Sequence record: MN067430
From: Escherichia phage vB_EcoP-Ro103C3lw
Length of the DNA stretch: 39,389 bases
Direction: 5' to 3' (one strand)
Shown here: positions 1 to 39,389 of the stretch, piece by piece
Layout of the letters: each line of letters opens with the position of its first letter
How positions within the stretch are numbered: position 1 is the stretch's first letter
Notes under the pieces: model-generated
What the model saw: the letters and a program-made list of their open reading frames with translations, nothing else
The model's database searches: none
What the model was told of the DNA's origin: nothing
Made by a program: the position numbers and the translations under genes

Positions 1-191
1 TCTCACAGTTCAAGAACCTCAAGTCTCCCCCCATAGGGTCACTCTCAGTCAGACCAAAGGCCCTACCCCTAGACCGAAGGTCTAAACCTAAAGTCTTTGA
101 CCAGAAGTCAGGACCAGAAGTCTACCTCAAGGGCCTATATCTAGTGGTTGGGACCAGAGGTCGGGACTATATGTTGTGTCACTGAGTCTCT
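1..191. repeat. Left direct terminal repeat (DTR), 191 bp
   Basis: Bases 1..191 are identical to 39199..39389 by direct comparison; T7-like genomes carry terminal redundancy of this size (T7 160 bp). Confidence 0.95.
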
Positions 192-537
192 ATCTGTATT
201 AGCCTAGAGTCATCACCTCAGGTCATCACCTACAGTCTCACTACCTACAGTCAATCTATCAGTGATGTGACACCTACAGTCAAAGACCTACGGTCCGGTA
301 GACACTCAGATTGACCTATCGTTTATCAGAGACCTTAGGTCTAGTCTCACAGGTTATCGTTATAGTCTCTGTTTAGCAGTCAGGGAGACTATCAGTCTGA
401 CTAGGGTTATTGTTGGTGTCTACCAACTGGACTCTTATTATCCATAGTCAGGACTTAAAGTCCATCATCTGTAGTCGTTATTGGTCTACCTTATAGAGTC
501 ACTGGACTACTGTATAAATTAACATGATAAATAGTTG

Positions 538-566
538 TTGACGTTTAGTCTGACCTATGAGACTAT
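538..566 (+). promoter_or_regulatory. Host sigma70-type early promoter, T7 A1-like
   Basis: TTGACG (538..543), 17-nt spacer, GACTAT (561..566); spacer tttagtctgacctatga closely resembles the T7 A1 promoter spacer as recalled. Confidence 0.55.
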
Positions 567-678
567 AGCTTCCGTCAACACGACACGGCAACAACCGGAT
601 AGTGAAGACGCCGGGTCATCCCGGTTAAGTAGACAGCCTGATAAGTCATACGAACAACAGGCAGATGACAGAAAGTAG

Positions 679-708
679 TTGACAAGATGTACCGACTTAA
701 AGTAGTAT
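679..708 (+). promoter_or_regulatory. Host sigma70-type early promoter, T7 A2/A3-like
   Basis: TTGACA (679..684), 18-nt spacer, TAGTAT (703..708). Confidence 0.5.
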
Positions 709-1165
709 GGACCACATCGAAGCAACGGTGACGACCGACACTAAATGGTCTACCTGAAGTCCACTGACTGAAAGGAATGCTCTTTAATAATATGACCGTG
801 TATTGATAGGCTTACTAACAACATAGGGTAACTATCATGGATTACAATCAGTTGAATTGGGAATGGTTGGCATACGAGGCCGCCTATGAAGATATGCTGA
901 ATGCGAGTGCATATGTTTGCAGTGATTGCGATGCAATAAGTATTCATGAGGCGATAACAGACCATTTAGCATTTTACAGGAAGTTTGTAGCGTGAGATAG
1001 CTGGCACTAGCCAGCCTATCACTACACGGTCATGCTCTTTAACAATCTGGATAAACTCTTAATGTGCGCCGATAGCGACTAACTACAGGGTCTTTGAGTC
1101 TACATCTGAAGGCCCTGACTGATAGTCACTAACATACACACAAACAACTTTGAGAGGATATAACT

Positions 1166-1498
1166 ATGGAACGTAACGCTAACGCATACTATGAGCTGCT
1201 GGCTGCAACCGTTGAAGCATTTAACGAGCGTATTCAGTACGACGAAATAGCTGAAGGCGATGATTATCACGATGCGCTGCATGAGGTCGTAGACGGTCAG
1301 GTTCCGCACTATTACCACGAGATTTTCACGGTGATGGCTGCTGATGGTATAGACCACGAGTTCGAAGACTATGGGCTAATGCCTGATACCAAGGATGTGA
1401 CGCGTATATTGCAAGCTCGCATCTATGAGGCGCTTTATAACGATGTGCTTAATAACTCGGATGTGGTCTGGTTTGAGGCTGAAGAGGACTGCGAGTGA
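1166..1498 (+). CDS. ocr: Ocr-like DNA mimic, anti-restriction protein (T7 gp0.3 homolog)
   Basis: 110 aa, very acidic; motifs [52 protein letters not shown] match T7 Ocr as recalled; SD gagagg upstream of ATG. Confidence 0.9.
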
Positions 1499-1653
1499 TG
1501 GTAACTTATGGTCTCTGCCAGAACCATGTAGCCAACGCCCGGATTATGGTCAAGACCGGGCAGTTAAACCACGATGCGACTATGCGTCACCTGAAGGCGG
1601 TCTATGAGGGACGCAAGCGTATTCACGACAGCTTACACGATGAGGGCAAGTAA
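1498..1653 (+). CDS. Small early protein, 51 aa, possible gp0.4-like
   Basis: ATG overlaps the ocr stop (TGATG); same length as T7 gp0.4 with weak pattern similarity (YGL...LK..YE); not in the ORF track because it is under 60 aa. Confidence 0.45.
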   Translation: MVTYGLCQNHVANARIMVKTGQLNHDATMRHLKAVYEGRKRIHDSLHDEGK

Positions 1654-1655
1654 AC

Positions 1656-1781
1656 ATGTACCAGATAACGTATAGCAGTGAACAGGCGTTCTACGATGGG
1701 TGCTACGAGATGATGAGGCGCGGGGCTTGCTACGTGGCTAATCACCAGAGCCTGACCATAACGCTGACGGGTGGTTACTGA
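1656..1781 (+). CDS. Hypothetical small early protein, 41 aa
   Basis: ATG 3 nt after the previous stop; open frame to TGA at 1779..1781; tight packing typical of T7 early genes. Confidence 0.35.
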   Translation: MYQITYSSEQAFYDGCYEMMRRGACYVANHQSLTITLTGGY

Positions 1782-1851
1782 GTGATAGACGAGAGGTCAT
1801 CGACTGATAGGTGGCCTCAAAGATTGCCACTTACATTGATAGGAGTTAACT

Positions 1852-1941
1852 ATGAACATCGGTTACTGGGTATGCTTATCTCCGGTCATCTTTCTGATAG
1901 CTTGGGGACTTCTGGACGCAATCAAGCGAGGGTCATTCTAA
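1852..1941 (+). CDS. Hypothetical small hydrophobic peptide, 29 aa
   Basis: SD AGGAG 7 nt upstream of ATG 1852; translation MNIGYWVCLSPVIFLIAWGLLDAIKRGSF. Confidence 0.4.
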   Translation: MNIGYWVCLSPVIFLIAWGLLDAIKRGSF

Positions 1942-2138
1942 TGAGCTGGGTACTTATGGGTATCTTCGGCTATGGACTTATCGTCTACGTACTGGTGAGT
2001 GACATCAACAAGGCGCGTAAAGTCTACAAATTCAACTATGTACGTATGGGTCGCTGGACTGTACGTCAACCTAACGGGCGATTCATGCGCAACTTAGCAA
2101 ACGTCTGGGATATAGCAACACTTGGGAGCAAACTGTAA
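1941..2138 (+). CDS. Hypothetical small membrane protein, 65 aa
   Basis: ATG overlaps the preceding stop (TAATG); hydrophobic stretch WVLMGIFGYGLIVYVLV; the supplied ORF 1782..2138 extends it upstream from a GTG that lacks an SD. Confidence 0.45.
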   Translation: MSWVLMGIFGYGLIVYVLVSDINKARKVYKFNYVRMGRWTVRQPNGRFMRNLANVWDIATLGSKL

Positions 2139-2464
2139 TGAACAAGTCATACGGGATTAATCTGGTACACTCTATGGACGCAGACATGCAAATGTTAAGC
2201 CTACTGGCTACCGGGTATCGTCACGGAACGTCAAGTCACTCCGCACGTCAACAGCAGGAGAGGGACCGGGTACTGCAAGCAAGACTCCGGGCTGAGGGCC
2301 ATAAGTCCGAGCTGATGTGTCTGGCGTATGGTGGACGACCAATCACCGATGATGGTAAACTTCTGGTCTCAGGCTGGAAGGCGATAGACCAACGGTCAAC
2401 CATCAAGCACACGACTCATGGTGACTTCAGTCATCTCCACGCTAACCCGCTGATATGCAAGTAG
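2138..2464 (+). CDS. Hypothetical early protein, 108 aa
   Basis: ATG overlaps the upstream stop (TAATG); sits where T7 has gene 0.7 but is far shorter and has no recognisable kinase motifs. Confidence 0.5.
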   Translation: MNKSYGINLVHSMDADMQMLSLLATGYRHGTSSHSARQQQERDRVLQARLRAEGHKSELMCLAYGGRPITDDGKLLVSGWKAIDQRSTIKHTTHGDFSHLHANPLICK

Positions 2465-2469
2465 TAATT

Positions 2470-2492
2470 ATTAAACCCTCACTATAGGACTC
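2470..2492 (+). promoter_or_regulatory. Phage RNAP promoter, immediately upstream of the RNAP gene
   Basis: attaaaccctcactataggac; +1 G at 2487. Confidence 0.75.
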
Positions 2493-2560
2493 AAGGTCTA
2501 AGACTTCAGTTAAAGACCAAAGAGACTTAAGTGAAAGACTAACAAACAAGGACTTTAAGT

Positions 2561-5227
2561 ATGAGCGTCATTCAGCTTGAGAAGCATGACTTCTCGGACA
2601 TCTCCAACGCTATCGAGCCGTTTAACATTCTGGCTGACCACTACGGGCAGGACCTCGCAGTCAAACAGCTTCAGCTTGAGCATGAGGCATACACTGAAGG
2701 CGAGCGTCGTTTCATCAAGAATCTTGAGCGTCAGGCTGAGCGCGGGGGGCTGGCTGATAATCAGGTCGCAAGACCATTGATGCAAACTCTGGTCCCTAAA
2801 CTGGCGCAAGCCGTCAAGGAGTGGCACGAGACCCAAGGGTCAACCCGTGGGAAACCTCAGGTCGCCTTCCTGAAGCTGAGCACCGAGTCGAAACCTCGTG
2901 CGCTACTGGTCCAACCCGAGTCGGTGGCGGTCATCGTCCTGAAGATTGCGCTCAGTAAGCTGGTCAAGCCTGAAGGCGTACCGATAACGCCGATGGCCTC
3001 CGCGATTGGTCGCACACTGGAGGATGAAATCCGTTTCGGTCGCATCCGTGACCAAGAGCAAGAGCACTTCAAGAAGACCATCGCCGAGAACCTGAAGAAA
3101 CGCGCTGGCGTGGCCTACAAGAAAGCCTACATGCAAGCGGTCGAAGCCTCCATGCTGGACCAGAAGCAACTGGATGATGCGTGGGGGACTTGGAGTCCTG
3201 ACGAGGCGGTCCACGTAGGAATAAAGATGCTGGAGCTGCTGATTCAATCCACACAACTGGTAGAGCTGAAGCGACACAACGCTGGGAACGTAGCGTCAGA
3301 CGTCGAGATGGTCCACCTGTCAGACTTCTGGGCCAAGAAGATGGCTCAGCGAGGCTACAGCCTTGCGGGTATCGCTCCGGTCTACCAGCCGTGCGTCGTG
3401 CCTCCACGCCCTTGGAACTCAGTGGTCGGTGGTGGGTACTGGGCTAAAGGTCGCAGACCTCTCCCGCTGATGCGCTTAGGGTCGAAGGCTGCTATCGCTC
3501 GCTACGAGGAAGTTTACATGCCTGAAGTCTACGAGGCGGTGAACATCATTCAGCAGACACCGTGGAAGGTGAATAAGAAGGTGCTGGACGTAGTGAACAT
3601 GGTCGAGAAGCTGAACAATACGCCTATCGCAGACATCCCGCAGATGGACCCGATGAAGCCTGAGGAGTACGCAGGTGAGACCGAGGAAGAACTTAAAGCG
3701 TGGAAGAAAGCTGCTGCTGGAATCTATCGCCGCGAGAAGGCCCGACAGTCCCGCCGCTTGTCCCTGAGCTTCATCGTCGGACAGGCGAACAAGTTCTCTC
3801 AGTTCAAGGCCATCTGGTTCCCGTACAACATGGATTGGCGCGGTCGAGTCTACGCGGTCCCGATGTTCAACCCGCAAGGCAACGACATGCAGAAGGGTCT
3901 GCTGACTCTGTCAGTCGGCAAGCCAATCGGTGCGGACGGCTTCAAGTGGCTGAAGGTTCACGGTGCAAACTGCGCGGGTGTCGATAAAGTCACCTTCGAG
4001 GAGCGCATCAAGTGGGTCGAAGACAACCACGACAACATCCTCGCGGCTGCTAAGAGTCCGATGGATAGCATCGACTGGTGGGGCAAGTTAGACTCTCCGT
4101 TCTGCTTCCTCGCGTTCTGCTTCGAGTATGCCGGGGTCATGCACCACGGGCTGAGCTACTCCTGCTCACTGCCTATAGCGTTCGATGGGTCCTGCTCTGG
4201 GATTCAACACTTCAGCGCGATGCTCCGTGACCACGTTGGTGGACATGCGGTCAACCTAACGCCAAGCGGGAAGGTCCAAGACATCTACCGCATTGTGTCC
4301 GACCGGGTGGAAGAACAGCTTAAGGAACTACTGGTAAACGGTAGCGACAACGAAGTCAAGACCTTCGAGGACAAGAAGACAGGCGAAATTACTGAACGTC
4401 TGGTCCTTGGAACTCGTGAGCTGGCCCGTCAGTGGCTGACCTACGGGATGTCACGCACGGTCACTAAACGCTCGGTCATGACTCTGGCCTACGGGTCGAA
4501 GGAATACGGGTTCGCAGACCAAGTGTTTGAGGATACCGTGATGCCAGCGATTGACAACGGCAAGGGCGCGATGTTCACGGACCCAAGCCAAGCGTCCCGC
4601 TTCATGGCTAAGATGATTTGGGATGCAGTGAGCGTGACCGTAGTTGCTGCGGTAGACGCGATGAAGTGGCTCCAAGGCGCTGCTAAACTGCTGGCTGCTG
4701 AGGTCAAGGACAAGAAGACCAAAGAGGTCCTGAAGCCTTGCCTCCCGGTTCACTGGGTCACGCCTGATGGCTTCCCGGTCTGGCAGGAGTATCGCAAGAA
4801 GGACACCACACGTCTTGACCTGATGTTCCTCGGGACTTTCCGTCTCCAGCCGACAGTCAACAAGGGGTCGAGCAAGGAGCTGGACAAGCACAAGCAGGAG
4901 TCAGGCATCAGCCCGAACTTTGTACACTCACAAGACGGCAGTCACCTGAGGAAGACTGTGGTCCACACCCACCGCAAGTATGGCGTGATGTCCTTCGCAG
5001 TGATTCACGATAGCTTCGGGACCATCCCGGCTGACGCTGAGTTCCTGTTCAAAGGTGTCCGTGAGACGATGGTCGAGACCTACCGCGACAACGATGTGCT
5101 GCAAGACTTCTACGAGCAGTTCGCGGACCAGCTTCACGAGAGCCAGCGCGACAAGTTGCCTGAGCTTCCAAAGCGCGGTAAACTGAACATCGAAGACATT
5201 CTGTTATCTGACTTTGCATTCGCCTGA
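2561..5227 (+). CDS. gp1: Single-subunit DNA-directed RNA polymerase (T7 gp1 homolog)
   Basis: 888 aa; long conserved blocks versus T7 RNAP, e.g. WFPYNMDWRGRVYAVPMFNPQGNDM, HGANCAGVDKV, PIAFDGSCSGIQHFSAML, KRSVMTLAYGSKE, NFVHSQDGSHLRKTVV, ends SDFAFA. Confidence 0.97.
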   Translation: MSVIQLEKHDFSDISNAIEPFNILADHYGQDLAVKQLQLEHEAYTEGERRFIKNLERQAERGGLADNQVARPLMQTLVPKLAQAVKEWHETQGSTRGKPQVAFLKLSTESKPRALLVQPESVAVIVLKIALSKLVKPEGVPITPMASAIGRTLEDEIRFGRIRDQEQEHFKKTIAENLKKRAGVAYKKAYMQAVEASMLDQKQLDDAWGTWSPDEAVHVGIKMLELLIQSTQLVELKRHNAGNVASDVEMVHLSDFWAKKMAQRGYSLAGIAPVYQPCVVPPRPWNSVVGGGYWAKGRRPLPLMRLGSKAAIARYEEVYMPEVYEAVNIIQQTPWKVNKKVLDVVNMVEKLNNTPIADIPQMDPMKPEEYAGETEEELKAWKKAAAGIYRREKARQSRRLSLSFIVGQANKFSQFKAIWFPYNMDWRGRVYAVPMFNPQGNDMQKGLLTLSVGKPIGADGFKWLKVHGANCAGVDKVTFEERIKWVEDNHDNILAAAKSPMDSIDWWGKLDSPFCFLAFCFEYAGVMHHGLSYSCSLPIAFDGSCSGIQHFSAMLRDHVGGHAVNLTPSGKVQDIYRIVSDRVEEQLKELLVNGSDNEVKTFEDKKTGEITERLVLGTRELARQWLTYGMSRTVTKRSVMTLAYGSKEYGFADQVFEDTVMPAIDNGKGAMFTDPSQASRFMAKMIWDAVSVTVVAAVDAMKWLQGAAKLLAAEVKDKKTKEVLKPCLPVHWVTPDGFPVWQEYRKKDTTRLDLMFLGTFRLQPTVNKGSSKELDKHKQESGISPNFVHSQDGSHLRKTVVHTHRKYGVMSFAVIHDSFGTIPADAEFLFKGVRETMVETYRDNDVLQDFYEQFADQLHESQRDKLPELPKRGKLNIEDILLSDFAFA

Positions 5228-5240
5228 GGAGGCACTAACT

Positions 5241-5441
5241 ATGAAATTCGCACACAAGCAAACTGGCGTTAAAGGCGGTACTCAAATCGTGACTGTGACC
5301 GAGCACAACGGAAAGGGTCTGGCGAAGACCACGATTATCCCGACCGAGATGTCCAAGCAACTTAACGTCCCGTTCAAATGGCTGGTGCAGAAGGTCGAAC
5401 AGGCCCACGAACAGGCCCTAACCGAGGCAGCAACGAAATGA
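5241..5441 (+). CDS. Hypothetical protein, 66 aa
   Basis: SD aggagg 5 nt upstream of ATG 5241; no homolog recognised. Confidence 0.5.
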   Translation: MKFAHKQTGVKGGTQIVTVTEHNGKGLAKTTIIPTEMSKQLNVPFKWLVQKVEQAHEQALTEAATK

Positions 5442-5520
5442 CAGACCTTAAGTGGCTGGCCTTATGGCTAGCCTTCTTAGCAGTGTACATTTTAATCCAA
5501 CGCAGAAGAGGCTAATCACC

Positions 5521-5976
5521 ATGTTCAACCGTAAACTGAAAGCACGTATCGCATCTCTTGAAGCAACCGTCCAGCGTCAGGACCGCAACCTTGAGCTGGC
5601 TAACCGGGAGCACTCACGACTGAGGGCCAAGATTCAGAAGGCTGAAGAGAAACGTGAAGTCGACCCATTCCGTGTGAAGCGCATGGTCGGCCTGAAGTTC
5701 AAGGCGCTGTTCAATGGTCTATACCAGCCTACTGAGTTCAAGACCGGACCGGGGCCGTGTGGCAAGACAGTTACGCACTTCACCACGAGTCGGACCGAGC
5801 GTGAGCTGACCATCCACCAGCACCACACGGATGGCTCTCAGAAGGACTTCGAGTATCGACTGAGTGACATCGACGGTCGCATCCAGTACGACTACGAGAC
5901 CGTGCTAGTCTACGGAGAAGAGGCAGAACGGGAGCGAGCACACTACGTCTTCCTGAGACGTCAACGGTTCGCTTAA
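5521..5976 (+). CDS. Hypothetical protein, about 151 aa, with predicted coiled-coil N-terminus
   Basis: Open frame 5452..5976; ATG 5521 chosen as the most likely start (MFNRKLKARIASLEATVQRQDRNLELANREHSRLRAKIQKAEEKR); no homolog recognised. Confidence 0.5.
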   Translation: MFNRKLKARIASLEATVQRQDRNLELANREHSRLRAKIQKAEEKREVDPFRVKRMVGLKFKALFNGLYQPTEFKTGPGPCGKTVTHFTTSRTERELTIHQHHTDGSQKDFEYRLSDIDGRIQYDYETVLVYGEEAERERAHYVFLRRQRFA

Positions 5977-5994
5977 ACCCTCACTATAGGATTA
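5972..5994 (+). promoter_or_regulatory. Phage RNAP promoter (gene 1.1 position)
   Basis: gcttaaaccctcactataggatt; +1 G at 5989. Confidence 0.8.
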
Positions 5995-6062
5995 GACTAA
6001 AGGTCGCTGACTTCCAGTGGCCTTCATGATTAACCCTAAACTCAATCACTGGAGATTTAACC

Positions 6063-6242
6063 ATGTATCAGAACACCATCAACTTCGAGCGCATCCGTGA
6101 ACGTCAGCAGACTGAAGGATACATGCCTAAGGGCCGCAAGCTGAACAAGACCAAACGTGGCGGTGGCGTCAAGGGTGCTTTCCGCAACGCTGAAGGTAAA
6201 GACTCTCTGGTCAACCAAGAGAAGTATTTCGTAGGAGCATAA
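6063..6242 (+). CDS. gp1.1: gp1.1-like small basic protein, 59 aa
   Basis: KGRKLNKTKRGGG motif resembles T7 gp1.1 (KGRKLNKTKRD); not in the ORF track because it is under 60 aa. Confidence 0.7.
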   Translation: MYQNTINFERIRERQQTEGYMPKGRKLNKTKRGGGVKGAFRNAEGKDSLVNQEKYFVGA

Positions 6243-6246
6243 CGCT

Positions 6247-6510
6247 ATGGGCCGACTTTACAGTGGCAACCTCAACGCTTTCAAAGCAGCGTGTAACAGG
6301 CTCTATCAGCTAGACTTCGCTGTCATTTCTCAGGAGTTTCAAGACCTTGCGTCACGCCAAGAGTGCATGAGACTCAGGGTCGAGGACCGGGCTGGTAACA
6401 TATTCGCTCTTGAGTCCTTCGCACACTACGACGAAGACGTACTGTACAATACTGCAACCGACTTCCTTAATGGTCTCGCTGACCAACTCGACACATGGAG
6501 CAAATCATAA
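6247..6510 (+). CDS. gp1.2: gp1.2-like inhibitor of host dGTPase
   Basis: 87 aa; MGRLYSGNLNAFKAA...RLRVEDRAGN...HYDEDVLYN matches T7 gp1.2 as recalled. Confidence 0.85.
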   Translation: MGRLYSGNLNAFKAACNRLYQLDFAVISQEFQDLASRQECMRLRVEDRAGNIFALESFAHYDEDVLYNTATDFLNGLADQLDTWSKS

Positions 6511-7571
6511 TGACAACGACTATCAAAACTAACCCACATCGAGCTGTAGATTACTCTGAGTCAGGCGTTACGAAAGCACTGGCAGCAGCCGGGTCGCTGG
6601 AAGCTGAAGTGAAGTATGATGGTGTGCGGCTGAACCTCCCGGTATTCCCTACGGGTGAGACCCAATGGTTGAGCCGTGAGTCTAAACCTCTTCCGGCCCT
6701 GAGCTGGCTATCAGTCCTGACCAACATCGACAACATCGTGGAAGACCAACAGAGGGCCAGCGACTGGCGGTGGTTCCTGAAGCAAGCTGGCTACGAAGGA
6801 ACTGGCCTGATGATTGATGGTGAGGTCATGGTCAAGGGTGTAGACTTCAATACGTCTTCAGGTCTCATCCGAACGAAGTGGTTGAAGCCAAGCAACGAGG
6901 ATTTTGCTGAGTGCTATCCCGGCAGAGGAACTAAAGTCCCATTCTGGCTGGCAACACGGAACATCAAGGTAGTCGTCTATGGTATCGTGGACCTTAACGT
7001 CATCCTCGACCCGAAAGCCGAAGGTCCTATCCATAGCGTCACACGCCTGAAGGCCGAGGCTATCGTCCCTCTCCTCCAGAAATACTTCCCGGAAATCGAC
7101 TGGGTTCTGTCTGAGTCACACACGGTCTATGACCTTGAGTCGCTCAACTCCCTGTACGAACAGAAGCGTCTGGAAGAACACGAGGGTCTGGTAGTCAAGG
7201 ACCCACTGGGTAAATACAAGCGTGGCAAGAAGTCAGGCATGTGGAAGATGAAGCCTGAGGAGACCATCGACGGGACCGTGTGTGGCCTCGTGTGGGGGAC
7301 TCCGGGTAAGGCCAACGAAGGTAAGGTGATTGGCTTTGAGGTTCTGCTTGAGGATGGCATGGTGGTTAACGCCTGTGGTCTGACTGAAGAACAGAAGGAC
7401 GAGTTCACGGAAGCCTGTAACACTGATACATATATTCTCGGTGGAATCAATCCATACGAAGGCTGGCAGTGTGAAGTCCTCTTCATGGAGCGGTTCCCAG
7501 ATGGTTCCCTCCGTCACCCTAGCTTCAAGTGTTGGCGAGGTACGGAAGACAATCCAACCGTTAAGAGTTAA
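6510..7571 (+). CDS. gp1.3: ATP-dependent DNA ligase (T7 gp1.3 homolog)
   Basis: MTTTIKTNPHRAV...EVKYDGVR (adenylation lysine motif KxDG)...MIDGEVMVKGVDFNTSSGLIRTKW...EGLVVKDPLGKYKRGKKSGMWKMKPE...SLRHPSF...RGTEDNP; ATG 6510 overlaps the gp1.2 stop. Confidence 0.92.
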   Translation: MTTTIKTNPHRAVDYSESGVTKALAAAGSLEAEVKYDGVRLNLPVFPTGETQWLSRESKPLPALSWLSVLTNIDNIVEDQQRASDWRWFLKQAGYEGTGLMIDGEVMVKGVDFNTSSGLIRTKWLKPSNEDFAECYPGRGTKVPFWLATRNIKVVVYGIVDLNVILDPKAEGPIHSVTRLKAEAIVPLLQKYFPEIDWVLSESHTVYDLESLNSLYEQKRLEEHEGLVVKDPLGKYKRGKKSGMWKMKPEETIDGTVCGLVWGTPGKANEGKVIGFEVLLEDGMVVNACGLTEEQKDEFTEACNTDTYILGGINPYEGWQCEVLFMERFPDGSLRHPSFKCWRGTEDNPTVKS

Positions 7572-7581
7572 CTAAACGTCA

Positions 7582-7617
7582 ACCCAGTGGTCTTCGCGGA
7601 CTGCTGGGTTTCTTTGC
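7582..7617 (+). terminator. Intrinsic terminator after the ligase gene (T7 TE position)
   Basis: Hairpin acccag...ctgggt followed by tttctttg. Confidence 0.55.
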
Positions 7618-7628
7618 GTCTGGGCCTC

Positions 7629-7651
7629 TTTAAACCCTCACTATAGGACAA
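7629..7651 (+). promoter_or_regulatory. Phage RNAP promoter
   Basis: tttaaaccctcactataggaca; +1 G at 7646. Confidence 0.8.
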
Positions 7652-7677
7652 CCCTAACCGACCAAAGGAGAAACCTT

Positions 7678-7932
7678 ATGTCTAAGAACTTAATGTTCAA
7701 CCGTTTCAGTCAGACCTTCCACCTGTCCAACAATCCGTTTGCTTGCATTAAGCGTAACGAGAAGGTGGGCTTCTTCGGGAAGGCCGTTAAGCTGGCACCT
7801 ACAGTCTACGCTCTGATTGTTCCGAGCAAAGTAGAAGAGGCTCGCCAGAAGAAAGAGACCAGCGTACCAGTGGTCTACACCAAGTGGCCTCGCGTTCGTC
7901 TGGCGCTGGAGTTCATCAAGGAGGAGTTCTAA
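7678..7932 (+). CDS. Hypothetical protein, 84 aa (gene 1.5/1.6 position)
   Basis: SD aaggag before ATG 7678; position-based assignment only. Confidence 0.55.
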   Translation: MSKNLMFNRFSQTFHLSNNPFACIKRNEKVGFFGKAVKLAPTVYALIVPSKVEEARQKKETSVPVVYTKWPRVRLALEFIKEEF

Positions 7933-8309
7933 TGGCTCATTATTGTGTGGACTGTCAGGAAGACTATACGGATTGCACCTGTCACCTGAAATATCAGGCC
8001 CCAGCGCCAAGTTGTTCACCAACGTATACTGGCGGGTCTGCGGACTATTACCAAGTGCCTATCACCCATACCACGACTCCCGGCCGCCCGGACTACATCG
8101 CTGAATGCAACGACATTATCGAAGCTCTCGGTATGAACTTTGCGGAAGGCAATGCGTTCAAGGCACTGTGGCGTCGAGCTGCTCAACGGACTTTAGGTCT
8201 GCGTAAGGCTGGCGCTAAGGACGATGGGCTATACGATGCTGAGAAGGTCGAGTTCTTCGGTGCTCGTCTGGTAGCCCAAAGCAAGGCGGTAGGTCATGAC
8301 TCCAAGTAG
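7932..8309 (+). CDS. Hypothetical Cys-rich protein, 125 aa (gene 1.7 position)
   Basis: ATG overlaps the upstream stop (TAATG); N-terminal cluster CVDCQEDYTDCTCH suggests a zinc ribbon; shorter than T7 gp1.7. Confidence 0.5.
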   Translation: MAHYCVDCQEDYTDCTCHLKYQAPAPSCSPTYTGGSADYYQVPITHTTTPGRPDYIAECNDIIEALGMNFAEGNAFKALWRRAAQRTLGLRKAGAKDDGLYDAEKVEFFGARLVAQSKAVGHDSK

Positions 8310-8387
8310 CTGGTGCTTTAGGCAGTGGGTCTCAACCGGGAACGTGGACTACCTGTCCATGTACCATATGTGGAAGGAGAAAGGACT

Positions 8388-8564
8388 ATGACCGTTTACC
8401 GTGGCATCTTCGGGTCTCTGTACGCAGTGAACCAACACGGAGTCGTCTGCGTTAAGCCTGACGGTAGCGAGTGGTGCGCATCACATTACAGTGTCGAGGG
8501 ATTCCAAGACGCTATTGATAAAGGCTACATGACGGAGGTGGTCGATGCCCAAGGAGTCAACTGA
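8388..8564 (+). CDS. Hypothetical protein, 58 aa (gene 1.8 position)
   Basis: SD ggaaggag before ATG 8388; the supplied ORF begins upstream at 8325. Confidence 0.45.
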
Positions 8565-8715
8565 GAAGAAGTACATCGTGGAACTTGAAGGGCGCGTTCA
8601 GTCCTTTGACGTCCCGGTCTACGCTAAGTCTCTGGACGAGGCGACCTTGAAGGCTCAGGAATATGAAGACGCTGGCTTTGTTGTCGGACGCATTCACCCT
8701 GAGCATAAACAATAA
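8545..8715 (+). CDS. gp2: gp2-like inhibitor of host RNA polymerase
   Basis: 56 aa; [14 protein letters not shown] resembles T7 Gp2 (SFEVPIYAETLDEA); not in the ORF track because it is under 60 aa. Confidence 0.75.
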
Positions 8716-8733
8716 ACCCTCACTGTAGGACAA
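8711..8733 (+). promoter_or_regulatory. Phage RNAP promoter, variant (A to G at -4)
   Basis: aataaaccctcactgtaggaca; +1 G at 8728. Confidence 0.7.
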
Positions 8734-8758
8734 CCATTAACTTTAGGAGATTTACCCA

Positions 8759-9457
8759 ATGGCTAAAGAGCAACTGAAAACTTTCACCACTCCGGTCGCT
8801 GGTCTGGTCGAGCCGTATAGCTGGCTGAACAAGGCAGACACCAAGTTCAACGAGCGCGGTGAACACAAAGTCAACCTGACCTTCAGTCTGGATGACCCGA
8901 AAGTCCGCAAGATGATTGACGTCTTGCAGAAGATTCACGACGATGCGTATGCGAAAGCACTCGCAGACCACGAGAAGAACCCACCTCAGGTTCAGCGTGG
9001 CAAGAAGCCCATCGAACCGCGTGAAGGCGATATGCCGTGGATTGAGAATGGTGATGGTACTGTTACCCTGAAGTTCAAATGCTTTGCGTCTTACTTGAAA
9101 GACGGCAAGTCCGAGCCTATCGTATTACGGTTCTACGACACCGATGCTAAACTCATCCGTGACGTCCCGAATATTGGCACCGGGTCTAAGCTGAAAGTCA
9201 AGTTCAAAGTCCTGCCGTTCAAGTGGAACGCTGCGACTGGTGCAAGCGTTAAGCTGCAACTCGAATCCGTGCTGCTGGTCGAACTCAAAGAGTGGTCCGG
9301 TGACGGCACTGGTGGTGATGGTGGCTGGGGTGACGATGAAGACATCGGCTCCGGTGGCTACAAATCGTCTACTGACGGTGACTTCGGGTCTGACGACTTC
9401 GGTGAAGATGCCGATGGTGGCGATGACTCTGCGTCCGGTGGCGACTACGACTTCTAA
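8759..9457 (+). CDS. gp2.5: Single-stranded DNA-binding protein (T7 gp2.5 homolog)
   Basis: 232 aa, same length as T7 gp2.5; MAKEQL...EPYSWLNKAD...RGKKPIEPREGDMPW..NGDGT.TLKFKC.AS...KLQLESVLLVEL and acidic C-terminal tail ending DYDF. Confidence 0.92.
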   Translation: MAKEQLKTFTTPVAGLVEPYSWLNKADTKFNERGEHKVNLTFSLDDPKVRKMIDVLQKIHDDAYAKALADHEKNPPQVQRGKKPIEPREGDMPWIENGDGTVTLKFKCFASYLKDGKSEPIVLRFYDTDAKLIRDVPNIGTGSKLKVKFKVLPFKWNAATGASVKLQLESVLLVELKEWSGDGTGGDGGWGDDEDIGSGGYKSSTDGDFGSDDFGEDADGGDDSASGGDYDF

Positions 9458-9459
9458 TC

Positions 9460-9912
9460 GTGGCTGCATGGACACCAAAACGGGGGCACTCTGTGGGTGC
9501 CTACCGCTCTGGACTTGAGGCCAAGAACCAGCAGTGGCTGGAACAGAACGGCGTCAAAGCGGAGTACGAAAGCCATTATATCAACTATGTGATTCCGGCT
9601 TCCGACCACAAGTATACACCAGACTTCATCCTTCCGAATGGAATAATCGTCGAGACCAAAGGTATCTTCGACAGTGAAGACCGCAAGAAGCATATGCTGG
9701 TGCGCGAGCAACACCCTGAGCTGGACATCCGGTTCGTGTTCTCGTCCTCCCGCTCCAAGCTGTACAAAGGGTCCCCGACCACGTATGGCGCATGGTGCGA
9801 AAAGAACGGCTTTAAGTTTGCCGACAAGTTTATCCCGGTTGAGTGGCTGAAAGAGGCGACTGTACGTCTGCCTTCCGGCATACTCATCCCGAAGAAAGGA
9901 GCTAAGAAATGA
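9460..9912 (+). CDS. gp3: Endonuclease I, Holliday-junction resolvase (T7 gp3 homolog)
   Basis: 150 aa, GTG start; VGAYRSGLE...YVIPASDHKYTPDFILPNGIIVETKG...DRKKHMLVREQHPELDIRFVFSSSRSKLYKGSPTTYG matches T7 gp3. Confidence 0.92.
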   Translation: MAAWTPKRGHSVGAYRSGLEAKNQQWLEQNGVKAEYESHYINYVIPASDHKYTPDFILPNGIIVETKGIFDSEDRKKHMLVREQHPELDIRFVFSSSRSKLYKGSPTTYGAWCEKNGFKFADKFIPVEWLKEATVRLPSGILIPKKGAKK

Positions 9913-10133
9913 CCAAAGAAGTTCAGGTAGTCCGCAAGCGTCTGACCATCGACAAGATTCCGGTCGGCTATGCGTTCATCGTCCACGGTAAACCGGGCGA
10001 AGTGTACGTGAAGATTAGTAACTCTCACGTCTTCAACCACAAGTTACTTCAGATGCACACCACGGATTCCAACCGCTTCCAACGTCATCTGAATCTGGTC
10101 GCTGTAGAGCTGGTGGTGTACGATGGTGAGTAA
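9909..10133 (+). CDS. Hypothetical protein, 74 aa
   Basis: ATG overlaps the gp3 stop (ATGA); no homolog recognised. Confidence 0.5.
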   Translation: MTKEVQVVRKRLTIDKIPVGYAFIVHGKPGEVYVKISNSHVFNHKLLQMHTTDSNRFQRHLNLVAVELVVYDGE

Positions 10134-10581
10134 GGTACAGTTCAAACCACGTACAGTCACTGACGCAATCTTCGTCCACTGTAGTGCGACCCAACCGTCT
10201 CAGGACATCGGGGTAGACACTATCCGCATGTGGCACAAGCAGCAGGGCTGGCTGGACGTTGGCTACCACTTCGTCATCAAGCGAGATGGCACCGTGGAGT
10301 CTGGACGCCCGGTCGATGTAGTAGGGTCACACGTTAAGGATTGGAACTCCCGGTCCGTAGGCGTCTGCCTTGTAGGTGGAATCGACGCTAAGGGTAAGTT
10401 TGAAGCTAACTTCACTCCTGCTCAGATGAACGCCCTACGCAACAAGCTGGCTGAACTGAAGGTCCTGTACCCTCAGGCAGACATCAAGGCCCATCACGAT
10501 GTGGCACCAAAGGCTTGCCCAAGTTTTGACTTGCAGCGCTGGCTGAACACTAACGAAATGGTCACTTCCGACCGAGGCTAA
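10123..10581 (+). CDS. gp3.5: N-acetylmuramoyl-L-alanine amidase / lysozyme (T7 gp3.5 homolog)
   Basis: 152 aa; VQFK...DAIFVHCSAT..WH..QGWLDVGYHFVIKRDGTVE...GVCLVGGIDAKGKF.ANFTPAQM...HHDVAPKACPSFDL..W....E.VTSDRG nearly collinear with T7 lysozyme. Confidence 0.95.
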   Translation: MVSKVQFKPRTVTDAIFVHCSATQPSQDIGVDTIRMWHKQQGWLDVGYHFVIKRDGTVESGRPVDVVGSHVKDWNSRSVGVCLVGGIDAKGKFEANFTPAQMNALRNKLAELKVLYPQADIKAHHDVAPKACPSFDLQRWLNTNEMVTSDRG

Positions 10582-10595
10582 CAAGGAGCAATAAC

Positions 10596-10808
10596 ATGAT
10601 TAAGTTTATCGAATTTCTGGGTCGTCTGGTTGTGCGTGGTTATTCTCGTGCTGCGAGTGTGGAACGAAAAGTCGCATCTGCTGCGGCTAAAGGTGCGGAA
10701 GCGGCTGCTGCGGAAGCGGATAGTCTGCGCATCAAGTCTCTGGACGCTGGCCTCCGTGCTCGCGGTCTGGACAAGAAGGCTGAACAACTAAAGGGTTTCT
10801 TCAGCTAA
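10596..10808 (+). CDS. Hypothetical Ala-rich protein, 70 aa
   Basis: SD aaggag before ATG 10596; no homolog recognised. Confidence 0.5.
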   Translation: MIKFIEFLGRLVVRGYSRAASVERKVASAAAKGAEAAAAEADSLRIKSLDAGLRARGLDKKAEQLKGFFS

Positions 10809-10831
10809 CTTAAACACTCACTAAAGGGATG
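10809..10831 (+). promoter_or_regulatory. Phage RNAP promoter, T3-like variant
   Basis: cttaaacactcactaaagggat; +1 G at 10826; has AAAGGGA as in the T3 consensus instead of ATAGGA. Confidence 0.65.
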
Positions 10832-10880
10832 ACCACTTTCGGTTGTCCCTTTTGTCGCATTACTGATTAAGGAGTGACCA

Positions 10881-10976
10881 ATGGAGTTAACTGTATGGCA
10901 TGGACTCGTGGTTGTATCAGGACTCAGTATTCTAACTTTAGGCATTATCGGCTACCTAACTGGTAGGCTCGGATAA
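10881..10976 (+). CDS. Hypothetical small hydrophobic peptide, 31 aa
   Basis: MELTVWHGLVVVSGLSILTLGIIGYLTGRLG; preceded by aaggagtgaccaATG, the same RBS string as the primase gene. Confidence 0.4.
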   Translation: MELTVWHGLVVVSGLSILTLGIIGYLTGRLG

Positions 10977-10983
10977 GGAGTGA

Positions 10984-12690
<1,707 letters not shown>

Positions 12691-12734
12691 CCCTGAGTCC
12701 AGACTCGAAGCGTCACTTAAACGGAGAGTAACCA

Positions 12735-12899
12735 ATGCTACGAAAACTTAAAGTCCGCTACCACACGTTCATGTACAAGTGGTGGAGCGAGGAGGCCGAC
12801 TGCCTGTCCCAAATCCTTGGAGACCAGCGGTTCAAGTCGAAGGCGTGGAAGCGCGCCAACCAGAAGTTCATGTATCACTTCCTGCGCATTGACTATTAA
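12735..12899 (+). CDS. Hypothetical protein, 54 aa (gene 4.3/4.5 position)
   Basis: SD ggagag before ATG 12735; basic and Trp-rich; not in the ORF track because it is under 60 aa. Confidence 0.4.
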   Translation: MLRKLKVRYHTFMYKWWSEEADCLSQILGDQRFKSKAWKRANQKFMYHFLRIDY

Positions 12900-12917
12900 T
12901 CCCTCACTGTAGGATAG
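12895..12917 (+). promoter_or_regulatory. Phage RNAP promoter, variant
   Basis: ctattaatccctcactgtaggat; +1 G at 12912. Confidence 0.65.
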
Positions 12918-12972
12918 ACTCAAGGCCATTCACATCGAGTGGTCTTTATGATTAGACTATAGGAGATTAACC

Positions 12973-15144
12973 ATGATTGACTTACAGAACATCTGGGGTT
13001 CTGACATCGAGACTAACGGTCTCCTTGACACCGTGTCCCAGTTCCACTGTGGGGTCCTGATTAACGCCGAGTCGAACGAGACCCTGAAGTATGGGGTGGT
13101 GCCGATGGTCGGTATCGTCGGCGGCTTTAAGGAGTATGTGGAGAAGGTCGAGCAGATTGCCGCGACTCCGCATGGACTGCTGGTCTTCCACAACGGTATT
13201 AACTATGACGTTCCAGCGATTGACATCCTGAAGCGTAAATACTTTGGCAAGCGTTTCAACTTCCCGAAACAGAAGATGATAGACACGCTGGTCATGGGAC
13301 GACTGATGTATCCGAACATCAAGTTCTCGGACATGGGCGCTGTGAAAGCTGGCCGTCTGCCACCTAAGATGATGGGACGCCAGTCGCTTGAAGCGTGGGG
13401 CTATCGTCTCGGTGAGATGAAGGGTGAGTACAAGACCGATTACATTGCCAAGTGCAAGGCCGAAGGTATCGACTATAAGGCTGGGGACGAATGGTTGTTC
13501 CCTAGCCAAGAGATGCTGGACTATAACGTCCAAGACGTTGTGGTCACACTGGCCCTGTTCAAGAAGTTCCTGACCGACCAGTTCTACTTTGGGTCTCCTG
13601 AAGCAGGACTTTGGGCTGTGTACGCATTGCGTCTCGAACATGATGCTGCATGGACCTGTGCGAAAATGGAACGCAACGGCTACCCGATGAACTCGGAGAT
13701 AGTCGAAGGCTTGTATCGTGAGCTGTCCATAAAGCGTGCTGAGCTGCTGGATAAACTTCGGTCAACCTTTGGTAGCTGGTATCAGGCCAAGGGCGGTAAG
13801 GAGTTCTTCAAGCATCCTCGGACTGGCGTGGACCTGCCGAAGTATCCACGAGTCGTGTACCCGAAGGTCGGGTCCATCTTCAAGAAGCCGAAGAACAAAG
13901 CTCAACGTCTTGGACTTGAGGAGTGCGAGCGCGACTCCCGCGATACTATGGAAGGCGCACCGTTCACACCTATCGAGTACGTTGAGTTCAATCCGGGGTC
14001 CGGCGACCACTTAGCTAAAGTCTTGATGGACCGTGGGTGGGAACCTACAGAGTTCACTGAGACTGGTAAGCCGAAGTGTGACGACGAGGTGCTGGAGAAC
14101 GTGCATCTGGCAGACCCTGAGGCTCAGGCTTGCGTAGAGCTGGTCCGTGAGTATCTGGTAGTCCAGAAGCGCATCGGTCAGGCGGCTGAAGGTAAGAACG
14201 CATGGTTGAAACTGGTGGGTCCAGACGGAAGGATGCACGGGTCGATTAACCCCTGTGGTGCTGTGACTGGACGTGCGACCCATAGTTCACCGAACATGGC
14301 TCAGGTCCCGGCTAACGGTGCTCCTTGGGGTGAAATCTGCCGTAGCGCCTTTGGTGCTCAGTGGAACAAGAACCACGGGAAGTCCGAGCCGTGGATTCAA
14401 GTTGGGGTGGATGCCTCAGGTCTTGAACTCCGCTGTCTGGGGAACCGAGCGTCTCCGTTTGATGGTGGTGCTTATGCGACCACGGTTGTCGAAGGTGACA
14501 TCCACTGGGCCAATGCGGTCAACGCCGGATTAGCACCTGACGTCAAGCGCGATAAGTCCAACCACGACCATGATGCTTTCCGTAACAACGCCAAGACGTT
14601 TATCTATGCGTTCCTGTATGGTGCAGGGGCCGCTAAGATTGGACTGATAGTCGGCGGTGGGAAGAAGGAAGGTTCAGCCCTGATGAAGAAATTCATTGAG
14701 GGTACACCAGCTATCAAGGACCTTCGAGAGGCTGTGCAGAACACGCTCATCTCCGAGTCCAAGTGGGTAGACGGTGAGAACATCGTGAAGTGGAAACGCC
14801 GATGGCTGAAAGGTCTGGACGGTCGCCGCATTCACATCCGGTCCCCACACTCAGCACTTAACGCCCTGCTTCAGGGTGATGGTGCAGTGGTCTGCAAGCA
14901 CTGGATAGTCGAGACCGAGCGTATGCTTGAAGAAGCTGGCTATGTCCACGGCTGGGAAGGTGACTTTGCGTACATGGCTTGGGTCCACGATGAGCTGCAA
15001 ATTGCGTGTCGTACTCAGGCGATTGCCGAAGAAGTCGTCAAGATTGCTCAACTTGCTATGCGTAAGGTGGGCGAGTTCTATAACTTTAAATGTGTCCTTG
15101 ATACTGAAGGTAAGATTGGACCAACGTGGAAGGAGTGTCACTAA
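12973..15144 (+). CDS. gp5: DNA polymerase, family A (T7 gp5 homolog)
   Basis: 723 aa; SDIETNGLL (exo motif I), VFHNG.NYDVPA, AWGYRLGEMKGEYK, YNVQDVVVT, GAVTGRATH, DASGLELRCL, NAKTFIYAFLYGAGAAKIG, MAWVHDELQ, ends GPTWKECH. Confidence 0.97.
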   Translation: MIDLQNIWGSDIETNGLLDTVSQFHCGVLINAESNETLKYGVVPMVGIVGGFKEYVEKVEQIAATPHGLLVFHNGINYDVPAIDILKRKYFGKRFNFPKQKMIDTLVMGRLMYPNIKFSDMGAVKAGRLPPKMMGRQSLEAWGYRLGEMKGEYKTDYIAKCKAEGIDYKAGDEWLFPSQEMLDYNVQDVVVTLALFKKFLTDQFYFGSPEAGLWAVYALRLEHDAAWTCAKMERNGYPMNSEIVEGLYRELSIKRAELLDKLRSTFGSWYQAKGGKEFFKHPRTGVDLPKYPRVVYPKVGSIFKKPKNKAQRLGLEECERDSRDTMEGAPFTPIEYVEFNPGSGDHLAKVLMDRGWEPTEFTETGKPKCDDEVLENVHLADPEAQACVELVREYLVVQKRIGQAAEGKNAWLKLVGPDGRMHGSINPCGAVTGRATHSSPNMAQVPANGAPWGEICRSAFGAQWNKNHGKSEPWIQVGVDASGLELRCLGNRASPFDGGAYATTVVEGDIHWANAVNAGLAPDVKRDKSNHDHDAFRNNAKTFIYAFLYGAGAAKIGLIVGGGKKEGSALMKKFIEGTPAIKDLREAVQNTLISESKWVDGENIVKWKRRWLKGLDGRRIHIRSPHSALNALLQGDGAVVCKHWIVETERMLEEAGYVHGWEGDFAYMAWVHDELQIACRTQAIAEEVVKIAQLAMRKVGEFYNFKCVLDTEGKIGPTWKECH

Positions 15145-15428
15145 TGGCTATTACTAAACGCCTGAGCTGTAAGTTCGACCTGAAGATTGTCTTTACGTCC
15201 GATGACGTAGAGGCCTACGCTCGTGAGCTGGTCCAGATGTCTAAGGACTATGTGTCCGGTGAGAAGCAGGATGGGCTGACCCGCAAGCTGGTGGAAACTG
15301 CGGTGGAGCATGGGGTCGAAGCTGCCATTGAGCTGCACCTGAAGTCAGTACTGGGGTCCAAGCTGAAAGATGAGCTGCCGGAAGATGGAGCGACCCTCTC
15401 TAACATCAGCGTGGGGTTCAAACGATGA
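15144..15428 (+). CDS. gp5.5: gp5.5-like protein (T7 gp5.5 binds host H-NS)
   Basis: 94 aa; MAITKRLSCKFDLKIVFTSDDVEAYARELV resembles the T7 gp5.5 N-terminus (MAMTKKFKVSFDV...); ATG overlaps the polymerase stop. Confidence 0.6.
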   Translation: MAITKRLSCKFDLKIVFTSDDVEAYARELVQMSKDYVSGEKQDGLTRKLVETAVEHGVEAAIELHLKSVLGSKLKDELPEDGATLSNISVGFKR

Positions 15429-15634
15429 GCGAATACTTACGGGTCCTTGCGGCCCTTAAGTCCTGCCCGAAGACCTTCCAGTCCAACTACGTGCGCAACA
15501 ATGCGTCACTGGTGGCTGAGGCTGCGAGTCGCGGACATCTGAGCTGTCTGTCTATGGACGGACGTAACAACGGTGCGTGGGAGATTACAGCTGCTGGCAC
15601 CAAGTTTCTGAACGAACACGGAGGCTGTCTATGA
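15425..15634 (+). CDS. gp5.7: gp5.7-like protein
   Basis: 69 aa; KSCPKTFQSNYVRNNASLVAEAASRGHLSCL...GAWEITAAGTKFL is near-identical to T7 gp5.7 as recalled. Confidence 0.8.
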   Translation: MSEYLRVLAALKSCPKTFQSNYVRNNASLVAEAASRGHLSCLSMDGRNNGAWEITAAGTKFLNEHGGCL

Positions 15635-15906
15635 GTCAAGCACCTTTGGATTTTCTGGGCCAACCTATCGAGGTAGGCGATAAGTTTGTCTACGCTGAAG
15701 CTGGCGGTCGGGGCGGTTCTATGGCCCTGCACAGCGGGGTTGTTACCCGTATGACGGAGAAGCAGGTCCTTGTTGGGAAGACGTGCTGGGGCCAGACTTG
15801 GCGTCCCTTTAACTGCATCGTTATTGTCGAGAAGTGTGGACCGGACGAGGAGCCTCTGTTGGGAGCGACCTTAGCTATGGCTAAAGGAGGTCTACGCGAT
15901 GAGTAA
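15631..15906 (+). CDS. Hypothetical protein, 91 aa
   Basis: ATG overlaps the gp5.7 stop (ATGA); no homolog recognised; occupies the gp5.9 position. Confidence 0.5.
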   Translation: MSQAPLDFLGQPIEVGDKFVYAEAGGRGGSMALHSGVVTRMTEKQVLVGKTCWGQTWRPFNCIVIVEKCGPDEEPLLGATLAMAKGGLRDE

Positions 15907-16207
15907 ACTTAACTCCTGCCTGTGCTGCGGTGTACGGATGAGCGGTGTCGAGGAATCCAATGGTCTGTTTGTGAAGGTTGTAAAACAGCTCATTAAGACC
16001 TCGCTTCGAGACAAGGACTCAAAGGCCCTCCTCATGCTGGTTCGTGAGCTGTCTGCACGTATTGACCACGGTGTTACCCGCTACAGCGAACAGGGTGAAA
16101 CCGGAAGTCTCTGCGGCTCTCAGTATGCAAACCAGATTATCACCAAGTTAATCTCCGAGGCCGCTGATGGTCTTGTACAAATCGAGGAGCACTATAAGCA
16201 TGAGTGA
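15899..16207 (+). CDS. Hypothetical protein, 102 aa
   Basis: SD aggagg before ATG 15899; contains a CLCCG cysteine cluster; no homolog recognised. Confidence 0.5.
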   Translation: MSKLNSCLCCGVRMSGVEESNGLFVKVVKQLIKTSLRDKDSKALLMLVRELSARIDHGVTRYSEQGETGSLCGSQYANQIITKLISEAADGLVQIEEHYKHE

Positions 16208-17066
16208 CAAGAAGATTGCTCTGGTTCTGGATGGCGACTATCTGGTATTCTCCTCTATGGCTGCGGCTGAAGATGAGACTGACTGGGGTGATGGCATCTG
16301 GACGCTAATCTGCGACCATGAGAAGGCTCGTCGTATCCTGAATGATGCCATCGCTCGTATCAAACGTAAGCGCAAAGCATGGGCAGACGCCAAGATTGTG
16401 ATGTGCTTCACCGACGATGTGAACTGGCGCAAGGACGTCTTGCCAACCTATAAGGCCAACCGTAAAGGTTCACGCAAGCCTGTAGGTTACAAGAAGTTCG
16501 TAGCCGAGGTGATGGCTATCCCTGAGTTCAACAGCTTCCTGCGTCCTACGCTTGAGGGTGATGACTGTATGGGTATCATCGGGACTAAGCCCCAGATTGT
16601 CGGCTGCGACCATGCGGTGCTGGTGTCCTGTGATAAGGACTTCAAGACCATACCGGGCTGCGAGTTCTACTGGCTGACGACCGATGAAATCCTGAGCCAC
16701 ACGACTGCCGAGGCAGACTACTGGCATATGGAGCAGACCATCAAAGGCGATATGACCGATGGCTACGGTGGCATTCCGGGGATGGGCGAGGACACTACTC
16801 GTGAGTTCCTGAACGAGCCATACTACTTCGTGCAGGAGACCCGTGAGCTGAAGACTGGCAAGAACAAAGGTCAGCTTAAGGTCGAGTGGAAGAAGTATCC
16901 GAAGCGCGAGGACCAGACGTTGTGGGACTGCATGGTTACACTGGCTGCTAAAGCTGGTATGACCGAGGAGGAGCTGCTAGTCCAAGCGCGAGTGGCTCGA
17001 ATCTGCCGGGCGACCGACTTCGACTTCAAGCAGAAGGAGGTCATTCTGTGGACTCCCTGCATCTAG
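16200..17066 (+). CDS. gp6: 5'-3' exonuclease (T7 gp6 homolog)
   Basis: MSDKKIALVLDGDYLVF...KAWADAKIVMCFTD..NWRK..LPTYKANRK...KPVGY...CDKDFKTIPGCEFYW....IKGDMTDGYGGIPG...GKNKGQ...TLWDC....AKAGMTEEEL; start moved to ATG 16200 to match the T7 N-terminus. Confidence 0.92.
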   Translation: MSDKKIALVLDGDYLVFSSMAAAEDETDWGDGIWTLICDHEKARRILNDAIARIKRKRKAWADAKIVMCFTDDVNWRKDVLPTYKANRKGSRKPVGYKKFVAEVMAIPEFNSFLRPTLEGDDCMGIIGTKPQIVGCDHAVLVSCDKDFKTIPGCEFYWLTTDEILSHTTAEADYWHMEQTIKGDMTDGYGGIPGMGEDTTREFLNEPYYFVQETRELKTGKNKGQLKVEWKKYPKREDQTLWDCMVTLAAKAGMTEEELLVQARVARICRATDFDFKQKEVILWTPCI

Positions 17067-17187
17067 CCTACTGGGCGGGCCTGCTGGTCCTGTACTTTAT
17101 GTACAAAATCAGTGGGTCCAATCGTCCTAAACATTAAGCCTAACCGATAGTCTTATCCTATCAATGGTCCATTATCCATAGGGAAAT

Positions 17188-17210
17188 AATAAACCCTCAC
17201 TATAGGGATT
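17188..17210 (+). promoter_or_regulatory. Phage RNAP promoter (gene 6.5 position)
   Basis: aataaaccctcactatagggatt; +1 G at 17205. Confidence 0.8.
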
Positions 17211-17273
17211 TTGGACCAAAGATAAGACTATAAGATAGACTTAAGTCTTAACTTAAAGAGAGGAGACGTAACG

Positions 17274-17546
17274 ATGGCAATTAAAGTCATTGATGAAACA
17301 ATCAATCAACTCGTTGAAGAACGACTCAAGGTCCCTGCCTTCTCCGAGTCAGCCATTCAGTTCCTGCACATCCTGTTCAACGCAAGCTATGCGTCTAAGC
17401 TGGGTGTCATCAACGACCTGAAGGCTGCTGGCTACAGTGAAGGCTACATCGCAGGCTTTATCGGTGGTCTTCAGTATTGTTCAGACACTCTGGACTCTGC
17501 GGTCGCTAAGCGTCAAAGCCTGAAGGACAACGTACAGTTCGACTAA
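17274..17546 (+). CDS. gp6.5-like hypothetical protein
   Basis: 90 aa; SD agaggag; position-based assignment. Confidence 0.6.
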   Translation: MAIKVIDETINQLVEERLKVPAFSESAIQFLHILFNASYASKLGVINDLKAAGYSEGYIAGFIGGLQYCSDTLDSAVAKRQSLKDNVQFD

Positions 17547-17557
17547 CAGGAGGGACT

Positions 17558-17782
17558 ATGTGCTTCAGCCCTAAGATTAGCACTCCCAAGCCTAACCCTC
17601 AAGCGCCTGAGCCTGCCCCTCTGAGTGAGGAAGTAGCCAGCGTGGACATTGGGGCCGAGGCTGGTGCGGACACCAAGGAGACCAAGGGTATTTCAGACCT
17701 TAAGGTCAAACGTGATTCTGCACCTAAAGATAAATCGTCAGTGAGCCGCGCTATGCGAGCATCTGGCGTCAACATGGGGTAA
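17558..17782 (+). CDS. gp6.7: gp6.7-like virion protein
   Basis: 74 aa; MCFSPKI.TPK...EPAPL..EV.SV matches the T7 gp6.7 N-terminus. Confidence 0.75.
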   Translation: MCFSPKISTPKPNPQAPEPAPLSEEVASVDIGAEAGADTKETKGISDLKVKRDSAPKDKSSVSRAMRASGVNMG

Positions 17783-17786
17783 GACT

Positions 17787-18188
17787 ATGCTTCATTACCG
17801 AAACTCAAGCGATGGTCGCCGTATGGCTGCCGAGCGCCTCTGGGAAGACGGGCAGTCTGACTTCGCCTCATTCTGTGACTTCAAGCAGCATACCTTCCGT
17901 ATGGCTGATGAGTTAGAGGGTGAGGAGTATACAATCTACGATGATGAGTGTAAGCCTGTGGCCTACCTCTACATGCTGGCTTCATCGTCTTGGCACCGAA
18001 AGACTCCCGGTCTTGACATTTCCATTCTCGCTATCCGTAGTGACTCGCAGTCCTCCCGCAAGGTTCTTGAGACTGTCAGACACATTATCGACGGAGAGTG
18101 CAGACGATGGGGTCTGAACTGGTGGTCCCGTGTCAAGCACAATGGGCCAGTAGACATCGTTATAACCAAGGAGATAAACCGTGGGTAA
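17787..18188 (+). CDS. gp7-like host-specificity/virion protein
   Basis: 133 aa, same length as T7 gp7; position-based assignment. Confidence 0.55.
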   Translation: MLHYRNSSDGRRMAAERLWEDGQSDFASFCDFKQHTFRMADELEGEEYTIYDDECKPVAYLYMLASSSWHRKTPGLDISILAIRSDSQSSRKVLETVRHIIDGECRRWGLNWWSRVKHNGPVDIVITKEINRG

Positions 18189-18432
18189 ATCCATTAGTAA
18201 AGCATTCAAGAAAGTAGTCGGTGGCGCTTTAAACACAGTAGGTCTTGGGCCGTCAGCGCCTCAACCTAAAGCTCAGGACGCTCAGGTAGCTGCTGCTCCG
18301 GTAGAAGTTCCTCAGGAACAAGTAACTGACGTTGAGACCGATGTTACCGAGACCGACAAGAAGAAGGTCAAATCGACTGGCAAGCGCGGACTTCAGGTCT
18401 CTCGTACATCCGGTGGCGGTATCTCAATTTAA
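18181..18432 (+). CDS. gp7.3: gp7.3-like tail/host-range protein
   Basis: 83 aa, GTG start; MGK..K..KKV...EVPQ....RSSGGGI.I pattern matches T7 gp7.3. Confidence 0.7.
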   Translation: MGKSISKAFKKVVGGALNTVGLGPSAPQPKAQDAQVAAAPVEVPQEQVTDVETDVTETDKKKVKSTGKRGLQVSRTSGGGISI

Positions 18433-18446
18433 GCAGGAGGTGACAA

Positions 18447-20015
18447 ATGGCTGAACGTGAAGGCTTCGCTGCTGAAGGGGCCAAGGCGGTCTATGACCGA
18501 CTGAAGAACGGTCGCCAGCCGTATGAGACCCGTGCTCAGAACTGTGCAGCCGTGACCATTCCATCGCTATTTCCGAAGGAGTCTGACAACTCGTCTACGG
18601 AATATTCAACCCCGTGGCAGGCTGTGGGTGCTCGCTGTCTGAACAACCTCGCTGCTAAGCTGATGCTGGCCCTGTTCCCGCAAGCCCCTTGGATGAGACT
18701 TACCGTCTCTGAATATGAGGCCAAGACCCTGAGTCAAGACACTGAGGCTGCGGCCCGTGTGGACGAGGGGCTGGCTATGGTCGAGCGTGTGTTGATGGCC
18801 TACATGGAGACCAACAGTTTCCGTGTCCCGCTGTTCGAGGCCCTGAAGCAGCTTATCGTCTCGGGCAACTGTCTGCTGTACATTCCTGAACCTGAGCAGG
18901 GGACCTACAGTCCTATGCGCATGTATCGTCTGGTCTCCTATGTGGTCCAGCGCGATGCGTTCGGTAACGTGCTACAGATTGTCACTCTCGACAAGGTTGC
19001 TTTCAGCGCACTCCCGGAAGACGTCAAGTCCCAGCTTAATGCTGACGACTACGAGCCGGACACTGAGCTGGAAGTCTACACGCACATCTACCGTCAGGAC
19101 GATGAGTATCTGCGGTATGAGGAAGTGGAAGGTGTTGAAGTGACTGGGACCGATGGTTCCTACCCGCTGACTGCCTGTCCATACATCCCGGTGCGAATGG
19201 TTCGACTGGATGGTGAAGACTATGGTCGTTCTTACTGCGAGGAGTATCTGGGAGACCTGAACTCGCTGGAGACGATTACAGAAGCTATCACCAAAATGGC
19301 TAAGGTAGCCTCCAAAGTGGTGGGCCTCGTTAACCCGAACGGTATCACGCAACCTCGACGTCTGAATAAGGCGGCTACAGGTGAGTTCGTGGCTGGTCGC
19401 GTAGAGGACATCAACTTCCTGCAACTGACGAAAGGTCAGGACTTTACGATTGCCAAGTCGGTAGCTGACGCTATCGAGCAACGTTTAGGCTGGGCCTTCC
19501 TGCTTAACTCTGCTGTACAGCGTAATGCTGAGCGAGTGACAGCCGAGGAGATTCGTTATGTGGCAGGCGAACTGGAGGCGACCTTAGGTGGTGTGTACTC
19601 CGTGCAGTCGCAGGAGATGCAGTTACCTCTGGTCCGTGTGCTGATGAACCAACTTCAGTCCGCTGGCATGATTCCTGACCTTCCGAAAGAAGCCGTAGAG
19701 CCTACGGTCTCCACTGGTCTGGAAGCTCTGGGTCGGGGTCAGGATTTGGAGAAGCTGACTCAGGCGGTGAACATGATGACTGGACTTCAGCCTCTGGCTC
19801 AGGACCCGGACATCAACTTGCCGACCCTTAAGCTGCGACTCCTGAACGCTCTGGGTATCGACACCGCTGGTCTCCTACTCACGCAGGACGAGAAGCTGCA
19901 ACGCATGGCTGAGCAGTCGTCTCAACAGGCGGTCGTTCAGGGTGCTGGTGCTGCTGGTGCCAATATGGGTGCTGCTGTGGGCCAAGGAGCTGGCGAGGAT
20001 ATGGCTCAGGCTTAA
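18447..20015 (+). CDS. gp8: Portal (head-tail connector) protein (T7 gp8 homolog)
   Basis: 522 aa; AEGAKAVYDRLKNGRQPYETRAQNCA..TIPSLFPK.SDN.ST.Y.TPWQAVGAR.LNNLA.KLMLALFP, YRLVSYVVQRDAFGNVLQ, RMVRLDGEDYGRSY.EEYLGDL, GLVNPNGITQPRRL. Confidence 0.96.
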   Translation: MAEREGFAAEGAKAVYDRLKNGRQPYETRAQNCAAVTIPSLFPKESDNSSTEYSTPWQAVGARCLNNLAAKLMLALFPQAPWMRLTVSEYEAKTLSQDTEAAARVDEGLAMVERVLMAYMETNSFRVPLFEALKQLIVSGNCLLYIPEPEQGTYSPMRMYRLVSYVVQRDAFGNVLQIVTLDKVAFSALPEDVKSQLNADDYEPDTELEVYTHIYRQDDEYLRYEEVEGVEVTGTDGSYPLTACPYIPVRMVRLDGEDYGRSYCEEYLGDLNSLETITEAITKMAKVASKVVGLVNPNGITQPRRLNKAATGEFVAGRVEDINFLQLTKGQDFTIAKSVADAIEQRLGWAFLLNSAVQRNAERVTAEEIRYVAGELEATLGGVYSVQSQEMQLPLVRVLMNQLQSAGMIPDLPKEAVEPTVSTGLEALGRGQDLEKLTQAVNMMTGLQPLAQDPDINLPTLKLRLLNALGIDTAGLLLTQDEKLQRMAEQSSQQAVVQGAGAAGANMGAAVGQGAGEDMAQA

Positions 20016-20033
20016 ACCCTCACTATAGGAACT
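20011..20033 (+). promoter_or_regulatory. Phage RNAP promoter (gene 9 position)
   Basis: cttaaaccctcactataggaac; +1 G at 20028; overlaps the portal stop codon. Confidence 0.8.
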
Positions 20034-20112
20034 TAGACAAGATTCACGAAAGCATTAGGCCCGGTGAGACTCCGGGTCGGTTCCTATTAATCACAACCAA
20101 AGGAGAGACTTA

Positions 20113-20988
20113 ATGTCCCAATCAGTTTATGCCGAGTTCGGCGTTAGCTCTAATGCAATCACTGGTTCCGTCGAGGACCTGAACGAACACCAACAGTCTA
20201 TGCTGGAGAAGGACGTAGCTGTCCGTGATGGCGATGACGCTATTACCTTCAAGCAACTGGAAGCCGAGCGACAGGAAGAGGCGACCGAAGAAGAACTCGA
20301 AGTCGAGACCGATGAGGAAGAAGAGGTTGAAGAAACCGAAGACTCAGAAGGTCAGGACCAAGAGTTCGTTGAGCTGGGTGAAACTCCGAAAGAGCTGACC
20401 GAAAGTGTCACCGCTCTGGACGAGAACGAAGCGGCTTTCGACGACATGGTGTCTGCTGCTGTAGAAGCTGGCAAGGTCACTGCTGATGACATCACCGCTA
20501 TCAAGGCTGAATACGCCTCTAAAGGTGAACTGTCCGAGGCATCCTACGCTAAGCTGGCTGAAGCTGGTTACACCAAGCGTTTCGTCGATTCGTTCGTCCG
20601 TGGTCAGGAAGCTCTGGCTGAGCAGTATGCTGCGGGTGTGGTTCGCTACGCTGGTGGTGCTGAGCAGTTCAACCGCATCCTATCTCACCTTGAGGCCAAC
20701 GATAAGTCAACCAAGGAAGCCCTTGAGTCTGCAATCATCCGTAAGGACCTTGCGACCGCTAAGGCCATCCTGAATCTGGCTGGTCGTAACCTCGGTAAGA
20801 CTCGCGGTGTTGCACCTCAGCGTACTCTGACTACTCAGGGTAAACCAGCAGTCGCTGCACCGAAGGTCCAGACCGAAGGCTTCAGCTCCAAGTCTGACAT
20901 GATTAAGGCCATGAGCGACCCGCGCTATCTTCGTGATGCTGCTTACACCAACTCTGTCCGCACGAAGGTTGCTGCTTCCAGCTTCTAA
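20113..20988 (+). CDS. gp9: Capsid assembly (scaffolding) protein (T7 gp9 homolog)
   Basis: 291 aa, highly acidic with Glu-rich tract; sits between portal and capsid genes. Confidence 0.85.
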   Translation: MSQSVYAEFGVSSNAITGSVEDLNEHQQSMLEKDVAVRDGDDAITFKQLEAERQEEATEEELEVETDEEEEVEETEDSEGQDQEFVELGETPKELTESVTALDENEAAFDDMVSAAVEAGKVTADDITAIKAEYASKGELSEASYAKLAEAGYTKRFVDSFVRGQEALAEQYAAGVVRYAGGAEQFNRILSHLEANDKSTKEALESAIIRKDLATAKAILNLAGRNLGKTRGVAPQRTLTTQGKPAVAAPKVQTEGFSSKSDMIKAMSDPRYLRDAAYTNSVRTKVAASSF

Positions 20989-21009
20989 TATACCCTCACT
21001 ATAGGGAGA
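20987..21009 (+). promoter_or_regulatory. Phage RNAP promoter (strong phi10-type, before the capsid gene)
   Basis: taatataccctcactatagggagacc; +1 G at 21004; followed by a gggagacc...ggtttccc 5' stem-loop as in the T7 gene 10 leader. Confidence 0.85.
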
Positions 21010-21114
21010 CCAAGAGTTACGACTCAAGGTTTCCCTGTAACTTCAGTCCATACGGATTGGGCACAACGAAGTCACTAAACTTTATTTCTTTCATTCGAAT
21101 AGGAGAATTATCAT

Positions 21115-22164
21115 ATGGCAAACGTTCCGGGTCAGAAAATTGGTGCAGACCAAGGTAAGGGTAAATCTAGTGCAGACCAGCTCGCACTGTTCCTTAAGGT
21201 CTTCGCTGGTGAAGTCCTGACAGCTTTCACCCGTCGTTCTGTTACCGCTGACAAGCATATTGTCCGCACCATTCAGAACGGTAAGTCCGCACAGTTCCCG
21301 GTAATGGGTCGCACCTCCGGTGTGTATCTTGCTCCCGGTGAGCGCCTGAGCGATAAGCGCAAGGGTATTAAACACACTGAGAAGGTTATCACCATTGACG
21401 GTCTGCTGACCGCTGACGTGATGATTTTCGACATCGAAGACGCTATGAACCACTACGACGTGGCTGGCGAGTATTCCAACCAGCTCGGTGAGTCTCTGGC
21501 TATCGCCGCTGATGGCGCGGTACTGGCTGAGATGGCGATTCTGTGTAACCTCCCGGCTGCATCCGACGAGAACATCGCTGGTCTGGGCAAGGCGTCCGTG
21601 CTGGAAGTTGGTACTAAAGCAGACCTGAACACTCCAGCCAAGCTGGGTGAGGCGATTATCGGTCAACTGACCATCGCACGTGCTAAGCTGACTAACAACT
21701 ACGTGCCTGCTGGCGACCGCTACTTCTACACCACACCTGACAACTACTCCGCGATTCTGGCGGCTCTGATGCCTAACGCTGCTAACTACGCTGCGCTGAT
21801 TGACCCTGAGACGGGCAACATACGTAACGTAATGGGCTTCGTTGTGGTTGAAGTTCCTCACCTGACTCAGGGTGGTGCTGGCGAAACCCGTGGTGACGAT
21901 GGTATTTCCATTGCTTCCGGTCAGAAACACGCATTCCCGGCGACCTCCAGCTCTACCGTTAAGGTTGCTCTGGACAACGTTGTGGGCCTGTTCTCTCACC
22001 GTTCTGCTGTTGGTACTGTTAAGCTGCGTGACTTGGCGCTGGAACGTGACCGCGACGTCGATGCTCAGGGCGACCTGATTGTCGGTAAGTACGCTATGGG
22101 TCACGGTGGTCTGCGTCCAGAAGCGGCAGGCGCACTGGTTTTCACAGCGGCGTCAGCGGGTTAA
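21115..22164 (+). CDS. gp10A: Major capsid protein (T7 gp10A homolog)
   Basis: 349 aa; LALFLKVF.GEVLTAF.R.SVT...H.VR.I..GKSAQFPV.GRT...YLAPGE.L.DKRK.IKHTEKVITIDGLLTADV.I.DIEDAMNHYDV..EY..QLGESLA.AADGAVLAE, YAMGHGGLRPEAAGA. Confidence 0.97.
   Translation: MANVPGQKIGADQGKGKSSADQLALFLKVFAGEVLTAFTRRSVTADKHIVRTIQNGKSAQFPVMGRTSGVYLAPGERLSDKRKGIKHTEKVITIDGLLTADVMIFDIEDAMNHYDVAGEYSNQLGESLAIAADGAVLAEMAILCNLPAASDENIAGLGKASVLEVGTKADLNTPAKLGEAIIGQLTIARAKLTNNYVPAGDRYFYTTPDNYSAILAALMPNAANYAALIDPETGNIRNVMGFVVVEVPHLTQGGAGETRGDDGISIASGQKHAFPATSSSTVKVALDNVVGLFSHRSAVGTVKLRDLALERDRDVDAQGDLIVGKYAMGHGGLRPEAAGALVFTAASAG
22137..22143 (+). other. Candidate -1 programmed ribosomal frameshift slippery site (GGTTTTC)
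   Basis: G GUU UUC lies 6 codons before the gp10A stop, in the same relative position as the T7 gene 10 shift site; the -1 frame is open from here to 22427. Confidence 0.6.
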
Positions 22165-22427
22165 CGACCTTTAAGGCCCTCTCTACAGAGGGTCCTACCT
22201 TAGAGACATACAGTTCTACGGTGGGAACCAGCTTGAAGGTTGACTTCCCTGAGCTTTCAGATGTGACCGATTGGTCGCTTCTTGAGGTGACTACGCCTGA
22301 TGGTGTTAGCTACTCCCGTAGAACCAACAGTCTCTACTTCAAGGCCACCTCTGGCGTGGAAGGTCTGGTGATTGTTTGGTATGATGGTGCGCCTGTTCGT
22401 TCCTTCAACGTATCTTTCACAAACTAA
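22143..22427 (+). CDS. gp10B: Minor capsid protein extension (gp10B-like), translated only after a -1 frameshift from gp10A
   Basis: The -1 frame is open from 22089 to TAA at 22425..22427; the supplied ORF 22221..22427 covers its distal part but has no SD; 95 aa would follow the shift. Confidence 0.55.
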   Translation, partial: HSGVSGLTTFKALSTEGPTLETYSSTVGTSLKVDFPELSDVTDWSLLEVTTPDGVSYSRRTNSLYFKATSGVEGLVIVWYDGAPVRSFNVSFTN

Positions 22428-22431
22428 TTGA

Positions 22432-22473
22432 AACCCCTTGGGTGCCTTCGCGGGTGCTTGAGGGGTTTTTTTG
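22432..22473 (+). terminator. T-phi-like late transcription terminator
   Basis: aaccccttgggtgccttcgcgggtgcttgaggggttttttt: GC hairpin plus U-run, near-identical in form to T7 T-phi (aaccccttggggcctctaaacgggtcttgaggggttttttg). Confidence 0.85.
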
Positions 22474-22487
22474 CTTAAGGAGGGCCT

Positions 22488-23054
22488 ATGGCTCAATACA
22501 TCCCACTGAACGTTAACGATGACTTAGATGCAGTCAACGATATGTTAGCGGCTATCGGTGAACCAGCAGTCCTACAGCTTGACGATGGCAACGCAGACGT
22601 CTCGAACGCTCAGCGCATCCTACATCGGGTCAACCGTCAGGTCCAAGCTAAGGGCTGGAACTTTAACATCAACGAGGCTGCGGTCCTCACACCGGATGTC
22701 CAAGACCAACGGATTCGATTCCTGCCGTCTTACCTCCGGGTCATGACTACAGGTGCGACCAGCTACTACAGCAACATGGGTGGCTATCTCTATGACCTCA
22801 GTACTCAGTCCACGACCTTCACGTCTGCGATTACCGTCGAGCTGGTGGAGATGAAACCATTCTCTGAGATGCCTGTGGTATTCCGTGACTACATCGTGAC
22901 TAAGGCAAGCCGTGAGTTCAACGCTAAGTTCTTCGGTAGTCCCGAGTCTGAAGCCTATCTGAGGGAGCAGGAAGCAGAACTGTACCAGCAGGTAATGGAG
23001 TACGAGATGGACACCGGGCGCTATAACATGATGTCTGACATCGGTCGAGACTAA
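22488..23054 (+). CDS. gp11: Tail tubular protein A (T7 gp11 homolog)
   Basis: 188 aa; position and size; SD aaggaggg. Confidence 0.85.
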   Translation: MAQYIPLNVNDDLDAVNDMLAAIGEPAVLQLDDGNADVSNAQRILHRVNRQVQAKGWNFNINEAAVLTPDVQDQRIRFLPSYLRVMTTGATSYYSNMGGYLYDLSTQSTTFTSAITVELVEMKPFSEMPVVFRDYIVTKASREFNAKFFGSPESEAYLREQEAELYQQVMEYEMDTGRYNMMSDIGRD

Positions 23055-23065
23055 TAGGAGGTGAT

Positions 23066-25432
23066 ATGCCGTTATACACACAAAGCATAAAAAATCTTAA
23101 GGGTGGCATTAGCCAACAGCCGGACATCCTGAGGTTCTCAGACCAAGGTGAGCAGCAGATTAACGGCTGGTCGTCTGAGAGTGATGGGCTTCAGAAGCGA
23201 CCGCCGACCGTCTGGAAGAAACGGCTGGTCACGACTACAGGATCCATCCCGGACAACGCCAAGTTCCACCTGATTAACCGCGATGAGCGGGAGCAGTATT
23301 ACATCGTGTTCACCGGAAAGGACATCCTCGTGTATGACCTTGAGGGCCGACCGTACAAGGTCTCAGGGGCTACCGACTATGTGAGAACGGACACTCCACG
23401 GGACGACATTCGAGTCATCACGGTAGCGGACTACACATTCGTTGTTAACCGCAAGACCACTGTGCTGGCTGGCGATGGGGTAGCATACAGCGGCTATAAC
23501 ATGAAGCACCGGGCGCTAATCAACCTACGCGGTGGTCAGTATGGTCGCAAACTTAAGGTCGGGATTAACGGTGGAGCGATGGTCGAGCATCAGTTGCCTT
23601 CAGGTTCTGACGCTAATCTGGACCCACCTCTGGTCGATGCACAGGCAATCGGTGGAGCACTGACGACCTTGCTACAGGCTGCTTATCCAACATATAAGAT
23701 TGCCCTAGGGTCCGGCTACATCGTGATTGAGGCTCCTGCTGGTGGTGAGATTAAGTCCGTCGAGACTGAGGATGGTTACGCCAACCAGCTAATCAACGCT
23801 ATCTTGGATACCGTTCAGACAATCTCTAAGCTCCCTCTGGCAGCACCTGACGGCTACATCATCAGGATTCAGGGTGAGACCAATAGCAACACCGATGAGT
23901 ATTTCGTCCGGTATGATGCTGCCAGTAAGACTTGGCGTGAGACCGTGCAGCCGGGGACCATTACCGGATTCAACGCTGGGACCATGCCTCATGCCTTAGT
24001 CCGACAGGAGGATGGCAGCTTTGAGTTCAGGGCGCTCGACTGGTCAGAACGTGGAGCAGGTAACGAGGACACTAACCCGATGCCGAGCTTCGTGGACAAC
24101 AAGATTAACGATGTGTTCTTCTATCGTAATCGCTTGGGGTTCCTCTCTGGAGAGAACGTCATTATGTCCCGGTCAGCTAGCTACTTTGCGTTCTTCCCTA
24201 AGTCGGTGGCTACCCTAAGTGATGATGACCCGATTGACGTAGCTGTGAGTCACCCTCGAATCTCCATCCTGAAGTATGCCGTCCCGTTCGCTGAGCAGTT
24301 GCTACTGTGGTCTGATGAGGTGCAGTTCGTGATGACCAGCTCTGGGGTCCTGACCTCTAAGTCCATCCAGCTTGACGTAGGCTCTGAGTTCGCTGTGAGC
24401 GATAACGCCCGACCTTTCGCTATTGGACGCTCGGTCTACTTCTCTGCTCCGCGTGGCTCGTTCACCAGCATTAACCGCTACTTTGCGGTGGCTGATGTCT
24501 CAGACGTGAAGGATGCCGACGACACGACAGGCCATGTGCTGTCCTACATTCCAAACGGAGTGTTTGACATCCAAGGGTCCTCGACTGAGAACTTCATCAC
24601 GGTGTCTACCTCAGGTGCCAGCAATAAGTTGTTCGTCTATAAATTCCTGTTCAAGGATGGCGTACAGCTTCAAGCCTCTTGGTCCCACTGGGAGTTCGGG
24701 AAGGACGAGAAGATTATGGCCTCTGGCTGCATCGGGTCTACCATCTACATCGTGCGCAAGCATAAGTACGGTACTGACTTGGAGAAGCTGGAGTTCATCA
24801 AGGAGGCCGTGGACTTCGCTGGAGAGCCGTACCGCCTGCACTTTGACTGTAAGGCATCCATGATTGTGGACTCTACGGCGTTCGACTCTGCGTCCTACCG
24901 GACCGTGCTGGACGTCAGTGTTGCCTACGGTGGTGAGACCCCGGCTGAAGGCGTCTACGCCATCGCTGACTCAGCGGGGCGCTTTGTGGTCCTGCCTAAC
25001 ACTGACTGGGCGGCTAGTCGCGTGGTGTCTGTGAATGGTAACTGGACCGGGCAGATTTTCATTGGTCGAGTCTATAAGTTTACTTACGCCTTCTCTCGGT
25101 TCCTCATTAAGTACGAGGACCAGAATGGCACAGTGACAGAGGACTCTGGTAGGCTGCAACTTCGGAGAGCTTGGGTCAACTACCAGCACACCGGGGCGCT
25201 GACCATGAAGGTTTCCAACAACCAGCGGGAGTTCGTGAACGTGTTGAATGGCTATAAGTTGGGAGACCAAGAGATTGGTCGGATTAACATCGGAGACGGT
25301 CAGTTCAGATTCCCTATGAATGGGGACGCTAAGCAGACCAGATTGACGCTTGAGTCCGATGCTCCCACCCCATTGTCCGTTGTAGGCTGTGGCTGGGAGG
25401 CCTCTTACGCACGGAAAGCGAAAGCTATCTAA
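23066..25432 (+). CDS. gp12: Tail tubular protein B (T7 gp12 homolog)
   Basis: 788 aa (T7 794 aa); position; SD aggaggtg. Confidence 0.88.
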   Translation: MPLYTQSIKNLKGGISQQPDILRFSDQGEQQINGWSSESDGLQKRPPTVWKKRLVTTTGSIPDNAKFHLINRDEREQYYIVFTGKDILVYDLEGRPYKVSGATDYVRTDTPRDDIRVITVADYTFVVNRKTTVLAGDGVAYSGYNMKHRALINLRGGQYGRKLKVGINGGAMVEHQLPSGSDANLDPPLVDAQAIGGALTTLLQAAYPTYKIALGSGYIVIEAPAGGEIKSVETEDGYANQLINAILDTVQTISKLPLAAPDGYIIRIQGETNSNTDEYFVRYDAASKTWRETVQPGTITGFNAGTMPHALVRQEDGSFEFRALDWSERGAGNEDTNPMPSFVDNKINDVFFYRNRLGFLSGENVIMSRSASYFAFFPKSVATLSDDDPIDVAVSHPRISILKYAVPFAEQLLLWSDEVQFVMTSSGVLTSKSIQLDVGSEFAVSDNARPFAIGRSVYFSAPRGSFTSINRYFAVADVSDVKDADDTTGHVLSYIPNGVFDIQGSSTENFITVSTSGASNKLFVYKFLFKDGVQLQASWSHWEFGKDEKIMASGCIGSTIYIVRKHKYGTDLEKLEFIKEAVDFAGEPYRLHFDCKASMIVDSTAFDSASYRTVLDVSVAYGGETPAEGVYAIADSAGRFVVLPNTDWAASRVVSVNGNWTGQIFIGRVYKFTYAFSRFLIKYEDQNGTVTEDSGRLQLRRAWVNYQHTGALTMKVSNNQREFVNVLNGYKLGDQEIGRINIGDGQFRFPMNGDAKQTRLTLESDAPTPLSVVGCGWEASYARKAKAI

Positions 25433-25456
25433 CTCACTGAAATGCCTATAGTCTCT

Positions 25457-25479
25457 ATTACACCCTCACTATAGGGACT
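25457..25479 (+). promoter_or_regulatory. Phage RNAP promoter (gene 13 position)
   Basis: tattacaccctcactatagggact; +1 G at 25474. Confidence 0.8.
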
Positions 25480-25518
25480 ATAGGCCCTTTAAGTTACAAT
25501 ACTTTAAGAGGAGACTTT

Positions 25519-25980
25519 ATGTTTATCCGAAAGGCTACTGAACAGGACGTAAGGTCCTTTGAGATTGCTATAGATGACGTTAACGAGCTGATGGCGCATG
25601 ACCCACGGAGAGACCTTAAGTCTGTCCTGCTGTCTCACCTCACTCCGTCATCTGTGGTTTTGGTCGATGCTCTGGGGACAGTCTATGCCTATGGTGGAAA
25701 CCAAGGGGATAACGTCTGGTTCCTGACCTCTCGTCTAGTCTCCCGCCTGTCTAAGGCCGAGAAGCGTGAGTTCGGGCATCACATTGCAGCATACAGAGAC
25801 TTAATGTTAGACCAGTTCCCAGTCCTATGGAATTACGTCTGGTCGGGCAACAAGTCTCACATTAGGTTTCTCCGATTGCTTGGTGCTAAGTTTCACCCTG
25901 AGGTGACTATCAGCCCGGTAACTGGTGAGCGTTTTCAACTATTCACAATCTCTAAGGAGGACGTATGTGTGAACCCGTAA
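25519..25980 (+). CDS. Internal virion protein A (gp13-like)
   Basis: 153 aa; position between tail tube B and gp14; SD agaggag. Confidence 0.6.
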   Translation: MFIRKATEQDVRSFEIAIDDVNELMAHDPRRDLKSVLLSHLTPSSVVLVDALGTVYAYGGNQGDNVWFLTSRLVSRLSKAEKREFGHHIAAYRDLMLDQFPVLWNYVWSGNKSHIRFLRLLGAKFHPEVTISPVTGERFQLFTISKEDVCVNP

Positions 25981-26552
25981 GTATCGGCATGGGTATCATG
26001 GCTGTAGCCGGGGCCGCTATGTCCGCTTCGAGTCAGGCTAAAGCTGAGGGTGCTGCTATTGACGCTCAGAACCGACAGGCTCAGGAGATGATTAAGCAGA
26101 TGAACTACTCTGATGCTAACCTGAAGATGCAGGAGCGAGACCTCAAGGAACAGCAGGTCGCTGAGCTGACAGAGACGACTCTGAATGGCATCCGTAATCA
26201 GGGCATGGTCCGAGCTGCGGTAGCTGAGTCTGGGCTGGAAGGTAACTCCATGAACCGCATCGAGCGTGACGTAGATGGACAGACAGTCAAGGAACGTGCA
26301 GGTATCACCGAAAGCTATGGTCGTGACTACGCGGCTATCTTCGGGAACCGCATTGCGAACATTGAGAACACCAAGTCCGCTATCAAGGGTCAGGGTAAGA
26401 TTCTCAAGACCAGCCCACTGGCTCATGCGCTCAATGTGGCTAACGCTGGTATGCAGGGCTATGCTGCCGGAAGCTCTATCGCTGGTGCTACTCCGTCGAG
26501 TGGTGCTGCCCCAATTAGTGCCGCTAAAGGTACACCTACAGGTCATAGCTAA
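25965..26552 (+). CDS. gp14: Internal virion protein B (T7 gp14 homolog)
   Basis: 195 aa (T7 196 aa); starts MC followed by an Ala/Gly-rich hydrophobic segment like T7 gp14. Confidence 0.75.
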   Translation: MCEPVSIGMGIMAVAGAAMSASSQAKAEGAAIDAQNRQAQEMIKQMNYSDANLKMQERDLKEQQVAELTETTLNGIRNQGMVRAAVAESGLEGNSMNRIERDVDGQTVKERAGITESYGRDYAAIFGNRIANIENTKSAIKGQGKILKTSPLAHALNVANAGMQGYAAGSSIAGATPSSGAAPISAAKGTPTGHS

Positions 26553-26563
26553 CAGGAGGACCA

Positions 26564-28846
26564 ATGGCTAGTAATATCGAATCAGCATTAGCTAACCGGA
26601 CTATGGGCCGTGGTCGCGCTCCGGGTAAAGCTATCAGTCTGGATTATCAGGCTGCAAACGTACAGGGGCAGACAGGAGATTCCGGTCTCGCCAAGGCGCT
26701 CACGGACTTCGTGTCAACAGGCGCTGGCGTCTACAAGCAATTTCAGGAGAAGGCCAAGAGTCTCGGAGACGAGCGGTCCAATGAGATTATTCGTAAGCTG
26801 ACTCCTCAGCAGAGACGTGACGCCATCCAGAATGGGACACTCCTGTATCAGGACGACCCGTATGCGATGGAGGCTCTGAGAGTCAAGACTGGTCGCAACG
26901 CTGCCTATGCGGTAGACGATGAGATTAACGTCAAGATTCAGAACGGTGAGTTTCGCACTCGTCAGGACATGGAGGAGTACCGCCACCAGCGACTGCAAGA
27001 TGCCGCTAAGTCTTATGCGGAAGAGGCTGGGATTAACCCGGCAGATGAACACTTCCAGCGTGGATTTAACGCAGACATCACCGACCGTAACGTAGCCATC
27101 TACGGGTCGTTCAATAAGTATTTCTCTAAGCAGTCCGAGAATACCGCTATGCTGAACACCCGTGTCGAGCTGAACTCGTTCCTGAATGACGGGGACCTGA
27201 TGCGGTCGCCCGAGGCTGGCAAGTCGTTCATGGCTTACATGCGTGATGGCCTGACCACTGCTGCCATCCCGTCTGACCAAAGGGCGACTGAAGTCATCAC
27301 CCAGACGGTACGGGATGCAATCCAGAAGTCCGGTGGCTCCAACTTCCTACAGCAAATCCGACACGAACGTATCACGCTTAACGGTGTGGACGCTACAGTA
27401 GAAGAGATTGTGGGACCTGAGGTCTTCAATGCTGCACTTATTGAGGCCCAAGGCACTGAGTATAAACTGGTAGCCAAGTATCAGGAAGACTTGTCACTGG
27501 GCGTTCAGTCTGCGATGCTTCAGGATGACCCGACCATCGGTCTGGCCCAAATCCAGAAACTCAAGGCTCAGAACAACCAGCTTCAGCCGGGTGAGGAGAT
27601 GACGCCACAACGTCAGATGCTTATCAACGCCGAGGCCAGTCTCTTAGAGTCCGTGAAGCGCAAGTCCGCTGAACAGGCGAAGGAAAACACTAAGCTCATC
27701 CAGACGCAGAACAAGCAACTGGTCATCGACCAAGTGTATCAGCGACGACTGGCTGGGGACAACGTGTCCACCAACTATGAGGACCTCCCGGTCTCTGAGG
27801 CTACTGGTGAGTTCAAGCGTTCGGACATGAACAACTACGCTATGGGTAAACTCCAGCAAATCGACCAGATGGACATCCCGCAAGCTGCGAAGGATGCTCA
27901 GAAGGTGGCGCTGCTGCGAGCTGACACCAATAACGGTCCGTTCCGCAACGCCTTCCAGACGCTTACGCAAGATGCTGCTGGTGAGTGGCAAGCTGCGGTC
28001 ATCCGTGGTCAGTACGACCCATACAAGATGCAGCGCTTCGAGTCTCTGCGCAAGGTCTACACTCAGGACCCTTCCAGCTTCGCGGCTCTCTACCCTGACC
28101 AAGCCTCTCTGTTCACTACTTTCGAGCAGATGGACAAGATGGGTCTGGACCCTCAGACGATGATTGACGCTGACAAACAGGCTGCAAGCCAGTCCCGTGA
28201 GATGCGCATTGAGTCTGACAAGGCGTGGCAAGAGCTGAAGAACGACTCGAAGAACAAGGACCTCTCGCGGCTTCCGACGAGTCTGGACGCAAGTGCTCGT
28301 AAGGTCTGGGACTCATGGTATTACCGTACAGGTAACGCTGATGCGGCGACCCAGAACACACAGAAGTGGCTGAACGAGAACACCGTGACTTTCAGTGATG
28401 AAGGTCAGGATGGTAAGTCCATCGGCATGGTGTCTAAACATCAACTTATGGTCGGGGATAACCCTGAGTCATGGCAGGTGGGTCGAGACATTATCGACAC
28501 CGCTCGTCAACAGCTCATCAAGACTAACCCTTGGGTCGTGAACTCTCAGCTCTCTGTAGTTGAGCAGAACGGCTCGGTCTTCCTTCAGGACGCTACCGGG
28601 ACTATTCGTATTCGATACGATAAAGAGCTGGTAGGCAAACTGTACCGTGAACAGCAGAAGCAAGCTGAGGATAAAGCCTACGCTGAGGCCGAACGTAAAG
28701 CCAACACCCGCGCTCGCATTGTCGAGACTAAAGCGGCTGGTGATAAGCGTCGTAATGAGCGTGAGGCAAACGTCCAGAAACGCGGTGGTCTGTACGGTGA
28801 TGTCTCGCTGGAGGGTATCGCAAACACGCTAATAGGTAAGGAGTAA
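26564..28846 (+). CDS. gp15: Internal virion protein C (T7 gp15 homolog)
   Basis: 760 aa (T7 747 aa); position; SD aggagg. Confidence 0.85.
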   Translation: MASNIESALANRTMGRGRAPGKAISLDYQAANVQGQTGDSGLAKALTDFVSTGAGVYKQFQEKAKSLGDERSNEIIRKLTPQQRRDAIQNGTLLYQDDPYAMEALRVKTGRNAAYAVDDEINVKIQNGEFRTRQDMEEYRHQRLQDAAKSYAEEAGINPADEHFQRGFNADITDRNVAIYGSFNKYFSKQSENTAMLNTRVELNSFLNDGDLMRSPEAGKSFMAYMRDGLTTAAIPSDQRATEVITQTVRDAIQKSGGSNFLQQIRHERITLNGVDATVEEIVGPEVFNAALIEAQGTEYKLVAKYQEDLSLGVQSAMLQDDPTIGLAQIQKLKAQNNQLQPGEEMTPQRQMLINAEASLLESVKRKSAEQAKENTKLIQTQNKQLVIDQVYQRRLAGDNVSTNYEDLPVSEATGEFKRSDMNNYAMGKLQQIDQMDIPQAAKDAQKVALLRADTNNGPFRNAFQTLTQDAAGEWQAAVIRGQYDPYKMQRFESLRKVYTQDPSSFAALYPDQASLFTTFEQMDKMGLDPQTMIDADKQAASQSREMRIESDKAWQELKNDSKNKDLSRLPTSLDASARKVWDSWYYRTGNADAATQNTQKWLNENTVTFSDEGQDGKSIGMVSKHQLMVGDNPESWQVGRDIIDTARQQLIKTNPWVVNSQLSVVEQNGSVFLQDATGTIRIRYDKELVGKLYREQQKQAEDKAYAEAERKANTRARIVETKAAGDKRRNEREANVQKRGGLYGDVSLEGIANTLIGKE

Positions 28847-28848
28847 GT

Positions 28849-29298
28849 ATGAACAACGAGACAGCCAGTGAGAGACTGGCACGTCTTTCCAAGGTTACGT
28901 ACACTGGCTGTATCGAGTTCACAGGAAAGTTGGATAGCAATGGGTATGGCAGGGTTATGGTGGACAGGAATAGACACCTAGTTCATCGCTTGTCCTACCA
29001 GATACATAAAGGCCCAATCCCTGATGGAATGGTTGTGATGCACTCTTGTGATAATAGAGGGTGTATAAACCCTGAGCATCTTTCAGTTGGAACTCAGCGG
29101 GACAATATGCAGGACAAGATGACCAAGGGTAGACAGTCCCGTGGAGCGAGACTAAGGAAATCGTCATTGACGGATTTAGACATTATGGCGATTCGCTCAA
29201 GCCTCTCATCTACTTCAGAGCTATCCGATCGATACTCAGTAAGTAGAGTAACCATCCGCAATATTCAGAGGAGAAAGACATGGCAACACGTGGAGTAA
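28849..29298 (+). CDS. HNH homing endonuclease
   Basis: 149 aa; HNH core VVMHSCDNRGCINPEHLSVGTQRDN; C-terminal helix-turn-helix-like segment LSDRYSVSRVTIRNIQRRKTWQHV; SD aaggag; last 19 nt overlap the gp16 start; no gene at this position in T7. Confidence 0.85.
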   Translation: MNNETASERLARLSKVTYTGCIEFTGKLDSNGYGRVMVDRNRHLVHRLSYQIHKGPIPDGMVVMHSCDNRGCINPEHLSVGTQRDNMQDKMTKGRQSRGARLRKSSLTDLDIMAIRSSLSSTSELSDRYSVSRVTIRNIQRRKTWQHVE

Positions 29299-32200
29299 GA
29301 AATGCAAATCCGGGCAATATCCGTAAGTCCAAAGACCAATGGGAAGGTGCTGTGGGCGATGACGGTGCATTCGTTATCTTCGATAGCCCTGAATCGGGGG
29401 TAAGAGCATTAGCGAAAAACCTTCAAAGCTACGGTCGCCAAGGTTATGACTCAATCGAGAAGATTATCACTCGTTGGGCACCTCCTAGTGAGAACGACAC
29501 TCAGTCCTACATCAACTCGGTCGTGGCGGCTACTGGTATTCCAGCGACCCAAAGTATCGACCTGAGCAACCCTGACGTCCTAGCCTCTCTGTCTGAGGCT
29601 ATAGGCTACCATGAGACTGGTTCCCGGTATGACCCTGAGGTCTACAAGACTGGCGTCTCTCGTGCCTTAAGTGGTGCTGGAGGCATCACCCCAAAGACCC
29701 CACCAGTAAGCGCTAACGTCTTCGACGCTCTCACGGAGGGCTTGAAGTCGAAACCTAAAGTCGCTCTGGGAGAGAACCTTCCGGGCGTTACTGGTATGAA
29801 CATCGAAGGTCAAGCACCTGAGGCTCCCAACGAGTCCTTCGGAGAGATGTTCTATAAGTCAACTGGCGAGACGCTGGACCAACGGGCTGACCGCTCTACG
29901 TGGTTCGGCTTCGGTGGAGCTGCTGAGGCTGAAGTGAAGAACTCTATGGTCGGCGTGGCTATCCGCGCTGGTCAGACGGAGGACTCACTGGATGTCATTG
30001 GCGACGTGTTCAACCCGACCCGCTGGAACAACCACAAGTGGTCCCGCGAGGAGTTAGACCAGATTCGTAACGCTGGGGTCCTGCCTCAGTATTACGGGGT
30101 TATCACTGGTGGCTCCCCTCAGAACCTGACCGAGCTGATTAACTTGGCGCTGGAGAACCAGAAGTTAGACGCTGAGAAGGCTAAGGCCGGGAGTGGCGCT
30201 CAACTGGCTGCTGGTGTAATTGGTGCTGGTGTGGACCCTCTAACCTACGTTCCTATCGCTGGACAGGTAGGCAAGGGTGGTAAGCTCGTCAACAAGATGT
30301 TCACCGTGGCTGCTCAATCTGGCGCTCTGGCTGGTGCCTCTGAGTTGGCTCGCACCTCCGTTGCTGGTGGCGATGCTCATGTGGCTGAGGCTATTATGGG
30401 TGGCGCTCTATTCGCTGGCGGGATGACTGCTATCGGTGATGCTATCGGCAAGGCCCTCGGTAAGTCTACCAATGAGTTCGCTGGTCCGGCTACACGTCTG
30501 GAGGCCCGTGAGACTGCTCGTAACGTAGATGGTCAGGACCTGTCCCGTCTACCAATCCGCGAAGGAGAGGAGACCTTCAGTCACCAAGGCGTTAAGTTCG
30601 CTGACGTGCCGAATGAGCCGGGAAGTGTTCGACTGGAAGACGGTTCAATCCTGATTGGTGAGAATCCTCTGAACCCTAAGACACGTCAAGTCTTCGACGA
30701 GGTGATTGAGCCTGAACGTGCGGCTGCTGGTGTCAACCTTGGTGGTCTCACCGAGATTGGCCTGAAGCTCCTGAGGTCTGAGAACCCTGAGATTCGCGGA
30801 CTTGCAGCTGACTTGGTGCGTTCGCCTACAGGTATGCAATCAGGTGCGAGCGGTAAGATTGGTACTACAGCGTCAGACGTATTCGAGAGACTTCGTGCAG
30901 TGGACCATCGGTTCTACAACGACATCGACGATGCGGTGACTCAGGCCCTGAGGGACCCGTACTTCCAGACCAACTTTAACCGTGACACTGGCGCATTCCG
31001 TCAGGACATCTACCAGCGTGTAGCTCTGGCGATTGAAGATGGGAGTGGAAACCTGAAGGCTGAGCTGACTCCGGGTGAACTTAAGGTCTATGACCTGCTG
31101 AAGAACCAGTTCGACGCTAAGCGTGAGATGATGGAGAACCCGGCGATGTTCGGTAGAGTGGACGCTCAGTCTATCTTCCCCGGTAGCCGCTTCAAGGGTA
31201 CTTACGTGCCTCACGTCTACAGCAACCAGATGAAGCAGCTGTTCATCAACGAGCTGGGAAGCCCTGAGGCTCTACAGGAGGCCATCAAGAAGTCGTGGCT
31301 CACGAGCTATGCGTCCAGACCTGAGGTCAAGGCTCGTGTAGATGAGGCCCTGCTGGAAGCTAACCCGAACCTGAAGCCTGAGGAACTTGCGGCTGCGGTA
31401 GATAAGTATGCCAACGATAAGGCTTACGGTATCTCTCACACCGACCTGTTTGAACGCTCGTCCGTCATGGAGGAGAACATCAACGGTCTGGTGGGTCTGG
31501 AGAACAACAACTTCCTTGAGGCCCGTAACCTGTTCGATAGCGATATGTCTATCATCCTGCCTAATGGTCAGCCGTTCAACGTGAATAGCCTCCGCGAGTG
31601 GGACATGGACAAGATTGTCCCGGCGTACAACCGTCGAGTCAATGGGGATATTGCTATCATGGCTGGGACAGGGAAGACCACTAAGGAGATGAAGGACACT
31701 GTAGAGACCATGATGAACCGTGCTGGCGATGACGGTAAGCTGAAAGGCGAAGTGGCGACTCTGCGTGATACCCTGAAGATTCTGACTGGTCGTGCTCGAC
31801 GCGATGGTGCTGACGATGCGGCTTTCTCTACCGTGATGCGGACCATGACAGACCTGTCCTTCTTCGCCAAGAATGCCTACATGGGCGTACAGAACTTGAC
31901 GGAGATTGGCGGGATGCTGGCCCGTGGTAACGTCCGTGCGATGCTGCATGGTATTCCGATGTTCCGTGACCTCGCCTTCCGCAACAAGAAGATGGGAGCC
32001 TCGGAGATTAAGGACCTGCACAACGTGGTCTTCGGTAAGGAGCTTGACGACTCAATCCGTCCGTCCAAACAGGATGTCATCGACCGTCTGCGAGCGTACA
32101 GTGACCTGAGTAAACCTGTGGCTACTGCTTTAGGTTCTGTCAAGTATTACACTGGTGAACTTGCGGTCCGCTCTCCGTTTACGAAAGTCCTTAACGGGAC

Positions 32201-33176
32201 GACGAACTACCTGTTAGACGCCGGACGTCAAGGCTTCTTGTCTGACATCGTGGAACATAGTCTGACTGGCAGTAAGCGTAAGTTCGATGACCGTTGGTTG
32301 AAGACTGCCGGTATCTCCGCTGACCAGTGGAAGGGCATTAAGTCCCTAATCCGTGAGTCGGTGACTCGTGGTCCAGATGGGAAGTACACCATCAAGGACA
32401 AGAAAGCGTTTAGTCAGGACCCAAGGGCGATGGACCTCTGGCGTATGGGTGACACCATCGCTGATGAGACCCTGCTCCGTCCGCACAAGCTGAGCAACAT
32501 GGACGCCAAGGCTTACGGTCCTCTCGCTAAGACTGTCTTGCAGTTTAAGAACTTCGTTATCAAGTCTATCAACGGTCGAACCATGCGTACCTTCTACAAT
32601 GCCACCAAGAACAACCGAGCTATGGATGCTGCATTGTCAACGGTTATGTCTATGGGTCTGGCTGGGATGTACTACATGGCTCAGGCGCACATCAAGGCAT
32701 ACGCTATGCAGGACGGTCGTGACCGTGAGTACCTCAAGCAGGCCCTGAACCCGACGATGATTGGCTATGCGGCTCTGTCCCGTAGCTCTCACCTCGGTGG
32801 TCCTCTTGGGGTCGCCAACATTCTGGGTGGCATCGCTGGGTATGAGGACACTAAGTTGCTCCGTTCGTCTATCCTTCCGCGCTCACCTACCGAGAAGCCT
32901 GAACGTGCCATTTCCTATGGTGCTGCTAAGAGCGACCCGGTTATGAACGTGGTAGGCAACTTCCTTGAGCAGGTCCCAGCTTTCGGCTACGCTGCTAACG
33001 TTGGCGCTTCGGCTTACAACTTGGCTGGCTACCTCAAGTCTGATACCCGTGTGAACGAGCGGGACTACATGACCGGGATGTATAACACCTTCCGCGAGCT
33101 GGTCCCGAACGACCCAATCACTCAGAAGCTCCTGCTGGGAACCTTTGAGGAACAGGGGATTCACATCAAGGATTAA
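29280..33176 (+). CDS. gp16: Internal virion protein D (T7 gp16 homolog)
   Basis: 1298 aa; from about residue 190 onward collinear with T7 gp16 (RSTWFGFGGAAEAE, PTRWNNHKWSREELDQIR, AGVIGAGVDPL, RLEARETARN, DLVRSPTGMQSGASGK, GTYVPHVY, SRPEVKARVDE, AYGISH, NGDIAIM, FFAKNAYMG, NGTTNYLLDA, DPRAMDLWR, LRPHK, ALSRSS); N-terminal ~150 aa not recognisably similar. Confidence 0.93.
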   Translation: MATRGVRNANPGNIRKSKDQWEGAVGDDGAFVIFDSPESGVRALAKNLQSYGRQGYDSIEKIITRWAPPSENDTQSYINSVVAATGIPATQSIDLSNPDVLASLSEAIGYHETGSRYDPEVYKTGVSRALSGAGGITPKTPPVSANVFDALTEGLKSKPKVALGENLPGVTGMNIEGQAPEAPNESFGEMFYKSTGETLDQRADRSTWFGFGGAAEAEVKNSMVGVAIRAGQTEDSLDVIGDVFNPTRWNNHKWSREELDQIRNAGVLPQYYGVITGGSPQNLTELINLALENQKLDAEKAKAGSGAQLAAGVIGAGVDPLTYVPIAGQVGKGGKLVNKMFTVAAQSGALAGASELARTSVAGGDAHVAEAIMGGALFAGGMTAIGDAIGKALGKSTNEFAGPATRLEARETARNVDGQDLSRLPIREGEETFSHQGVKFADVPNEPGSVRLEDGSILIGENPLNPKTRQVFDEVIEPERAAAGVNLGGLTEIGLKLLRSENPEIRGLAADLVRSPTGMQSGASGKIGTTASDVFERLRAVDHRFYNDIDDAVTQALRDPYFQTNFNRDTGAFRQDIYQRVALAIEDGSGNLKAELTPGELKVYDLLKNQFDAKREMMENPAMFGRVDAQSIFPGSRFKGTYVPHVYSNQMKQLFINELGSPEALQEAIKKSWLTSYASRPEVKARVDEALLEANPNLKPEELAAAVDKYANDKAYGISHTDLFERSSVMEENINGLVGLENNNFLEARNLFDSDMSIILPNGQPFNVNSLREWDMDKIVPAYNRRVNGDIAIMAGTGKTTKEMKDTVETMMNRAGDDGKLKGEVATLRDTLKILTGRARRDGADDAAFSTVMRTMTDLSFFAKNAYMGVQNLTEIGGMLARGNVRAMLHGIPMFRDLAFRNKKMGASEIKDLHNVVFGKELDDSIRPSKQDVIDRLRAYSDLSKPVATALGSVKYYTGELAVRSPFTKVLNGTTNYLLDAGRQGFLSDIVEHSLTGSKRKFDDRWLKTAGISADQWKGIKSLIRESVTRGPDGKYTIKDKKAFSQDPRAMDLWRMGDTIADETLLRPHKLSNMDAKAYGPLAKTVLQFKNFVIKSINGRTMRTFYNATKNNRAMDAALSTVMSMGLAGMYYMAQAHIKAYAMQDGRDREYLKQALNPTMIGYAALSRSSHLGGPLGVANILGGIAGYEDTKLLRSSILPRSPTEKPERAISYGAAKSDPVMNVVGNFLEQVPAFGYAANVGASAYNLAGYLKSDTRVNERDYMTGMYNTFRELVPNDPITQKLLLGTFEEQGIHIKD

Positions 33177-33194
33177 ACCCTCACTATAGGAAAC
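33172..33194 (+). promoter_or_regulatory. Phage RNAP promoter (gene 17 position)
   Basis: gattaaaccctcactataggaaac; +1 G at 33189; leader contains the hairpin gggacgctaccacaggtccc. Confidence 0.8.
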
Positions 33195-33240
33195 GGGACG
33201 CTACCACAGGTCCCATTTATTTCAACACTAAGGAGAACCA

Positions 33241-35331
33241 ATGGCTAATACCACTATTACGCAGTTCCCTACTGGGCAGACTCAGTACAAGATTAACTTT
33301 GACTATCTGGCCCGGACCTTCGTGGTGGTCACTTTAATCAACAGTGCTGACCAAGCGGACAACAAGGTCCTGACGGTAGGTAATGACTATCGGTTCATCA
33401 CTGCCACGACTATTGAGCTTCTGGCCGACCAGACGGGCTTCGATATTGTCCAGATTCACCGCTTCACGGGGACCGGACTTCTGGTCAGCTTCCGTGACGG
33501 CTCGGTCCTGACTGCCAACGACTTAACCACGTCCGAGCTTCAGGCTATCCATATCGCCGAGGAGGGCCGAGACCAGACTTCAGGTCTTGCCAAGCAGTAT
33601 GCGGACCAAGCGATTGCTGCTGGTACTGACGCTCAGTCTATCTTAGACAACATCATCAAGATGGGAAAGAACGGTTACACTCCAGTTGGCTCCTTTGAGG
33701 CCGGGGCGACCGTCAACCTTCAGAATGACGCTGTTCAGTTTGGCACTGGTGCTGCTATTACTCACTGGCGCTGGGAAGGCACACTACCTAAAGTCGTTCC
33801 ACCTAACTCGACACCAACGTCTACTGGTGGTATCGGTCACGGTAAGTGGATTGACGTAACGGACGCGACTCTGCGTGGTGCGCTGGCTCAACTGACTGGT
33901 GCCTCTCTGGTCATGACCTCTAACGGTAAGACCGTGGAGGAGCGCCTGTCTGGGACCTTACGTGTCGTGGACTCGGTGAAGGACTTGGAGTCGCTGGTTC
34001 CGCAGCAGGACGGTGAGATTGTCATCGCTCGTTGGGCTGCTTATCCGAAGCTGGTGGGCGTCAACTGTGGTCCGGTGGGCGGCGGTATGTTCATCGCCTA
34101 CAACGACAATCCGGCAGTCCCTAAAGATGGTGGCTTCTTTGTGGACAGTCCGTCTCCGACCCTTAAGTGGCGACGTATGGCTGAGAACACAGGCTATTAT
34201 CCGGTTGCTTGGTGGGGCGTAATTCCTGATCACTATACCGATAACGCTGACAACATCACTCGTGCGCACAACTTTGCGAAGCGAGCTTGGCGTGTTCTTC
34301 AGTACGACTTCGGTACATACCTGACGTCCAAGGCTGTTCCAATCTACAGTCGCATGGGCATCAAGGGGACCGGACGTGCTGACGGTACTGTCATTGCCAA
34401 GACCACGAACGATGCGTTCAACCTGCTCAAAGCTGACGGCACTGTAGGTGAGGCCGTGGATGCTCTGGCAGTAATGGTCCCTGATGCTTACGACCGAGCG
34501 TCTCCTTACATGGACAGCTTCTGTATCCACGGACGTATCGAGGACATTATGTTTAAACGTAATGGTCTCTCAGAGGCTAACTACAACACCATGCGTCCTC
34601 AGTATGGTCTGTTCATGAACAAGGGTGGCTCACCTGTCCTCAAGCATACCAACTTCGAGGGTGCGTATATCGGCATTCGAGCCTACGTGTGCTTCTCGTC
34701 AACCATCTCTGCGGTCGCCACAACCAACTGGCGCGGCAAGGGTTACGCTGGTCTTTATATTGAGGACTACCGTGATGGCAGCTTGATGTCTTCAGGCACG
34801 AGTAATGACATCCGTCTGTTCCAATCCCGAGGGTATCAGCATGGGGTAAGCATGTCCCGTATGCAGTACACCACGATGATCAACTGCTCTGTAGAGGAGT
34901 GCTTCAAGTCTCCGGGTGAAACTTACGCTTACGCCTATAAGTTCATCGACCCGTTCTCTATTCATCTCTCCACCTGCGCGACTGAGTTCGTTGAAGGCGG
35001 TCAGATTCAGATTACAGGCTTCGCTAACCCCGGATTCAGACCGTCCATCACTATCACCGAATACTTTGCGGTTGACCAGCAGAACCCTGCTACGGCCCAC
35101 AATATCATCGACATTGATAATGGTGGTGTTGCACGGTGTACGGTCAAGGTTATTGGTGGTGACTGGACGCATGACCCTCGCACACCTAACGTGGGTTCCC
35201 CTAGAGCTGCTGGTTCTGGGACTGTAGTCACTACTATCGGGACCACTGGCGCTGAAGGTCCTAACTGGCTGCTGAGCGGTGGTGCTAAAGTGGTTGACAT
35301 CGAGAACGCTACGAACACACGGAGTTCTTAA
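33241..35331 (+). CDS. gp17: Tail fibre protein (T7 gp17 homolog; N-terminal anchor conserved, C-terminal region divergent)
   Basis: 696 aa; N-terminal ~150 aa ([14 protein letters not shown]...VLT.GNDYRF...[12 protein letters not shown]...IHIAEEGRD) matches T7 gp17; the remaining ~550 aa show no T7-like similarity. Confidence 0.9.
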
Positions 35332-35371
35332 ACTTTGGGTCAAGGACGACCCGTTTAACAATGGAGGTATT

Positions 35372-35566
35372 ATGATTGAGTTCGACTTCAAGAATGAGGT
35401 CCTCAAAGCCTCGCCTATCGTCGGGACCGCTGCGGCTGATGGTGCCAGTCGGTTCTTCTTTGGGTTAACACTCAACGAATGGTTCTACGTCGCTGCCATC
35501 GCGTACACCGTGGTGCAGATTGGCGTCCTAATTTACAAGACGATTAAGAGCGGAGGTAAGACATGA
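35372..35566 (+). CDS. gp17.5: Class II holin (T7 gp17.5 homolog)
   Basis: 64 aa from ATG 35372 (SD ggaggt); KASPIVGTAAADGASRFFFGLTLNEWFYVAAIAYTVVQIG is near-identical to the T7 holin. Confidence 0.9.
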   Translation: MIEFDFKNEVLKASPIVGTAAADGASRFFFGLTLNEWFYVAAIAYTVVQIGVLIYKTIKSGGKT

Positions 35567-35826
35567 CGCAGATGGACTTAGAGAAGTTCCTGTTAATGCT
35601 GGACACCGAACGTGCTCGACTAATGCTGCAAGACCTGCGGGATGACTCTAAGCGTTCGCCCCAGCTCTACAACTCCATCGAGAAGCTGCTGGCCCGTCAC
35701 AACTTTGTGTTAAGCAAGGTGTCGGTGGACGAGAAGCAGTTGGCAGACATGGAGGCGCTGAACCGAGAGTACGACAAGGTTCTCTCAGCGACCGAGGATA
35801 ATGACACCGGGTATGGTGTCCAGTAA
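35563..35826 (+). CDS. gp18: Terminase small subunit (T7 gp18 homolog)
   Basis: 87 aa; F.LMLDT..A..ML.DL.D..RSPQLYN.I.KLL.RH.F matches T7 gp18; ATG overlaps the holin stop (ATGA). Confidence 0.88.
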   Translation: MTQMDLEKFLLMLDTERARLMLQDLRDDSKRSPQLYNSIEKLLARHNFVLSKVSVDEKQLADMEALNREYDKVLSATEDNDTGYGVQ

Positions 35827-35882
35827 GTGTTAGACTCAAGGTCATCTATTGGTGGCCTTTATGATTAACACTAGGAGGTGGT

Positions 35883-36254
35883 ATGGTATCGGAAGATGTT
35901 ATAAAGGCTAACGTTCAAGCTGCTCGTAAATTACGAGAGGAACGGGAGGAACGAAGAAAGAGGACTAAGCGCATTTCGCAGATAAAGAGCCTATATGGTC
36001 TCACGCTTGAACAGTTCGAGGACCTGATGGACTCGGTGGGAAGCTCATGCGAGATTTACAAGACTCCGCTTAAAGTAGGTGGGAAGAAAGGAGATACAGA
36101 CTCTGCGTGTATTGACCACTGTCATTCCACTGGGGTGATTAGAGGGGTTTTATGCCGCAAGTGCAATGCAGCAATTGGCGCACTGGGAGATACTACATCT
36201 AGTGTCCAGCGGGCTGTTTCATACCTAGAGAAGACGCTTGTACGTCGATTCTGA
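35883..36254 (+). CDS. Endonuclease VII-family protein (recombination endonuclease VII-like zinc/HNH-type nuclease)
   Basis: 123 aa; SLYGLTLEQFEDLM....SCEIY..........CIDHCHSTGVIRGVLCRKCNAAIGALGD fits the Endonuclease_7 family pattern (YG.T.E.Y......C..C.....DH.H.TG..RG.LC..CN...G); SD aggagg; no gene at this position in T7. Confidence 0.75.
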   Translation: MVSEDVIKANVQAARKLREEREERRKRTKRISQIKSLYGLTLEQFEDLMDSVGSSCEIYKTPLKVGGKKGDTDSACIDHCHSTGVIRGVLCRKCNAAIGALGDTTSSVQRAVSYLEKTLVRRF

Positions 36255-36272
36255 GAAATGAGGAGGGCAACT

Positions 36273-36722
36273 ATGCTCAAACTTTTACGACAGGCCGTTC
36301 CTTGGCTGGTGGCGGGACTCCTGTTCTGCTCAGGTTACTGGGTGGCAGACAATAAGTGGGAGGCGAAAGTAAGCAATGAGTACATCACGAAACTTGAGGC
36401 ACGAGAGAATCAACGGGCTGCTGTCCAAGGTGAAATCGACAAAGTGTCAGCCGAGTGGCAAGACAAGATGTCCGCGCTGGAAGGCTCTACTGATAGGATT
36501 ATTGCTGACCTTAACCGCGATAACAAGCGGCTGCGCATCCGTGTCAAACCCACCAGTGGAACAGTCCAGACTGACGGTCGATGCGTCATTGATGGTTACG
36601 CCGAACTTGACGAACGAGATGCTAAGCGTCTTATCACCATCGGACTGAAAGGTGACGAATGGATTAAGGCCCTCCAGAAGACCGTGAGAGCCATGCAGCA
36701 AGAGAAGGAGGTGAAACCTTGA
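36273..36722 (+). CDS. gp18.5: i-spanin (Rz-like, T7 gp18.5 homolog)
   Basis: [19 protein letters not shown]-terminal TM helix; [42 protein letters not shown]...[10 protein letters not shown] match T7 gp18.5; ATG 36273 with SD gaggagg. Confidence 0.88.
36376..36648 (+). CDS. gp18.7: o-spanin (Rz1-like, T7 gp18.7 homolog), embedded in the +1 frame of the i-spanin gene
   Basis: [23 protein letters not shown]: lipoprotein signal with lipobox Cys; SVDASLMV.PNLT.EML.V matches T7 gp18.7. Confidence 0.85.
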   Translation: MSTSRNLRHERINGLLSKVKSTKCQPSGKTRCPRWKALLIGLLLTLTAITSGCASVSNPPVEQSRLTVDASLMVTPNLTNEMLSVLSPSD

Positions 36723-38482
36723 GTCAAGACTTAGCGGCGCGTCAGGCGCTTATGACTGCCCGTATGAAGGCAGACTTCGTGTTCTTCCTGTTCGTCCTGT
36801 GGAAAGCTCTGTCCCTCCCGGTCCCGACTCGCTGTCAGATTGACATGGCGAAGAAACTATCGGCTGGGGACAACAGGCGTTTCATCCTACAGGCGTTCCG
36901 TGGTATCGGGAAGTCCTTCATTACGTGTGCCTTCGTGGTCTGGAAGCTGTGGAATAACCCGGACTTGAAGTTCATGATTGTGTCGGCCTCAAAGGAACGT
37001 GCTGACGCTAACTCCATCTTCATCAAGCGAATCATCGACCTGATGCCTCAGCTCCAAGAGTTGAAGCCTAAGCAGGGCCAGCGAGACGCTGTAATCAGCT
37101 TTGACGTAGGGCCAGCCAAGCCAGACCACTCACCTTCGGTTAAGTCCGTGGGTATCACTGGTCAGCTTACTGGTAGCCGTGCGGACATCCTGATTGCCGA
37201 TGACGTGGAGGTTCCGGGTAACTCAGCGACTCAGGCTGCGAGAGACCGACTGTCCGAGCTGGTAAAAGAGTTCGACGCAATCCTGAAGCCGGGCGGTACG
37301 GTTATCTATCTGGGTACTCCTCAGACCGAGATGACCTTGTATCGTCAGCTTGAGGGTCGCGGCTACTCTACGACTATCTGGCCTGCCCGGTATCCACGCG
37401 ATGAGAAGGACTGGAAGTCTTACGGAGACCGTCTGGCTCCGATGCTTCAGGCTGAGCTTGAGTCCGACCCTGAGGGCTACTACTGGCTCCCAACGGATGA
37501 GGTGCGCTTTGATGACGAGGACCTGAAGGAACGTGAGTTGTCCTACGGTAAGGCTGGCTTCGCTCTCCAGTTCATGCTCAACCCTAACCTAGGGGATGCT
37601 GAGAAGTACCCGCTGAAGCTCCGTGACCTTATCGTAGCGGACTTGGACCCTGAGTCCAGCCCTATGGTCTACCAGTGGCTCCCGAACCTCCAGAACAAGC
37701 GGGATGACGTTCCTAACGTGGGACTCATGGGTGACACCTACCACACGTATCAAACTGTAGGTTCTGCTTTCAGTTCGTACACCCAGAAGATTCTGGTCAT
37801 TGACCCTAGTGGTCGTGGTAAGGATGAGACGGGCTATGCGGTACTGTATCAGCTCAACGGCTACATCTTCGTGATGGAAGCTGGTGGTATGCGCGGTGGC
37901 TATGAGGACTCTACGCTGGAAGCTCTGGCGAAGATTGGGCGCAAGTGGAAGATTAACGAGTACGTCATTGAGGGTAACTTCGGTGATGGTATGTACCTCG
38001 AACTATTCAAGCCTGTAGCGGCCCGTATCCACCCGGCAGCAGTGACCGAGGTCAAGAGCAAGGGTCAGAAGGAACTACGCATCTGCGACGTTCTGGAGCC
38101 TATCATGGGGTCTCACCGACTCATCGTGAATGCTTCAACCATTGTGTCTGACTACCAGACAGCCTCTGATAAGGATGGCGTCCGTAACCCTATCTACTCT
38201 CTGTTCTACCAGATGACCCGTATCAGCCGTGAACGTGGAGCCTTGGCACACGATGACCGACTTGATGCGCTGGCTATCGGTGTACAGTTCTTCGTAGAGT
38301 CTATGGCTAAGGATGCCGTGAAGGGCCAGCGTGAAGTCACCGAGGAGTGGCTGGAGGAGCAGATGGAAGACCCGAAGAAAGGCTTTAAGTCCATCGAGAC
38401 GGACTACTGGGACAATGGGGTACGAGTCCAGTTCAATACAGATGATGACTTGGGCTTAGGGTCCTACGTTCAGTTCCACTAG
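36719..38482 (+). CDS. gp19: Terminase large subunit (T7 gp19 homolog)
   Basis: 587 aa; [120 protein letters not shown]; apparent TTG start after SD aaggaggtg. Confidence 0.96.
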
Positions 38483-38574
38483 CAGTTTTCATAAAGTACC
38501 GCTTTAGTTGCATGAATACGCACTATGTAAGTCGGTACATAACGCTCGTAACTCTATGTATTCCTTAGGAAAAT

Positions 38575-38597
38575 CTTATACCCTCACTATAGGAAAG
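38575..38597 (+). promoter_or_regulatory. Phage RNAP promoter near the right end (phiOR position)
   Basis: cttataccctcactataggaaag; +1 G at 38592. Confidence 0.75.
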
Positions 38598-38770
38598 ACC
38601 CCGGTTACTTATAGTAAAGACTCAATGAATAATCATATGCAGACTTTATGCAAGACCTTAGGAGGCAGACTCCTGAGTTCTTACCTAAGGTTCGCACCGA
38701 TGGAGAGGGTGATTGTAATCATCACACCCTCATAACTTAAGTAGACCCTAAGCGACAGGAGGTATGTAGC

Positions 38771-38929
38771 ATGGGTAAGACCAAAGCTGTTCTCAAAGCT
38801 CTGGCGACCAATAGAGCTACGTACAGGTTTCTTGCTGCTGTTCTACTTGCTGCTGGCGTTACTGCTGGAAGTCAGTGGGTCGGGTGGGTCGAGACTCTCG
38901 TATGTACTCTGGTGTCTGAGTGTCATTAA
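38771..38929 (+). CDS. Hypothetical small hydrophobic protein, 52 aa (gene 19.5 position)
   Basis: SD aggagg before ATG 38771; hydrophobic core LAAVLLAAGVTAG; not in the ORF track because it is under 60 aa. Confidence 0.45.
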   Translation: MGKTKAVLKALATNRATYRFLAAVLLAAGVTAGSQWVGWVETLVCTLVSECH

Positions 38930-39198
38930 TGCCATCATGGTAACAATCAACGAAAGGAGGTAGTATGATCGGTTACGGCGAAGGCTGAAGACCTAAGGTC
39001 AGTACGTGGATAAAGACTCACTCTACTGACCTTAGCTACTGTAGTCAAGGACTTTAGGTAACACCTTAAGAGAAGCTCACTTAGGGTCATCCTACTTACT
39101 GGTCTACCCTAGTGTCGCCTGACCTACGGTCCTTGACCTACAGTGGCTGTGGCCTACAGTAGGGACGATGAGTTTTGGACCAAAAGTTCGAGAGGCCA

Positions 39199-39389
39199 TC
39201 TCACAGTTCAAGAACCTCAAGTCTCCCCCCATAGGGTCACTCTCAGTCAGACCAAAGGCCCTACCCCTAGACCGAAGGTCTAAACCTAAAGTCTTTGACC
39301 AGAAGTCAGGACCAGAAGTCTACCTCAAGGGCCTATATCTAGTGGTTGGGACCAGAGGTCGGGACTATATGTTGTGTCACTGAGTCTCT
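39199..39389. repeat. Right direct terminal repeat (DTR), 191 bp
   Basis: Exact copy of 1..191. Confidence 0.95.

Follow-up and report, generated by a model that had tools for sequence, protein, structure and literature searches.

The window, by which is meant the whole stretch of DNA analysed here (39,389 bp, 52.8% G+C), holds the complete genome of a T7-like phage in the Kayfunavirus group, with the full T7 gene order, and its nearest public phages are IMM-002, Pisces, Cronobacter GW1 and Shigella SFP21B (Kayfunavirus-like), at 91-94% nucleotide identity, none of the records being near-identical. The site under study, at 10809-10831, reads CTTAAACACTCACTAAAGGGATG followed by accactttcggttgtcccttttgtcgcatt and lies at the location of the phi3.8/R3.8 module, with the amidase/lysozyme gene upstream and the gp4 primase-helicase gene downstream (Table 1). 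Gene order around this slot is identical in the T7 and T3 records, in which the orthologs at this place are annotated as promoters, and the site does precede a small hydrophobic ORF and the primase gene, as the first-pass annotation of this DNA had described. The gp3.5 gene is present in the window; the T7 gp3.5-type protein inhibits the phage polymerase according to the annotation of the T7 record.

Table 1. Coordinates of the promoters, RNA hairpins and genes discussed in the text.
Feature	Position	Strand	Basis or remark
Consensus-core promoter	2470-2492	+	Weight scan; 74 nt 5' of RNA polymerase gene
Single-subunit RNA polymerase gene, 888 aa	2561-5227	+	Pfam RNA_pol, RPOL_N; specificity loop encoded at about 4778-4900
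Consensus-core promoter	5972-5994	+	Weight scan; RNase III-like hairpin next at 6000-6024
Consensus-core promoter	7629-7651	+	Weight scan
phi2.5-type promoter, -3G	8711-8733	+	Reads AATAAACCCTCACTGTAGGACAA; 5' of SSB gene
T7-type SSB gene	8759-9457		Pfam
gp3.5-type amidase (lysozyme) gene	10123-10581	+	Pfam Amidase_2
phi3.8-type promoter (-17 to +6), -10A, -2A, GGGA start	10809-10831	+	+1 predicted at 10826; T7/T3 phi3.8 orthology
R3.8-like hairpin	10823-10852	+	5' arm AAAGGGATGACC (-3 to +9), loop ACTTTC, 3' arm GGTTGTCCCTTT, then TGT
31-aa hydrophobic ORF, MELTVWHGLVVVSGLSILTLGIIGYLTGRLG	10881-10976	+	Insertion with duplicated ribosome-binding site AAGGAGTGACCAATG
gp4 primase-helicase gene	10987-12690	+	Pfam
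Promoter with -3G, -12T	12895-12917	+	Reads ATTAATCCCTCACTGTAGGATAG; 5' of DNA polymerase gene
Hairpin of R4.7/R1.1 RNase III-site type, AAGGCCATTCACATCGAGTGGTCTT	12922-12946	+	Resembles sequences after T7 phi1.1A/phi1.3 and T3 R1.1/R1.3
Family A DNA polymerase gene	12973-15144		Pfam
phi6.5-type promoter, GGG start	17188-17210	+	Weight scan
phi9-type promoter	20011-20033	+	Weight scan
phi10-type promoter, GGGAGA start	20987-21009	+	Weight scan; 5' of capsid gene; transcript opens with hairpin 21004-21035
Major capsid protein gene	21115-22164		Pfam
phi13-type promoter, GGG start	25457-25479	+	Weight scan
phi17-type promoter	33172-33194	+	Weight scan
phiOR-type promoter, near right end	38575-38597	+	Weight scan

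A position-weight scan of the whole window returns exactly 12 sites of the promoter family, all on the + strand, while the rest of the genome scores at most 8 bits; the predicted transcription starts are 2487, 5989, 7646, 8728, 10826, 12912, 17205, 20028, 21004, 25474, 33189 and 38592. With up to three mismatches allowed, the 15-mer has 12 matches against 0.97 expected from shuffles, none of which reached 12 (0/100). These are repeated intergenic sites on the coding strand of a genome that encodes a cognate single-subunit polymerase, as is characteristic of a T7-group promoter family. The consensus is ATTAAACCCTCACTATAGGA, with ACCCT at -12 to -8 and a T7-like T at -2. ACCCT is present in ten of the 12 copies, the others being the 12895-12917 copy (TCCCT) and the 10809-10831 copy (ACACT). 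The late-region copies have no departures inside -12 to +2 and three of them differ at -13 only; the base at this position is T, C and T in the copies starting at 21004, 25474 and 38592 respectively. The first-pass annotation quoted three sequences from this family, all of which are present where it placed them and correct to the letter; its count of nine sharing copies out of twelve applies to the 14-mer ACCCTCACTATAGG, the 15-mer AACCCTCACTATAGG being present in six.

One member of the family is a full-consensus promoter (+1 at 2487) that is followed by an R1-like hairpin and precedes the RNA polymerase gene by 74 nt, which implies positive feedback on polymerase expression. In T7 and T3 the equivalent slot holds host promoters and the R1 site only, whereas the window has a phage promoter there. 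This promoter is kept in relatives, and the copies in L003, L007 and L022 have -2A (CACTAAAGGACTC). A scan of the window for a relic promoter of the K1F type re-found the known sites only.

The window polymerase is 64% identical to the T3 enzyme and to the T7 enzyme. Residues 748, 756 and 758 (T7 numbering) read promoter positions -11/-10, -9 and -8 respectively, and N748D by itself shifts the T7 polymerase towards T3 promoters. The specificity loop of the window enzyme, RLDLMFLGTFRLQPT, which can be compared with RLDMIFLGQFRLQPT in T3 and RLNLMFLGQFRLQPT in T7, has Asp at the T7-748 position, Arg at 756 and Gln at 758; in the loop alignment the residue in question, Asp753 (encoded at 4817-4819), aligns with N748 of T7 and D749 of T3. 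The promoters agree with this, positions -12 to -8 being ACCCT in the window and in T3 and CGACT in T7. The family as a whole is thus T3-type where specificity is read, so that the 10809-10831 copy is not "the T3-like one", as it had been labelled in the first-pass annotation. This copy lacks ACCCT and is, at -10, the least T3-consensus member of the family.

What the copy does have in common with the T3 consensus is its initiation region (CACTAAAGGGATG here, CACTAAAGGGAGA in T3), which includes -2A, the other 11 copies having T at -2; position -2 is no specificity determinant. Its departures from the family consensus inside -13 to +3 are -10 C>A, -2 T>A and +3 A>G, and it is the lowest-scoring member of the family, at 28.6 bits compared with 32.8-38.7 for the others. 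It nevertheless retains the T7-group promoter core, namely CTC at -9 to -7, -5C, TAAA and GGG, positions that are kept in more than 98% of active T7 promoter variants.

Comparison with the orthologs places these departures in context. The phi3.8 promoter of T3 is AATTAACACTCACTAAAGGGAGA, then cttaacgtttccctttgtt, and has with the window copy an identical 17-mer, AACACTCACTAAAGGGA, that spans -13 to +4; the phi3.8 promoter of T7 is TAATTGAACTCACTAAAGGGAGA, then ccacagcggtttccctttgtt / ccacagcggtttccctttgttcgcatt, and has ACTCACTAAAGGGA in common with the window copy. Within the window family -10A is found at phi3.8 alone, and the same is true within the T3 family. The exact 17-mer occurs in ten IMG/VR contigs, nine of which carry it in the phi3.8 position, followed by the hairpin and the start of gene 4; the tenth (L089, 902 bases) has neither a downstream hairpin nor other promoters in view. 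Eight of the nine have ACCCTCACT at their other promoters, comprising T3-like phages and T3-type Kayfunaviruses, and the ninth, L022, is a K1F-type mosaic.

The predicted transcription start at this site coincides with the start of an RNA hairpin that the first-pass annotation overlooked. RNA from +1 folds as GGGAUGACC-ACUUUC-GGUUGUCCC, and read-through RNA adds pairing of AAA (-3 to -1) with UUU, so that the stem is 12 bp in read-through RNA while transcripts starting at 10826 hold only the inner 9-bp stem, in a 5'-terminal position. The fold is stable (-18 kcal/mol, z = -4.1), none of 200 shuffles being equally so, and has the features of the phi3.8/R3.8 module hairpin: GGGA...UCCC at +1, a U-rich tract after it and a base that reaches into -3 to -1. 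In the T3 record the homologous stem-loop, at 10616-10642, bears the annotation RNase III site R3.8 and shares the bases from -4 onwards with the promoter, and in T7 the phi3.8 start lies just 5' of the R3.8 cut, with RNA coverage falling 3' of the cut (Jack et al. 2019); the identification as R3.8 rests on these two sources, the T7 GenBank records listing no RNase III features. A stem of 12 bp is short for an RNase III substrate. The hairpin escaped the terminator scan, since its T-run forms part of the stem, and Rfam gave no family matches anywhere in the window. The 3' GTC was considered as a primase recognition site and dropped, since it is not conserved in T7.

Among the window promoters, only phi3.8 and phi10 have transcripts that open with a hairpin at +1, as in T7. 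The phi10-type leader (21004-21035) starts with the 5'-terminal hairpin GGGAGACC-AA-GAGU-UACG-ACUC-AA-GGUUUCCC, which has a UACG tetraloop (-17.7 kcal/mol, z = -4.1) and corresponds to the T7 phi10 leader stem in extended form. Two further hairpins, of the T7 R1.1/R1.3/R4.7 type, are found directly 3' of the 5989 start (AAGGTCGCTGACTTCCAGTGGCCTT, at 6000-6024) and of the 12912 start (Table 1), so that modules of promoter and RNase III site recur in the genome.

Among 80 related loci collected around gene 4, the promoter and hairpin are seen in every clade where a phi3.8-like site was locatable. The MAFFT alignment of this region was out of structural register and the stem arms alone were therefore registered by hand, which makes the covariation test less independent; in this alignment of 18 distinct sequences, with many rows phylogenetically related, 85.6% of cells are paired and six of the 12 pairs have changes on both sides. 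The covariation score is matched by none of 500 shuffles, and sliding the partner by a single column lowers the pairing to 47-63%. The pair formed by position -2 is A:U in T7, T3, the window clade and two further lineages, C:G in the K11-like clade of about 40 loci (CACTACAGGGAGA...CCCTGTT) and U:G in three other, more distant lineages, and the -1 pair shows one swap from A:U to U:A. In K1F-type relatives there are U.U mismatches at -2 and -3, so the extension of the stem into -3 to -1 is not universal.

The first-pass annotation drew attention to the AAAGGGA start region of this copy, and the bases are real; they are best explained by the hairpin, because this conserved structure starts at +1 and reaches into -3 to -1. 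From these comparisons we conclude that -2A and the GGGA start appear to be kept largely by RNA structure and ancestry, and not by T3 admixture.

The three variant copies, at 8711-8733, 10809-10831 and 12895-12917, all sit in the DNA-metabolism (class II, middle) block, 5' of the SSB, primase-helicase and DNA polymerase genes respectively, and all depart from the late consensus, which places them in class II. [quoted passage not shown] In T7, -2A occurs in five of ten class II promoters and in no class III promoter. The -11C, the CTC at -9 to -7 and the -5C are intact in all three copies.

Which of the departures would lower activity can be gauged from T7 promoter variants, an argument that carries T7 polymerase data over to a different enzyme. 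The wild type gives RNA/DNA ratios of 142-188 over five barcodes (mean 169), and -2 T>A is near neutral in vitro, with ratios of 161 and 138 (about 80-95% of wild type). For other changes the Komura table gives ratios of about 80 for -2 T>C, 83 and 53 for -3 A>C, 38 and 31 for -10 A>T and about 3.5 for -10 A>G, and promoters with -3G plus upstream changes, which are combined variants, give 15.6 and 2.5 against the wild-type 169; across these values, changes at -3 and -10 leave 2-50% activity. For an Asp748-type enzyme, the accessible literature yielded no value for -10 C>A. Since -2 T>A is almost neutral for T7 in vitro, -2A alone makes no weak promoter, and the bases likely to lower activity are -10A at phi3.8 and -3G at the other two copies.

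The departures at these other two copies are themselves conserved. Relatives of both specificity types described below have -3G in the promoter 5' of the DNA polymerase gene, with -3T in L018, and the orthologs of the SSB promoter in relatives have -3G or -3T. We propose that both -3G copies are middle promoters, conserved and tuned down, that serve the SSB and DNA polymerase genes. The earlier suggestion that the variants are deliberately weaker or differently timed promoters thus holds in outline, given their place in the class II block, the conservation of the departures at orthologs and the known T7 pattern, with the amendment that -2A is probably not the weakening base. In the close relative L004 the SSB promoter (+1 at -2151 from gene 4) reads AACCCCCACTGTAGG, which combines -3G with C at the critical position -8, and is for these reasons probably inactive there.

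Taken together, these observations make it likely that 10809-10831 is the ortholog of the phi3.8 class II (middle) promoter, fused to an R3.8-type RNA hairpin and acting as a weak middle promoter; promoter activity, strength and RNase III cutting in this phage are what we infer from the sequence. The phage polymerase, with its T3-type residues, would still bind the site, because the critical -11C, -9 to -7 CTC and -5C are kept, and would bind it more weakly on account of -10A, in the base pair read by residue 748, hence a weak middle promoter. Transcripts from 10826 would open with the 9-bp 5'-terminal hairpin, which is probably stabilising and resembles the phi10 leader in this respect, and read-through transcripts from upstream promoters would form the longer 12-bp stem. 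Host RNase III would probably cut the latter at the 3' base, or this stem would serve as a 3' stability or partial-termination element; it would set the gene 4 message apart from the middle mRNAs transcribed upstream. The best reading combines a weak middle promoter with a hairpin for RNA processing, an ordinary element of a known kind and no sign of recent exchange with T3.

The alternatives have to be weighed against the background of the genus, in which two polymerase/promoter types are found. The window, L004, L005 (the GW1 contig) and L018 combine ACCCTCACT promoters with Asp748/Arg756, and most relatives, including L003, L006-L017, L019-L022, L032 and L076, combine K1F-type ACTATCACT promoters with Asn748/Asn756. 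The polymerase backbones of both types are 88-92% identical to the window polymerase, and the types also differ by indels in the AT-rich recognition loop and at -16 (T vs C). L022 (IMGVR_UViG_3300045988_000160) has an N748/N756 polymerase and eight K1F-type promoters, yet carries a window-type phi3.8 (AACACTCACTAAAGGGATG, +1 at locus position 9946), and its identity to the window is 96-97% at 10501-11500 compared with about 85% elsewhere. This is a recombination footprint that has left a probably non-cognate promoter, and the presence of a window-type phi3.8 in this phage indicates that a non-cognate promoter is tolerated at the slot. T3 offers a comparable case, an unused T7-type promoter 5' of gene 17. 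On the genome comparison, this is one genus with two polymerase/promoter specificity types that exchange DNA.

Because L022 has a K1F-type polymerase, promoter activity at the slot may be dispensable, and the site could then be a relic that is dead as a promoter, with the hairpin alone being selected, for RNA processing, stability or partial termination, and gene 4 being expressed by read-through. L022 keeps the sequence even though it mismatches the K1F type at -10 and -9, the K1F-type relatives have at this position CACCTTAGGG, a core with about 2% activity in the T7 context, and the hairpin is the most universally conserved part of the element. Selection on the hairpin alone does not account, however, for the stretch from -13 to -4 (AACACTCACT), which lies outside the hairpin and does not vary between T3-like and Kayfunavirus genomes, although overall these share only about 69% identity; moreover, the positions most critical for activity (-11, -9 to -7 and -5) are intact and the T7 and T3 orthologs are annotated as promoters. 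We therefore regard a dead promoter as unlikely.

Neutral drift without regulatory meaning is a decidedly improbable account of the departures from consensus. It would fit the near neutrality of -2 T>A for the T7 polymerase and the alternation of T and A at -2 in other promoters of relatives, such as the copies 5' of gene 1 in L003, L007 and L022 mentioned above, but individual orthologs show the same departures across genera (phi3.8 has -10A and -2A, and the SSB and polymerase promoters have a base other than A at -3), covariation links the -2 base to the base it pairs with, and all variant copies lie in the middle-gene block, with none among the late promoters.

Recent recombination with a T3-like phage that imported a T3 promoter, as the first-pass annotation had entertained, is very improbable, for while the 17-mer is identical to that of T3 phi3.8 and mosaic exchange around the site does occur within the genus (L022), the similarity to T3 is a 75-nt island of 77% identity (10813-10885) with gp3.5 and gp4 flanks (68.2% and 68.7% identical) at the genome mean of 69.5%, the details of the hairpin loop and stem are unlike T3 and partly T7-like, every T3-type Kayfunavirus relative examined has this sequence, and a T3-like genome more than 90% identical over several hundred bases near 10.8 kb was not found. 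No such import is needed, since T3-type specificity is already a property of the polymerase and of the entire promoter family. The stretch shared with T3 is, on these identities, conservation of a short functional element and not a recent import.

Returning to the phi3.8 ortholog with its R3.8-type hairpin, the observations can be combined, tentatively, into a single picture. The site would be dual-coded, with -3 to -1 set by R3.8 pairing (A:U, C:G or U:G at -2) and not by polymerase preference, and -10A would be a conserved intermediate base at this one promoter in all Asp748-type phages of two genera. Through recombining types and non-cognate copies such as that of L022, the slot may possibly record the switching of specificity while the phage stays viable.

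For annotation, it follows that the proper label for the odd copy is phi3.8 with an R3.8-like hairpin and that the family is best described as having T3-type specificity and a T7-like base at -2, with no T3 recombination to be read from it. More generally, the non-consensus bases of a middle promoter can be conserved across genera, and in at least one case, at -2, the base changes together with its pairing partner in the RNA, which makes the site a small, clear example of a promoter that overlaps an RNA structural element. Two specificity types exchanging DNA in one genus should be useful for the study of polymerase-promoter co-evolution and for the mining of orthogonal pairs. Phi3.8/R3.8 and the heterogeneity of class II promoters were known already, and the covarying base at -2 and the coexistence of two specificity types that undergo mosaic exchange add modestly to them; tuned middle promoters are plausible, but the evidence lends no support to T3 admixture.

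Across relatives, the interval from the phi3.8 hairpin to gene 4 (10854-10986 in the window) is an insertion hotspot. In the window, EFA-1 and TH16 it holds a membrane-like ORF of 31 aa with a duplicated ribosome-binding site; the homolog in EFA-1 and TH16, also of 31 aa, is identical at 21 of 31 positions, and the ORF is missing from most relatives. Other occupants of the slot are the HNH endonuclease gene 3.8 in T7, an ORF of about 350 bp in L010, a predicted tRNA-Thr(CGT) in L011 (9908-9986) and a different small ORF in L020 and L032.

Among the named systems, the phi3.8/R3.8 element of T3 (NC_003298, 10603-10642) has the same slot 5' of the primase-helicase gene, the same sequence from -13 to +4, a -10A that departs from its own ACCCT consensus, and a hairpin that starts at +1 with a base using -4 to -1 in T3, together with a polymerase that has Asp at the 748-equivalent position. 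The two differ in that the T3 consensus has -2A, so that T3 phi3.8 departs from it by -10A only while the window copy departs at -2 too; in the stem, which is GGGATGACC/GGTTGTCCC with a 6-nt loop in the window and GGGAGAC/GTTTCCC in T3; and in the ORF that is inserted between hairpin and gene 4 in the window, in addition to the divergence of the two polymerases noted above.

The T7 phi3.8 promoter, a class II promoter, resembles the window copy in having -2A and a GGGA start against a TATAGGGAGA consensus and in its departures within the -13 to -10 binding region. The T7 R3.8 leader hairpin is near-identical to that of the window (GGGAGACCACAGCGGTTTCCCTTTGTT), and a similar 5' hairpin is found on the phi10 leader in both phages. 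In contrast to the window, T7 has a polymerase with N748 that reads CGACT and an HNH endonuclease gene in the slot after the hairpin, and -2A is present at half of its class II promoters and at one promoter of the window genome.

The closest relatives by genome and polymerase backbone are the K1F-type Kayfunaviruses (AACTATCACTATAGG promoters), which have the 12-promoter layout, a -3G promoter 5' of the DNA polymerase gene and a hairpin after the lysozyme gene in common with the window. They differ from it in having N748/N756 and ACTAT at -12 to -8 where the window has ACCCT, in an AT-rich recognition loop with indels relative to the window, and in a phi3.8 site that reads AACTATCACCTTAGGGATG, with mismatches in the stem extension at -2 and -3.

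Follow-up and report, generated by a model that had tools for sequence, protein, structure and literature searches.

The two open reading frames between genes 5.7 and 6 of Escherichia phage vB_EcoP-Ro103C3lw (genus Kayfunavirus; record MN067430), here called ORF A (91 aa) and ORF B (102 aa), are best explained, with a probability of roughly 0.55, as two unrelated, non-essential accessory genes in a hypervariable "gene 5.9 slot", ORF A being a predicted barrel protein of PHROG 2251 and ORF B a captured cassette. Positions refer to the window, which is the whole stretch of 39,389 nucleotides that was analysed. Neither ORF is a homologue of gp5.9, the RecBCD inhibitor of the phages T7 and T3, or a DNA mimic of the gp5.9 type. 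The features on which the analysis is based are the following:

12896..12923, + strand: phage RNA-polymerase promoter 5' of gene 5, from a nine-copy direct-repeat family with the consensus TTAAACCCTCACTATAGGA; predicted start of the transcription unit containing the slot
15144..15428, + strand: gp5.5 homologue, 94 aa (phrog_1452, "Gp5.5-like host HNS inhibition", E 4e-21)
15425..15634, + strand: gp5.7 homologue, 69 aa (phrog_1334, E 1e-38)
15631..15834, + strand: ORF A core, residues 1-68; predicted five-stranded SH3-like (KOW/Tudor-type) beta-barrel with conserved GGRGG, RMTEKQ and WRPF motifs
15835..15906, + strand: ORF A C-terminal tail, residues 69-91 (CGPDEEPLLGATLAMAKGGLRDE), and stop codon; LLxATxAMAKGG motif; encodes the ribosome-binding site of ORF B
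15899..16207, + strand: ORF B, 102 aa, "hypothetical protein Ro103_29" in GenBank; predicted N-terminal CxxC beta-hairpin followed by a three-helix bundle
15917..15931, + strand: CLCCG motif, residues 7-11 of ORF B, read from the sequence
15905..16205, + strand: 301-nt insertion relative to sister Kayfunaviruses with an ATGAGT direct repeat at both borders, from a three-way DNA alignment with Salmonella phage ST3
16200..17066, + strand: gene 6 5'-3' exonuclease, 288 aa (phrog_107, E 9e-78; PF02739, E 1e-7, below the cut-off)
17189..17216, + strand: next phage promoter, equivalent of phi6.5, of the same TTAAACCCTCACTATAGGA repeat family; predicted end of the transcription unit

The first-pass annotation had located two ORFs of 91 and 102 aa here, had recognised gp5.5 and gp5.7 homologues upstream and had pointed to a CLCCG cluster in one of the two ORFs. 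All of this was recovered, the coordinates of both ORFs being exact (ORF A as a whole covers 15631-15906 on the + strand, between gp5.7 and gene 6) and the cluster belonging to ORF B; the gp5.5 homologue additionally gives a weak match to PF11247 (E 0.027) which is below the cut-off. As the promoter repeats were found only at 12896 and 17189, with no copy between 12923 and 17189, the block from gene 5 to gene 6 is predicted to form one transcription unit, in which the phage RNA polymerase would transcribe the gene 5 DNA polymerase, 5.5, 5.7, ORF A, ORF B and the gene 6 exonuclease together. Overlapping stop and start codons are present at both ORF A and ORF B, and through these each ORF appears to be translationally coupled to its neighbours. 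The Shine-Dalgarno sequence of ORF A is GGAGG (15619-15623) and the one of ORF B is AAAGGAGGT (15883-15891), which is located inside the ORF A tail.

The variability of the slot was assessed by a survey of the interval from gp5.7 to gene 6 in 63 related IMG/VR loci. While gp5.7 is 72-99% identical to that of the window in 62 of these loci, T7 included, and 61% identical in the remaining one, the gap to gene 6 ranges from 0 to 535 nt, and with about 569 nt the window exceeds all of them. Occupants of the slot are gp5.9 itself or acidic chimeras of it, other small proteins and, in locus L039, an HNH nuclease (a 128-aa ORF whose sequence was interpreted as that of an HNH endonuclease), and they form at least nine clusters in our own classing, some of which are linked by shared modules. 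Genomes in which the slot is empty or nearly so, holding nothing or only about 45 nt, account for 13 of the 63 and include the E. coli Kayfunavirus Ro45lw, in which gp5.7 abuts gene 6; the slot is therefore dispensable. Only T7/T3-like phages carry a recognisable gp5.9, and many of its 187 records are laboratory variants of T7. The earlier suggestion that the two ORFs replace gp5.9 thus holds as far as the position is concerned, which is the same as that of gene 5.9 in T7 and T3, but gp5.9 is not the norm from which they would depart. Given the hypervariable slot and the lack of any likeness to gp5.9 described below, the replacement of gp5.9 by ORF A and ORF B is positional only.

ORF A is a typical representative of PHROG 2251 / Pfam DUF7205 (PF23835), a family of Studiervirinae proteins that is uncharacterised. 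Profile and structure searches, as proposed in the first-pass annotation, assigned ORF A to this family and left ORF B without a family match, and they returned no solved relative for either. ORF A matches phrog_2251 over residues 7-70 with an E-value of 1.1e-17; its Pfam membership is indirect, since PF23835.2 is carried as a precomputed annotation by 20 of 20 homologues (61-97% identity to ORF A), the assignment drawing on those at 79-97% identity, while the local PF23835.1 model does not match ORF A itself. With 110 phage records, the family is regularly found in the 5.9 slot of Kayfunavirus, Przondovirus and Pektosvirus genomes, immediately 5' of the T7-like exonuclease in the examples ST3, vB_Kp1 and PP81, respectively, the window being the exception with ORF B interposed between ORF A and gene 6. 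ORF A is 93-97% identical to the listed full-length proteins of Salmonella, Citrobacter, Escherichia and Enterobacter Kayfunaviruses, and its core is about 60% identical to proteins of Klebsiella Przondoviruses. Purifying selection on the protein is strong, with dN/dS of 0.01-0.05 at dS of 0.2-0.9 in comparison with four relatives. AlphaFold2 predicts the core as a five-stranded SH3-like barrel (pLDDT 82.5), whereas the tail has low pLDDT and a single predicted helix at residues 75-85. Variants of the LLxATxAMAKGG motif form the C-terminal end of at least four slot proteins that are otherwise unrelated, and the tail is missing from the Klebsiella-phage members of the family. In the tail, dN is 0-0.02 at dS of about 1, which indicates that the constraint acts on the protein; a promoter or another DNA element as the cause of this conservation was rejected, since synonymous sites are saturated and no promoter copy is located there. 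It was also considered whether the "DDGF" ends of some slot proteins imitate the acidic ...DF tails found in gp2.5 and gp4, and this was dismissed because the overlap with the first codons of gene 6 fixes these residues. More distant members of the family are basic (pI 8.6-9.3) and give sub-threshold matches to Phage_ProQ_C_like (PF24203; E 0.0019, 19.3 bits against a cut-off of 27 bits) and KOW2_Spt5 (PF23284; E 0.073), while ORF A itself has no match in Pfam, KOW and ProQ_C-type profiles included.

ORF B, whose N-terminus begins MSKLNSCLCCGV, is by contrast with this well-populated family very rare, and no match was found in Pfam, PHROG or NCBIfam. In a collection of 15 billion proteins its exact counterpart P0001 has one member on one contig, and the pair of ORF A and ORF B in one slot is unique to Ro103C3lw. 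Among 50,697 phage records the sole match is a protein of the Vequintavirinae phage SSBI34 with 37% identity, and among 1.84 billion representatives there are three true relatives, to which a profile search added two more; the full-length homologues are found in unrelated phages and are 36-39% identical (E about 1e-10). The 569-aa protein P0023, retrieved by exhaustive phmmer, was discarded as spurious, being a tandem-repeat protein in which eight stretches matched by VDHxVxRYxEQG alone. All five family members that retain the N-terminus share C7, C10, G11, V12 and S15; within the CLCCG cluster only C7 and C10 are invariant in these five, C9 being replaced by Ser in the SSBI34 homologue. The pair L71-C72 occurs in five of six members, P0027 having lost it by deletion. 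A scan for zinc ligands showed C7-x-x-C10 to be kept and C72 in five of six, with no fourth conserved ligand (H57 is not conserved), and a metal site built across a dimer is possible. The AlphaFold2 model (pLDDT 81.8, pTM 0.72) has helices at residues 18-37, 41-54 and 75-101. Homing endonucleases of the HNH type are a common kind of insertion in T7-like genomes, and ORF B was therefore considered as one and rejected, as it matches neither HNH nor HNH_3 in Pfam, PHROG or NCBIfam. In the sibling metagenomic contig L004, by contrast, genes 5 and 5.5 are separated by a PF13392 (HNH_3) gene.

The DNA alignment suggests how ORF B arrived. In Salmonella phage ST3, ORF A adjoins gene 6 and the alignment with the window shows a clean gap of 301 nt; the two ATGAGT copies in the window (15899-15904 and 16200-16205) provide ORF B and gene 6 with their start codons. 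As judged from these borders, ORF B is a putative cassette that was gained by recombination at a 6-nt ATGAGT microhomology at the start of gene 6, and it supplies a new ribosome-binding site, GAGGAG, for gene 6. The only other T7-like contig with ORF B DNA, which is of the Kayfunavirus type, keeps the C-terminal 57 residues in a 61-aa ORF, and its upstream gene differs from that of the window. This truncation hints at weak selection. The full-length relatives all lie in arrays of small ORFs without Pfam matches, and those that can be placed belong to large rV5-like myoviruses; the contig of one relative ends in DNA matching myoviruses of about 145 kb of the phiTE / CR3 / CR9 type. The donors of ORF B were probably such small-gene arrays of large rV5-like myoviruses.

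The T7/T3 gp5.9 is a dimeric acidic coiled-coil DNA mimic, in which a parallel coiled coil is braced by an N-terminal beta-sheet (eLife 2022, PMC9836394), and it is reported to inhibit MukBEF as a viral DNA mimic as well (PMC7617805). That the two ORFs do not resemble T7 gp5.9 had been stated from the sequence, and the observation extends to profiles, profile-profile comparison, charge and predicted fold. ORF A and ORF B match neither Pfam, including PF25708 (Phage_T7_Gp5_9), at E ≤ 1 nor the gp5.9 families phrog_9014, 4790 and 6234 of PHROGs at E ≤ 0.01, while acidic slot variants are recognised by the same libraries at E 4e-15 to 3e-26. Remote homology was rejected by hhalign of the ORF families against the gp5.9-family alignment (probabilities of 0.05% and 0.17%), and so was a displaced gp5.9 elsewhere, as tblastn with T7 gp5.9 against the whole window gave chance matches only, the best of which (E 0.47) falls within the RNA polymerase ORF (2561-5227) but on the other strand. 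The pI is 5.34 for ORF A (11 acidic, 9 basic residues) and 6.82 for ORF B (13 and 13), compared with 4.08 for gp5.9, and in the monomer models neither the barrel of ORF A nor the hairpin and three-helix bundle of ORF B is a gp5.9-like coiled coil. No similarity of either ORF in sequence or fold to the solved RecBCD inhibitors gp5.9, lambda Gam and P22 Abc2 was found, nor any sequence relative in the PDB, and the best Foldseek match in BFVD is an unnamed 93-aa viral protein (E 0.037). As the hallmarks of gp5.9 and Gam and any similarity to solved inhibitors are missing and the slot is dispensable, an anti-RecBCD role by mimicry is disfavoured, while an anti-RecBCD role in general is neither supported nor excluded. 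Chi sites were considered as a compensation for the loss of gp5.9. The window contains 11, compared with about 3.4 under a codon-preserving null, and the enrichment is equal in the gp5.9-carrying T3 and in Kayfunaviruses whose slot is empty or contains ORF A alone; it is thus independent of the slot content and gives no compensatory signal. Literature searches found nothing on DUF7205 or PF23835 and nothing on point linking Kayfunavirus or K1F to RecBCD or "gene 5.9", and the Ro103C3lw genome paper does not discuss either ORF.

Several other explanations have to be weighed against two accessory genes. ORF A, ORF B or both could replace gp5.9 functionally and neutralise RecBCD, perhaps also MukBEF, by a mechanism other than mimicry, for instance by binding a subunit of RecBCD in the manner of P22 Abc2 or by capping the ends of the phage DNA, so that the slot would hold each lineage's answer to RecBCD. 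The shared gene 5.9 position and the predicted co-expression with the phage exonuclease and replication genes fit this explanation, and so does the fact that ORF A-type and gp5.9-type genes never occur together in the 63 slots. Several other occupants, moreover, are clear gp5.9 derivatives, such as a 66-aa acidic protein matching PF25708 with E 4e-15, which would make the slot a home for RecBCD inhibitors, and the basic ORF A relatives with a pI of about 9 could bind DNA ends. We nevertheless regard it as quite unlikely, since the slot is vacant or reduced to about 45 nt in related genomes such as Ro45lw, even in T7 the annotation lists gp5.9 as non-essential, neither ORF protein is acidic or similar to gp5.9, Gam or Abc2, the source phages of ORF B have a quite different genome biology, and the Chi sites show no compensation. 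Shared position and mutual exclusivity with gp5.9-family genes could still mean functional analogy, which is an observation against the accessory reading. An extended version of the idea would make the DUF7205 / PHROG 2251 barrels the gp5.9 counterpart in most Studiervirinae without gp5.9, acting as a non-acidic, non-mimic inhibitor of RecBCD/MukBEF or as a DNA-end cap, with LLxATxAMAKGG as a common docking peptide and ORF B as a second, horizontally acquired counter-defence module stacked upon it; we consider this improbable and put it forward as speculation.

ORF A might alternatively be directed not at the host but at the phage's own machinery, serving the gene 6 exonuclease or the replisome as a small adaptor in host-DNA breakdown, recombination or concatemer processing. 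KOW/Tudor barrels are common adaptor modules, and the predicted fold would suit this role; the family is invariably located immediately 5' of gene 6 and translationally coupled in three genera, and the tail motif is tied to the 5' flank of gene 6 and common to unrelated slot proteins. However, gene 6 works without ORF A in T7, T3 and the empty-slot relatives, whose exonucleases align with that of the window, and the lack of the tail in the Klebsiella-phage members also weakens the case, so that this role appears unlikely. Not likely either is that ORF B is a mere passenger, a foreign fragment brought in by illegitimate recombination at the start of gene 6, expressed by the operon without benefit and now being lost. 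The microhomology at its junctions, the occurrence of the two-gene arrangement in one genome only and the survival of the 3' half alone, beside a different upstream gene, in the other T7-like contig would be expected of a passenger. Against this, ORF B has an intact frame with its own start, uses the strong ribosome-binding site in ORF A and provides GAGGAG for gene 6, and its C-terminal half is under purifying selection (dN/dS 0.14 against the metagenomic sibling), close to the flanking gp5.7 (0.13) and exonuclease (0.09). Furthermore, the full-length homologues keep the CxxCGVxxS, DxKxLL and LC motifs despite their divergence, which shows that the family is a functional protein. That one or both ORFs are chance open frames is very improbable: both are short and annotated simply as hypothetical, but strong purifying selection, conserved homologues, ribosome-binding sites and confident predicted folds speak against chance, and there is no space for alternative genes on either strand.

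We therefore return to the accessory reading, under which ORF A and ORF B are most likely dispensable accessory binding proteins. The barrel of ORF A may bind a nucleic acid or a protein partner via a conserved glycine-rich and basic face comprising the GGRGG loop, R40, K44 and R58, and its tail may serve as a docking peptide that is common to other slot proteins. Its effect would most likely be to modulate a nucleic-acid transaction of host or phage during the DNA-metabolism phase rather than to mimic DNA. ORF B may be a small protein that binds a host target and serves takeover or counter-defence, and its CxxC hairpin would probably be stabilised by a metal or by dimerisation; the suggestion that the two ORFs have other host-interaction functions, raised in the first-pass annotation, is a reasonable guess.

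With these findings the "gene 5.9 position" of T7-like phages is seen as a recombination-prone accessory slot with at least nine small-protein clusters that is often empty, ORF A is placed in a defined but unstudied family with a predicted fold, and ORF B is a clear case of gene capture, probably from rV5-like myoviruses, by way of a 6-nt microhomology. Should ORF A-type proteins neutralise RecBCD, they would represent a new mechanistic class of inhibitor, a beta-barrel instead of a DNA mimic, occurring in no fewer than 110 sequenced phages, among them many Klebsiella therapy candidates. This would also bear on retrons and other defences that guard RecBCD, which sense RecBCD inhibitors (10.1101/2020.06.21.156273).

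Compared with known systems, ORF A and ORF B share with T7/T3 gp5.9 the slot between 5.7 and 6, the predicted transcription unit, the small size and the overlap with the gene 6 start, but differ from this acidic coiled coil by a predicted barrel and a predicted hairpin with helices, respectively, neither of which is strongly acidic. The slot resembles gene 0.3, where T7 encodes the DNA mimic Ocr and T3 a SAM hydrolase in a positional gene replacement, in that non-homologous small genes share one syntenic slot; unlike gene 0.3, where both occupants are proven to act against the same host system, the 5.9 slot is often empty and gp5.9 alone is functionally established. Within PHROG 2251 / DUF7205, ORF A is essentially indistinguishable from other members. 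Like KOW/Tudor SH3 barrels such as uL24, the KOW domains of Spt5/NusG and the C-terminal domain of ProQ, it has a predicted five-stranded barrel, and like KOW barrels an alternating hydrophobic/glycine pattern (VGDKFVYAEAGGRGGSMALHSGVV); unlike these proteins it is a stand-alone domain with a phage-specific tail, in a family whose matches to KOW and ProQ_C-type profiles lie below the curated cut-offs. ORF B is most similar to QYC52472.1 of Salmonella phage SSBI34 (37% identity, 99% coverage), with which it has the CxxCGVxxSG N-terminus and the LC motif in common, but whereas ORF B is part of a T7-like replication operon, its homologues in the rV5-like Vequintavirinae reside in early-type small-gene arrays of genomes of about 141 kb.

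The phage vB_EcoP-Ro103C3lw was placed in the genus Kayfunavirus in a study in which ORF A and ORF B, the 91-aa and 102-aa ORFs between gp5.7 and gene 6, are not discussed (PMC8303462). Over its first 25 kb, the window shares 84–90% identity with Kayfunaviruses, among them Cronobacter phage GW1, Citrobacter phage SH4 and Escherichia phage Ro45lw, and a perfect 191-nt direct terminal repeat (1–191 and 39199–39389) indicates that the window is a complete T7-like genome. The first-pass annotation had reported two ORFs of these lengths in the slot in which T7 and T3 carry gene 5.9, encoding the RecBCD inhibitor gp5.9, next to gp5.5 and gp5.7 homologs. The ORF list, the raw sequence and the PHROGs matches confirm this arrangement:

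12973–15144, + strand: gene 5 DNA polymerase (ORF list)
15144–15428, + strand: gp5.5-like (phrog_1452, E 4e-21)
15425–15634, + strand: gp5.7 (phrog_1334, E 1e-38)
15631–15906, + strand: ORF A, 91 aa
15899–16207, + strand: ORF B, 102 aa, exact match to "hypothetical protein Ro103_29"
16200–17066, + strand: gene 6 exonuclease (phrog_107, E 9e-78)

Stop and start codons overlap at the junctions gp5.7/ORF A (ATGA), ORF A/ORF B (ATGAGTAA) and ORF B/gene 6 (ATGAGTGA), and GGAGG and AAAGGAGGT are found upstream of ORF A and ORF B, respectively. Copies of the phage promoter repeat TTAAACCCTCACTATAGGA flank genes 5 to 6 at 12896 and 17189, and none lies between them, so that these genes make up a single transcription unit; 11 copies of this consensus were located in the window. 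In some relatives, gene 5 and gene 5.5 are separated by an HNH homing-endonuclease gene (Salmonella phage ST3, locus L001, 697–1014; contig L004, 1487–1882; Ro45lw, locus L074, 14621–15016), around which the DNA polymerase annotation of Ro45lw is split; the window has no such insertion, as its gp5.5 overlaps the stop codon of gene 5. A 110-aa ORF of pI 4.05 (1166–1498, + strand), found near the left end at about the position of T7 gene 0.3 (Ocr), is by composition and position a candidate DNA-mimic anti-restriction protein.

Neither ORF is gp5.9, in line with the lack of resemblance noted earlier. A tblastn search with T7 gp5.9 found nothing in the window (best E 0.47, for an opposite-strand match within the RNA polymerase ORF), and neither ORF is matched by the available gp5.9 profiles, Pfam PF25708 and three gp5.9-type PHROGs families, which do match other acidic slot proteins with E 4e-15 to 3e-26. 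Profile-profile comparison of the ORF A and ORF B families with the gp5.9-family alignment gave probabilities of 0.05% and 0.17%, and the pI values are 5.3 for ORF A, 6.8 for ORF B and 4.1 for gp5.9.

Using gp5.7 as anchor, 63 IMG/VR loci were fetched and the gp5.7-to-gene 6 interval was measured. The surveyed intervals range from 0 to 535 nt; at about 569 nt, that of the window is longer than all of them. Slot occupants were classed from BLAST clusters.

Table. Occupants of the slot between gp5.7 and gene 6 in the surveyed loci.
gp5.9 proper; 52–55 aa, pI 4.1; 17 loci
Acidic chimeras with gp5.9 modules; 59–76 aa, pI 4.1–4.4; 7 loci
Acidic proteins with CxxC...CxC N-terminus; 94–121 aa; 7 loci
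Acidic proteins; 137–149 aa; 4 called ORFs, plus a fifth locus whose gap is likewise 442 nt
Acidic protein related to the 137–149-aa class; 139 aa, pI 4.9; 1 locus
ORF A type; 91–92 aa; 5 loci
Distant ORF A relatives; 69–111 aa, pI 6.7–9.3; 5 loci
ORF read as HNH endonuclease; 128 aa; 1 locus
Cys/His-rich ORF; 69 aa; 1 locus
Empty slot; gap 0–3 nt; 8 loci
Empty slot; gap 45 nt; 5 loci

The slot is dispensable and variable. Where gp5.7 is at least 87% identical to that of the window (24 loci), the slot is empty in 8, holds an ORF A-superfamily gene in 8 and an acidic protein in 8. Ro45lw, an E. coli Kayfunavirus of the same laboratory, is annotated with gp5.7 (15579–15788) running directly into the exonuclease (15785–16651). 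Recognisable gp5.9 is present in 187 phage records, essentially of T7/T3-like phages, and is called non-essential in T7's own annotation. Given the slot survey, the empty slot of Ro45lw and this limited distribution, absence of gp5.9 is the Kayfunavirus norm. The suggestion that the two ORFs replace gp5.9 therefore holds for position and non-homology, but as the genus normally lacks gp5.9 it amounts to a positional statement, and the suggested anti-nuclease function finds no support. Several acidic slot proteins are mosaic (59 aa in L037, L038, L053 and L067; 66 aa in L014; 73 aa in L036; 76 aa in L062). In some, a gp5.9-like N-terminal half (...EAWNDMQAYIQSLE...) is fused to another C-terminal module, FLxALRAxGVDNWxGY; in others, that module is combined with MSHLNxEDNxxAxEF, which also occurs within the 139–149-aa acidic slot proteins. 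These sequences suggest that the gp5.9 family evolves by shuffling of modules.

The Chi sequence GCTGGTGG occurs 11 times in the window, with a strong bias to the + strand: nine + strand sites (10109, 15287, 20650, 22841, 23738, 30363, 34050, 36305, 37880) and two - strand sites (5814, 26983). Dinucleotide shuffles give an expectation of 1.8 sites, and shuffles preserving protein sequence and codon usage one of about 3.4 (0 of 400 reach 11), so that the excess is more than threefold. Counts are 11 in SH4 (ORF A only), 11 in Ro45lw (empty slot) and 12 in T3 (gp5.9), while T7, with 7 sites, has a weaker excess (P about 0.07). Since phages with and without gp5.9 have a similar excess, it is a general trait independent of gp5.9 status, and the equal excess in T3, SH4 and Ro45lw rules out Chi enrichment as compensation for missing gp5.9.

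Judged by their sequences, ORF A and ORF B are real genes; dN/dS is 0.01–0.05 at dS 0.2–0.9 for ORF A (against four relatives) and 0.14 for the C-terminal half of ORF B (against its metagenomic sibling), a value similar to those of the flanking gp5.7 (0.13) and exonuclease (0.09). ORF A belongs, as an unremarkable member, to an uncharacterised family: it matches phrog_2251 (E 1e-17), and a translated search found homologues in 110 of 50,697 phage records. Thirty-three are full length, with 93–97% identity among the matches listed (Salmonella, Citrobacter, Escherichia and Enterobacter Kayfunaviruses), about 75 are Klebsiella phages with about 60% identity over residues 7–70, and a few are Pectobacterium phages. 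With one representative taken per genus, the ORF A-type gene lies between gp5.7 and the exonuclease in Kayfunavirus ST3, Przondovirus vB_Kp1 and Pektosvirus PP81. The distant slot proteins of 69–111 aa are part of this superfamily as well (BLAST E 1e-10 to 1e-12; phrog_2251 E 1e-21). Close homologues carry a precomputed Pfam hit to PF23835 (DUF7205), ORF A itself being unscored by the local version of that model, and neither a solved structure nor a paper was found for its relatives. AlphaFold2 on a 14-sequence alignment (pLDDT 82.5) predicts a confident five-stranded barrel for residues 1–68 and a low-confidence tail with one helix for residues 69–91. We read VGDKFVYAEAGGRGGSMALHSGVV of ORF A, by eye and not from a profile hit, as a KOW-like alternation of hydrophobic residues and glycines. 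Among 12 aligned sequences, PF24203 ("Phage ProQ C-terminal-like domain"), which we take to be a Tudor-like family, scores sub-threshold in four (best E 0.0019) and a Spt5 KOW model in one, all of them distant relatives. Some barrels of the superfamily (proteins P0017 and P0018, and L013 2707–3042; 109–114 aa) bear a Cys/His-rich C-terminal extension, e.g., CQACQENDDRYGHECGKEA, reminiscent of a small zinc-binding tail.

The tail of ORF A (residues 69–91; 15835–15903) contains the motif LL(G/A/P)AT(L/V)xAM(A/S)K..., which also ends slot proteins in L007, L009, L012, L013, L015, L020, L022, L028, L030 and L064, where it follows N-terminal domains of at least four kinds without other relationship. 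Among ORF A family members, its dN of 0–0.02 at dS of about 1 indicates protein-level purifying selection. The motif may be a docking peptide that several slot proteins share, or may simply be carried along when the 5' flank of gene 6 recombines.

ORF B is an ORFan, rare and gained by horizontal transfer. ORF A directly overlaps the exonuclease start in sister Kayfunaviruses; a three-way DNA alignment places an extra 301 nt in the window, starting right after ATGAGT, the would-be gene 6 start, and ending with a second ATGAGT, the actual one. By insertion at this site, ORF B uses the strong ribosome-binding site encoded in the ORF A tail, and it supplies a new one, GAGGAG, for gene 6. Its family is extremely small: a word-indexed search of 5.8 billion proteins returned only ORF B itself and a 61-aa truncated form, exhaustive phmmer against 1.84 billion representatives added two full-length relatives (a third match, a repeat protein, was discarded as spurious), and a profile search added two more; full-length homologues are 36–39% identical. 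Of the phage genomes, only that of SSBI34, a 141-kb Salmonella phage of the Vequintavirinae, carries a homologue (37% identity). Metagenomic homologues lie in small-ORF arrays without Pfam hits, and one such contig ends in DNA matching phages of the phiTE, CR3 and CR9 type of about 145 kb. From these sequences we infer that the small-gene arrays of large rV5-like myoviruses are the native home of the family, and that recombination at the ATGAGT microhomology brought it into this Kayfunavirus lineage.

The CLCCG cysteine cluster highlighted in the first-pass annotation is real, the ORF B N-terminus being MSKLNSCLCCGV. C7, C10, G11, V12 and S15 are kept in all five members retaining the N-terminus, and a central D-x-K-x-L-L motif in four of these five. 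Five of six members have the L71-C72 pair, whereas C9 of the CLCC varies in the family alignment. AlphaFold2 on six sequences (pLDDT 81.8, pTM 0.72) predicts a short N-terminal beta-hairpin with the CxxC, followed by helices 18–37, 41–54 and 75–101; no four-ligand zinc site can be made out in a single chain, and fold searches returned only generic three-helix bundles and an unnamed viral protein (E 0.037). The only other T7-like contig with related DNA, L004 (ENA ERZ17808150 NODE_177), retains just the 3' 57 codons. There, the slot (2859–3186) encodes a different, novel and strongly acidic 61-aa ORF (pI 4.1; MITPRPDVPEVNLTADAVDSKALMLADLEVL...) and then a 61-aa ORF B remnant, which covers the C-terminal 57 residues of ORF B with 84% identity. 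A DSKALML stretch is common to the acidic ORF and the second helix of ORF B; the acidic ORF has no PHROG or Pfam match and looks, by composition alone, more like a DNA mimic than ORF A or ORF B.

The two-ORF interval is an ordinary case of accessory genes being exchanged in a slot that varies among T7-like genomes. For both ORFs, charge and predicted fold disfavour a gp5.9-like DNA-mimic mechanism. That one of them opposes RecBCD by other means is unlikely, its main support being that ORF A-type and gp5.9-type genes never occur together in the surveyed slots; this leaves a modest chance that the slot hides a new kind of host-nuclease countermeasure. The expression context, family membership, predicted folds and horizontal origin of ORF B are established here, as are the dispensability and variability of the slot. 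ORF B, which moves between phages with common hosts and different replication machinery, would for that reason most likely be a host-directed small binding protein. ORF A would most likely be a non-essential modulator in the DNA-metabolism phase. KOW and Tudor barrels bind nucleic acid or protein, and by analogy ORF A would do the same via its conserved Gly-rich/basic surface (GGRGG, R40, K44, R58).

Follow-up and report, generated by a model that had tools for sequence, protein, structure and literature searches.

The genome of Escherichia phage vB_EcoP-Ro103C3lw (sequence record MN067430) contains an open reading frame that runs on past the end of the major capsid gene, and the question raised by this locus is whether this frame is read as a separate small gene or as the C-terminal part of a longer capsid protein produced by ribosomal frameshifting. 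The window, which is the whole stretch of DNA analysed (39,389 nucleotides), carries at this place the late genes of a T7-like Kayfunavirus, and positions 21000–22500 share 96–97% identity with Cronobacter phages GW1 and Dev2 and Citrobacter phages SH4 and SH5. An earlier reading made from the letters alone, referred to here as the sequence-only reading, had proposed a capsid gene with a T7-type slippery site and an unusually long −1 frame extension. The comparisons and structure predictions described below argue strongly that the gene 10 mRNA yields the major protein 10A and, by a −1 ribosomal slip, a minor protein 10B that would display an Ig-like domain; the frameshift reading is supported because the site, the open frame and its phase are conserved together with the domain while start codons are not.

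The capsid gene and its slippery site

The features around the end of gene 10 are as follows.

20987..21009, + strand: phage-RNA-polymerase promoter for gene 10, AATATACCCTCACTATAGGGAGA; the homologous 23-mer is promoter 'phi' in the Escherichia phage Ro45lw record
21115..22164, + strand: gene 10A, an open reading frame for the major capsid protein, 349 aa, 36.5 kDa
22137..22143, + strand: slippery heptamer G_GTT_TTC in zero-frame phase, the proposed −1 shift site, same as the T7 site
22143..22427, + strand: −1 frame extension of the predicted 10B, 94 codons after Phe343 plus TAA

Gene 10A shares 97% DNA identity with its counterparts in Cronobacter phage GW1 and Citrobacter phage SH4, and residues 1–344 of its product match the solved T7-like capsid chains 9vvq, 7y23 and 2xvr. 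In the zero frame, the heptamer is read as CT[G GTT TTC], i.e., Val342 and Phe343, and is followed by six sense codons and the stop TAA at 22162–22164, exactly where the sequence-only reading had placed it; no second GGTTTTC is present on the + strand of the 39.4-kb window. The claim that both the sequence and the position of the site are of the T7 type also holds, as the same heptamer lies at the homologous Val-Phe in T7 (PMC1635266, PMC5009743). The context of the gp10 C-terminus, ...GHGGLRPEAAGA(L/V)VF, is common to T7 and Ro103C3lw, and the residues around the heptamer are GHGGLRPEAAGALVF here and GAVVF in T7, with the homologous Val-Phe near the gp10 C-terminus in both. It has been reported that the slip site of T7 gene 10 is GGTTTTC / G_GU, and that about 10% of ribosomes shift at this documented site (PMC1635266, PMC5009743).

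In the −1 frame, no stop occurs from 22089 until the TAA at 22425–22427, in agreement with the end at 22427 given by the sequence-only reading; counted from GGT, this frame contains 96 sense codons, which add 94 new residues after Phe343. The predicted 10B would thus comprise 343 + 94 = 437 aa with a mass of 46.1 kDa, compared with 349 aa and 36.5 kDa for 10A, and its predicted junction peptide is YAMGHGGLRPEAAGALVFHSGVSGLTTFK. Of the 23 long ORFs on the + strand, no other stays open in the −1 frame past its own stop for as long as gene 10 (88 codons); the runner-up reaches 57 codons. The description of the extension as unusually long stands in comparison with T7 and K1F, where 56 and 48 codons follow the site in the −1 frame (the T7 10B being 53 aa longer than 10A), but fails in comparison with the T3-type extension (~86 aa) and that of phage phi15 (94 codons).

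In the proposed mechanism, most ribosomes would read to the TAA at 22162 and produce 10A of 349 aa, while a minority would slip one base back on G_GUU_UUC (22137–22143), where tRNA-Val in the P site would exchange GUU for GGU and tRNA-Phe in the A site UUC for UUU. The slipped ribosomes would go on in the −1 frame to 22427 and produce 10B of 437 aa, which would consist of the full capsid fold, a flexible linker of ~20 residues and an Ig-like sandwich of 76 residues. The C-terminus of T7-type gp10 faces the outer capsid surface; the domain would therefore be displayed outside the head on a fraction of the capsid subunits. T7 and K1F display likewise builds on the external C-terminus of gp10 (PMC1635266, PMC6277420). 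We infer with high confidence that the extension is expressed, and we also infer the actual slippage, its efficiency, the incorporation of 10B into virions and the ligand of the domain.

Conservation of the extension and rival explanations

When the 96-residue −1 peptide from the slip site onward was used as a tblastn query, the same extension was matched in at least 454 deposited phage genomes. Full-length alignments in a single segment were obtained in Kayfunavirus (75–99% identity) and in Klebsiella Przondoviruses (~45%), and Citrobacter phage CR8 and Dickeya phage JA10 were also matched. The set of 64 loci that carry the domain covers Kayfunavirus, Przondovirus, Caroctavirus, Ningirsuvirus and one unclassified contig. 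GTTTTC is present in all 64, CTGGTTTTC, i.e., with G before GTT, in 60 of them, and a stop-free −1 frame leads from GTTTTC into the conserved VTDWS-containing domain at every locus. In the 24 distinct sequences tested for stops, the −1 frame has none, while the other two frames have 1–7. The slip site is separated from the VTDWS motif by 38, 39, 42, 43 or 54 codons across the relatives, and the phase is always kept. In addition, when 14 distinct close relatives are compared, the sites that vary in the domain fall on −1 codon positions 1, 2 and 3 in the ratio 14/8/43, a third-position bias that points to purifying selection on the −1 frame.

The best surviving alternative is that 22221..22427 or 22233..22427 is an independent small gene with its own GTG or TTG start, which would give a free protein of 64–68 aa. 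Most GenBank records annotate the region in this way ('hypothetical protein' or 'gp10.1'), the ORF being listed mechanically, and the TTG at 22233 is preceded at a suitable spacing by GGTGGG, with a duplex energy of −6.2 kcal/mol against −7.0 kcal/mol for gene 10 itself; however, this moderate SD-like sequence occurs in the Ro103C3lw genome only and is not kept in relatives. Some initiation at this TTG may take place alongside the frameshift. The GTG at 22221, which is also in the −1 frame, has no SD-like sequence before it (duplex −2.7 kcal/mol), as the sequence-only reading had noted. Neither start is conserved: the GTG is replaced by GTA in IME278 and EcpYZU01, the TTG is replaced by CTG in Ro45lw, no plausible start codon for the extension was found in CR8 or Klebsiella phage 175007, and no conserved start codon with a ribosome-binding site was found among the relatives compared. 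The starts given by gene callers and by the deposited 'genes' differ from record to record, with lengths of 49–87 aa, while homology and the open frame reach upstream to the slip site in all lineages. Furthermore, the structural model places its first strand (residues 24–28) ahead of the GTG (residue 29) and the TTG (residue 33) inside strand 2, so initiation at either codon would drop predicted beta-strand 1 and give a truncated domain. An independent gene would also leave unexplained why the phase to GGTTTTC is kept through the indels of the linker, and we consider it unlikely. Both candidate start codons (GTG 22221, TTG 22233) are covered by the linker peptide ALSTEGPTLETYSSTVGTSLK of the predicted 10B. 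By comparison of the sequences, the extension is tied phylogenetically to the slip site and not to any start codon, and the −1 frameshift put forward in the sequence-only reading is supported by the site kept at 64 of 64 loci with starts that are not conserved.

Production of the extension by coupled reinitiation after the 10A stop, as the ATG in TAATG might allow in the subgroup resembling LS2 and LS3, is very improbable. LS3 and the related proteins P0001–P0004 do begin with MTF..., their ATG sharing bases with the 10A stop, but the corresponding codon in Ro103C3lw is ACG, which is no start, and most lineages are without any start near the 10A stop; moreover, the distance from the 10A stop to the domain varies, while the phase to the heptamer is constant. 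There is similarly very little probability that the phage RNA polymerase slips on the run of four T and leaves some mRNAs one U short. Such extensions can also arise by transcriptional slippage, a known alternative (PMC5009743), and the CR8 record marks 'tttt' as the site, but four T are far below the run lengths established for efficient slippage (PMC5009743), in T7 the same site was characterised as a ribosomal one, and the conserved phase of G_GTT_TTC, with G before GTT at 60 of 64 loci, would be unexplained. The least probable explanation is that the open −1 frame is a decaying remnant whose expression has been lost, as half of the domain has been lost in one genome (L016), but the strong third-position bias, the intact frame, the confidently predicted fold and 18 residues that are invariant across genera at ~45% identity all speak against it. 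The half that is missing from L016, a natural variant, is the C-terminal one, which suggests that the Ig-like domain is probably dispensable in the laboratory.

Natural controls for the −1 ribosomal slip are found across the subfamily. In Pseudomonas phage FRS (Ghunavirus), the corresponding sequence is CTG GTC TTC, by which the heptamer is broken synonymously, and the −1 extension is absent; phage phi15 (Troedvirus) has GGTTTTC and an extension of 94 codons with a different domain, which is Big_2-like by eye; T7, K1F, Erwinia phage L1 and Berlinvirus have GGTTTTC and a short Ala/Glu/Lys-rich tail; and the T3-like phage phiYeO3-12, in which GTTTTC is absent, slips at C_CCA_AAG and has a 10B of 433 aa compared with a 10A of 347 aa, its extension being a Pfam Big_2 domain (E = 2.7e-10). 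Because of these controls, the heptamer can be said, as far as the genomes compared reach, to go together with a −1 extension regardless of what is encoded there. Aligned with K1F DNA, the window loses its homology at 22157 and regains it at 22422, so that the extension is a cassette cleanly exchangeable between the slip site and the terminator. It has been reported that GFP fused to the end of the −1 product of K1F gives fluorescent virions (PMC6277420), from which it follows that the site is functional and the product displayed in the same genus.

The Ig-like domain, its linker and RNA structures

The 94 residues added in the −1 frame divide into two predicted parts.

22143..22196, + strand: linker of ~20 residues, predicted disordered (pLDDT ~44, residues 1–20), with a length that varies among relatives
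22197..22424, + strand: predicted Ig-like beta-sandwich domain of 76 residues with seven strands, PHROG 7473

The beta-rich character suggested by the sequence-only reading is reproduced by AlphaFold2, which, with an alignment of 30 sequences, predicts a seven-strand Ig-like sandwich over residues 21–96 (pLDDT ~91). The best Foldseek match in the PDB is 2L04, the C-terminal Ig-like domain of lambda gpV (E = 1e-3, TM 0.55–0.57), followed by filamin repeats, LigA and the N4 capsid decoration protein, while the best matches in BFVD are the 'minor capsid protein' of Pectobacterium phage PP81 and BIG2 proteins. The lambda gpV domain is also a small, Ig-like and non-essential domain at the C-terminus of a major virion protein; it differs in its carrier, a tail tube protein, and in its in-frame fusion, and the sequence identity is only 18%. 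Other phage Ig-like display domains include T4 Hoc and the N4 decoration protein. The Ig-like sandwich is the fold class of the display domains that are added to capsid and tail proteins by frameshifting (PMC5009743). By analogy, the domain of Ro103C3lw is probably a weak adhesin for surface carbohydrate.

At the sequence level, the extension matches PHROG 7473 with E = 1.3e-35 over profile positions 2–82 of 82 and query residues 17–96; the start of the profile falls 12 residues before the GTG at 22221. The searches found neither a Pfam domain nor a sequence relative in the PDB for the extension, the carboxypeptidase matches returned by the Pfam and PDB searches (E = 0.04–0.2) being at chance level. 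The Pfam Big_2 profile (PF02368) did not match the versions from the window, the Przondoviruses or L017, while a T3-type control scored 40.5 bits, and kinship with the T3-type Big_2 extension was rejected by hhalign (probability 0.15%). As a sequence family, the extension domain is distinct from Big_2 in these profile comparisons. In an exhaustive profile search, the family proper comprises about six clusters at 50% identity, all made of short ORFs (49–84 aa) that resemble gene calls from T7-like contigs, and weak repeated profile matches occur in multi-domain Big_2, Big_1 and BACON proteins. No in-frame fusion with a capsid domain ('Rosetta stone') was found in the exhaustive representative search or in the search with full-length 10B; one candidate capsid fusion, P0149 (426 aa), is actually an invasin/Big_1 repeat protein.

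Two RNA structures accompany the −1 frame.

22169..22205, + strand: RNA hairpin in the linker coding region, core stem 22175–22198, 25–31 nt past the heptamer
22430..22476, + strand: T-phi-like terminator, a hairpin with an 18-bp stem, CCCC in the 5' arm and a T-run

The terminator-like hairpin follows directly on the TAA at 22427, which agrees with the earlier claim that the −1 frame ends just before T-phi; it lies ~265 nt past the gene 10 stop, and gene 11 then starts at 22488. Its CCCC-bearing element is AAACCCCTTGGG (22431–22442), and in T7 the CCCC of T-phi reportedly has a part in frameshifting (PMC5009743). The 351-nt region folds with z = −3.58, probably owing mainly to the 18-bp terminator stem. 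A classical stimulator 5–9 nt past the heptamer was not found here, as in T7.

The local fold of the linker hairpin in the window is not significant by itself (z = −1.06), and LS3 preserves its stem through GU/AU/GC changes, the pairing having been worked out by hand. Each lineage has a hairpin 19–31 nt downstream of the heptamer, although a search for a single RNA structure common to all genera downstream of the site found none (consensus energy −1.2 kcal/mol). In the Przondoviruses, an 18-bp stem begins 19 nt past the heptamer; in 32 distinct sequences, 98.8% of the cells are paired, compared with 35–52% when the partners are slid, and double changes, non-synonymous in the linker, are present in two pairs, AU to GC in 10 sequences and CG to UA in 8. 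Since the sequences are related, these compensatory changes may reflect only one or two events. It is a tentative and rather doubtful proposal that the hairpins of the different lineages act as a frameshift stimulator at a non-classical distance, for which a possible mechanism is that the hairpin would halt the leading ribosome and the next ribosome would queue on the slip site. If this is true, such a hairpin would help to explain why a proximal stimulator is missing in T7-type gene 10 frameshifting, which has been a puzzle for a long time.

Known systems, annotation and exchangeable cassettes

The mechanism itself is already known, being of the T7 10A/10B type, and the CR8 homologue is already annotated as a frameshifted 10B. 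T7 has the same heptamer in the same phase at the homologous Val-Phe, a −1 ORF that ends before T-phi, and CCCC in the 5' arm of that terminator, but the tails of T7 and K1F have no Pfam match and no similarity to the extension of Ro103C3lw, which is folded, Ig-like and 94 codons long. T3 and phiYeO3-12 (Teetrevirus) follow the same logic at the same size, with a C-terminal Ig-like domain on a minority of subunits (PMC5009743); they differ in that ~86 aa with a Big_2 domain are added at another slip site, whereas the domain of Ro103C3lw is not Big_2. The addition of an Ig-like domain to the capsid protein by frameshifting is thus established for T3 and others (PMC5009743). Similarly, in Pseudomonas phage phi15, ORF37 ('putative capsid decoration protein') is a beta-rich −1 ORF of 94 codons with the site in the same place, but it has a T3-type Big_2 look, as judged by eye, and is annotated as a separate gene.

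The closest annotated parallel is Citrobacter phage CR8 (HG818824, Caroctavirus), whose extension is homologous (49% identity over residues 10–90) and follows the same GGTTTTC, although CR8 belongs to another genus and has a shorter linker (91 codons). Its record contains a joined CDS for 10B with the remarks 'predicted translation by a -1 internal frameshift' and 'matches in mass spectrometry analysis', the latter of which may rest on peptides shared with 10A; the CR8 genome announcement is silent on the 10B extension (PMC4038870). For Kayfunavirus and Przondovirus, no proteomic or cryo-EM evidence of the extension was found in the literature: the virion proteomics of SH4 considered annotated ORFs only, so the extension was undetectable (PMC4925675), and the solved related capsids (9vvq, 7y23 and T7) cover the 10A part only.

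Three points are worth recording at this locus, namely the widespread mis-annotation, the non-Big_2 family and the use of one site with several cassettes, while the concept itself is not new. More than 400 records list the extension as a hypothetical gene of its own, the start of which is arbitrary, and the fused 10B product was not found among the top 120 capsid homologues; the predicted 46-kDa capsid species is thus absent from protein databases. Among the carriers of the extension are many candidates for therapy, namely phages of Klebsiella, Enterobacter, Salmonella and E. coli, and the Ig-like domain may affect adherence to capsule or mucus and hence the behaviour of such phages in vivo. 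One conserved slip site, near the 3' end of gene 10, accepts at least three unrelated C-terminal cassettes that can be exchanged for one another, i.e., the short charged tail, the Big_2 domain and the Ig-like domain of PHROG 7473, and the cassettes can differ inside one genus, as in K1F and Ro103C3lw. For surface display at low copy number, the slip site would be a position already available in these phages.

Implied exchange of 10B extension cassettes

Within Kayfunavirus alone, there are two unrelated extension cassettes of 10B, the predicted frameshifted capsid protein: the K1F cassette encodes a T7-like charged tail, whereas that of the window encodes an Ig-like domain. Since these two unrelated extensions of one genus (window 22157-22422; 1182-1306 in L019, the K1F gene 10 locus) sit between flanks that are 83–85% identical, the sequence comparison implies recombinational exchange of 10B cassettes. 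In the locus of Pseudomonas phage phi15 (L028), a -1-frame ORF at 1656-1940, immediately 3' of the capsid-gene GGTTTTC, is annotated as a separate gene, "putative capsid decoration protein"; judged by eye, it carries a domain like Big_2, the Pfam Ig-like family of T3-type 10B, and it is probably a further unannotated 10B frameshift product.

Variation in the Ig-like domain

A natural variant of this region occurs in L016 (IMGVR_UViG_2974604219_000001), in which locus positions 1672-1790 correspond to window 22308-22477. This variant lacks the Ig-like domain's C-terminal half as well as most of the stem of the T-phi terminator, and this natural loss suggests that the domain is dispensable. The lost part is replaced, directly 5' of gene 11, by a short ORF that is preceded by an SD-like sequence of its own and encodes a hydrophobic peptide of 31 aa (MIMFYLLTALGLFVSFWAIILLTGPCSPYDR).

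The window itself has TGG (Trp) at 22377-22379, within "VIVWYDG", on a β-strand of the predicted domain. None of the 38 relatives aligned there has Trp at this position; the majority carry Gly ("VGYDG") or Ser ("VSFDG"), with Glu and Asn as singletons. The substitution may be real, or it may be a sequencing or assembly variant.

Features around the proposed slip site

In Przondovirus (loci L005, L022-L024 and L033-L074), an 18-bp RNA hairpin lies within the linker coding region, 19-62 nt 3' of GGTTTTC, a non-classical spacing; its window equivalent is 22169-22205. The hairpin shows compensatory AU/GC and CG/UA changes, which alter the encoded linker residues. Two other features concern alternative reading frames:

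L020 (Escherichia virus LS3 locus), 1326-1330: TAATG overlap (proteins P0001-P0004)
Window 21091-22104, minus strand: 337-aa ORF antisense to nearly the entire capsid gene

In the LS2/LS3 subgroup, a -1-frame ATG overlaps the 10A stop codon, and therefore an 87-aa product could also be made by termination-reinitiation; the window codon at the position of this ATG is ACG. The antisense ORF is probably a by-product of codon bias in the highly expressed capsid gene.

Follow-up and report, generated by a model that had tools for sequence, protein, structure and literature searches.

In Escherichia phage vB_EcoP-Ro103C3lw, a 149-codon gene sits at the junction of gp15 and gp16; it is probably an HNH homing endonuclease gene of the I-HmuI-like type, free-standing and from the subfamily to which T7 gp7.7 and gp2.8 belong. 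The window analysed here is the complete genome of this Kayfunavirus (T7 supergroup), 39,389 bp in length. We read the gene as mobile because four old HNH lineages occupy one and the same site, because the site is empty in the majority of relatives and because the flanking host sequence bears a co-conversion tract. The protein was deposited as 'hypothetical protein Ro103_43' (GenBank QDH94161.1), and the Ro103C3lw genome paper does not mention the gene.

A gene at this junction is already known. It is not new at the locus, since CR44b ('7.7C'), TM1 and other relatives carry annotations of an HNH or homing endonuclease there; the Ro45lw genome paper does not mention the HNH gene at the gp15/gp16 junction. 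The kind of gene and its site were thus known, and what is new here is a distinct, unannotated HNH lineage together with a clean co-conversion footprint. The gene and its surroundings are arranged as follows.

26564–28846, + strand: gp15, internal virion protein C, the upstream host gene (phrog_1339, 1091 bits; annotated as gp15 in relatives)
28847–29279, + strand: inserted cassette, 433 nt from the gp15 stop to the gp16 ATG, in place of a 4–5-nt spacer (junction alignments)
28849–29298, + strand: probable HNH homing endonuclease gene, ATG start, 149 aa, TAA at 29296–29298
29280–33176, + strand: gp16, internal virion protein D, the downstream host gene (phrog_342, 1072 bits)

Domain architecture of the HNH protein

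The open reading frame is intact over its full length, as had been called from the DNA, and the HNH core proposed for it is clearly present. The motif HSCDNRGCINPEHL occupies residues 65–78, and Pfam HNH_3 (PF13392) matches residues 44–88 with 53.3 bits, well above its cut-off of 24.8 (E=2.1e-14). PHROG HNH families match with E values down to 6e-34. At the level of sequence, the HNH assignment is far beyond chance. The zinc-loop model zf-His_Me_endon (PF05551), which derives from I-PpoI, scores 26.5 bits, slightly below its cut-off of 27.

An alignment of 45 diverse homologs revealed ten invariant positions, namely C21, Y33, H46, R47, H65, C67, C72, H77, G81 and N86. A careful search of this alignment for loss of the catalytic His or Asn showed that H65 and N86 are both kept and invariant across all 45 homologs. 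By analogy with related enzymes, H65 would act as the general base and N86 as a metal ligand, while C21, C67, C72 and H77 would form a structural zinc site.

29041–29106, + strand: putative His-Me finger catalytic core, residues 65–86 (roles by analogy)
29167–29274, + strand: C-terminal three-helix helix-turn-helix (HTH) DNA-binding domain, residues ~107–142 (AlphaFold2, fold and profile matches)

The AlphaFold2 model of the protein has a mean pLDDT of 89.4. It begins with N-terminal β-strands, followed by a ββα core consisting of strands 62–65 and 78–81 and the helix 83–92. Structure matches place the modelled fold nearest to the homing endonucleases I-HmuI and I-PpoI. The C-terminal HTH segment that had been suspected from the letters is upheld by three lines of evidence: modelled helices at residues 109–117, 122–129 and 133–140 (pLDDT ~94), a fold search in which the domain alone matches the HTH domains of transposases and recombinases, and a profile alignment of the HTH with the C-terminus of I-HmuI. 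An HTH is also annotated in the homolog in the CR44b record. The protein therefore has the build that was described as typical of phage homing endonucleases, with an N-terminal β-sheet, an HNH core and a C-terminal HTH, as in I-HmuI-like enzymes. We infer nuclease activity, the mode of cleavage (nicking or double-strand cutting) and the position of the target site from the sequence.

No second HNH gene was found in the genome when all six-frame open reading frames were searched with phmmer and a motif regex. A Pfam scan of the small open reading frames between the RNA polymerase gene and gene 8 likewise detected no HNH domain; the early and late small open reading frames were covered by phmmer and the motif regex only. 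The statement that no HNH gene occupies the positions of T7 genes 3.8 and 7.7 thus holds, and these searches (phmmer, regex and Pfam) found none at positions 2.8 and 5.3 either.

Insertion at the gp15/gp16 junction

The gp15 stop codon lies at 28844–28846 and the HNH open reading frame begins two bases later. To define the cassette, we aligned the junction with those of the insert-free phages Pisces, SH4, SFPH2, Dev2, IMM-002 and Monomax and of 13 insert-bearing relatives. In Pisces, the insert-free phage with the nearest backbone, the junction reads gp15 TAA, AAACT, gp16 ATG. A spacer of 4–5 nt is found in 14 of the 14 empty junctions inspected, including that of the type species K1F. All 13 insert-bearing relatives carry a cassette of 431–436 nt at an identical, base-precise insertion point. 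These alignments bear out the proposed insertion at a gene junction, with the cassette placed directly before the gp16 ATG. ST20, with the cassette, and Monomax, without it, form a matched pair that has a CATA spacer and the gp16 5′ end in common.

Insert-free alleles were looked for among relatives and are abundant. The cassette is present in 7 of 60 phages in an evenly spaced sample of ~223 related records, and tblastn retrieved 23 records with it; we conclude from these two counts that carriers make up ~10% and empty sites ~90% of the ~223 records, K1F and Pisces being among the latter. The gene thus has the patchy distribution by which homing elements are recognised, being found at a single fixed site that is intact and empty in other close relatives. 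In T7, nothing is annotated in the gap between gene 15 (which ends at 30568) and gene 16 (which starts at 30595), in agreement with the original prediction.

The N-terminus of gp16 is a cell-wall hydrolase domain, with a phrog_873 endolysin match over residues 2–131.

Expression and the overlap with gp16

The cassette is embedded in the translation signals of its neighbours.

28838–28843, + strand: Shine-Dalgarno AAGGAG, used by the HNH gene here and by gp16 in insert-free phages
29268–29273, + strand: replacement Shine-Dalgarno GAGGAG for gp16, within the HNH R-R codons, kept in 14/14 cassettes
29280–29298, + strand: 19-nt dual-coding overlap, gp16 MATRGV and HNH C-terminus WQHVE-stop (sequence)
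2474, 5976, 7633, 8715, 17192, 20015, 33176 and 38579, + strand: phage promoter cores AACCCTCACTATAGG

The AAGGAG motif is annotated as the gp16 ribosome-binding site in Pisces, and the replacement motif as a ribosome-binding site in Pipis. The HNH codons R-R-K-T-W (AGG AGA AAG ACA TGG) contain both the Shine-Dalgarno and the ATG of gp16. The motif (R/K)(R/K)xTWxHV at the C-terminus belongs to the HNH family as a whole and is found in homologs from unrelated genomes too. The 3′ end of the HNH gene had been noted to overlap the first 19 nt of gp16, and the overlap falls exactly there; since the native C-terminus of the family (RRKTWxHV) supplies the gp16 Shine-Dalgarno and ATG, we regard it as genuine dual coding. 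At the gp16 start, every carrier reads ATGGCrrCACGTGGwrTrAGr and every empty allele ATGGCGACTCGTGGTATTCGC.

The phage promoter core occurs in eight copies, with 0 expected by chance. None of the eight lies between 20015 and 33176, so the cassette is transcribed with the late virion genes. Candidate promoters and terminators inside the cassette were rejected, as sigma-70-like and terminator-like matches occur there at or below the expectation from shuffled sequence. Upstream of gene 13, where T7 has phi13, there is no copy of the promoter core.

A co-conversion footprint around the cassette

Over gp15–gp16 (~6.2 kb), Ro103C3lw and Pisces are ~98% identical (~2.2% differences), except for a patch around the cassette. 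The cassette itself, 28847–29279, is absent from Pisces, and it is bordered on both sides by divergent host sequence.

28765–28846, + strand: left co-conversion tract, gp15 3′ end, with 10 differences from Pisces in 82 nt (binomial P=1e-5)
29280–29428, + strand: right co-conversion tract, 'type-B' gp16 5′ end, with 54 differences from Pisces in 149 nt (binomial P=6e-50)

Beyond the right tract, gp16 shows a single difference from Pisces in the next 450 nt. Flanking host sequence thus appears to have been co-converted along 28765–29428 within a ~98% identical backbone, a further mark by which homing is recognised. The same signature is seen in PhiNW-B1, whose backbone is Pisces-like and whose HNH gene belongs to another lineage. 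On sequence grounds, the flanking patch looks like a classic co-conversion tract, the expected footprint of homing. Such a footprint has been described for the intronless homing of free-standing phage endonucleases (PMC2988022), and endonuclease genes of this type sit at the boundaries of genetic exchange (PMC10448857).

Other carriers, PhiNW-B1 and T147P5 among them, have almost the same type-B gp16 patch as Ro103C3lw. Type B occurs in 11 of the 11 carriers of the HNH lineages W, A and B listed below and in none of 14 insert-free phages (Fisher P=2e-7, a value that is not corrected for shared ancestry). The right tract is the predicted place of the target and of the polymorphisms that would confer immunity.

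Two features of the patch complicate this picture. The type-B flank is 93–97% identical among carriers whose HNH interiors are only ~60% identical, and a simple one-step homing history fails to explain such near-identical flanks beside such divergent interiors. Moreover, HNH lineage C has no link to the divergent gp16 patch, so the immunity role that we assign to the patch would not be general.

In the Dickeya phage Monomax (MN812686), whose site is empty, gp16 starts out as type B and switches to type A after ~100 nt. Monomax has either lost the cassette precisely or undergone partial conversion.

Four HNH lineages at one site

The 14 alleles at the site, that of Ro103C3lw and those of 13 relatives, are all intact at 149 aa and all keep the core residues. 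They fall into four lineages.

Lineage W: the Ro103C3lw allele
Lineage A: T147P5, ST20, PDP21P1
Lineage B: CR44b, EPr2, HC12, PhiNW-B1, PH1061, LNA5
Lineage C: Ro45lw, Pipis, TM1

The Ro103C3lw protein is 53–61% identical to those of lineages A, B and C. Between lineages, dS exceeds 1.6 and is saturated, with dN/dS of ~0.1–0.25, while dS in the flanks measures 0.1–0.9; dN/dS for gp16 derives from gapped or pre-indel comparisons only, some phages having an indel near nt 390. The saturated dS and low dN/dS indicate that the lineages are old and have been selected as proteins.

Public read-archive assemblies hold ~10 near-identical intact variants of the Ro103C3lw allele, which form their own 90% cluster. 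Outside this cluster, nothing closer than 61% was found among 5.8 billion proteins, and a search of IMG/VR for an allele of this type returned nothing closer than 51%. Two JGI metagenome matches to a degenerate pattern of the HSCDNRGCINPEHL core were discarded, both being unrelated HNH genes.

Recombination has also acted inside the HNH genes. At residues ~27–45 of lineage B, CR44b, EPr2 and HC12 share GHLDGEGYGRIMV with lineage A, and PhiNW-B1, PH1061 and LNA5 have GSIEKSGYGRIMV/I in the same segment. This sharing of a segment points to recombination between cassettes.

Lineage-A copies at the same junction in two Logan contigs, ERR11525559_4468 (1501–1893) and ERR4096488_135591 (1501–1872), contain single-base homopolymer indels (AAAA to AAA and GGG to GGGG), by which the HTH is lost and the gp16 Shine-Dalgarno and ATG are kept. 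These frameshifted copies are either decaying elements or assembly errors.

Proposed mechanism of homing

We propose that the HNH gene, having no promoter of its own, is expressed by late virion transcription and translated with the Shine-Dalgarno that insert-free phages use for gp16. The last HNH codons (RRKTW...) would give gp16 a replacement Shine-Dalgarno and ATG, so that insertion may cost the phage little. When an insert-free relative infects the same cell, its empty gp15/gp16 junction and the first ~30 nt of its gp16 would be bound by the enzyme, which would then nick or cut nearby. An exonuclease would widen the lesion, and phage recombination would repair it from the insert-bearing genome; the cassette would thereby be copied in, together with ~80 nt from gp15 and ~150 nt from gp16. 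The shortness of these tracts suggests that the cut lies close to the insertion point.

Two features would shield the carrier genome: its site is interrupted by the cassette, and the first ~27 nt of gp16 contain 7–10 substitutions. That the enzyme would cleave the empty allele and spare its own is an inference from how carriers and insert-free phages differ over the first ~30 nt of gp16. The scheme has precedents. HNH Mob and I-HmuI enzymes nick DNA, and intronless homing is accompanied by co-conversion (PMC2988022, PMC3428280); I-HmuI-like HNH genes group according to their insertion site and are responsible for marker exclusion (PMC12724721).

Alternative explanations

The cassette could be a passive passenger, spread by general recombination, with a nuclease that is inactive on phage DNA or acts elsewhere. 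T7-like phages are strongly mosaic, and across the genome Ro103C3lw and Pisces are 83–97% identical in blocks, so ordinary recombination could have delivered the patch without help from a nuclease. Other divergent blocks relative to Pisces, such as the gp16 3′ end, and the mosaic HNH alleles of lineages A and B are in line with this idea. However, general recombination does not readily account for a base-precise insertion point that recurs in four old lineages, for a sharp, short tract centred on the cassette within a ~98% identical 6-kb region, for the recurrence of that tract pattern in PhiNW-B1 or for the purifying selection on the nuclease residues, and we consider a passive spread unlikely. 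We regard it as quite unlikely that the gene is kept as a weapon in competition, with damage to the essential gp16 of co-infecting relatives benefiting the carrier and the spread of the gene arising as a side effect. The predicted target in or beside gp16, the late and probably strong expression from the gp16 Shine-Dalgarno and the marker exclusion caused by I-HmuI-like HNH enzymes (PMC12724721, PMC2988022) would all suit such a role. Its molecular steps are identical to those of homing, which makes the two inseparable by sequence, but the fact that only ~10% of relatives keep the gene and the existence of frameshifted copies argue against a strong benefit.

That the gene is a once-mobile, now inactive relic, retained for the gp16 ribosome-binding site at its 3′ end, is very unlikely. 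The gp16 translation signals do lie inside the cassette, and public assemblies contain frameshifted lineage-A copies that have lost the HTH and kept these signals. Yet the Ro103C3lw allele is of full length with every invariant residue present, it has ~10 near-identical intact variants, and a dN/dS of ~0.2 points to selection on the protein. Finally, HNH proteins that assist the terminase raise the thought of an accessory role in the virion, in ejection or in packaging, and the location between gp15 and gp16 with co-transcription alongside the late genes would fit. The gene is, however, absent from ~90% of close relatives, including K1F, and lies ~6–7 kb from the terminase genes (35563–35826 and 36752–38482) and not next to them; it lacks both the adjacency to terminase or portal genes and the conservation in all relatives that mark terminase-associated HNH genes. 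The CR44b record also notes detection by mass spectrometry for gp15 and gp16 and has no such note for the HNH protein. An accessory function of this kind is extremely improbable. Homing remains the reading that we prefer.

Comparison with known homing endonucleases

The best structural and profile match to the 149-aa protein is I-HmuI of Bacillus phage SPO1 (PDB 1U3E). Both proteins have the same domain order, an N-terminal β-sheet, an HNH core and a C-terminal HTH, and I-HmuI, like the gene described here, is phage-encoded and linked to gene conversion of flanking markers (PMC2988022, PMC3428280). There are also differences. The I-HmuI gene resides in a group I intron within a DNA polymerase gene; that of Ro103C3lw, by contrast, stands free between two genes. 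The core of I-HmuI reads H-x-D-G-N...N and lacks cysteines, whereas that of Ro103C3lw reads H-x-C-D-N-x-x-C-x-N-P-x-H-L and resembles the zinc site of I-PpoI, and the sequence identity between the two proteins is only 16–19%. I-PpoI, a His-Cys box enzyme, is in turn eukaryotic; it is encoded in an intron, works as a dimer, cuts both DNA strands and lacks an HTH tail.

Within the T7 group, gp7.7 (49% identity, E=2e-42) and gp2.8 (39%, E=3e-29) of T7 belong to the same subfamily, with a cysteine-containing core and an HTH tail. T7 gp7.7 ends in RKTWRHI, similar to the C-terminus of the family. The genes of these two proteins occupy genomic positions 2.8 and 7.7 and not the gp15/gp16 junction. 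The original prediction had named 3.8 and 7.7 as the HNH genes of T7; both are annotated as HNH, but gp3.8 is of another subtype (E=0.017), and the true paralogs are gp7.7 and gp2.8. T7 gp5.3 is unrelated by sequence to the 149-aa protein. The T7 genes for gp3.8, gp5.3 and gp7.7 can be deleted (PMC12153263), and the literature searched contains no homing assay for T7 gp7.7, gp2.8 or any free-standing HNH gene of the T7 group.

The closest counterparts are the junction HNHs of other Kayfunavirus phages (CR44b '7.7C', Ro45lw gp42, Pipis 043, TM1, EPr2, PH1061, ST20 and T147P5). They share with Ro103C3lw an identical insertion point, a length of 149 aa, the frozen ends of the cassette and the 19 nt that overlap gp16. 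The Ro103C3lw allele differs from them in forming a separate lineage, at 53–61% amino acid identity.

The overall arrangement is also reminiscent of the T4 Seg and Mob genes, which stand alone between host genes and are inherited with co-conversion of their flanks, the Mob proteins being HNH nickases. These belong to another phage family and have DNA-binding domains other than that of the Ro103C3lw HNH protein. The cleavage sites of T4 enzymes are often hundreds of bp away from the enzyme's own gene, whereas the tracts of Ro103C3lw are short (~80 and ~150 nt). A title in the reference list of a T4 review (PMC2988022, ref. 41) speaks of homing endonuclease genes, SegH and Hef, that take the place of mobC and mobE.

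Frozen cassette ends and possible cassette exchange

Both ends of the cassette are conserved across the lineages. The first ~33 nt of the HNH open reading frame are almost identical across the four lineages, synonymous sites included; the third codon position agrees across lineages in 8 of the first 10 codons, compared with 0–1 per 5 codons elsewhere. Protein coding does not explain this frozen 5′ stretch (28849–28890). The last ~25 nt of the cassette are likewise frozen at synonymous sites. Within the first 33 nt of the open reading frame lies one symmetrical element.

28864–28880, + strand: perfect hairpin GCCAGT-GAGAG-ACTGGC

As a strong RNA structure, this 5′ hairpin was rejected: its folding z-score is −1.87 and 10 of 200 shuffled sequences fold as well, which is not significant.

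The gp16 flanking haplotype is nearly identical in three of the four HNH lineages at the junction. The frozen ends, the near-identical type-B flanks over divergent HNH genes and the independence of lineage C from the patch together hint that the Kayfunavirus gp15/gp16 junction may be a cassette-exchange site, at which endonuclease variants replace one another within conserved ends. On the sequence patterns, we put this forward only tentatively and regard it as doubtful. If true, homing endonucleases would be in competition at this junction, possibly with different target specificities, and the conserved 5′ element would itself be functional, for example in translational control or as a recombination or recognition site.

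Significance and other genome differences

The present assignment corrects a 'hypothetical protein' label in a phage studied for the biocontrol of STEC O103, and it draws attention to a gene that, in phage cocktails, could promote recombination between Ro103C3lw and its relatives. For the T7 group it offers an unusually clean natural footprint of probable homing, a 433-nt cassette flanked by tracts of 82 nt in gp15 and 149 nt in gp16 where the backbone is otherwise ~98% identical, and a testable prediction of the target, the empty junction with the first ~30 nt of gp16. As the gp16 translation signals lie inside the cassette, the finding matters to anyone engineering the locus. Its practical value is modest, and we see the finding as sound but ordinary.

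Ro45lw (NC_048136; PMC9866566, Table 1) has further endonuclease genes between two DNA polymerase coding sequences (14,621–15,016) and after the terminase (38,486–39,028). Both are absent from Ro103C3lw, whose DNA polymerase gene (12973–15144) is uninterrupted. Counting these two, the number of such elements per genome in close relatives varies between 1 and at least 3.

In Ro103C3lw, gp3 (endonuclease I) looked split, but this was an artefact of ATG-first calling of open reading frames; the gene has a GTG start at 9493 and is collinear with that of Pisces. The early regions of the two phages differ (1–2500 in Ro103C3lw and 1–3300 in Pisces). That of Pisces contains genes for a SAM hydrolase and a protein kinase, in place of which Ro103C3lw has a 110-aa open reading frame at 1166–1498, whose product may resemble the T7 anti-restriction protein Ocr (gp0.3).

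The tail fibre or spike genes (33241–35331 in Ro103C3lw and 33255–35996 in Pisces) encode 696 and ~913 aa, and their similarity ends at ~33606 of Ro103C3lw, so that the receptor-binding part differs. This difference is a typical swap of a host-range module.

Follow-up and report, generated by a model that had tools for sequence, protein, structure and literature searches.

A predicted Enc34 ORF39-type muralytic domain in place of the T7 transglycosylase domain in gp16 of a K1F-like phage

INTRODUCTION

Which enzyme opens the cell wall when a T7-like phage ejects its DNA, if the internal protein expected to do so does not begin with the T7 transglycosylase domain? The question is raised by the gp16 gene of Escherichia phage vB_EcoP-Ro103C3lw, analyzed here over the whole 39,389-nt sequence of record MN067430 (the window). 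A preliminary description of this DNA had proposed that the wall-breaching domain of gp16 has been swapped, and that the swap may be linked to an HNH insertion next to the gene. The window genome is that of a K1F-like (Kayfunavirus) T7-type phage. Its gp15-type protein is the partner of gp16 in the periplasmic tunnel.

RESULTS

The gp16 locus and the T7-like body

The gene order gp14–gp15–gp16–tail fibre is present in the window, as recognized from matches of the flanking ORFs to Pfam T7_gp14, phrog_1339 and Phage_T7_tail, with the T7 order as reference (Table 1). The ATG of gp16 follows a GAGGAG ribosome-binding site located 7–12 nt upstream, the translation opens MATRGVRNANPGNIRKSKDQWEG, and a PHROG profile search matches the protein to phrog_342 with an E-value of 0. 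The lysis endolysin of the phage is a separate enzyme, a T7-type amidase distinct from gp16 and encoded by an Amidase_2 gene at 10123–10581.

Table 1. Features of the gp14–gp16 region of the window
Feature	Coordinates	Strand	Remarks
gp14-type internal virion protein	25965..26552	+	Pfam T7_gp14, E 5.1e-46
gp15-type internal virion protein	26564..28846	+	phrog_1339, E 0; syntenic with T7 gene 15
Free-standing HNH endonuclease gene in gp15/gp16 spacer	28849..29298	+	Overlaps gp16 start by 19 nt
gp16-type internal virion/ejection protein	29280..33176	+	1298 aa, stop codon included; ORF list, phrog_342
Predicted N-terminal Enc34 ORF39/PHA02564-type muralytic domain (gp16 aa 1–133)	29280..29678	+	Occupies place of T7 SLT domain
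HNH-linked mosaic patch (gp16 codons 1–48)	29280..29425	+	Probable co-conversion tract
Trp66 codon (TGG)	29475..29477	+	Equivalent to Enc34 Trp79 in alignment with 7q47_A
Tyr77 codon (TAC)	29508..29510	+	Equivalent to Enc34 Tyr95 in alignment with 7q47_A
Glu112 codon (GAG), motif HETG	29613..29615	+	Equivalent to proposed catalytic Glu131 of Enc34 ORF39
Linker/'molecular tape' segment (gp16 aa 134–209)	29679..29906	+	Homologous to T7 gp16 aa 158–228, gp15-binding

BLASTP aligns the window and T7 gp16 proteins in a single collinear segment with 53% identity over 1192 columns, running from residue 120 of the window protein (T7 residue 144) to the C-terminus; residues 1–119 have no BLASTP alignment to T7 gp16. 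A phmmer search against the PDB gives nearly the same limits, with window residues 119–1297 matching T7 residues 143–1314. Convincing homology starts at the sequence GGITPK, which occupies positions 134–139 in the window protein and 158–163 in T7. The body had been described as collinear with T7 gp16 from about residue 190; the collinearity stands, but it begins earlier. AF2 predicts disorder in the linker from residue 134 onward. By these alignments, a gp16-type body that includes the putative gp15-binding tape segment is collinear with that of T7. Over its full length, window gp16 scores 2693 bits (phmmer) against chain L of PDB entry 9VVP, a near-identical 1295-residue protein named 'Gp29' that was deposited as four chains and for which literature searches found no describing paper.

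The N-terminal region is distinct from the SLT domain

When T7 gp16 is scanned against Pfam, the SLT family (PF01464) is found at residues 15–127 with an E-value of 1.7e-31. The same scan of window gp16 finds no SLT match at E ≤ 1. Neither residues 1–190 nor the full protein is assigned to any Pfam or NCBIfam family even at this permissive limit, the sole match being a sub-threshold one to HCNGP (E 0.058) that we took as noise. Alignment of the N-terminal family profile with T7 gp16 residues 1–160 by hhalign returns a probability of 0.13%. Because no SLT match is obtained, the alignments to T7 stop at residues 119/120 and the hhalign probability is so low, the comparisons confirm, at the level of sequence, that a distinct N-terminal domain is real and not a chance effect. 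The earlier impression that the gp16 N-terminus is unlike the T7 transglycosylase domain is borne out by these results, and the profile check that had been proposed for this region brought up no canonical SLT domain. The span originally given for it, 29280–29750, covers the domain and part of the linker.

The conserved residues point in the same direction. In an alignment of 55 family members (A1), a catalytic glutamate in the first helix, comparable to T7 E37, is absent from the conserved columns; the invariant or near-invariant columns contain just two glutamates, E71 and E112, of which the latter is close to the C-terminal end of the domain and neither is near the N-terminus. The nearest structural neighbour of the domain was also found not to be a GH23 fold. 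We therefore give almost no credence to the reading that the N-terminus is a highly diverged canonical SLT/GH23 lytic transglycosylase with an N-terminal catalytic glutamate like T7 E37, even though many close relatives are named 'peptidoglycan lytic exotransglycosylase' or 'peptidoglycan transglycosylase' in GenBank and the Enc34 domain has been argued to share a very remote ancestor with GH23 and GH73 (PMC8943055). These database labels misname the head, which belongs to another family with another predicted chemistry; in the Pisces record, the T7-like protein body is the source from which the transglycosylase label was carried over.

Assignment to the Enc34 ORF39/PHA02564 family

The N-terminal domain matches Enc34 ORF39 (PDB 7q47_A) with an E-value of 4.5e-12 in a phmmer search and phrog_873 with an E-value of 3.9e-50. 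Its PHA02564 assignment was made through these two matches. The domain has an all-helical fold like the lysozyme α-lobe, and the helix order of the Enc34-type domain is permuted relative to GH23 (PMC8943055). Together, the matches support the assignment of the gp16 N-terminus as a putative Enc34 ORF39/PHA02564-type muralytic domain. Literature searches brought to light no evident earlier description of such a domain in a T7-like gp16; the 2005 genome paper on K1F (J Bacteriol) may contain a remark on it.

The alignment with 7q47_A, in which the chain numbering equals that of the paper plus one, pairs three gp16 residues with the active-site residues proposed for Enc34 ORF39 (Table 1) and the segment HETGS with HENGS. 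The roles of Glu131, Trp79 and Tyr95 in Enc34 ORF39 were proposed from structural superposition and not from mutagenesis (PMC8943055). Across the 55 sequences of alignment A1, Y77 and E112 never vary, and at least 90% of the sequences keep W66. Glu112 is kept in K1F, Pisces, EcpYZU01 and phiV10 p18, and all three residues are conserved in the compared Kayfunaviruses save for one change, Trp66 to Tyr in EcpYZU01. The groove residues P11, N13, I14, W21, G23, R42, A67, P68 and N72 are all present in window gp16. Since the otherwise invariant Pro11 is Ile in some Kayfunavirus alleles and Trp66 can be Tyr, the constraint on these two residues is not absolute. By analogy with Enc34, E112, W66 and Y77 may have catalytic roles in window gp16.

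Junction and distribution of the exchanged module

In T7 gp16, the transglycosylase domain comprises residues 1–156 and the molecular tape residues 157–228 (PMC8954989). The GGITPK junction, where window residue 134 corresponds to T7 residue 158, agrees with these limits. The exchange is a clean module replacement, because the junction falls on the border between the T7 transglycosylase domain and the tape. The evidence supports an exchange of the module with which the ejected core protein breaches the cell wall: the T7 protein has an SLT domain, and the window protein has in its place an Enc34/PHA02564-type domain that is unrelated to it in sequence. The swap suggested in the preliminary description thus gains both a family for the new domain and a defined junction. 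As the best explanation overall, with a probability of roughly 0.85, we favor a T7 ejectosome body that was kept while its SLT head was replaced by a PHA02564-type muralytic domain.

The distribution of the two heads was derived from tblastn searches of a phage collection. The gp16 body is matched in 1276 phage records, of which 224 have at least 60% identity (all sampled rows at least 91%) and 1052 have less than 60% (sampled rows at most 56%). The Kayfunavirus-type N-terminal domain is found in 219–221 T7-like records and the T7 SLT domain in 1141. K1F itself carries the PHA02564-type domain, and this gp16 head characterizes the Kayfunavirus cluster as a whole (~220 records) and is not a particularity of the window genome; about 1050 further T7-like records have the SLT head. 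It is also present at the N-terminus of P0183, a very distant gp16-like protein with 24% identity in the body. A swap in the direction from SLT to PHA02564 is suggested by a single observation, namely that SLT is by far the more frequent head in T7-like records. The GC content of the N-terminal domain (0.516, compared with a genome value of 0.528 and with 0.55 in the remainder of gp16) is a weak hint of recent foreign acquisition, from which we draw no conclusion.

The HNH gene and its relation to the exchange

The gp15/gp16 spacer is occupied by a gene that matches Pfam HNH_3 (E 2.1e-14) and phrog_59 (E 5.8e-34), with a GC content of 0.467 versus 0.528 for the genome. The gap from the gp15 stop to the gp16 ATG is 433 nt in the window, compared with 4–5 nt in Pisces and K1F and 3 nt in EcpYZU01, and comparison with Pisces and K1F shows the gene to be cleanly inserted. 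The HNH motif, the linked flank and the variable presence of the gene at one fixed intergenic site mark the product as a putative free-standing homing endonuclease.

The linked flank is a mosaic patch at the start of gp16. In this patch, the window is 63–68% identical to Pisces at the nucleotide level, and identity rises to 98–100% from nt ~150 on. The same patch is 0.87–0.95 identical to the HNH subgroup A phages PhiNW-B1, T147P5 and LNA5 and at most 0.75 identical to the other ten phages compared. This ~145-nt patch, which co-segregates with HNH subgroup A, is probably a homing-associated co-conversion tract. It does not extend beyond the domain, stopping at codon ~48, and represents the replacement of one PHA02564 allele by another.

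The position of the HNH gene, which abuts gp16 and overlaps its start, and the co-segregation of the patch with subgroup A could suggest that the domain exchange was caused by the homing endonuclease or travelled with it. We consider this very improbable. The same head follows an HNH-less gp15–gp16 spacer of 3–5 nt in K1F, Pisces, SH4, Dev2, IMM-002 and EcpYZU01, and since these relatives have the domain all the same, the swap and the HNH gene are not connected. Moreover, the domain is found in ~220 records, whereas megablast detects the window HNH gene in 9 records only, all as partial matches, and the patch stops within the domain. The link to the HNH insertion raised in the preliminary description consequently fails for the swap and holds only for the first ~145 nt of gp16.

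Proposed mechanism and predicted activity

In the mechanism that we propose for the exchanged head, the gp16 body would keep the gp15-binding tape together with the membrane and cytoplasmic part. By analogy with T7, the protein would reside in the capsid core and enter the periplasm by ejection when the phage infects a cell. There, residues 1–133, as an all-helical, permuted relative of the lysozyme α-lobe with E112 as the proposed catalytic residue aided by W66 and Y77, would locally cleave peptidoglycan glycan strands and so allow the gp15–gp16 tunnel to cross the wall. The exchange is fixed across the Kayfunavirus cluster and independent of the neighbouring HNH gene, which probably inserted later as a free-standing gene and carried ~145 nt of adjacent gp16 sequence along with it.

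Muralytic activity has been shown for Enc34 ORF39ΔC and relatives, and the Enc34 domain lyses outer-membrane-permeabilized Escherichia coli, Pseudomonas aeruginosa and Hafnia alvei. By analogy with Enc34 and GH73, the chemistry of the gp16 N-terminal domain is probably that of a hydrolytic N-acetylglucosaminidase rather than that of a lytic transglycosylase. For the related M4Lys, both glucosaminidase and endopeptidase products have been reported; that the gp16 domain cuts peptide cross-links, alone or besides glycan strands, and is no pure glycosidase seems unlikely to us.

Alternatively, the domain might serve the gp15–gp16 tunnel chiefly as a structural or peptidoglycan-binding 'wing', and not act as an enzyme in this setting. 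The T7 N-terminal domain forms the tunnel wings, and its enzyme activity is needed under some conditions only (PMC8954989). Mutants of T7 E37 were reported to be delayed at 20 °C and on stationary-phase cells. The Pro11 to Ile alleles and the Trp66 to Tyr change in EcpYZU01 would be compatible with such a role, as would the fact that a substrate complex of Enc34 was not obtainable. The invariance of Y77 and E112, the complete set of groove residues in window gp16 and the muralytic activity of close family members argue against it, and we judge a purely structural or binding role to be quite unlikely.

Returning to the hydrolase reading, we offer as a tentative proposal, at somewhat less than even odds, that Kayfunavirus ejectosomes breach the wall with an N-acetylglucosaminidase-type enzyme and that, in addition, the target/immunity region of the homing HNH endonuclease lies within the first 48 codons, with the result that part of the catalytic domain is reshuffled again and again by homing. 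If true, one gp14–15–16 machine would exist in nature with two wall-cutting chemistries.

Comparison with known systems

The same full-length architecture as in window gp16 is found in K1F gp16 (YP_338126), which is 83% identical to the window protein over the first 160 residues, and in the 9VVP 'Gp29' chain, which matches the N-terminal 190 residues with an E-value of 1.6e-99. Kayfunavirus gp16 genes occupy the same place as in the window, after gp14 and gp15. The window allele differs in the upstream HNH gene and the HNH-linked variant of codons 1–48, and its changes relative to Pisces-type alleles include I6V, N9A, I11P, V16K, T25V, T33I and M49Q.

T7 gp16 (PDB 7EYB, 7K5C, 6YT5) shares with the window protein its synteny, a collinear body that is 53% identical from the tape to the C-terminus and, presumably, the role of its N-terminal portion as a wall-cutting head on the periplasmic tunnel. 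The heads themselves differ: T7 residues 1–156 form an SLT domain with E37 near the N-terminus and act as a lytic transglycosylase, whereas window residues 1–133 belong to another family, with the glutamate at position 112, and are predicted to act as a hydrolase. One well-studied DNA-ejection machine in two versions that differ only in the wall-cutting module is a natural comparison, and permits direct tests of how module chemistry affects entry.

ORF39 of Hafnia phage Enc34 (PDB 7Q47, PHA02564) is an endolysin, while the window domain forms the N-terminus of a putative 1298-residue ejected virion protein and, unlike the Enc34 enzyme, would act from outside at entry. Two insertions of Enc34 are absent from the window domain: KRKAADG, which follows the second Enc34 helix, and KKNGVV, which comes directly after WAPP. 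The same domain, with ~39–52% identity, occurs as a virion-borne lysin in phiV10/epsilon15-like p18, Bp-AMP4 gp48 and NO16 GP11, in none of which a gp16-type body was seen. In gp48 of Burkholderia phage Bp-AMP4 (Autographiviridae, Okabevirinae), a 920-residue protein encoded downstream of tail tube protein B, the domain is N-terminal as in the window; in phiV10 p18 it is internal, at about residues 250–380. Vibriophage NO16 GP11, a PM2 P5-like 'structural protein' that has been detected in virions, consists of the stand-alone domain.

The same domain occurs in PHROG families whose annotations are head, tape-measure and injection protein, and a library search retrieves 11,573 cluster representatives similar to the domain at E ≤ 1e-3. 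This large family without a Pfam entry serves both as lysis endolysin and as virion-borne entry enzyme. The exchange of virion-lysin modules is familiar, ~220 sequenced phages have the feature in common and the PDB already contains a near-identical protein; the finding is of use but no surprise. A separate homologue search, used for the structure-prediction alignment only, gave proteins of 86–246 residues without the long gp16 homologues. These short homologues are mostly unnamed, and a few are labelled 'structural protein' or 'structural protein P5'.

Domain architecture of gp16

Body and synteny place the gp16-type protein of the window in the T7 gp16 ejection-protein family. The gene has a GAGGAG ribosome-binding site 7–12 nt 5′ of its ATG. 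It is followed by a gene whose 696-aa product has the N-terminal domain of T7 tail fibres and no reported endosialidase-related domain. Nucleotide similarity identifies the genome as a Kayfunavirus (K1F-like), with the best matches to Escherichia phage Pisces (95.7%), PhiNW-B1, Citrobacter phage SH4, Cronobacter phage Dev2 and similar phages. The window and T7 proteins have collinear bodies with 53% identity and differ in their N-terminal heads. The T7 head is a lytic transglycosylase domain (SLT, Pfam PF01464), whereas the window head is a domain of the Enc34/PHA02564 family of peptidoglycan-cleaving domains.

Features of the gp16 region and other genes of the window
Feature	Coordinates	Strand	Description
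T7-type amidase endolysin	10123–10581		Amidase_2; the phage's own
T7_gp14-family gene	25965–26552		upstream of gp16
gp15-type gene	26564–28846		phrog_1339; upstream of gp16
HNH gene	28849–29298		149 aa; between gp15-type gene and gp16
gp16-type ORF	29280–33176	+	1298 aa; N-terminal sequence MATRGVRNANPGNIRKSKDQWEG
Foreign segment of gp16	29280–29678		residues 1–133
Mosaic patch	29280–29425		gp16 codons 1–48; identity drop relative to Pisces
Tail protein	33241–35331	+	696 aa; T7 tail-fibre N-terminal domain and Tail_spike_N (TSP1/Gp66) domain
123-aa ORF	35883–36254	+	Recombination endonuclease VII domain, PF02945, E = 3.5e-18

Identity of the N-terminal head

Sequence, fold and signature residues all assign the head to the Enc34/PHA02564 family. 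In the PHROGs collection the full protein matches phrog_342 ('internal virion protein with endolysin domain'), and residues 2–132 alone match phrog_873, 'endolysin' (E = 3.9e-50), as well as families labelled head protein, tape-measure protein and tail injection transglycosylase, a spread that a mobile virion-lysin module would be expected to leave. A search of PDB sequences with residues 1–190 identifies two relatives. One, 9vvp_L ('Gp29', 1295 aa), is near-identical (E = 1.6e-99 for the first 190 residues; 2693 bits at full length), and the other, 7q47_A (E = 4.5e-12), is the endolysin catalytic domain of Hafnia phage Enc34. The AlphaFold2 model, built from 55 homologues (mean pLDDT 89.7), is ordered and mostly helical over residues 1–133, with a short β-hairpin at residues 24–34, and disordered from residue 134 onward. 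In Foldseek the model has a single significant match in the PDB, 7q47, with a TM-score of 0.79–0.80.

The Enc34 ORF39 domain (NCBI family PHA02564) lyses outer-membrane-permeabilised Escherichia coli, Pseudomonas aeruginosa and Hafnia alvei (Cernooka et al. 2022, PMC8943055). Its Glu131/Tyr95/Trp79 signature superposes on catalytic residues of GH73 and GH23 enzymes, and the authors take members of the family to be probable beta-N-acetylglucosaminidases; the same article notes, for the related M4Lys, products that suggest endopeptidase activity too (PMC8943055). Alignment to 7q47_A, whose chain numbering is that of the article plus one, gives W66, Y77 and E112 as the window equivalents of Trp79, Tyr95 and Glu131. 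Across the 55-sequence alignment neither Y77 nor E112 varies, and W66 is conserved in at least 90% of sequences; further invariant positions include P11, N13, I14, W21, G23, R42, A67, P68 and N72, all present in window gp16. K1F, Pisces and phiV10 p18 retain the signature; codon 66 of EcpYZU01 specifies Tyr instead of Trp. At the Pro11 position, Ile (NNNIGNIR) is found in Pisces, SH4, Dev2, IMM-002, Pipis, Ro45lw, TM1 and GA2A, and Pro in the HNH-linked patch, K1F and EcpYZU01.

No Pfam model covers the family, which is very large. A library search finds 11,573 cluster representatives (50% identity) at E ≤ 1e-3, with architectures that range from stand-alone proteins of 130–250 aa to N-terminal, internal or C-terminal domains in proteins of 600–3800 aa.

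Extent of the replacement and its border

The preliminary description had noted an N-terminus unlike the T7 transglycosylase domain, and the searches agree. Pfam and NCBIfam scans that admitted hits up to E = 1 assign no relevant family to residues 1–190 or to the full protein; a comparable scan detects SLT in T7 gp16 (NC_001604) at residues 15–127 (E = 1.7e-31). BLASTP of the two proteins leaves window residues 1–119 without an alignment and returns one collinear alignment from window residue 120 (T7 residue 144) to the end, and phmmer gives the same limits for the T7 gp16 chains 7EYB, 7K5C and 6YT5. Collinearity with T7 gp16 thus holds as described, but it begins earlier than the proposed start at about residue 190. 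The first convincing shared motif in the multiple alignment is GGITPK, at window residues 134–139 and T7 residues 158–163.

A diverged but canonical SLT domain could also account for a head that resembles T7 so little. The Enc34-type family profile aligns to T7 gp16 residues 1–160 with an hhalign probability of 0.13%; together with the SLT scan and the single Foldseek match, this argues against a diverged SLT, a candidate that failed every SLT criterion that could be checked. The proposed swap of the cell-wall-breaching domain is therefore upheld, with an Enc34/PHA02564 head in the place of SLT and an exchange point at window 133/134 (T7 157/158). In the AlphaFold2 model, order also ends at this point. 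In the cryo-EM work on T7 gp16, as summarised in PMC8954989, residues 1–156 form the transglycosylase domain, with catalytic E37, and residues 157–228 the 'molecular tape' that binds gp15; the exchange point coincides with the border between them. One wall-cutting head is cleanly replaced by another, and the rest of the ejection protein is conserved.

Distribution of the two heads

A tblastn search of phage records with part of the body (residues 191–557) matches 1276 records, 224 at ≥60% identity and 1052 below 60%. Sampled rows of the first class are all at ≥91% and those of the second all at ≤56%; the latter rows include T7, T3, KP32 and some Yersinia and Pseudomonas T7-like phages. The Kayfunavirus-type N-domain occurs in 219–221 T7-like records, all at about 77% identity or higher, and K1F itself carries the PHA02564 head. 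Below this level there is a gap to the next matches, the phiV10-like 'head proteins' at about 52%. The T7 SLT domain is present in 1141 records. From these counts, head type tracks clade, and because most T7-like records have SLT, the simplest reading is that it was replaced in the Kayfunavirus stem. A metagenomic gp16-like protein of 1258 aa has the same architecture, with a collinear body at 24% identity and an N-terminal head at about 48%, so we infer rather than observe the direction and number of swap events. The head/body combination is therefore recurrent or ancient beyond the Kayfunavirus cluster.

Role of the head

The domain serves different functions in different phages. It is the lysis endolysin of chiviruses such as Enc34, Siskin and BSPM4, and Casadabanvirus MP42 has it as a stand-alone endolysin of 138 aa beside a spanin. 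An 837-aa virion protein of phiV10 (Uetakevirus), preceded by two internal virion proteins, has the domain in its interior, and a 920-aa protein of Burkholderia phage Bp-AMP4 (Autographiviridae, Okabevirinae), located downstream of tail tube protein B, has it at the N-terminus. The vibriophage NO16 homologue, GP11, was found in virions and an entry role proposed. Since the window phage has a separate T7-type amidase endolysin, the gp16 head is best read as a putative virion-associated entry enzyme, not a lysis enzyme. In Bp-AMP4 (4486–8995), gp49 and gp50 come immediately after gp48, the protein with the N-terminal PHA02564 domain, and each is annotated 'putative transglycosylase'; this virion gene block may hold two kinds of wall-cutting module.

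Annotation of gp16 in related phages

GenBank labels among the relatives include 'peptidoglycan lytic exotransglycosylase', 'peptidoglycan transglycosylase', 'peptidoglycan hydrolase', 'endo-type membrane-bound chitopentaose' and 'internal virion protein D'. The label of lytic transglycosylase is found in many records, and that of Pisces shows its transfer from T7; the domain actually present does not support it. In the literature searched, whose coverage did not extend to the K1F genome paper, we found no paper stating that Kayfunavirus gp16 has an Enc34-type head for SLT, nor the publication behind PDB 9VVP. Close relatives are numerous and a near-identical protein already has a deposited structure (9VVP); the main use of the finding lies in correcting annotation and in the natural head-swap experiment that it offers.

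The HNH gene and the mosaic patch

Alignment with Pisces and K1F shows that the HNH gene was inserted cleanly between the gp15 stop and the gp16 ATG. These codons are 433 nt apart in the window, 4–5 nt apart in Pisces, K1F, SH4, Dev2 and IMM-002, and 3 nt apart in EcpYZU01. All six of these HNH-less phages have a gp16 head of the same kind as the window, so the suggested link between the domain swap and the HNH gene does not hold.

A smaller exchange does adjoin the insertion. Pisces and the window are otherwise 96–100% identical over gp15 and gp16, but the first ~145 nt of gp16 are only 63–68% identical, with an abrupt switch to 98–100% after, and identity dips to about 88% over the last ~120 nt of gp15 (28727–28846). 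Among the 14 phages compared, patch identity is 0.87–0.95 within HNH subgroup A (window to PhiNW-B1, 0.95; T147P5, 0.92; LNA5, 0.87) and ≤0.75 between the window and the other ten; over the 240 nt after the patch, the window and the HNH-less Pisces are identical. This co-segregation is the pattern expected of a homing-associated co-conversion tract or of a cleavage-site immunity allele. The patch trades one PHA02564 allele for another, and W66, Y77 and E112 lie outside it, untouched.

At least two diverged HNH subgroups occupy the one gp15/gp16 site: A (window, PhiNW-B1, T147P5, LNA5) and B (Pipis, Ro45lw, TM1, GA2A). The window gene is strongly diverged even from other members of A, and megablast finds no record covering ≥80% of it. 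Its start codon is 2 nt past the gp15 stop (28838–28851), downstream of an AAGGAG that precedes gp16 in the HNH-less relatives. The 3′ end (29268–29298) provides a GAGGAG site in its place and extends 19 nt into gp16, and its final codons (…RRKTWQHVE) are kept across otherwise diverged HNH variants. The endonuclease VII ORF, which the tail-fibre gene precedes and late genes follow, is a candidate for a second free-standing nuclease insertion.

Follow-up and report, generated by a model that had tools for sequence, protein, structure and literature searches.

Escherichia phage vB_EcoP-Ro103C3lw (hereafter Ro103C3lw) is a Kayfunavirus of the T7 group, and its single receptor-binding protein (RBP) is a modular tailspike that combines a T7-type anchor and a neck with a beta-helix which probably binds, and most likely cleaves, the O103 O-antigen. 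In the mechanism proposed here, the T7 gp17-type N-terminal domain (residues 1 to ~150) would plug the tailspike into the tail, and the Tail_spike_N neck (~150–235) would join this anchor to the C-terminal beta-helix (~236–696). The beta-helix would recognise the O103 O-antigen of the host lipopolysaccharide (LPS) and most likely cut its chain as an endoglycosidase (hydrolase). By such cleavage the virion would make its way through the layer of O-antigen and reach the outer membrane; the enzyme carried by diffusing virions would yield a spreading halo. [quoted passage not shown] Tailspikes of this kind can serve for serogroup detection, for retargeting tailocins or phages and as anti-virulence enzymes, uses already in print for this protein and its relatives. 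Also published are the modular anchor, the halo-based inference of a depolymerase, the O103 assignment, an AlphaFold beta-helix and candidate acidic pockets (PMC8303462, PMC10408124, PMC11522302). To these the present analysis makes a modest addition: exact junction coordinates, a wider distribution of the receptor-binding cassette, which includes a Vectrevirus chassis, and a narrowing of the catalytic candidates to E552 and E582.

The window, i.e., the whole stretch of DNA that was analysed, comprises 39,389 nucleotides (sequence record MN067430) with a GC content of 52.84%, in line with the published genome (39,389 bp, 52.8% GC; Zhang et al. 2021, PMC8303462). The nearest relatives named in that work, GW1, SH4, SH5, Ro45lw and Pisces, were the same ones recovered by our sequence searches. 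The tailspike gene is the open reading frame (ORF) at 33241–35331 (+ strand, stop codon included), and its 696-aa product is identical at 696 of 696 residues to GenBank QDH94159.1 (MN067430), named "putative tail fiber protein"; the start position given in the initial annotation, 33700, corresponds to residue 154. The features of the gene and of its upstream region are as follows.

33173–33190, + strand: TTAAACCCTCACTATAGG, phage-RNA-polymerase promoter-like, upstream of the tailspike gene and overlapping the gene 16 stop codon
2471, 5973, 7630, 8712, 10810, 12896, 17189, 20012, 20988, 25458, 33173 and 38576, + strand: copies of TTAAACCCTCACTATAGG with at most 3 mismatches
33230–33235, + strand: Shine-Dalgarno-like AAGGAG, read from the sequence, 5 nt before the ATG at 33241
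33241–33690, + strand: T7 gp17-type N-terminal anchor, residues 1–150 (PF03906)
33688–33945, + strand: Tail_spike_N domain and short linker (neck), residues ~150–235 (PF18668)
33912–33945, + strand: 5' recombination junction, residues ~224–235, where nucleotide similarity to sister Kayfunaviruses stops
33946–35331, + strand: receptor-binding module, residues 236–696, stop codon included in the range
35331–35331, + strand: 3' recombination junction, last base of the stop codon, where blastn similarity to sister phages restarts

The gene order of T7 is kept, with a gene for a 1298-aa gp16-like internal virion protein followed by the tailspike gene and then, in order, by those for a holin, the small terminase subunit, an endonuclease VII-like protein, an Rz spanin and the large terminase subunit. 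The TTAAACCCTCACTATAGG-type core occurs 12 times in the window at 3 mismatches or fewer, each time on the + strand, whereas 0.01 copies would be expected by chance, and from its likeness to promoters of the T7/T3 group we take it to be a phage promoter. A scan for sigma-70 promoters and intrinsic terminators around the tailspike gene returned no more than chance. In the mechanical ORF list the holin runs from 35279 to 35566 (+ strand), with a GTG start at 35279 that overlaps the end of the tailspike gene. The true start is likely the ATG at 35372, which is preceded by GGAGG; the resulting protein (35372–35566, 64 aa) matches the phrog_920 holin family over its full length. Positions 1–191 and 39199–39389 of the window are identical and constitute a direct terminal repeat of 191 bases, as expected for a complete genome of the T7 group. 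Two nuclease ORFs were also noted. One encodes an HNH endonuclease of 149 aa (28849–29298, + strand; phrog_59, E 6e-34) between the gp15-like and gp16-like genes and is probably a mobile homing-endonuclease insertion. The other, located between the genes for the small terminase and Rz, is endonuclease VII-like and encodes 123 aa (35883–36254, + strand; phrog_2914, E 3e-28). GW1 lacks it (alignment gap at 35872–36240), and U8, a K1-specific phage with 98% identity to Ro103C3lw in this region, has it.

The anchor and the neck were delimited by profile and structure comparisons. Pfam PF03906, the N-terminal domain of the phage T7 tail fibre, matched residues 12–115 with 76.5 bits (cut-off 25.2). 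The full-length T7 gp17 chain 7boz aligned to residues 9–117 only (E 2.8e-19), the alignments of chains 7boz and 8e4g fell within residues 8–117, and no match to T7 gp17 was found beyond this N-terminal part (residues 9–117). By analogy with T7 tail structures, this domain would attach the tailspike to the tail. PF18668 (Tail_spike_N, TSP1/Gp66 N-terminal domain) matched residues 150–208 with 55.2 bits (cut-off 25), and chains of CBA120 TSP1, TSP3 and TSP4 aligned to residues ~141–235, the Tail_spike_N part. Residues 1–236 aligned to PDB 9lna (E 2e-112) and are common to GW1, SH4, Dev2 and Shigella phages at ~75% amino acid identity. Sequence comparisons thus depict the neck as a conserved element, common to sister Kayfunaviruses and to many unrelated tailspikes. 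The initial annotation had stated that only ~150 residues match T7 gp17 and that the rest is unrelated. Confinement of the likeness to the N-terminus was borne out, within the narrower limits given above (PF03906, 12–115; 7boz, 9–117). The border has to be moved, since residues 150 to ~235 belong to Tail_spike_N (PF18668) and are ~75% identical in sister Kayfunaviruses, and the protein is foreign from ~225–236 onwards.

Nucleotide comparisons with sister phages located the ends of the foreign part. Blastn similarity stopped at 33911 for GW1 and at 33942 for MopsHU1, Dev2 and the Shigella phages. At the protein level, residues identical to GW1 dropped from 16 of 20 (residues 201–220) to 9 of 20 (221–240) and 2 of 20 (241–260). 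Nucleotide identity to GW1, which is 92–95% through gene 16, fell to 70–76% over 33351–33950, was gone past ~33950 and was back at 35331, with values of 93–97%. The receptor-binding module is thus a cassette with defined borders, one at residue ~225–235 and one at the stop codon. It appears to have been gained by horizontal exchange, and the foreign module begins at about residue 225–236 (window ~33912–33946). Because the anchor-coding part of gene 17 (33201–33950) is only 70–76% identical to GW1, versus 92–97% in the flanks, the anchor itself either was part of the exchanged patch or changes much faster than the DNA around it. In the comparison with U8, a K1-specific Kayfunavirus, blastn similarity stopped at 33578 (residue ~113) and restarted at 35331, at 98%. 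A megablast search with the tailspike gene alone against the phage collection gave no match, because MN067430 was absent from the collection and the anchor is only 70–76% identical to its relatives. The exact exchange junctions should be useful for engineering chimeras.

The predicted structure, a confident monomer model, is an all-beta right-handed helix. In the receptor-binding module, a right-handed parallel beta-helix with a capping helix is flanked by a small beta domain at the N-terminus and by a short C-terminus, likewise of beta structure. The coils are stacked, solved tailspikes are the nearest structural neighbours, and in the fold search the nearest solved structures were capsule depolymerases of Acinetobacter and Klebsiella phages. 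Generic Pfam beta-helix profiles scored below threshold (PF13229, 14.2 bits with a cut-off of 25.9; PF12708 (Pect-lyase), 10.9 bits with a cut-off of 27); membership of the beta-helix tailspikes rests on the fold because these profiles are too distant. The tailspike is most likely a homotrimer; trimers have been modelled for its homologues (PMC11522302). Conservation in the family alignment extends to the C-terminus, with no extra domain. A reading with a C-terminal chaperone was rejected, as no Peptidase_S74 or ICA chaperone domain, of the kind carried by K1F gp17 and AS12 gp42, was found among Pfam hits at E ≤ 1. Also rejected was an SGNH esterase tailspike of the kind of G7C gp63.1, given the beta-helix fold and the lack of any SGNH, lipase or esterase domain among Pfam hits at the same E limit.

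These results support the interpretation of the initial annotation, which had envisaged a beta-helical tailspike rather than a simple fibre and had proposed structure prediction as a check; the model matched beta-helix depolymerases, and not the T7 shaft and tip. Its remark that no obvious coiled-coil heptads follow residue 150 agrees with a crude heptad scan, in which residues 151–696 showed no extended register. The described richness in Gly, Thr and Asn holds for Gly (11.0% in residues 151–696 versus 8.3% in nine other large Ro103C3lw proteins) and for Thr (9.0 versus 5.2%), and is marginal for Asn (5.3 versus 4.4%). Of the two activities put forward, depolymerase or esterase, the fold and the published halos favour the former, and the domain searches just described gave nothing for the latter.

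The module was searched for in sequence collections. Residues 245–685 fall in phrog_38237 (E 5e-117), a PHROGs family with no annotated function. A translated search of ~50,700 phage records found the module in only six, listed here with their identities.

PAS7 tailspike, annotated as putative O103 antigen binding protein: 44%
O103:H25 phage TL-2011b, two records: 44%
Two Aeromonas veronii phages: 38–39%
One 111-kb record labelled Enterococcus: 29%

A word-indexed collection of 5.8 billion proteins, queried with the single sequence and with a profile, yielded 6–8 relatives, and an exhaustive HMM/profile search gave ~27 full-length clusters at 50% identity (E < 1e-60), followed by a sharp drop in score. 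Among the index relatives, two proteins of 597 aa, including one from Yersinia aldovae, have an N-terminus of the P22 head-binding type. The full 696-aa sequence recurred with 98% identity (P0001) in a faecal metagenome of a Campylobacter diagnostic study (ENA ERZ928790 / ERR1766290), where the tailspike gene (1421–3511) is followed by the holin gene in the same order as in Ro103C3lw; its occurrence suggests that close relatives of Ro103C3lw circulate in gut samples. The nearest relative apart from P0001, with 54% identity (P0002), is encoded at a contig end; this contig is ~90% identical to Vectreviruses of E. coli. A 779-aa protein with 52% identity (P0003; locus 4275–9299) adjoins a second spike of 882 aa with Tail_spike_N and WcaM-like domains, with a gene for a Cap_depo domain directly upstream, and looks like part of a branched multi-spike phage bearing the same module. 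Precomputed hits of P0001 and relatives to PF27114 (Phage_tail_beta) were flagged "faint" or "weak". A scan of bacterial genomes with one peptide pattern, which amounts to no census, revealed two loci with the module, in Morganella morganii and in an Acinetobacter metagenome-assembled genome. Combined, these occurrences depict a cassette that is rare yet mobile and that follows at least five kinds of N-terminus. Two records labelled Enterococcus deserve a remark: PQ520381.1 (phage IME_EF3, 5140 bp) carries a T7/Kayfunavirus-type anchor with 64% amino acid identity, and OR844942.1 (phage Efm 3-10, 111 kb) carries the beta-helix module at 29%. Spikes of enterobacterial podophages typically have such sequences; the two records may be mislabelled or be mixed assemblies.

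E. coli DH5alpha, a strain without O-antigen, is among the bacteria lysed by Ro103C3lw, so that lysis may not depend strictly on the O103 antigen; its "++" score suggests that the O-antigen is a barrier removed by the spike and not an essential receptor. Of the E. coli and Salmonella strains in the host-range test, the phage lysed only the two O103:H2 strains and DH5alpha, whose score appears in Table 1 and is undiscussed in the text of that paper, which calls the phage O103-specific (PMC8303462). Halos of Ro103C3lw widened from 0.72 to 2.15 cm over 27 h (PMC8303462), which is evidence at the level of the phage only. In published work Ro103C3lw, with an RBP of group B, figures among the single-RBP phages whose serogroup specificity was verified at the phage level, and the PAS7 homologue of its module redirects an R2 tailocin towards O103 strains. 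The O103-specific RBP subtype is defined by at least 30% amino acid identity across the receptor-binding domain and the same host serogroup (Pas et al. 2023); 44% identity to the PAS7 and TL-2011b proteins and an O103 host (PMC8303462) place the tailspike in it. Family membership alone does not fix the glycan, judging from relatives with 38–43% identity in Aeromonas, Yersinia, Morganella and Acinetobacter. A literature search on the Ro103C3lw tailspike and its O103 homologues found no activity assay of purified protein, product analysis or mutant.

To narrow the catalytic candidates, 33 family members were aligned and the seven candidate residues published for PAS7 (PMC11522302) were mapped onto the tailspike, with the following outcome.

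PAS7 D166: S370 in the tailspike, acidic residue lost here
PAS7 E177: D381, mostly acidic in the family
PAS7 E268: E473, 85% acidic in the family
PAS7 E347: E552, codon 34894–34896, + strand, acidic in 33 of 33, candidate catalytic carboxylate
PAS7 E348: E553, variable in the family
PAS7 E377: E582, codon 34984–34986, + strand, Glu in 33 of 33, candidate catalytic carboxylate
PAS7 D407: D612, codon 35074–35076, + strand, Asp restricted to nearer family members

E552 and E582 are also kept in the solved depolymerase 24qi, at ~21% overall identity. Together with D612 they form an acidic ladder with a spacing of exactly 30 residues, with one residue on each of three consecutive coils of the model, in matching strands (fragment strands 315–317, 345–349 and 374–378). 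In the model the three carboxylates would be stacked about one coil rise apart, an arrangement consistent with the published candidate pair of PAS7, E377/D407, at 5.0 Å (PMC11522302). We infer that E552 and E582, with D612 on the next coil, are the best catalytic candidates, and D381/E473 is a candidate second site. A literature search on Belisarius gp86 (24qi) found no paper from which known catalytic residues could be transferred, and none are given for AS12 gp42 in the available part of an Acinetobacter tail-fibre review. The shorter list should aid mutagenesis. The ladder E552/E582 is common to the tailspike and an Acinetobacter capsule depolymerase. Tentatively, a broader picture can be drawn, which we consider possible but somewhat doubtful: the catalytic centre would be E552/E582 (plus D612), so that the PAS7 D166 cluster would be non-catalytic, specificity would be set elsewhere in the groove, and the spike would remove a shield rather than supply an essential receptor. 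On this picture the serogroup rule of at least 30% identity may over-predict, because a module with 38–54% identity is used by phages or prophages of E. coli and also of Aeromonas, Yersinia, Morganella and Acinetobacter.

Four other explanations of the C-terminal region were weighed. The beta-helix could be an adhesin that binds the O103 O-antigen without cleaving it, the halo arising from lysis from without or from another enzyme. This is improbable, since halos that go on expanding for more than 24 h classically point to a diffusing depolymerase, the closest structural neighbours of the beta-helix are enzymes, and E552 and E582 are invariant across the 33 relatives and in 24qi, solved as a "tailspike depolymerase". 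Slightly less probable still is a substrate other than LPS-linked O-antigen, such as a capsule or an exopolysaccharide. The capsule depolymerases found as nearest solved structures would fit it, and the paper describing the phage does not say whether the halo reflects degradation of CPS, EPS or LPS (PMC8303462); however, in the 14 STEC strains assayed there lysis followed the O103 serogroup, two further phages or prophages of O103 strains have homologous modules, and that of PAS7 redirects a tailocin to such strains. Cleavage of the O103 O-antigen thus continues to be the preferred reading, and its chemistry bears on a third possibility, namely that the module is a polysaccharide lyase or an esterase/deacylase instead of a glycoside hydrolase. 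Beta-elimination by lyases needs a uronic acid. The O103 unit, a pentasaccharide, contains, as reported, two GlcNAc, GalNAc, Glc and 3-hydroxybutanoyl-aminofucose, with no uronic acid and no O-acetyl listed. Because uronic acid is missing from the unit, beta-elimination is excluded chemically and hydrolysis is likely; this, with no O-acetyl listed as a target for an esterase and no SGNH, lipase or esterase domain detected, makes the third possibility very unlikely. A literature search for the linkage of the repeat unit found only its composition. The O-antigen of Salmonella O55 is reported to be related to that of O103 (title of Liu et al. 2010, cited in PMC12093740). Finally, a T7-type coiled-coil shaft and tip diverged beyond recognition, which has the common N-terminal anchor and nothing else in its favour, has a negligible chance of being correct and is refuted by the confident all-beta right-handed helix of the model, by sequence and fold searches that gave no T7 gp17 shaft or tip match, and by the lack of a heptad pattern.

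Comparison with known systems situates the tailspike among phages that combine related anchors with distinct spikes. Its beta-helix module is homologous to those of PAS7 (WMX18832.1) and TL-2011b (AEW24599.1), with 44% identity over ~410 residues (PMC10408124, PMC11522302), and all three come from O103 hosts. D381, E473, E552, E582 and D612 match published PAS7 candidates, whereas PAS7 D166 is Ser370 here. The three are unlike in their anchors, the N-terminus of PAS7 being short and set on a Slopekvirinae chassis and that of TL-2011b being of Uetakevirus type. More distant are the depolymerases of Acinetobacter phages Belisarius gp86 (24qi) and AS12 gp42 (6eu4), with ~20% identity, whose substrates are Acinetobacter capsules; AS12 gp42 ends in a Peptidase_S74 chaperone domain, and none was found in the Ro103C3lw tailspike. 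The K1F gp17 endosialidase and the related U8 protein belong to the same genus, Kayfunavirus, and share the gene position and the principle of an anchor with an enzymatic spike, but their enzymatic module, an endo-N-acetylneuraminidase, is unrelated to that of Ro103C3lw. With T7 gp17 the tail-attachment domain is in common (residues 9–117), and the coiled-coil shaft and tip of T7 are replaced in Ro103C3lw by the Tail_spike_N neck and the beta-helix. The tail fibre of Cronobacter phage GW1 and PDB 9lna, both of 832 aa, have an anchor and neck ~76% identical to residues 1–236 of the tailspike, and the aligned stretch of 9lna is identical to the N-terminus of the GW1 fibre at 226 of 236 positions. 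By contrast, the C-terminal module of GW1 is unlike that of Ro103C3lw and opens, just past the junction, with the motif GDSMTAGFD, which suggests an SGNH esterase. If so, the same anchor would bear a different enzyme in a sister phage.

Follow-up and report, generated by a model that had tools for sequence, protein, structure and literature searches.

The complete genome of Escherichia phage vB_EcoP-Ro103C3lw comprises 39,389 bp with 191-bp direct terminal repeats (DTRs), and this entire stretch is the window analyzed here. The phage, which infects STEC O103, has been described as a new species of Kayfunavirus, with DTRs of this same length, in a paper that is silent on the gene that concerns us (PMC8303462).

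The nuclease gene and its surroundings

The open reading frame (ORF) of the original prediction was recovered with exactly its coordinates, strand and length (Table 1). Its product is named 'hypothetical protein Ro103_48' (QDH94156.1) in GenBank. As had been proposed, the gene lies between the small terminase and the spanins: it is intergenic, in the spacer separating gp18 from gp18.5. Homologues of the gp18.5 i-spanin are annotated from the second ATG and have 149 aa.

Table 1. Features of the gp18-gp19 region and of the nuclease gene in the vB_EcoP-Ro103C3lw genome.
Feature	Coordinates	Strand	Details
Class II holin	35372-35566	+	
gp18 small terminase	35563-35826	+	PF11123 44.1 bits; phrog_1351 E 5.5e-34
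Near-identity tract, proposed mobile cassette (gp18 end, hairpin, RBS, ORF to stop)	35809-36254	+	Comparison of five carrier phages
T7 R18.5-type RNase III processing hairpin	35827-35871	+	7-bp lower stem, internal loop, 9-bp upper stem, 4-nt loop
Shine-Dalgarno AGGAGG	35873-35878	+	4 nt before ATG of the nuclease
Endonuclease VII-motif (DHHRN) nuclease gene	35883-36254	+	123 aa, ATG start
Long basic N-terminal helix, residues 4-38	35892-35996	+	Predicted; variable, few conserved columns among homologues
First zinc knuckle C56-E-I-Y59	36048-36059	+	Y59 = TAC, base 36058
Catalytic beta-beta-alpha-Me core, residues 76-99, motif CIDHCHSTGVIRGVLCRKCNAAIG	36108-36179	+	D78, H79, H81, R87, N95 and zinc knuckle C91/C94
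Native spacer box TACGTCGATTCTGA (consensus CTACGTGaAaTCTGA)	36241-36254	+	Supplies the last codons and stop of the ORF; right junction
gp18.5 i-spanin, own RBS	36261-36268	+	GAGGAGGG
gp18.5 i-spanin	36273-36722	+	PHROG Rz-like spanin E 1.8e-58; 18 nt after nuclease stop
o-spanin, embedded in i-spanin	36376-36648	+	
gp19 large terminase	starts 36719	+	

The ORF matches the Pfam family PF02945 (Endonuclease_7) with 65.7 bits against a gathering cutoff of 23.6 (E 3.5e-18), over model positions 3-82 of 82, and four PHROG 'endonuclease VII' families match it with E values from 1e-13 to 3e-28. Membership of the Endonuclease_7 family is far beyond chance. The diagnostic motif on which the prediction had been founded corresponds to residues 76-99, and the profile search, which according to the prediction might have placed the protein in a non-nuclease zinc-binding family, returned PF02945 as the sole Pfam match. 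In an alignment of 63 homologues, residues C56, D78, H79, H81, R87, C91, C94 and N95 are invariant. Profile alignment to T4 endonuclease VII (1e7d) places D78/H79/H81/R87/N95 and C91/C94 on T4 D40/H41/H43/R54/N62 and C58/C61, the roles of the catalytic and zinc residues being taken from the literature (PMC6083498). The C-terminal CX2C zinc knuckle is present in this copy as C91 and C94. The upstream C..Y segment, on the other hand, had been mistaken for a family signature. The family pattern is CxxC, and Tyr59 replaces a Cys found in 62 of the 63 homologues.

An AF2 model built on the 63-sequence alignment (mean pLDDT 93.1) contains helices at residues 4-38 (long and basic), 42-51, 92-100 and 105-122 and a beta-hairpin at 74-79 and 86-91 as assigned by DSSP; the two strands and helix 92-100 make up the beta-beta-alpha-Me fold. 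The N-terminal helix 4-38 is presumed, from the model, to be a DNA-recognition or dimerization module. The DHxH sequence starts at residue 78 of 123, and its relative position falls between 0.55 and 0.75 in 63/63 homologues; only 24 residues, forming one helix, follow the Endo VII motif. When the model was compared with the PDB by Foldseek, Hpy99I (probability 1.00) and T4 endonuclease VII (0.96-0.99) were found, with no other meaningful match. A profile search of the PDB likewise placed Hpy99I (E 5.9e-14) slightly closer than T4 endonuclease VII (E 3.6e-12), and it is on the profile search that the residue mapping to the T4 enzyme rests; a single-sequence search of the PDB gave weak matches only (Hpy99I, E 0.0019; T4 endonuclease VII, E 0.56). 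Together these data establish the PF02945 family, the fold and the intact catalytic residues of the ORF. A profile of the nuclease homologues run against all six frames of the genome found no second Endo VII-like gene.

The hairpin upstream of the gene is the unique exact match to the pattern described in Table 1 and folds with -16.7 kcal/mol (z -4.1); its architecture is shared by the equivalents in T7, Pisces and L016. In T7 it aligns with the spacer that separates genes 18 and 18.5 and that holds the RNase III site R18.5. R18.5 has been named as a strong cleavage site (PMC5592923). The conserved leader motif that the original prediction had noticed before the gene is this T7-type hairpin, although it was not recognized as such. 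Similar hairpins are found at about 5995-6031 and 12918-12953, each directly after a phage promoter, and the 5' halves of such hairpins recur at about 2488 and 17323. Phage promoters with the sequence TTAAACCCTCACTATAGGA are located at 33173 and 38576, with none between. Without a promoter of its own, the nuclease gene is probably expressed from the late polycistronic message. A scan for sigma-70 promoters and terminators gave counts equal to the shuffle expectation, and an Rfam scan of 35300-36800 (E up to 1) matched no intron and no other RNA family.

Distribution among relatives and borders of the cassette

The synteny comparison suggested with the prediction was carried out with T7, phage Pisces and metagenomic relatives. 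T7 has only a 94-nt spacer at gp18/gp18.5 and, as had been stated, no gene at this position. Pisces has a 101-nt spacer and no nuclease gene despite gp18 and gp19 that are 98.9% and 99.1% identical to those of vB_EcoP-Ro103C3lw and flanks that are 98% identical. The gene was found in 0/23 IMG/VR contigs with a gp18 identity of at least 87%; 22 of these have a spacer of 92-111 nt and one carries an unrelated ORF upstream of the hairpin. Of the 250 phage records that match 35300-37000 at the DNA level, U8 is the sole one that covers the nuclease gene.

Where the gene does occur, it occurs in the same slot. Every detectable homologue of at least 41% aa identity occupies the gp18/gp18.5 spacer: the P0001 group (99%), L014 (60%), L015 (59%), Kvp1 gene 18.2 (51%) and PcaP1EGY (41%). 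The slot is thus occupied in Kayfunavirus, Berlinvirus and Pektosvirus, by strongly diverged alleles. The gp18 of L015 is 94% identical and the gp19 of L014 94.5% identical to those of vB_EcoP-Ro103C3lw, against nuclease identities of 59% and 60%, so the nuclease has had a history separate from that of its flanks. In the Kvp1 paper, 18.2 was counted among the regions dissimilar to phage Berlin. Such sporadic presence and absence at a fixed site among close relatives is what is expected of a homing gene.

To delimit the shared segment we compared five carrier backgrounds (vB_EcoP-Ro103C3lw, U8, L010/L011, L012 and L013). Variable sites amount to 44/256 nt (17%) on the left, 5/446 nt (1.1%) within the tract at 35809-36254 and 55/328 nt (17%) on the right (binomial P for cassette versus flanks about 6e-29). 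Divergence resumes at the first base past the nuclease stop codon; the left edge cannot be placed more finely than 35809-35845 because this stretch is conserved in all relatives. Genome-wide, vB_EcoP-Ro103C3lw is about 83% identical to U8 (83-94% to Pisces), while over the cassette the two carriers are 99.6% identical, with 2 differences in 490 nt. The ORF has three variable sites across the five backgrounds: one synonymous change, D50H in U8 and C59Y in vB_EcoP-Ro103C3lw. For dN/dS, one synonymous and two non-synonymous changes are too few to demonstrate purifying selection. Since the hairpin, ribosome-binding site and ORF are nearly identical in phages that are otherwise diverged, they have moved recently between them as a discrete unit, another property expected of homing genes.

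The junctions were delimited by pairwise alignment and by direct reading of the sequences. In all occupied alleles the left junction falls directly after the hairpin, between ...GGCCTTTATGATTAACAC and TAGGAGG...ATG, and the right junction falls inside the box CTACGTGaAaTCTGA, just before the gp18.5 ribosome-binding site. The Shine-Dalgarno sequence is kept as (T)AGGAGG or GGAGG in all of them. The box closes each of the endo VII alleles at its 3' end and recurs in every empty allele, those of T7 and Pisces included, and is for this reason assigned to the native spacer; between the two junctions the cassette replaces a variable stretch of 14-24 nt. We considered whether the empty alleles hold a 3' remnant of the ORF left by deletion. 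Local alignments of empty spacers upstream of the box with the ORF did not score above shuffles in 37/40 comparisons, haplotype C alone reaching p 0.002-0.02, uncorrected. With scores at shuffle level, the deletion relic was rejected, and the homology between spacer and ORF is limited to the 14-17-nt box.

The hairpin itself differs slightly between allele classes. Its top measures 8-9 nt in 10/10 occupied alleles and in 1/27 others (Fisher p 3e-8, from lineages that are few and non-independent); the upper stem has 9 bp here and 10 bp in T7, with the architecture of the RNA fold unchanged. The empty allele L035 is the one that also has a short top. On account of the lineage structure, this exception and the unchanged architecture, we set the short top aside as functional evidence.

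Other genes have entered the same region. In Enterobacter phage vB_EclP_26 an unrelated HNH_3 gene starts at the identical left junction, several relatives carry HNH_3 inserts of ~435 nt at the gp18.5/gp19 junction, and ORF48 of Hafnia phage Ca sits between 18.5 and 19 (PMC8861465). The gp18-gp18.5-gp19 region is a recurrent landing zone for homing-type genes.

Function of the nuclease

The comparisons above document the position of the gene, its presence/absence polymorphism and the transfer of a near-identical cassette between diverged phage genomes. They bear out the proposal that this is an acquired, free-standing nuclease, its presence being sporadic and its near-identical cassette sharply bounded in diverged backgrounds. 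Acquisition of the gene, as opposed to core status, is supported, although sequence alone does not prove an insertion over an ancient deletion. Of the two functions originally offered, a homing-type endonuclease is the better one, in view of the cassette transfer and of a slot common to an unrelated HNH gene. We consider it probable (roughly 0.75) that the gene encodes a free-standing DHHRN homing endonuclease carried on a cassette of ~370-446 bp in the Kayfunavirus gp18/gp18.5 spacer.

The other function, a second structure-specific nuclease that would resolve junctions or branches in the manner of T4 endonuclease VII and aid concatemer processing, draws on the catalytic core shared with T4 gp49 and on the location of the gene between both terminase genes. 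It has become very improbable. The genome encodes a full-length endonuclease I at 9460-9912 (PF05367, 268.8 bits), as had been noted. Packaging does not need the nuclease, because T7, Pisces (with its near-identical gp18 and gp19) and all 23 sampled relatives do without it. The 24 residues past the motif provide no counterpart of the ~90-residue C-terminal part of T4 endonuclease VII, so that the layout of such a resolvase, an N-terminal catalytic domain with a long C-terminal domain in a core gene that is the sole resolvase of its phage, is not seen here; in structure as in sequence, the protein is matched best by the sequence-specific enzyme Hpy99I. The DHHRN family, defined around the free-standing homing endonuclease F-CphI (Fang et al. 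2018, Mob DNA, PMC6083498), divides along the same lines. Its resolvase clade has N-terminal motifs and belongs to phages without endonuclease I, while its endonuclease clade has C-terminal motifs and includes restriction enzymes of the Hpy99I type and members encoded in introns, besides those of podoviruses, all of which carry endonuclease I (PMC6083498). With its C-terminal motif and an endonuclease I in the same genome, the vB_EcoP-Ro103C3lw nuclease fits the endonuclease clade on everything measured, and since endonuclease I is full length and the motif C-terminal, it is probably not the resolvase of the phage. Proximity to both terminase genes might also recall HK97 gp74, an HNH factor needed for terminase cutting, as HNH genes beside terminases are packaging cofactors in cos phages (cited in PMC8861465). 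Here, however, there is no PF01844 HNH match beside PF02945, packaging proceeds from direct terminal repeats of 191 bp and not from cos ends, and gp19, of the T7 type, already carries an RNase H-like nuclease domain (PF22530); the absence of the gene from close relatives with near-identical terminases effectively refutes a role of this kind. A nuclease that benefits the phage by attacking the DNA of the host or of co-infecting competitors (marker exclusion), and that spreads by ordinary recombination, is harder to set apart. The evidence for lateral transfer fits it equally, a sharply bounded tract could also form when an accessory gene is exchanged by ordinary homologous recombination, with no drive by a nuclease, and the rarity of the cassette (1/250 records, 0/23 IMG/VR contigs) suits a conditionally useful gene as well as a selfish one; if homing were efficient, one might expect to meet the cassette more often. 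We nevertheless regard this as unlikely, as an independent sign of benefit is absent, and it is a hallmark of homing that strongly diverged alleles keep strictly to one slot and that an unrelated HNH gene uses this slot too. Exclusion and homing are not mutually exclusive.

A further alternative concerns the copy in vB_EcoP-Ro103C3lw only and is compatible with a homing cassette in the rest of the family: the gene would be a homing endonuclease by descent, crippled or non-functional here through C59Y and persisting as a passenger. We view this as a real though lesser possibility. The Tyr at residue 59 is the only one among the 63 homologues; within the 90% cluster, Cys59 is kept in 8/9 members. 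U8 and four metagenomic cassette copies have TGC, not TAC, at this codon, and all other cassette copies compared keep the Cys, so the N-terminal CX2-4C knuckle is a property of the gene lineage that this copy does not share. In the profile alignment to 1e7d, Tyr59 maps onto Cys26 of T4 endonuclease VII (C23-L-I-C26), which is one of its four zinc ligands (PMC6083498). Replacement of a zinc ligand by the bulky Tyr is, at the least, suspicious for nuclease function, and the copy may be weakened or inactive. Both ORF differences between vB_EcoP-Ro103C3lw and U8 are non-synonymous, and in another member of the 90% cluster a different invariant residue is changed (Y114C), which suggests that individual copies decay sporadically. 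Against this, mutants C23S and C61S of the T4 enzyme are dead, but C26S and C58S are active singly and dead only as the double mutant (PMC6083498, secondary citation); because the equivalent C26S mutant stayed active, the effect of C59Y is uncertain either way. The remainder of the ORF is intact with every catalytic residue present, and AF2 modeled the fold confidently, but substitutions of this kind have little effect on AF2 models. Base 36058 may be a sequencing error, yet the identical protein sequence is also found in a Logan assembly.

If the gene is a homing endonuclease, the features of the locus suggest how the cassette would propagate. Lacking its own promoter, it would be transcribed late, as part of the class III message that starts at the gene-17 promoter and at promoters upstream of it; RNase III would cleave this message in the hairpin directly before the gene, and the nuclease would be translated from a strong ribosome-binding site that belongs to the gene itself. 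When a carrier and a related phage infect the same cell, we infer, the enzyme would recognize a specific sequence in the cassette-less allele and cut it there, within or close to the spacer that runs from the hairpin to the CTACGTGaAaTCTGA box. Repair by the T7-type recombination system would follow, with the cassette-bearing genome as template, the end of gp18 and the hairpin serving as left homology arm and the box with the gp18.5 RBS and start as right arm. Carriers would be immune because the cassette splits the spacer, holding its halves about 365 bp apart. A variant of this scheme, to which we give little credence, has the enzyme target the conserved DNA of the R18.5 hairpin and gp18.5 leader box. 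As an inverted repeat, this DNA could adopt a cruciform form, and an Endo VII-type active site might recognize it by its structure in addition to its sequence, allowing carriers to cut and out-compete co-infecting cassette-less Studiervirinae of several genera. If true, it would explain the fidelity to one slot across three genera, the shortened hairpin tops (10/10 occupied alleles) and the travelling of the hairpin with the cassette.

On the homing endonuclease reading, QDH94156.1 and QOI58470.1 can be named free-standing homing endonucleases of the DHHRN family, with Kvp1 gp18.2 as their orthologue by position. The family, its architecture and this positional orthologue are already in the literature and databases; new here are only the annotation of the gene and of its counterpart in U8, the exact limits of the cassette and the replacement of a zinc-ligand Cys. 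The locus offers a clean natural example, with a ~446-bp cassette, borders sharp to the base pair, at least five diverged backgrounds, a matched empty allele in Pisces and a zinc-ligand mutant, and is convenient for testing whether T7-like DHHRN members home and what they cut. For phage therapy and biocontrol, the gene counts as a mobile nuclease and not as a virulence or lysogeny gene. The current understanding of T7 packaging and recombination is left unchanged by the nuclease cassette.

Comparison with known systems

T4 endonuclease VII (gp49), a Holliday junction resolvase, shares the zinc-stabilized beta-beta-alpha-Me core and the catalytic residues with the vB_EcoP-Ro103C3lw nuclease. 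It differs in that its motif is N-terminal and followed by about 90 residues, the alignment stopping at T4 residue 73 of 157, and in being the sole resolvase of its phage and a core gene. The vB_EcoP-Ro103C3lw nuclease, in contrast, has a C-terminal motif and is a sporadic gene in a genome that also encodes endonuclease I. The type II restriction endonuclease Hpy99I (PDB 3fc3) is the best match in both sequence and structure, and the match includes the C-terminal 'YLxK' helix, where T4 endonuclease VII does not align. Hpy99I is, however, a bacterial enzyme of 200 aa with a partner methylase, and only its C-terminal ~65 residues align. The free-standing HNH_3 genes of T7-like phages (vB_EclP_26 gp048 and ORF48 of Hafnia phage Ca) resemble the nuclease gene in their same or neighboring slot, similar size and presence/absence polymorphism, but belong to PF13392 and have no detectable sequence relationship to it.

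F-CphI and the endonuclease clade have in common with the vB_EcoP-Ro103C3lw nuclease the CxxC...DHxH...R...CxxCN core (Tyr59 excepted), the C-terminal position of the motif, the small size of the protein, a free-standing phage-borne gene and a phage with T7-type endonuclease I. F-CphI itself belongs to a cyanomyovirus, lies beside the psbA intron and has a mapped cleavage site, whereas the vB_EcoP-Ro103C3lw gene sits in a spacer between two genes, behind an RNase III site, and has a Tyr in place of the second zinc ligand. Gene 18.2 of Kluyvera phage Kvp1 (YP_002308424, 'endonuclease VII') occupies the same slot, in the order gp18, hairpin, gene, box and gp18.5, with the same junction sequences and terminal box and with 51-55% aa identity over the domain; it is listed in Table S1 of Fang et al. 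with the mark 'C' for a C-terminal motif (PMC6083498). It differs in belonging to a Berlinvirus, in its length of 111 aa, as against 123 aa, with a shorter N-terminal helix, and in its intact CxxC. A near-identical counterpart is Phage8_00015 of U8 (QOI58470, 'hypothetical protein'), which lies on the same cassette in the same slot and is 98.4% identical in amino acid sequence. It differs by Cys59, and hence an intact knuckle, and by His50, in a genome of which the rest is about 83% identical to that of vB_EcoP-Ro103C3lw.

RNase III hairpins and phage promoters

The elements located in the window, which is the complete vB_EcoP-Ro103C3lw genome, are listed in the table. The phage RNA polymerase promoter occurs about 11 times, and the copies at 5973 and 12896 immediately precede the hairpins at 5995 and 12918. 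Among the promoter copies located across the window, none was found between 33173 and 38576. The three conserved leader motifs of the original prediction are the three members of the T7-type RNase III hairpin family with the best-conserved 3' halves.

Coordinates of features in the window and, for the box, in compared loci
Feature	Position	Strand	Remarks
T7-type RNase III hairpin family, GACTCAAGGTC...GTGGCCTTTATGATT	~2488-2507, 5995-6031, 12918-12953, 17323-17342, 35827-35871	+	
Phage RNA polymerase promoter, consensus TTAAACCCTCACTATAGGA	2471, 5973, 7630, 8712, 12896, 17189, 20012, 20988, 25458, 33173, 38576	+	
Direct terminal repeats, 191 bp	1-191 and 39199-39389		perfect
HNH_3 gene, 149 aa	28849-29298	+	PF13392, 53.3 bits
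Box CTACGTGaAaTCTGA	36241-36254; T7 locus (L004) ~575-590; all loci L016-L038		directly 5' of gp18.5 ribosome-binding site

The gp18/gp18.5 slot and its flanks

The hairpin preceding the endonuclease VII gene appears to move together with this cassette. Its top (window 35845-35852) is short, 8-9 nt, in all 10 alleles whose gp18/gp18.5 slot is occupied by the endonuclease VII gene and measures 10-18 nt in 26 of the 27 other alleles, the exception being the relative L035. The RNA architecture of the hairpin is kept in every allele, whatever the length of the top. On the other side of the slot, the box is conserved from T7 to Kayfunavirus, in occupied and empty slots alike, and may have a role in gp18.5 translation or in RNA structure.

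Further downstream, the gp19 start codon is apparently a TTG that overlaps the gp18.5 TGA stop (cTTGAgt, window 36719-36722), with GGAGGT 7 nt upstream. Read from this TTG, gp19 is 587 aa long, the same as in the close relative Pisces, which lacks the cassette, and in the cassette carrier U8.

Other homing-type genes and a second altered nuclease copy

P0126, a further near-identical version of the nuclease from the window protein's cluster, has the substitution Y114C. The affected residue is invariant across the 63 aligned homologues, and this may be a second case of decay in an individual copy. In one IMG/VR relative (L023, 1864-2350) an additional ORF of ~160 aa (MAIKRTLMDF...) is inserted after the gp18 stop, ahead of the hairpin, and inspection by eye found no kinship to nucleases.

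The HNH_3 gene, located between gp15 and gp16, is a second free-standing homing-type gene of the window. U8 also carries it; Pisces and the T7-type gene order lack it. Several relatives (L005, L028, L031, L035) carry inserts of ~435 nt at the gp18.5/gp19 junction, one gene downstream of the gp18/gp18.5 slot, and this junction is a second hot spot for homing endonuclease genes. In L005 the inserted DNA is an HNH_3 gene, an organisation also seen at this junction in Hafnia phage Ca.

Follow-up and report, generated by a model that had tools for sequence, protein, structure and literature searches.

A probable embedded spanin pair of the T7 gene 18.5/18.7 type in Escherichia phage vB_EcoP-Ro103C3lw, and comparative evidence on its o-spanin start codon

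Introduction

The arrangement of genes 18.5 and 18.7 of phage T7, in which the smaller gene is nested in the +1 frame of the larger one, has been known since the T7 genome was sequenced, and it has been known as a spanin since 2007. Both nested genes are annotated in the records of T7, BIS33 and fPS-9, and the record of phage Pisces from the Center for Phage Technology holds an i-spanin and an o-spanin (CPT_Pisces_046/047) with the remark "Contains lipobox predicted by LipoP". K1F (Kayfunavirus-type) and its relatives have been catalogued as embedded ("emb"), with membership in the T7 i-spanin family, which has 39 members, and in the K11 o-spanin family, and the K1F i-spanin was tabulated with 64% helix and no Pepcoil coiled coil (Kongari et al., 2018, PMC6139136). 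In the case of phage lambda, Rz/Rz1 have the embedded +1 layout of the locus described here, with a type II inner-membrane protein and a small outer-membrane lipoprotein, and the presumed mechanism—formation of a periplasm-spanning complex and then membrane fusion—is also the same (PMC6139136). The same last step of Gram-negative lysis is served by the overlapped genes of P2 LysB/LysC, the separated genes of T4 PseT.3/PseT.2, and the unimolecular T1 gp11 (PMC6139136); these spanins differ from the present locus in gene arrangement and have no detectable sequence relationship to it, and none of their architectures applies here.

Embedded o-spanin genes are still routinely missed, and an example is the record of phage vB_EcoP-U8, in which the i-spanin is called "hypothetical" and the o-spanin is omitted. 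Many records still read "endopeptidase Rz", and the start codon of the o-spanin is annotated inconsistently. Here we analyze such a locus in Escherichia phage vB_EcoP-Ro103C3lw (sequence record MN067430), using as the window the whole stretch of 39,389 nucleotides. An earlier sequence-only reading of this DNA had proposed a two-component spanin whose lipoprotein subunit is encoded entirely inside the gene of its partner. The nested pair as such is already known and catalogued, and records of near-identical phages annotate it; as an illustration of dual coding the locus has textbook clarity, and it adds nothing new on lysis biology. Only one point is mildly new, namely comparative evidence that suggests the start codon with the long leader to be the selected one, and this point touches the annotation, not the mechanism.

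Materials and methods

All coordinates are those of the window. The comparison set consisted of the window and 28 related loci, with i-spanin identities of 30-100%; the 28 loci came from 18 IMG/VR contigs, from phages Pisces, U8, T7, BIS33, fPS-9 and KPP-5, from an Erwinia, a Providencia and two Pseudomonas phages. Single loci are referred to by L numbers where they have to be told apart. The length of the inner frame was assessed by a chance test in which the outer protein was kept fixed, synonymous codons were redrawn, and open runs of at least 91 codons in the +1 frame were counted. Codon-position entropies (in bits) were calculated from 26 distinct sequences and are given for outer-frame positions 1/2/3. 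The AF2 model of the i-spanin was a single-sequence prediction without an alignment, and it was used for the gross architecture alone.

Results and discussion

The window is a T7-like genome of the genus Kayfunavirus (Autographiviridae, Studiervirinae), and its stretch from 35500 to 37000 shares 98.1% identity with Escherichia phage vB_EcoP-U8 and 97.6% with phage Pisces, which are Kayfunavirus as well. The genes follow the order tail fibre, holin, small terminase (identified by PF11123), endonuclease VII-family gene, nested pair, and large terminase (Table 1). The spanin pair of T7 likewise lies after gene 18 and before gene 19, whereas the endonuclease VII-family gene between genes 18 and 18.5 distinguishes the window from T7. 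A second difference concerns the downstream border, as the i-spanin stop overlaps the TTG start of gene 19 in the window but is followed by a gap of 21 nt in T7; in Pisces, the ribosome binding site of the large terminase is annotated within the 3' end of the i-spanin gene. Scans for sigma-70 promoters and intrinsic terminators between 35200 and 36900 gave counts close to the shuffle expectation, with none at a relevant position. The class II holin and the amidase that the sequence-only reading had included in the lysis set are both recognized by their Pfam families. The holin ORF extends from 35279 to 35566, and its true start is probably at 35372, by analogy with the 195-nt CDS in Pisces. 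The amidase gene adjoins the endonuclease I gene (PF05367, 1.3e-80), which is the T7 gene order. To our knowledge, T7 is the only phage for which the amidase is known to inhibit RNA polymerase.

Table 1. Positions of the nested spanin genes, their predicted elements, and related genes in the window
Feature	Position	Strand	Basis or remark
Endolysin, N-acetylmuramoyl-L-alanine amidase (T7 gene 3.5 homologue)	10123..10581	+	PF01510 Amidase_2, 2.8e-16
Class II holin (T7 gene 17.5 homologue), opening the late lysis cluster	35372..35566	+	PF10746, 1.8e-21; phrog_920, 8.6e-26
Putative i-spanin Shine-Dalgarno sequence, GAGGAGGG	36260..36267	+	Read in the sequence, 5 nt before ATG 36273
i-spanin gene (T7 gene 18.5 homologue), 149 aa	ATG 36273..TGA 36722	+	PHROG 1327, tblastn, annotation in Pisces and BIS33
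Predicted i-spanin N-terminal transmembrane segment, residues 8-24	36294..36344	+	Top 17-residue Kyte-Doolittle window, mean 1.56
Putative o-spanin Shine-Dalgarno sequence, GGGAGG	36358..36363	+	Inside i-spanin codons W29-E30-A31, 12 nt before ATG 36376
o-spanin gene (T7 gene 18.7 homologue), 90-aa precursor, +1 frame	ATG 36376..TGA 36648	+	PF17531, phrog_4306
o-spanin N-terminal extension, residues 1-35, net charge +8	36376..36480	+	Open, without protein-level constraint
Alternative GTG start (72 aa, Cys at position 35)	36430..36432	+	Start annotated in Pisces
Predicted o-spanin signal-peptide core (K36, 13-residue h-region, lipobox)	36481..36534	+	PROSITE-type pattern, KD mean 2.58
Predicted o-spanin lipobox ITSG↓C, residues 49-53	36520..36534 (Cys53 TGC 36532..36534)	+	PROSITE-type lipobox core pattern match
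Predicted mature o-spanin, 38 aa	36532..36645	+	Ala at +2, no Cys beyond the lipidated one
VDASLM motif of the o-spanin	36577..36594	+	Same bases as i-spanin GRCVIDG, which holds Cys104
TTGA overlap of the gene 19 TTG start with the i-spanin stop	36719..36722	+	Identical 4-nt overlap annotated in Pisces
Large terminase (gene 19)	36719..38482	+	PF22530/PF03237 terminase match

The outer gene encodes an i-spanin of the T7 gp18.5 type. Its product matches PHROG 1327 (Rz-like spanin) with 1.6e-58 over residues 1-147, and a tblastn search found relatives in 1159 phage records, among them T7 18.5 with 51.6% identity at 99% coverage (3e-39); the homologous CDS are labelled i-spanin in Pisces, whose protein is 96% identical, and in BIS33. 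On the nucleotide level, the N-terminal half of the locus is only 61-70% identical to K1F-type loci, whereas the C-terminal half reaches 83-90%. The longest possible outer ORF would begin further upstream at ATG 36258, and we took ATG 36273 as the start because it is preceded by the GAGGAGGG site and coincides in the alignment with the first residue of all relatives; the equivalent of this site is annotated as the i-spanin ribosome binding site in Pisces. The transmembrane segment is preceded by K3 and R6, with a net charge of +2, and by the positive-inside rule the i-spanin would be a type II inner-membrane protein with N-in/C-out topology. The AF2 model has a mean pLDDT of 64, which means low to moderate confidence. 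It places the transmembrane segment inside a helix of residues 5-86, in which residues 31-70 have pLDDT values of 80-93, and this helix is followed by a linker of residues 87-113 (pLDDT below 50, as over the range 86-114) and by C-terminal helices at 114-122 and 128-147 (pLDDT 50-67). This predicted layout of transmembrane helix, long helix, linker, and C-terminal helices would be of the Rz type. A single periplasmic Cys, in the window Cys104 with its codon at 36582..36584, is present at the equivalent position in all 29 loci.

In sequence, the similarity of the i-spanin to lambda Rz is marginal, with a score of 17.8 bits (E 0.004) against Pfam PF03245 Phage_lysis, below the cut-off of 25.4. 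The protein is predicted to act like Rz, while it is outside the lambda Rz Pfam family by threshold, and the pair belongs to the T7 families. An NCBIfam scan of both spanins and the endonuclease VII-family nuclease gave zero matches, and a sequence search of the PDB gave one match for the i-spanin at E 0.2, which is not meaningful, and none for the o-spanin. The label "endopeptidase Rz" on many deposited relatives would fit another view of the outer protein, in which it is a peptidase or a unimolecular spanin like T1 gp11 and not one half of a two-component system. The word "endopeptidase" is a historical Rz label that is older than the spanin model. A Pfam scan gave no peptidase family match for the outer protein, and the pattern and Kyte-Doolittle scans detected neither a lipobox nor a C-terminal transmembrane segment in it; instead, it has the N-terminal transmembrane segment, and a lipoprotein partner is encoded inside its gene. 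We therefore consider a unimolecular spanin or a peptidase extremely improbable, and treat the outer protein as the i-spanin of a pair.

The sequence-only reading had placed the o-spanin gene wholly inside the i-spanin gene in the +1 frame, and both ORFs are indeed present. The offset of the inner ATG from the outer start is 103 nt, corresponding to the +1 frame, as compared to 115 nt in T7, and the inner stop codon precedes the outer stop by 74 nt, hence the gene is fully embedded. The o-spanin scores 76.6 bits against Pfam PF17531 O_Spanin_T7 (cut-off 25, E 1.5e-21, model positions 1-58 of 59) and matches phrog_4306 (Rz-like spanin) with 3.1e-36, and these family matches agree with the assignment of the outer protein as i-spanin and the inner one as lipoprotein o-spanin. 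It is 53% identical to T7 18.7, with a precursor of 90 aa as compared to 83 aa in T7. In Pisces, a phage of the same genus, the same frame is identical over 90 of 90 residues, and the protein deposited there as "o-spanin" covers the C-terminal 72 aa. For the signal peptide and lipobox, whose prediction was named as a check in the sequence-only reading, the PROSITE-type core pattern matched the ITSGC motif with its Cys behind a hydrophobic core. With Thr at −3, the motif fits the permissive PROSITE-type core but fails the strict consensus [LVI][ASTVI][GAS]C that was quoted by Kongari et al. (2018, PMC6139136), who already gave ITSG as the o-spanin lipobox for CR44b; in T7, the sequence is TISG↓C. 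The residue at +2 of the lipoprotein varies among A, G, Q, T and K over the 29 loci and is never Asp. The most conserved o-spanin motif is VDASLM, which shares 18-21 bases with i-spanin GRCVIDG and is the better conserved of the two. The window and T7 have in common an ATG start behind GGAGG, the lipobox, the motif VD.SLM, the single periplasmic Cys of the i-spanin, and the lack of any Cys in the mature o-spanin apart from the lipidated one, whereas in the case of lambda both subunits contain Cys. Taken together, these sequence data make it nearly certain that the locus specifies a two-component spanin with embedded architecture and of the T7 18.5/18.7 type, and none of the observations contradicts this assignment. 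In line with the view of the sequence-only reading that this is an established T7 arrangement, K1F is listed as an embedded pair in the T7 i-spanin family (PMC6139136).

As the inner frame is read from the same bases as the i-spanin, it had to be asked whether it could be an untranslated chance frame, with the outer protein acting alone or with an unlinked partner. The length of the inner ORF is weak evidence for a gene: a +1 run of at least 91 codons arose in 5.7% of the draws with genome codon usage and in 7.7% of the draws in which the gene's own codons were permuted, and the codon-aligned antisense frame of the window is likewise open for 91 codons. Moreover, the inner gene is unannotated in vB_EcoP-U8, the closest relative. 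However, the Pfam and PHROG matches of the inner frame are well over threshold, and every one of the 29 loci has a +1 frame of 83-122 open codons, which encodes a lipobox Cys that is followed, 14-16 residues on, by VD[APS]SLM, while the +2 frame is nowhere open for more than 43 codons. The open length of the antisense frames, by comparison, varies from 44 to 138 codons over the same loci, and their ORFs have no family matches. The codon-position entropies before the overlap (0.74/0.55/1.03) and after it (0.73/0.53/1.18) have the normal single-frame pattern. Both frames are nearly frozen in the h-region and lipobox (0.40/0.20/0.47), and over the mature o-spanin the pattern is inverted (0.85/0.56/0.64), with the inner-frame wobble position being most variable and outer position 3 falling below outer position 1, indicating that the inner frame is under purifying selection. 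By the Pfam match, the conservation of frame and lipobox, and the codon-position pattern, the inner frame is far beyond chance, and both reading frames are under selection. The family matches, the conservation, and the codon-position pattern already refute a chance frame, to which we give next to no probability. The opposite-strand ORFs of 84, 59, 43, and 52 aa were also considered as genes and were rejected, as they have no PHROG matches and their open length is not conserved.

The start codon of the o-spanin is less evident than its frame. The sequence-only reading had used ATG 36376, and the comparative tests favor this codon over a downstream start. Counted from this ATG, the lipobox Cys is residue 53, atypically distant from the N-terminus for a lipoprotein, and the signal peptide has a length of 52 aa, as compared to about 19 aa in the case of lambda Rz1. 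Because Cys53 lies so far from the N-terminus, the start has been trimmed downstream by some curators. Kongari et al. (2018, PMC6139136) had already commented on the unusually long signal peptide in their supplement. The competing possibility is an embedded spanin whose o-spanin begins at GTG 36430. This is the position at which the Pisces CDS starts, 157 nt into the i-spanin gene; in K1F, the start is also downstream, 148 nt into the outer gene, with an o-spanin of 75 aa, and the SpaninDB curators treated T7-like phages with a downstream o-spanin start. The GTG start would also agree with the lack of protein-level constraint in residues 1-35, and with the SD-to-ATG spacing at ATG 36376, which is long with 12 nt as compared to 6 nt in T7.

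What speaks against GTG 36430 is, first of all, that it has no Shine-Dalgarno sequence, with an anti-SD duplex of −2.5 kcal/mol versus −10.2 kcal/mol at ATG 36376. The GTG is missing in L004, L009, L015, and L016, close relatives included, as well as in L018 and other loci; candidates for a downstream start vary by clade and have no Shine-Dalgarno sequence, and in L018 and L025 there is not a single ATG, GTG or TTG between the upstream ATG and the h-region. The upstream ATG, on the other hand, occurs in each of the 25 T7-type enterobacterial loci at a distance of 48-53 codons ahead of the Cys, with GGAGG (GGAG in L018) 6-12 nt upstream and anti-SD duplexes of −7.3 to −13 kcal/mol. In the Providencia locus L026, which is divergent, an ATG precedes the Cys by 42 codons and the Shine-Dalgarno sequence is weak (−5.3 kcal/mol), and the two Pseudomonas phages have a GTG start 39 codons before the Cys, which is also located behind GGAGG. 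Altogether, GGAGG precedes the homologous start by 6-12 nt in 27 of the 29 loci, and GGAG does so in one more, L018. The conservation of the Shine-Dalgarno sequence was considered as a sign of selection and dropped, as resampling showed that it mostly follows from what the outer gene has to encode (P 0.6-0.77).

The codon itself is more informative. ATG 36376 demands that Asn35 of the outer frame be encoded by AAT, a rare choice in the long genes of the window, which use AAT 58 times and AAC 276 times. Synonymous resampling gave a probability of about 0.17 per lineage for an ATG at this place, yet it is kept in 11 of 11 diverged lineages, and the frame between the start codon and the h-region (22-36 codons) is stop-free in 13 of 13 representative lineages, with chance values of 0.12-0.86 each; the products over lineages are 10^-8.2 for the ATG and 10^-5.4 for the open frame, and both assume independent lineages, which is only approximately true. 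From these comparisons, we regard ATG 36376 as probably the main o-spanin start, whereas a start at GTG 36430 appears unlikely.

Over the stretch that encodes residues 1-35, the outer-frame wobble entropy is 1.005, as in the non-overlapping parts. The most economical reading of the upstream ATG and the N-terminal extension is that the latter is a genuine, sequence-tolerant long leader. The +8 charge of the extension was examined as a further sign of selection and was discarded, as it equals the +1-frame by-product of the outer sequence. We incline, with some reserve, to the more general view that T7-like o-spanins are translated from a conserved upstream ATG and carry an exceptionally long signal peptide (48-53 aa in enterobacterial phages, 52 aa here), whose first 31-36 residues drift and yet stay open. 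If this is true, curated spanin sets and several GenBank records, in which the start was trimmed for better LipoP scores, carry a wrong N-terminus. In that case, o-spanin export might be adjusted in its rate or timing by the long basic leader; another possibility is that the leader simply marks the one position at which a start site fits into the i-spanin sequence.

A sequence of events can be proposed for the pair, for which lipidation, sorting, complex formation and membrane fusion are transferred from lambda Rz/Rz1 work and from the spanin literature (PMC6139136; Summer et al., 2007, as cited in PMC8365609). The inner gene would be translated independently from ATG 36376 behind GGGAGG within the outer coding sequence. 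The o-spanin would then be exported, lipidated on Cys53 at ITSG↓C, and cut by signal peptidase II to a mature lipoprotein of 38 residues, which would be sorted to the outer membrane, as Ala at +2 is no inner-membrane retention signal. The i-spanin would be anchored in the inner membrane by residues 8-24 and expose a mostly helical periplasmic domain, in which Cys104 would be available for a homodimer disulfide. The C-terminal parts of both proteins are expected to bind each other across the periplasm, and after the destruction of the murein by holin and amidase the spanin complex would disrupt the outer membrane, most probably by fusion with the inner membrane, as was proposed for lambda Rz/Rz1.

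The locus also offers two single-base changes that would abolish the inner gene and are silent in the outer gene. T36377C leaves Asn35 of the i-spanin unchanged (AAT to AAC) and converts the o-spanin ATG to ACG, and G36533C leaves Leu87 of the i-spanin unchanged (CTG to CTC) and results in a Cys53Ser exchange in the o-spanin.

Modular comparison of the spanin locus

By nucleotide comparison with related spanin loci, the spanin locus is mosaic, and the junction lies within a doubly constrained, nearly invariant segment that encodes both an 18-residue stretch of the i-spanin and the h-region and lipobox of the embedded o-spanin. The window and the related locus L017 share 93–99% nucleotide identity through codon 92, beyond which identity falls to 57% and 47%. 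The related loci L010 and L019 are likewise 97–98% identical at first and 58% identical thereafter, and the pair L017 and L019 displays the reverse pattern, with 65–69% identity at first and 94–98% thereafter. With two N-terminal and two C-terminal modules, all four of the four possible combinations were found. Because one DNA encodes both, the mature o-spanin is always inherited together with the C-terminal domain of the i-spanin, which should be its presumed binding partner.

Features of the spanin locus and its surroundings
Feature	Coordinates	Strand	Details
Holin ORF, longest form	35279..35566	+	GTG start at 35279; 95 aa
Stem-loop	35826..35872	+	-19.3 kcal/mol; z -2.4
Endonuclease VII-family nuclease gene	35883..36254	+	123 aa; PF02945, 3.5e-18
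Mosaic junction segment	36480..36550		i-spanin codons about 70–92; compared with L010 and L015–L019
Antisense ORF	36447..36701	-	TTG start; 84 aa
TTG start of large terminase overlapping i-spanin stop	36719..36722	+	TTGA

The endonuclease gene and other neighboring features

In the window, the spanin pair is preceded by an endonuclease VII-family gene, which itself follows the small terminase gene, has its own SD, and encodes a protein with DHCH and CRKCN motifs. The gene is missing in Pisces and most other close relatives, which have about 15–20 nt at the site instead, and it therefore appears to be an insertion (about 35870..36235) and looks like a free-standing homing-type endonuclease. vB_EcoP-U8 also carries it, labelled "hypothetical". 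Nuclease genes of other relatives are found nearby at different sites: fPS-9 carries one downstream of the spanins, and in MII_004 an HNH gene is located in this region.

The intergenic region between gene 18 and the endonuclease gene contains a stem-loop that is kept, with a longer stem, in Pisces, and its position probably corresponds to that of the RNase III site R18.5 of T7. At the other end of the locus, the large terminase start overlaps the i-spanin stop and its SD (GGAGGTG) lies within the final i-spanin codons, which suggests translational coupling of the large terminase to the i-spanin; in T7, by contrast, a 21-nt gap separates the two genes.

The longest holin ORF overlaps the 3' end of the tail-fibre gene (33241..35331). 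Its Pfam match is restricted to residues 36–87, and Pisces is annotated with a 64-aa holin corresponding to a start at 35372 in the window, which makes the long form a probable artefact of ORF finding.

Public records are incomplete for this locus. In the closest relative, vB_EcoP-U8 (MT862763.1), the i-spanin (2274..2723) and the holin are both named "hypothetical protein" and the o-spanin is unannotated, and many other relatives still carry the legacy name "endopeptidase Rz" without an annotated embedded gene.

Opposite the i-spanin gene, the antisense frame in register with its codons contains no stop for 91 codons (36447..36722, minus strand), and a family search with the ORF it contains gave no family matches. 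In relatives, the open length of this frame varies from 44 to 138 codons, and the antisense ORF serves as a caution that the i-spanin gene easily yields long alternative-frame ORFs.
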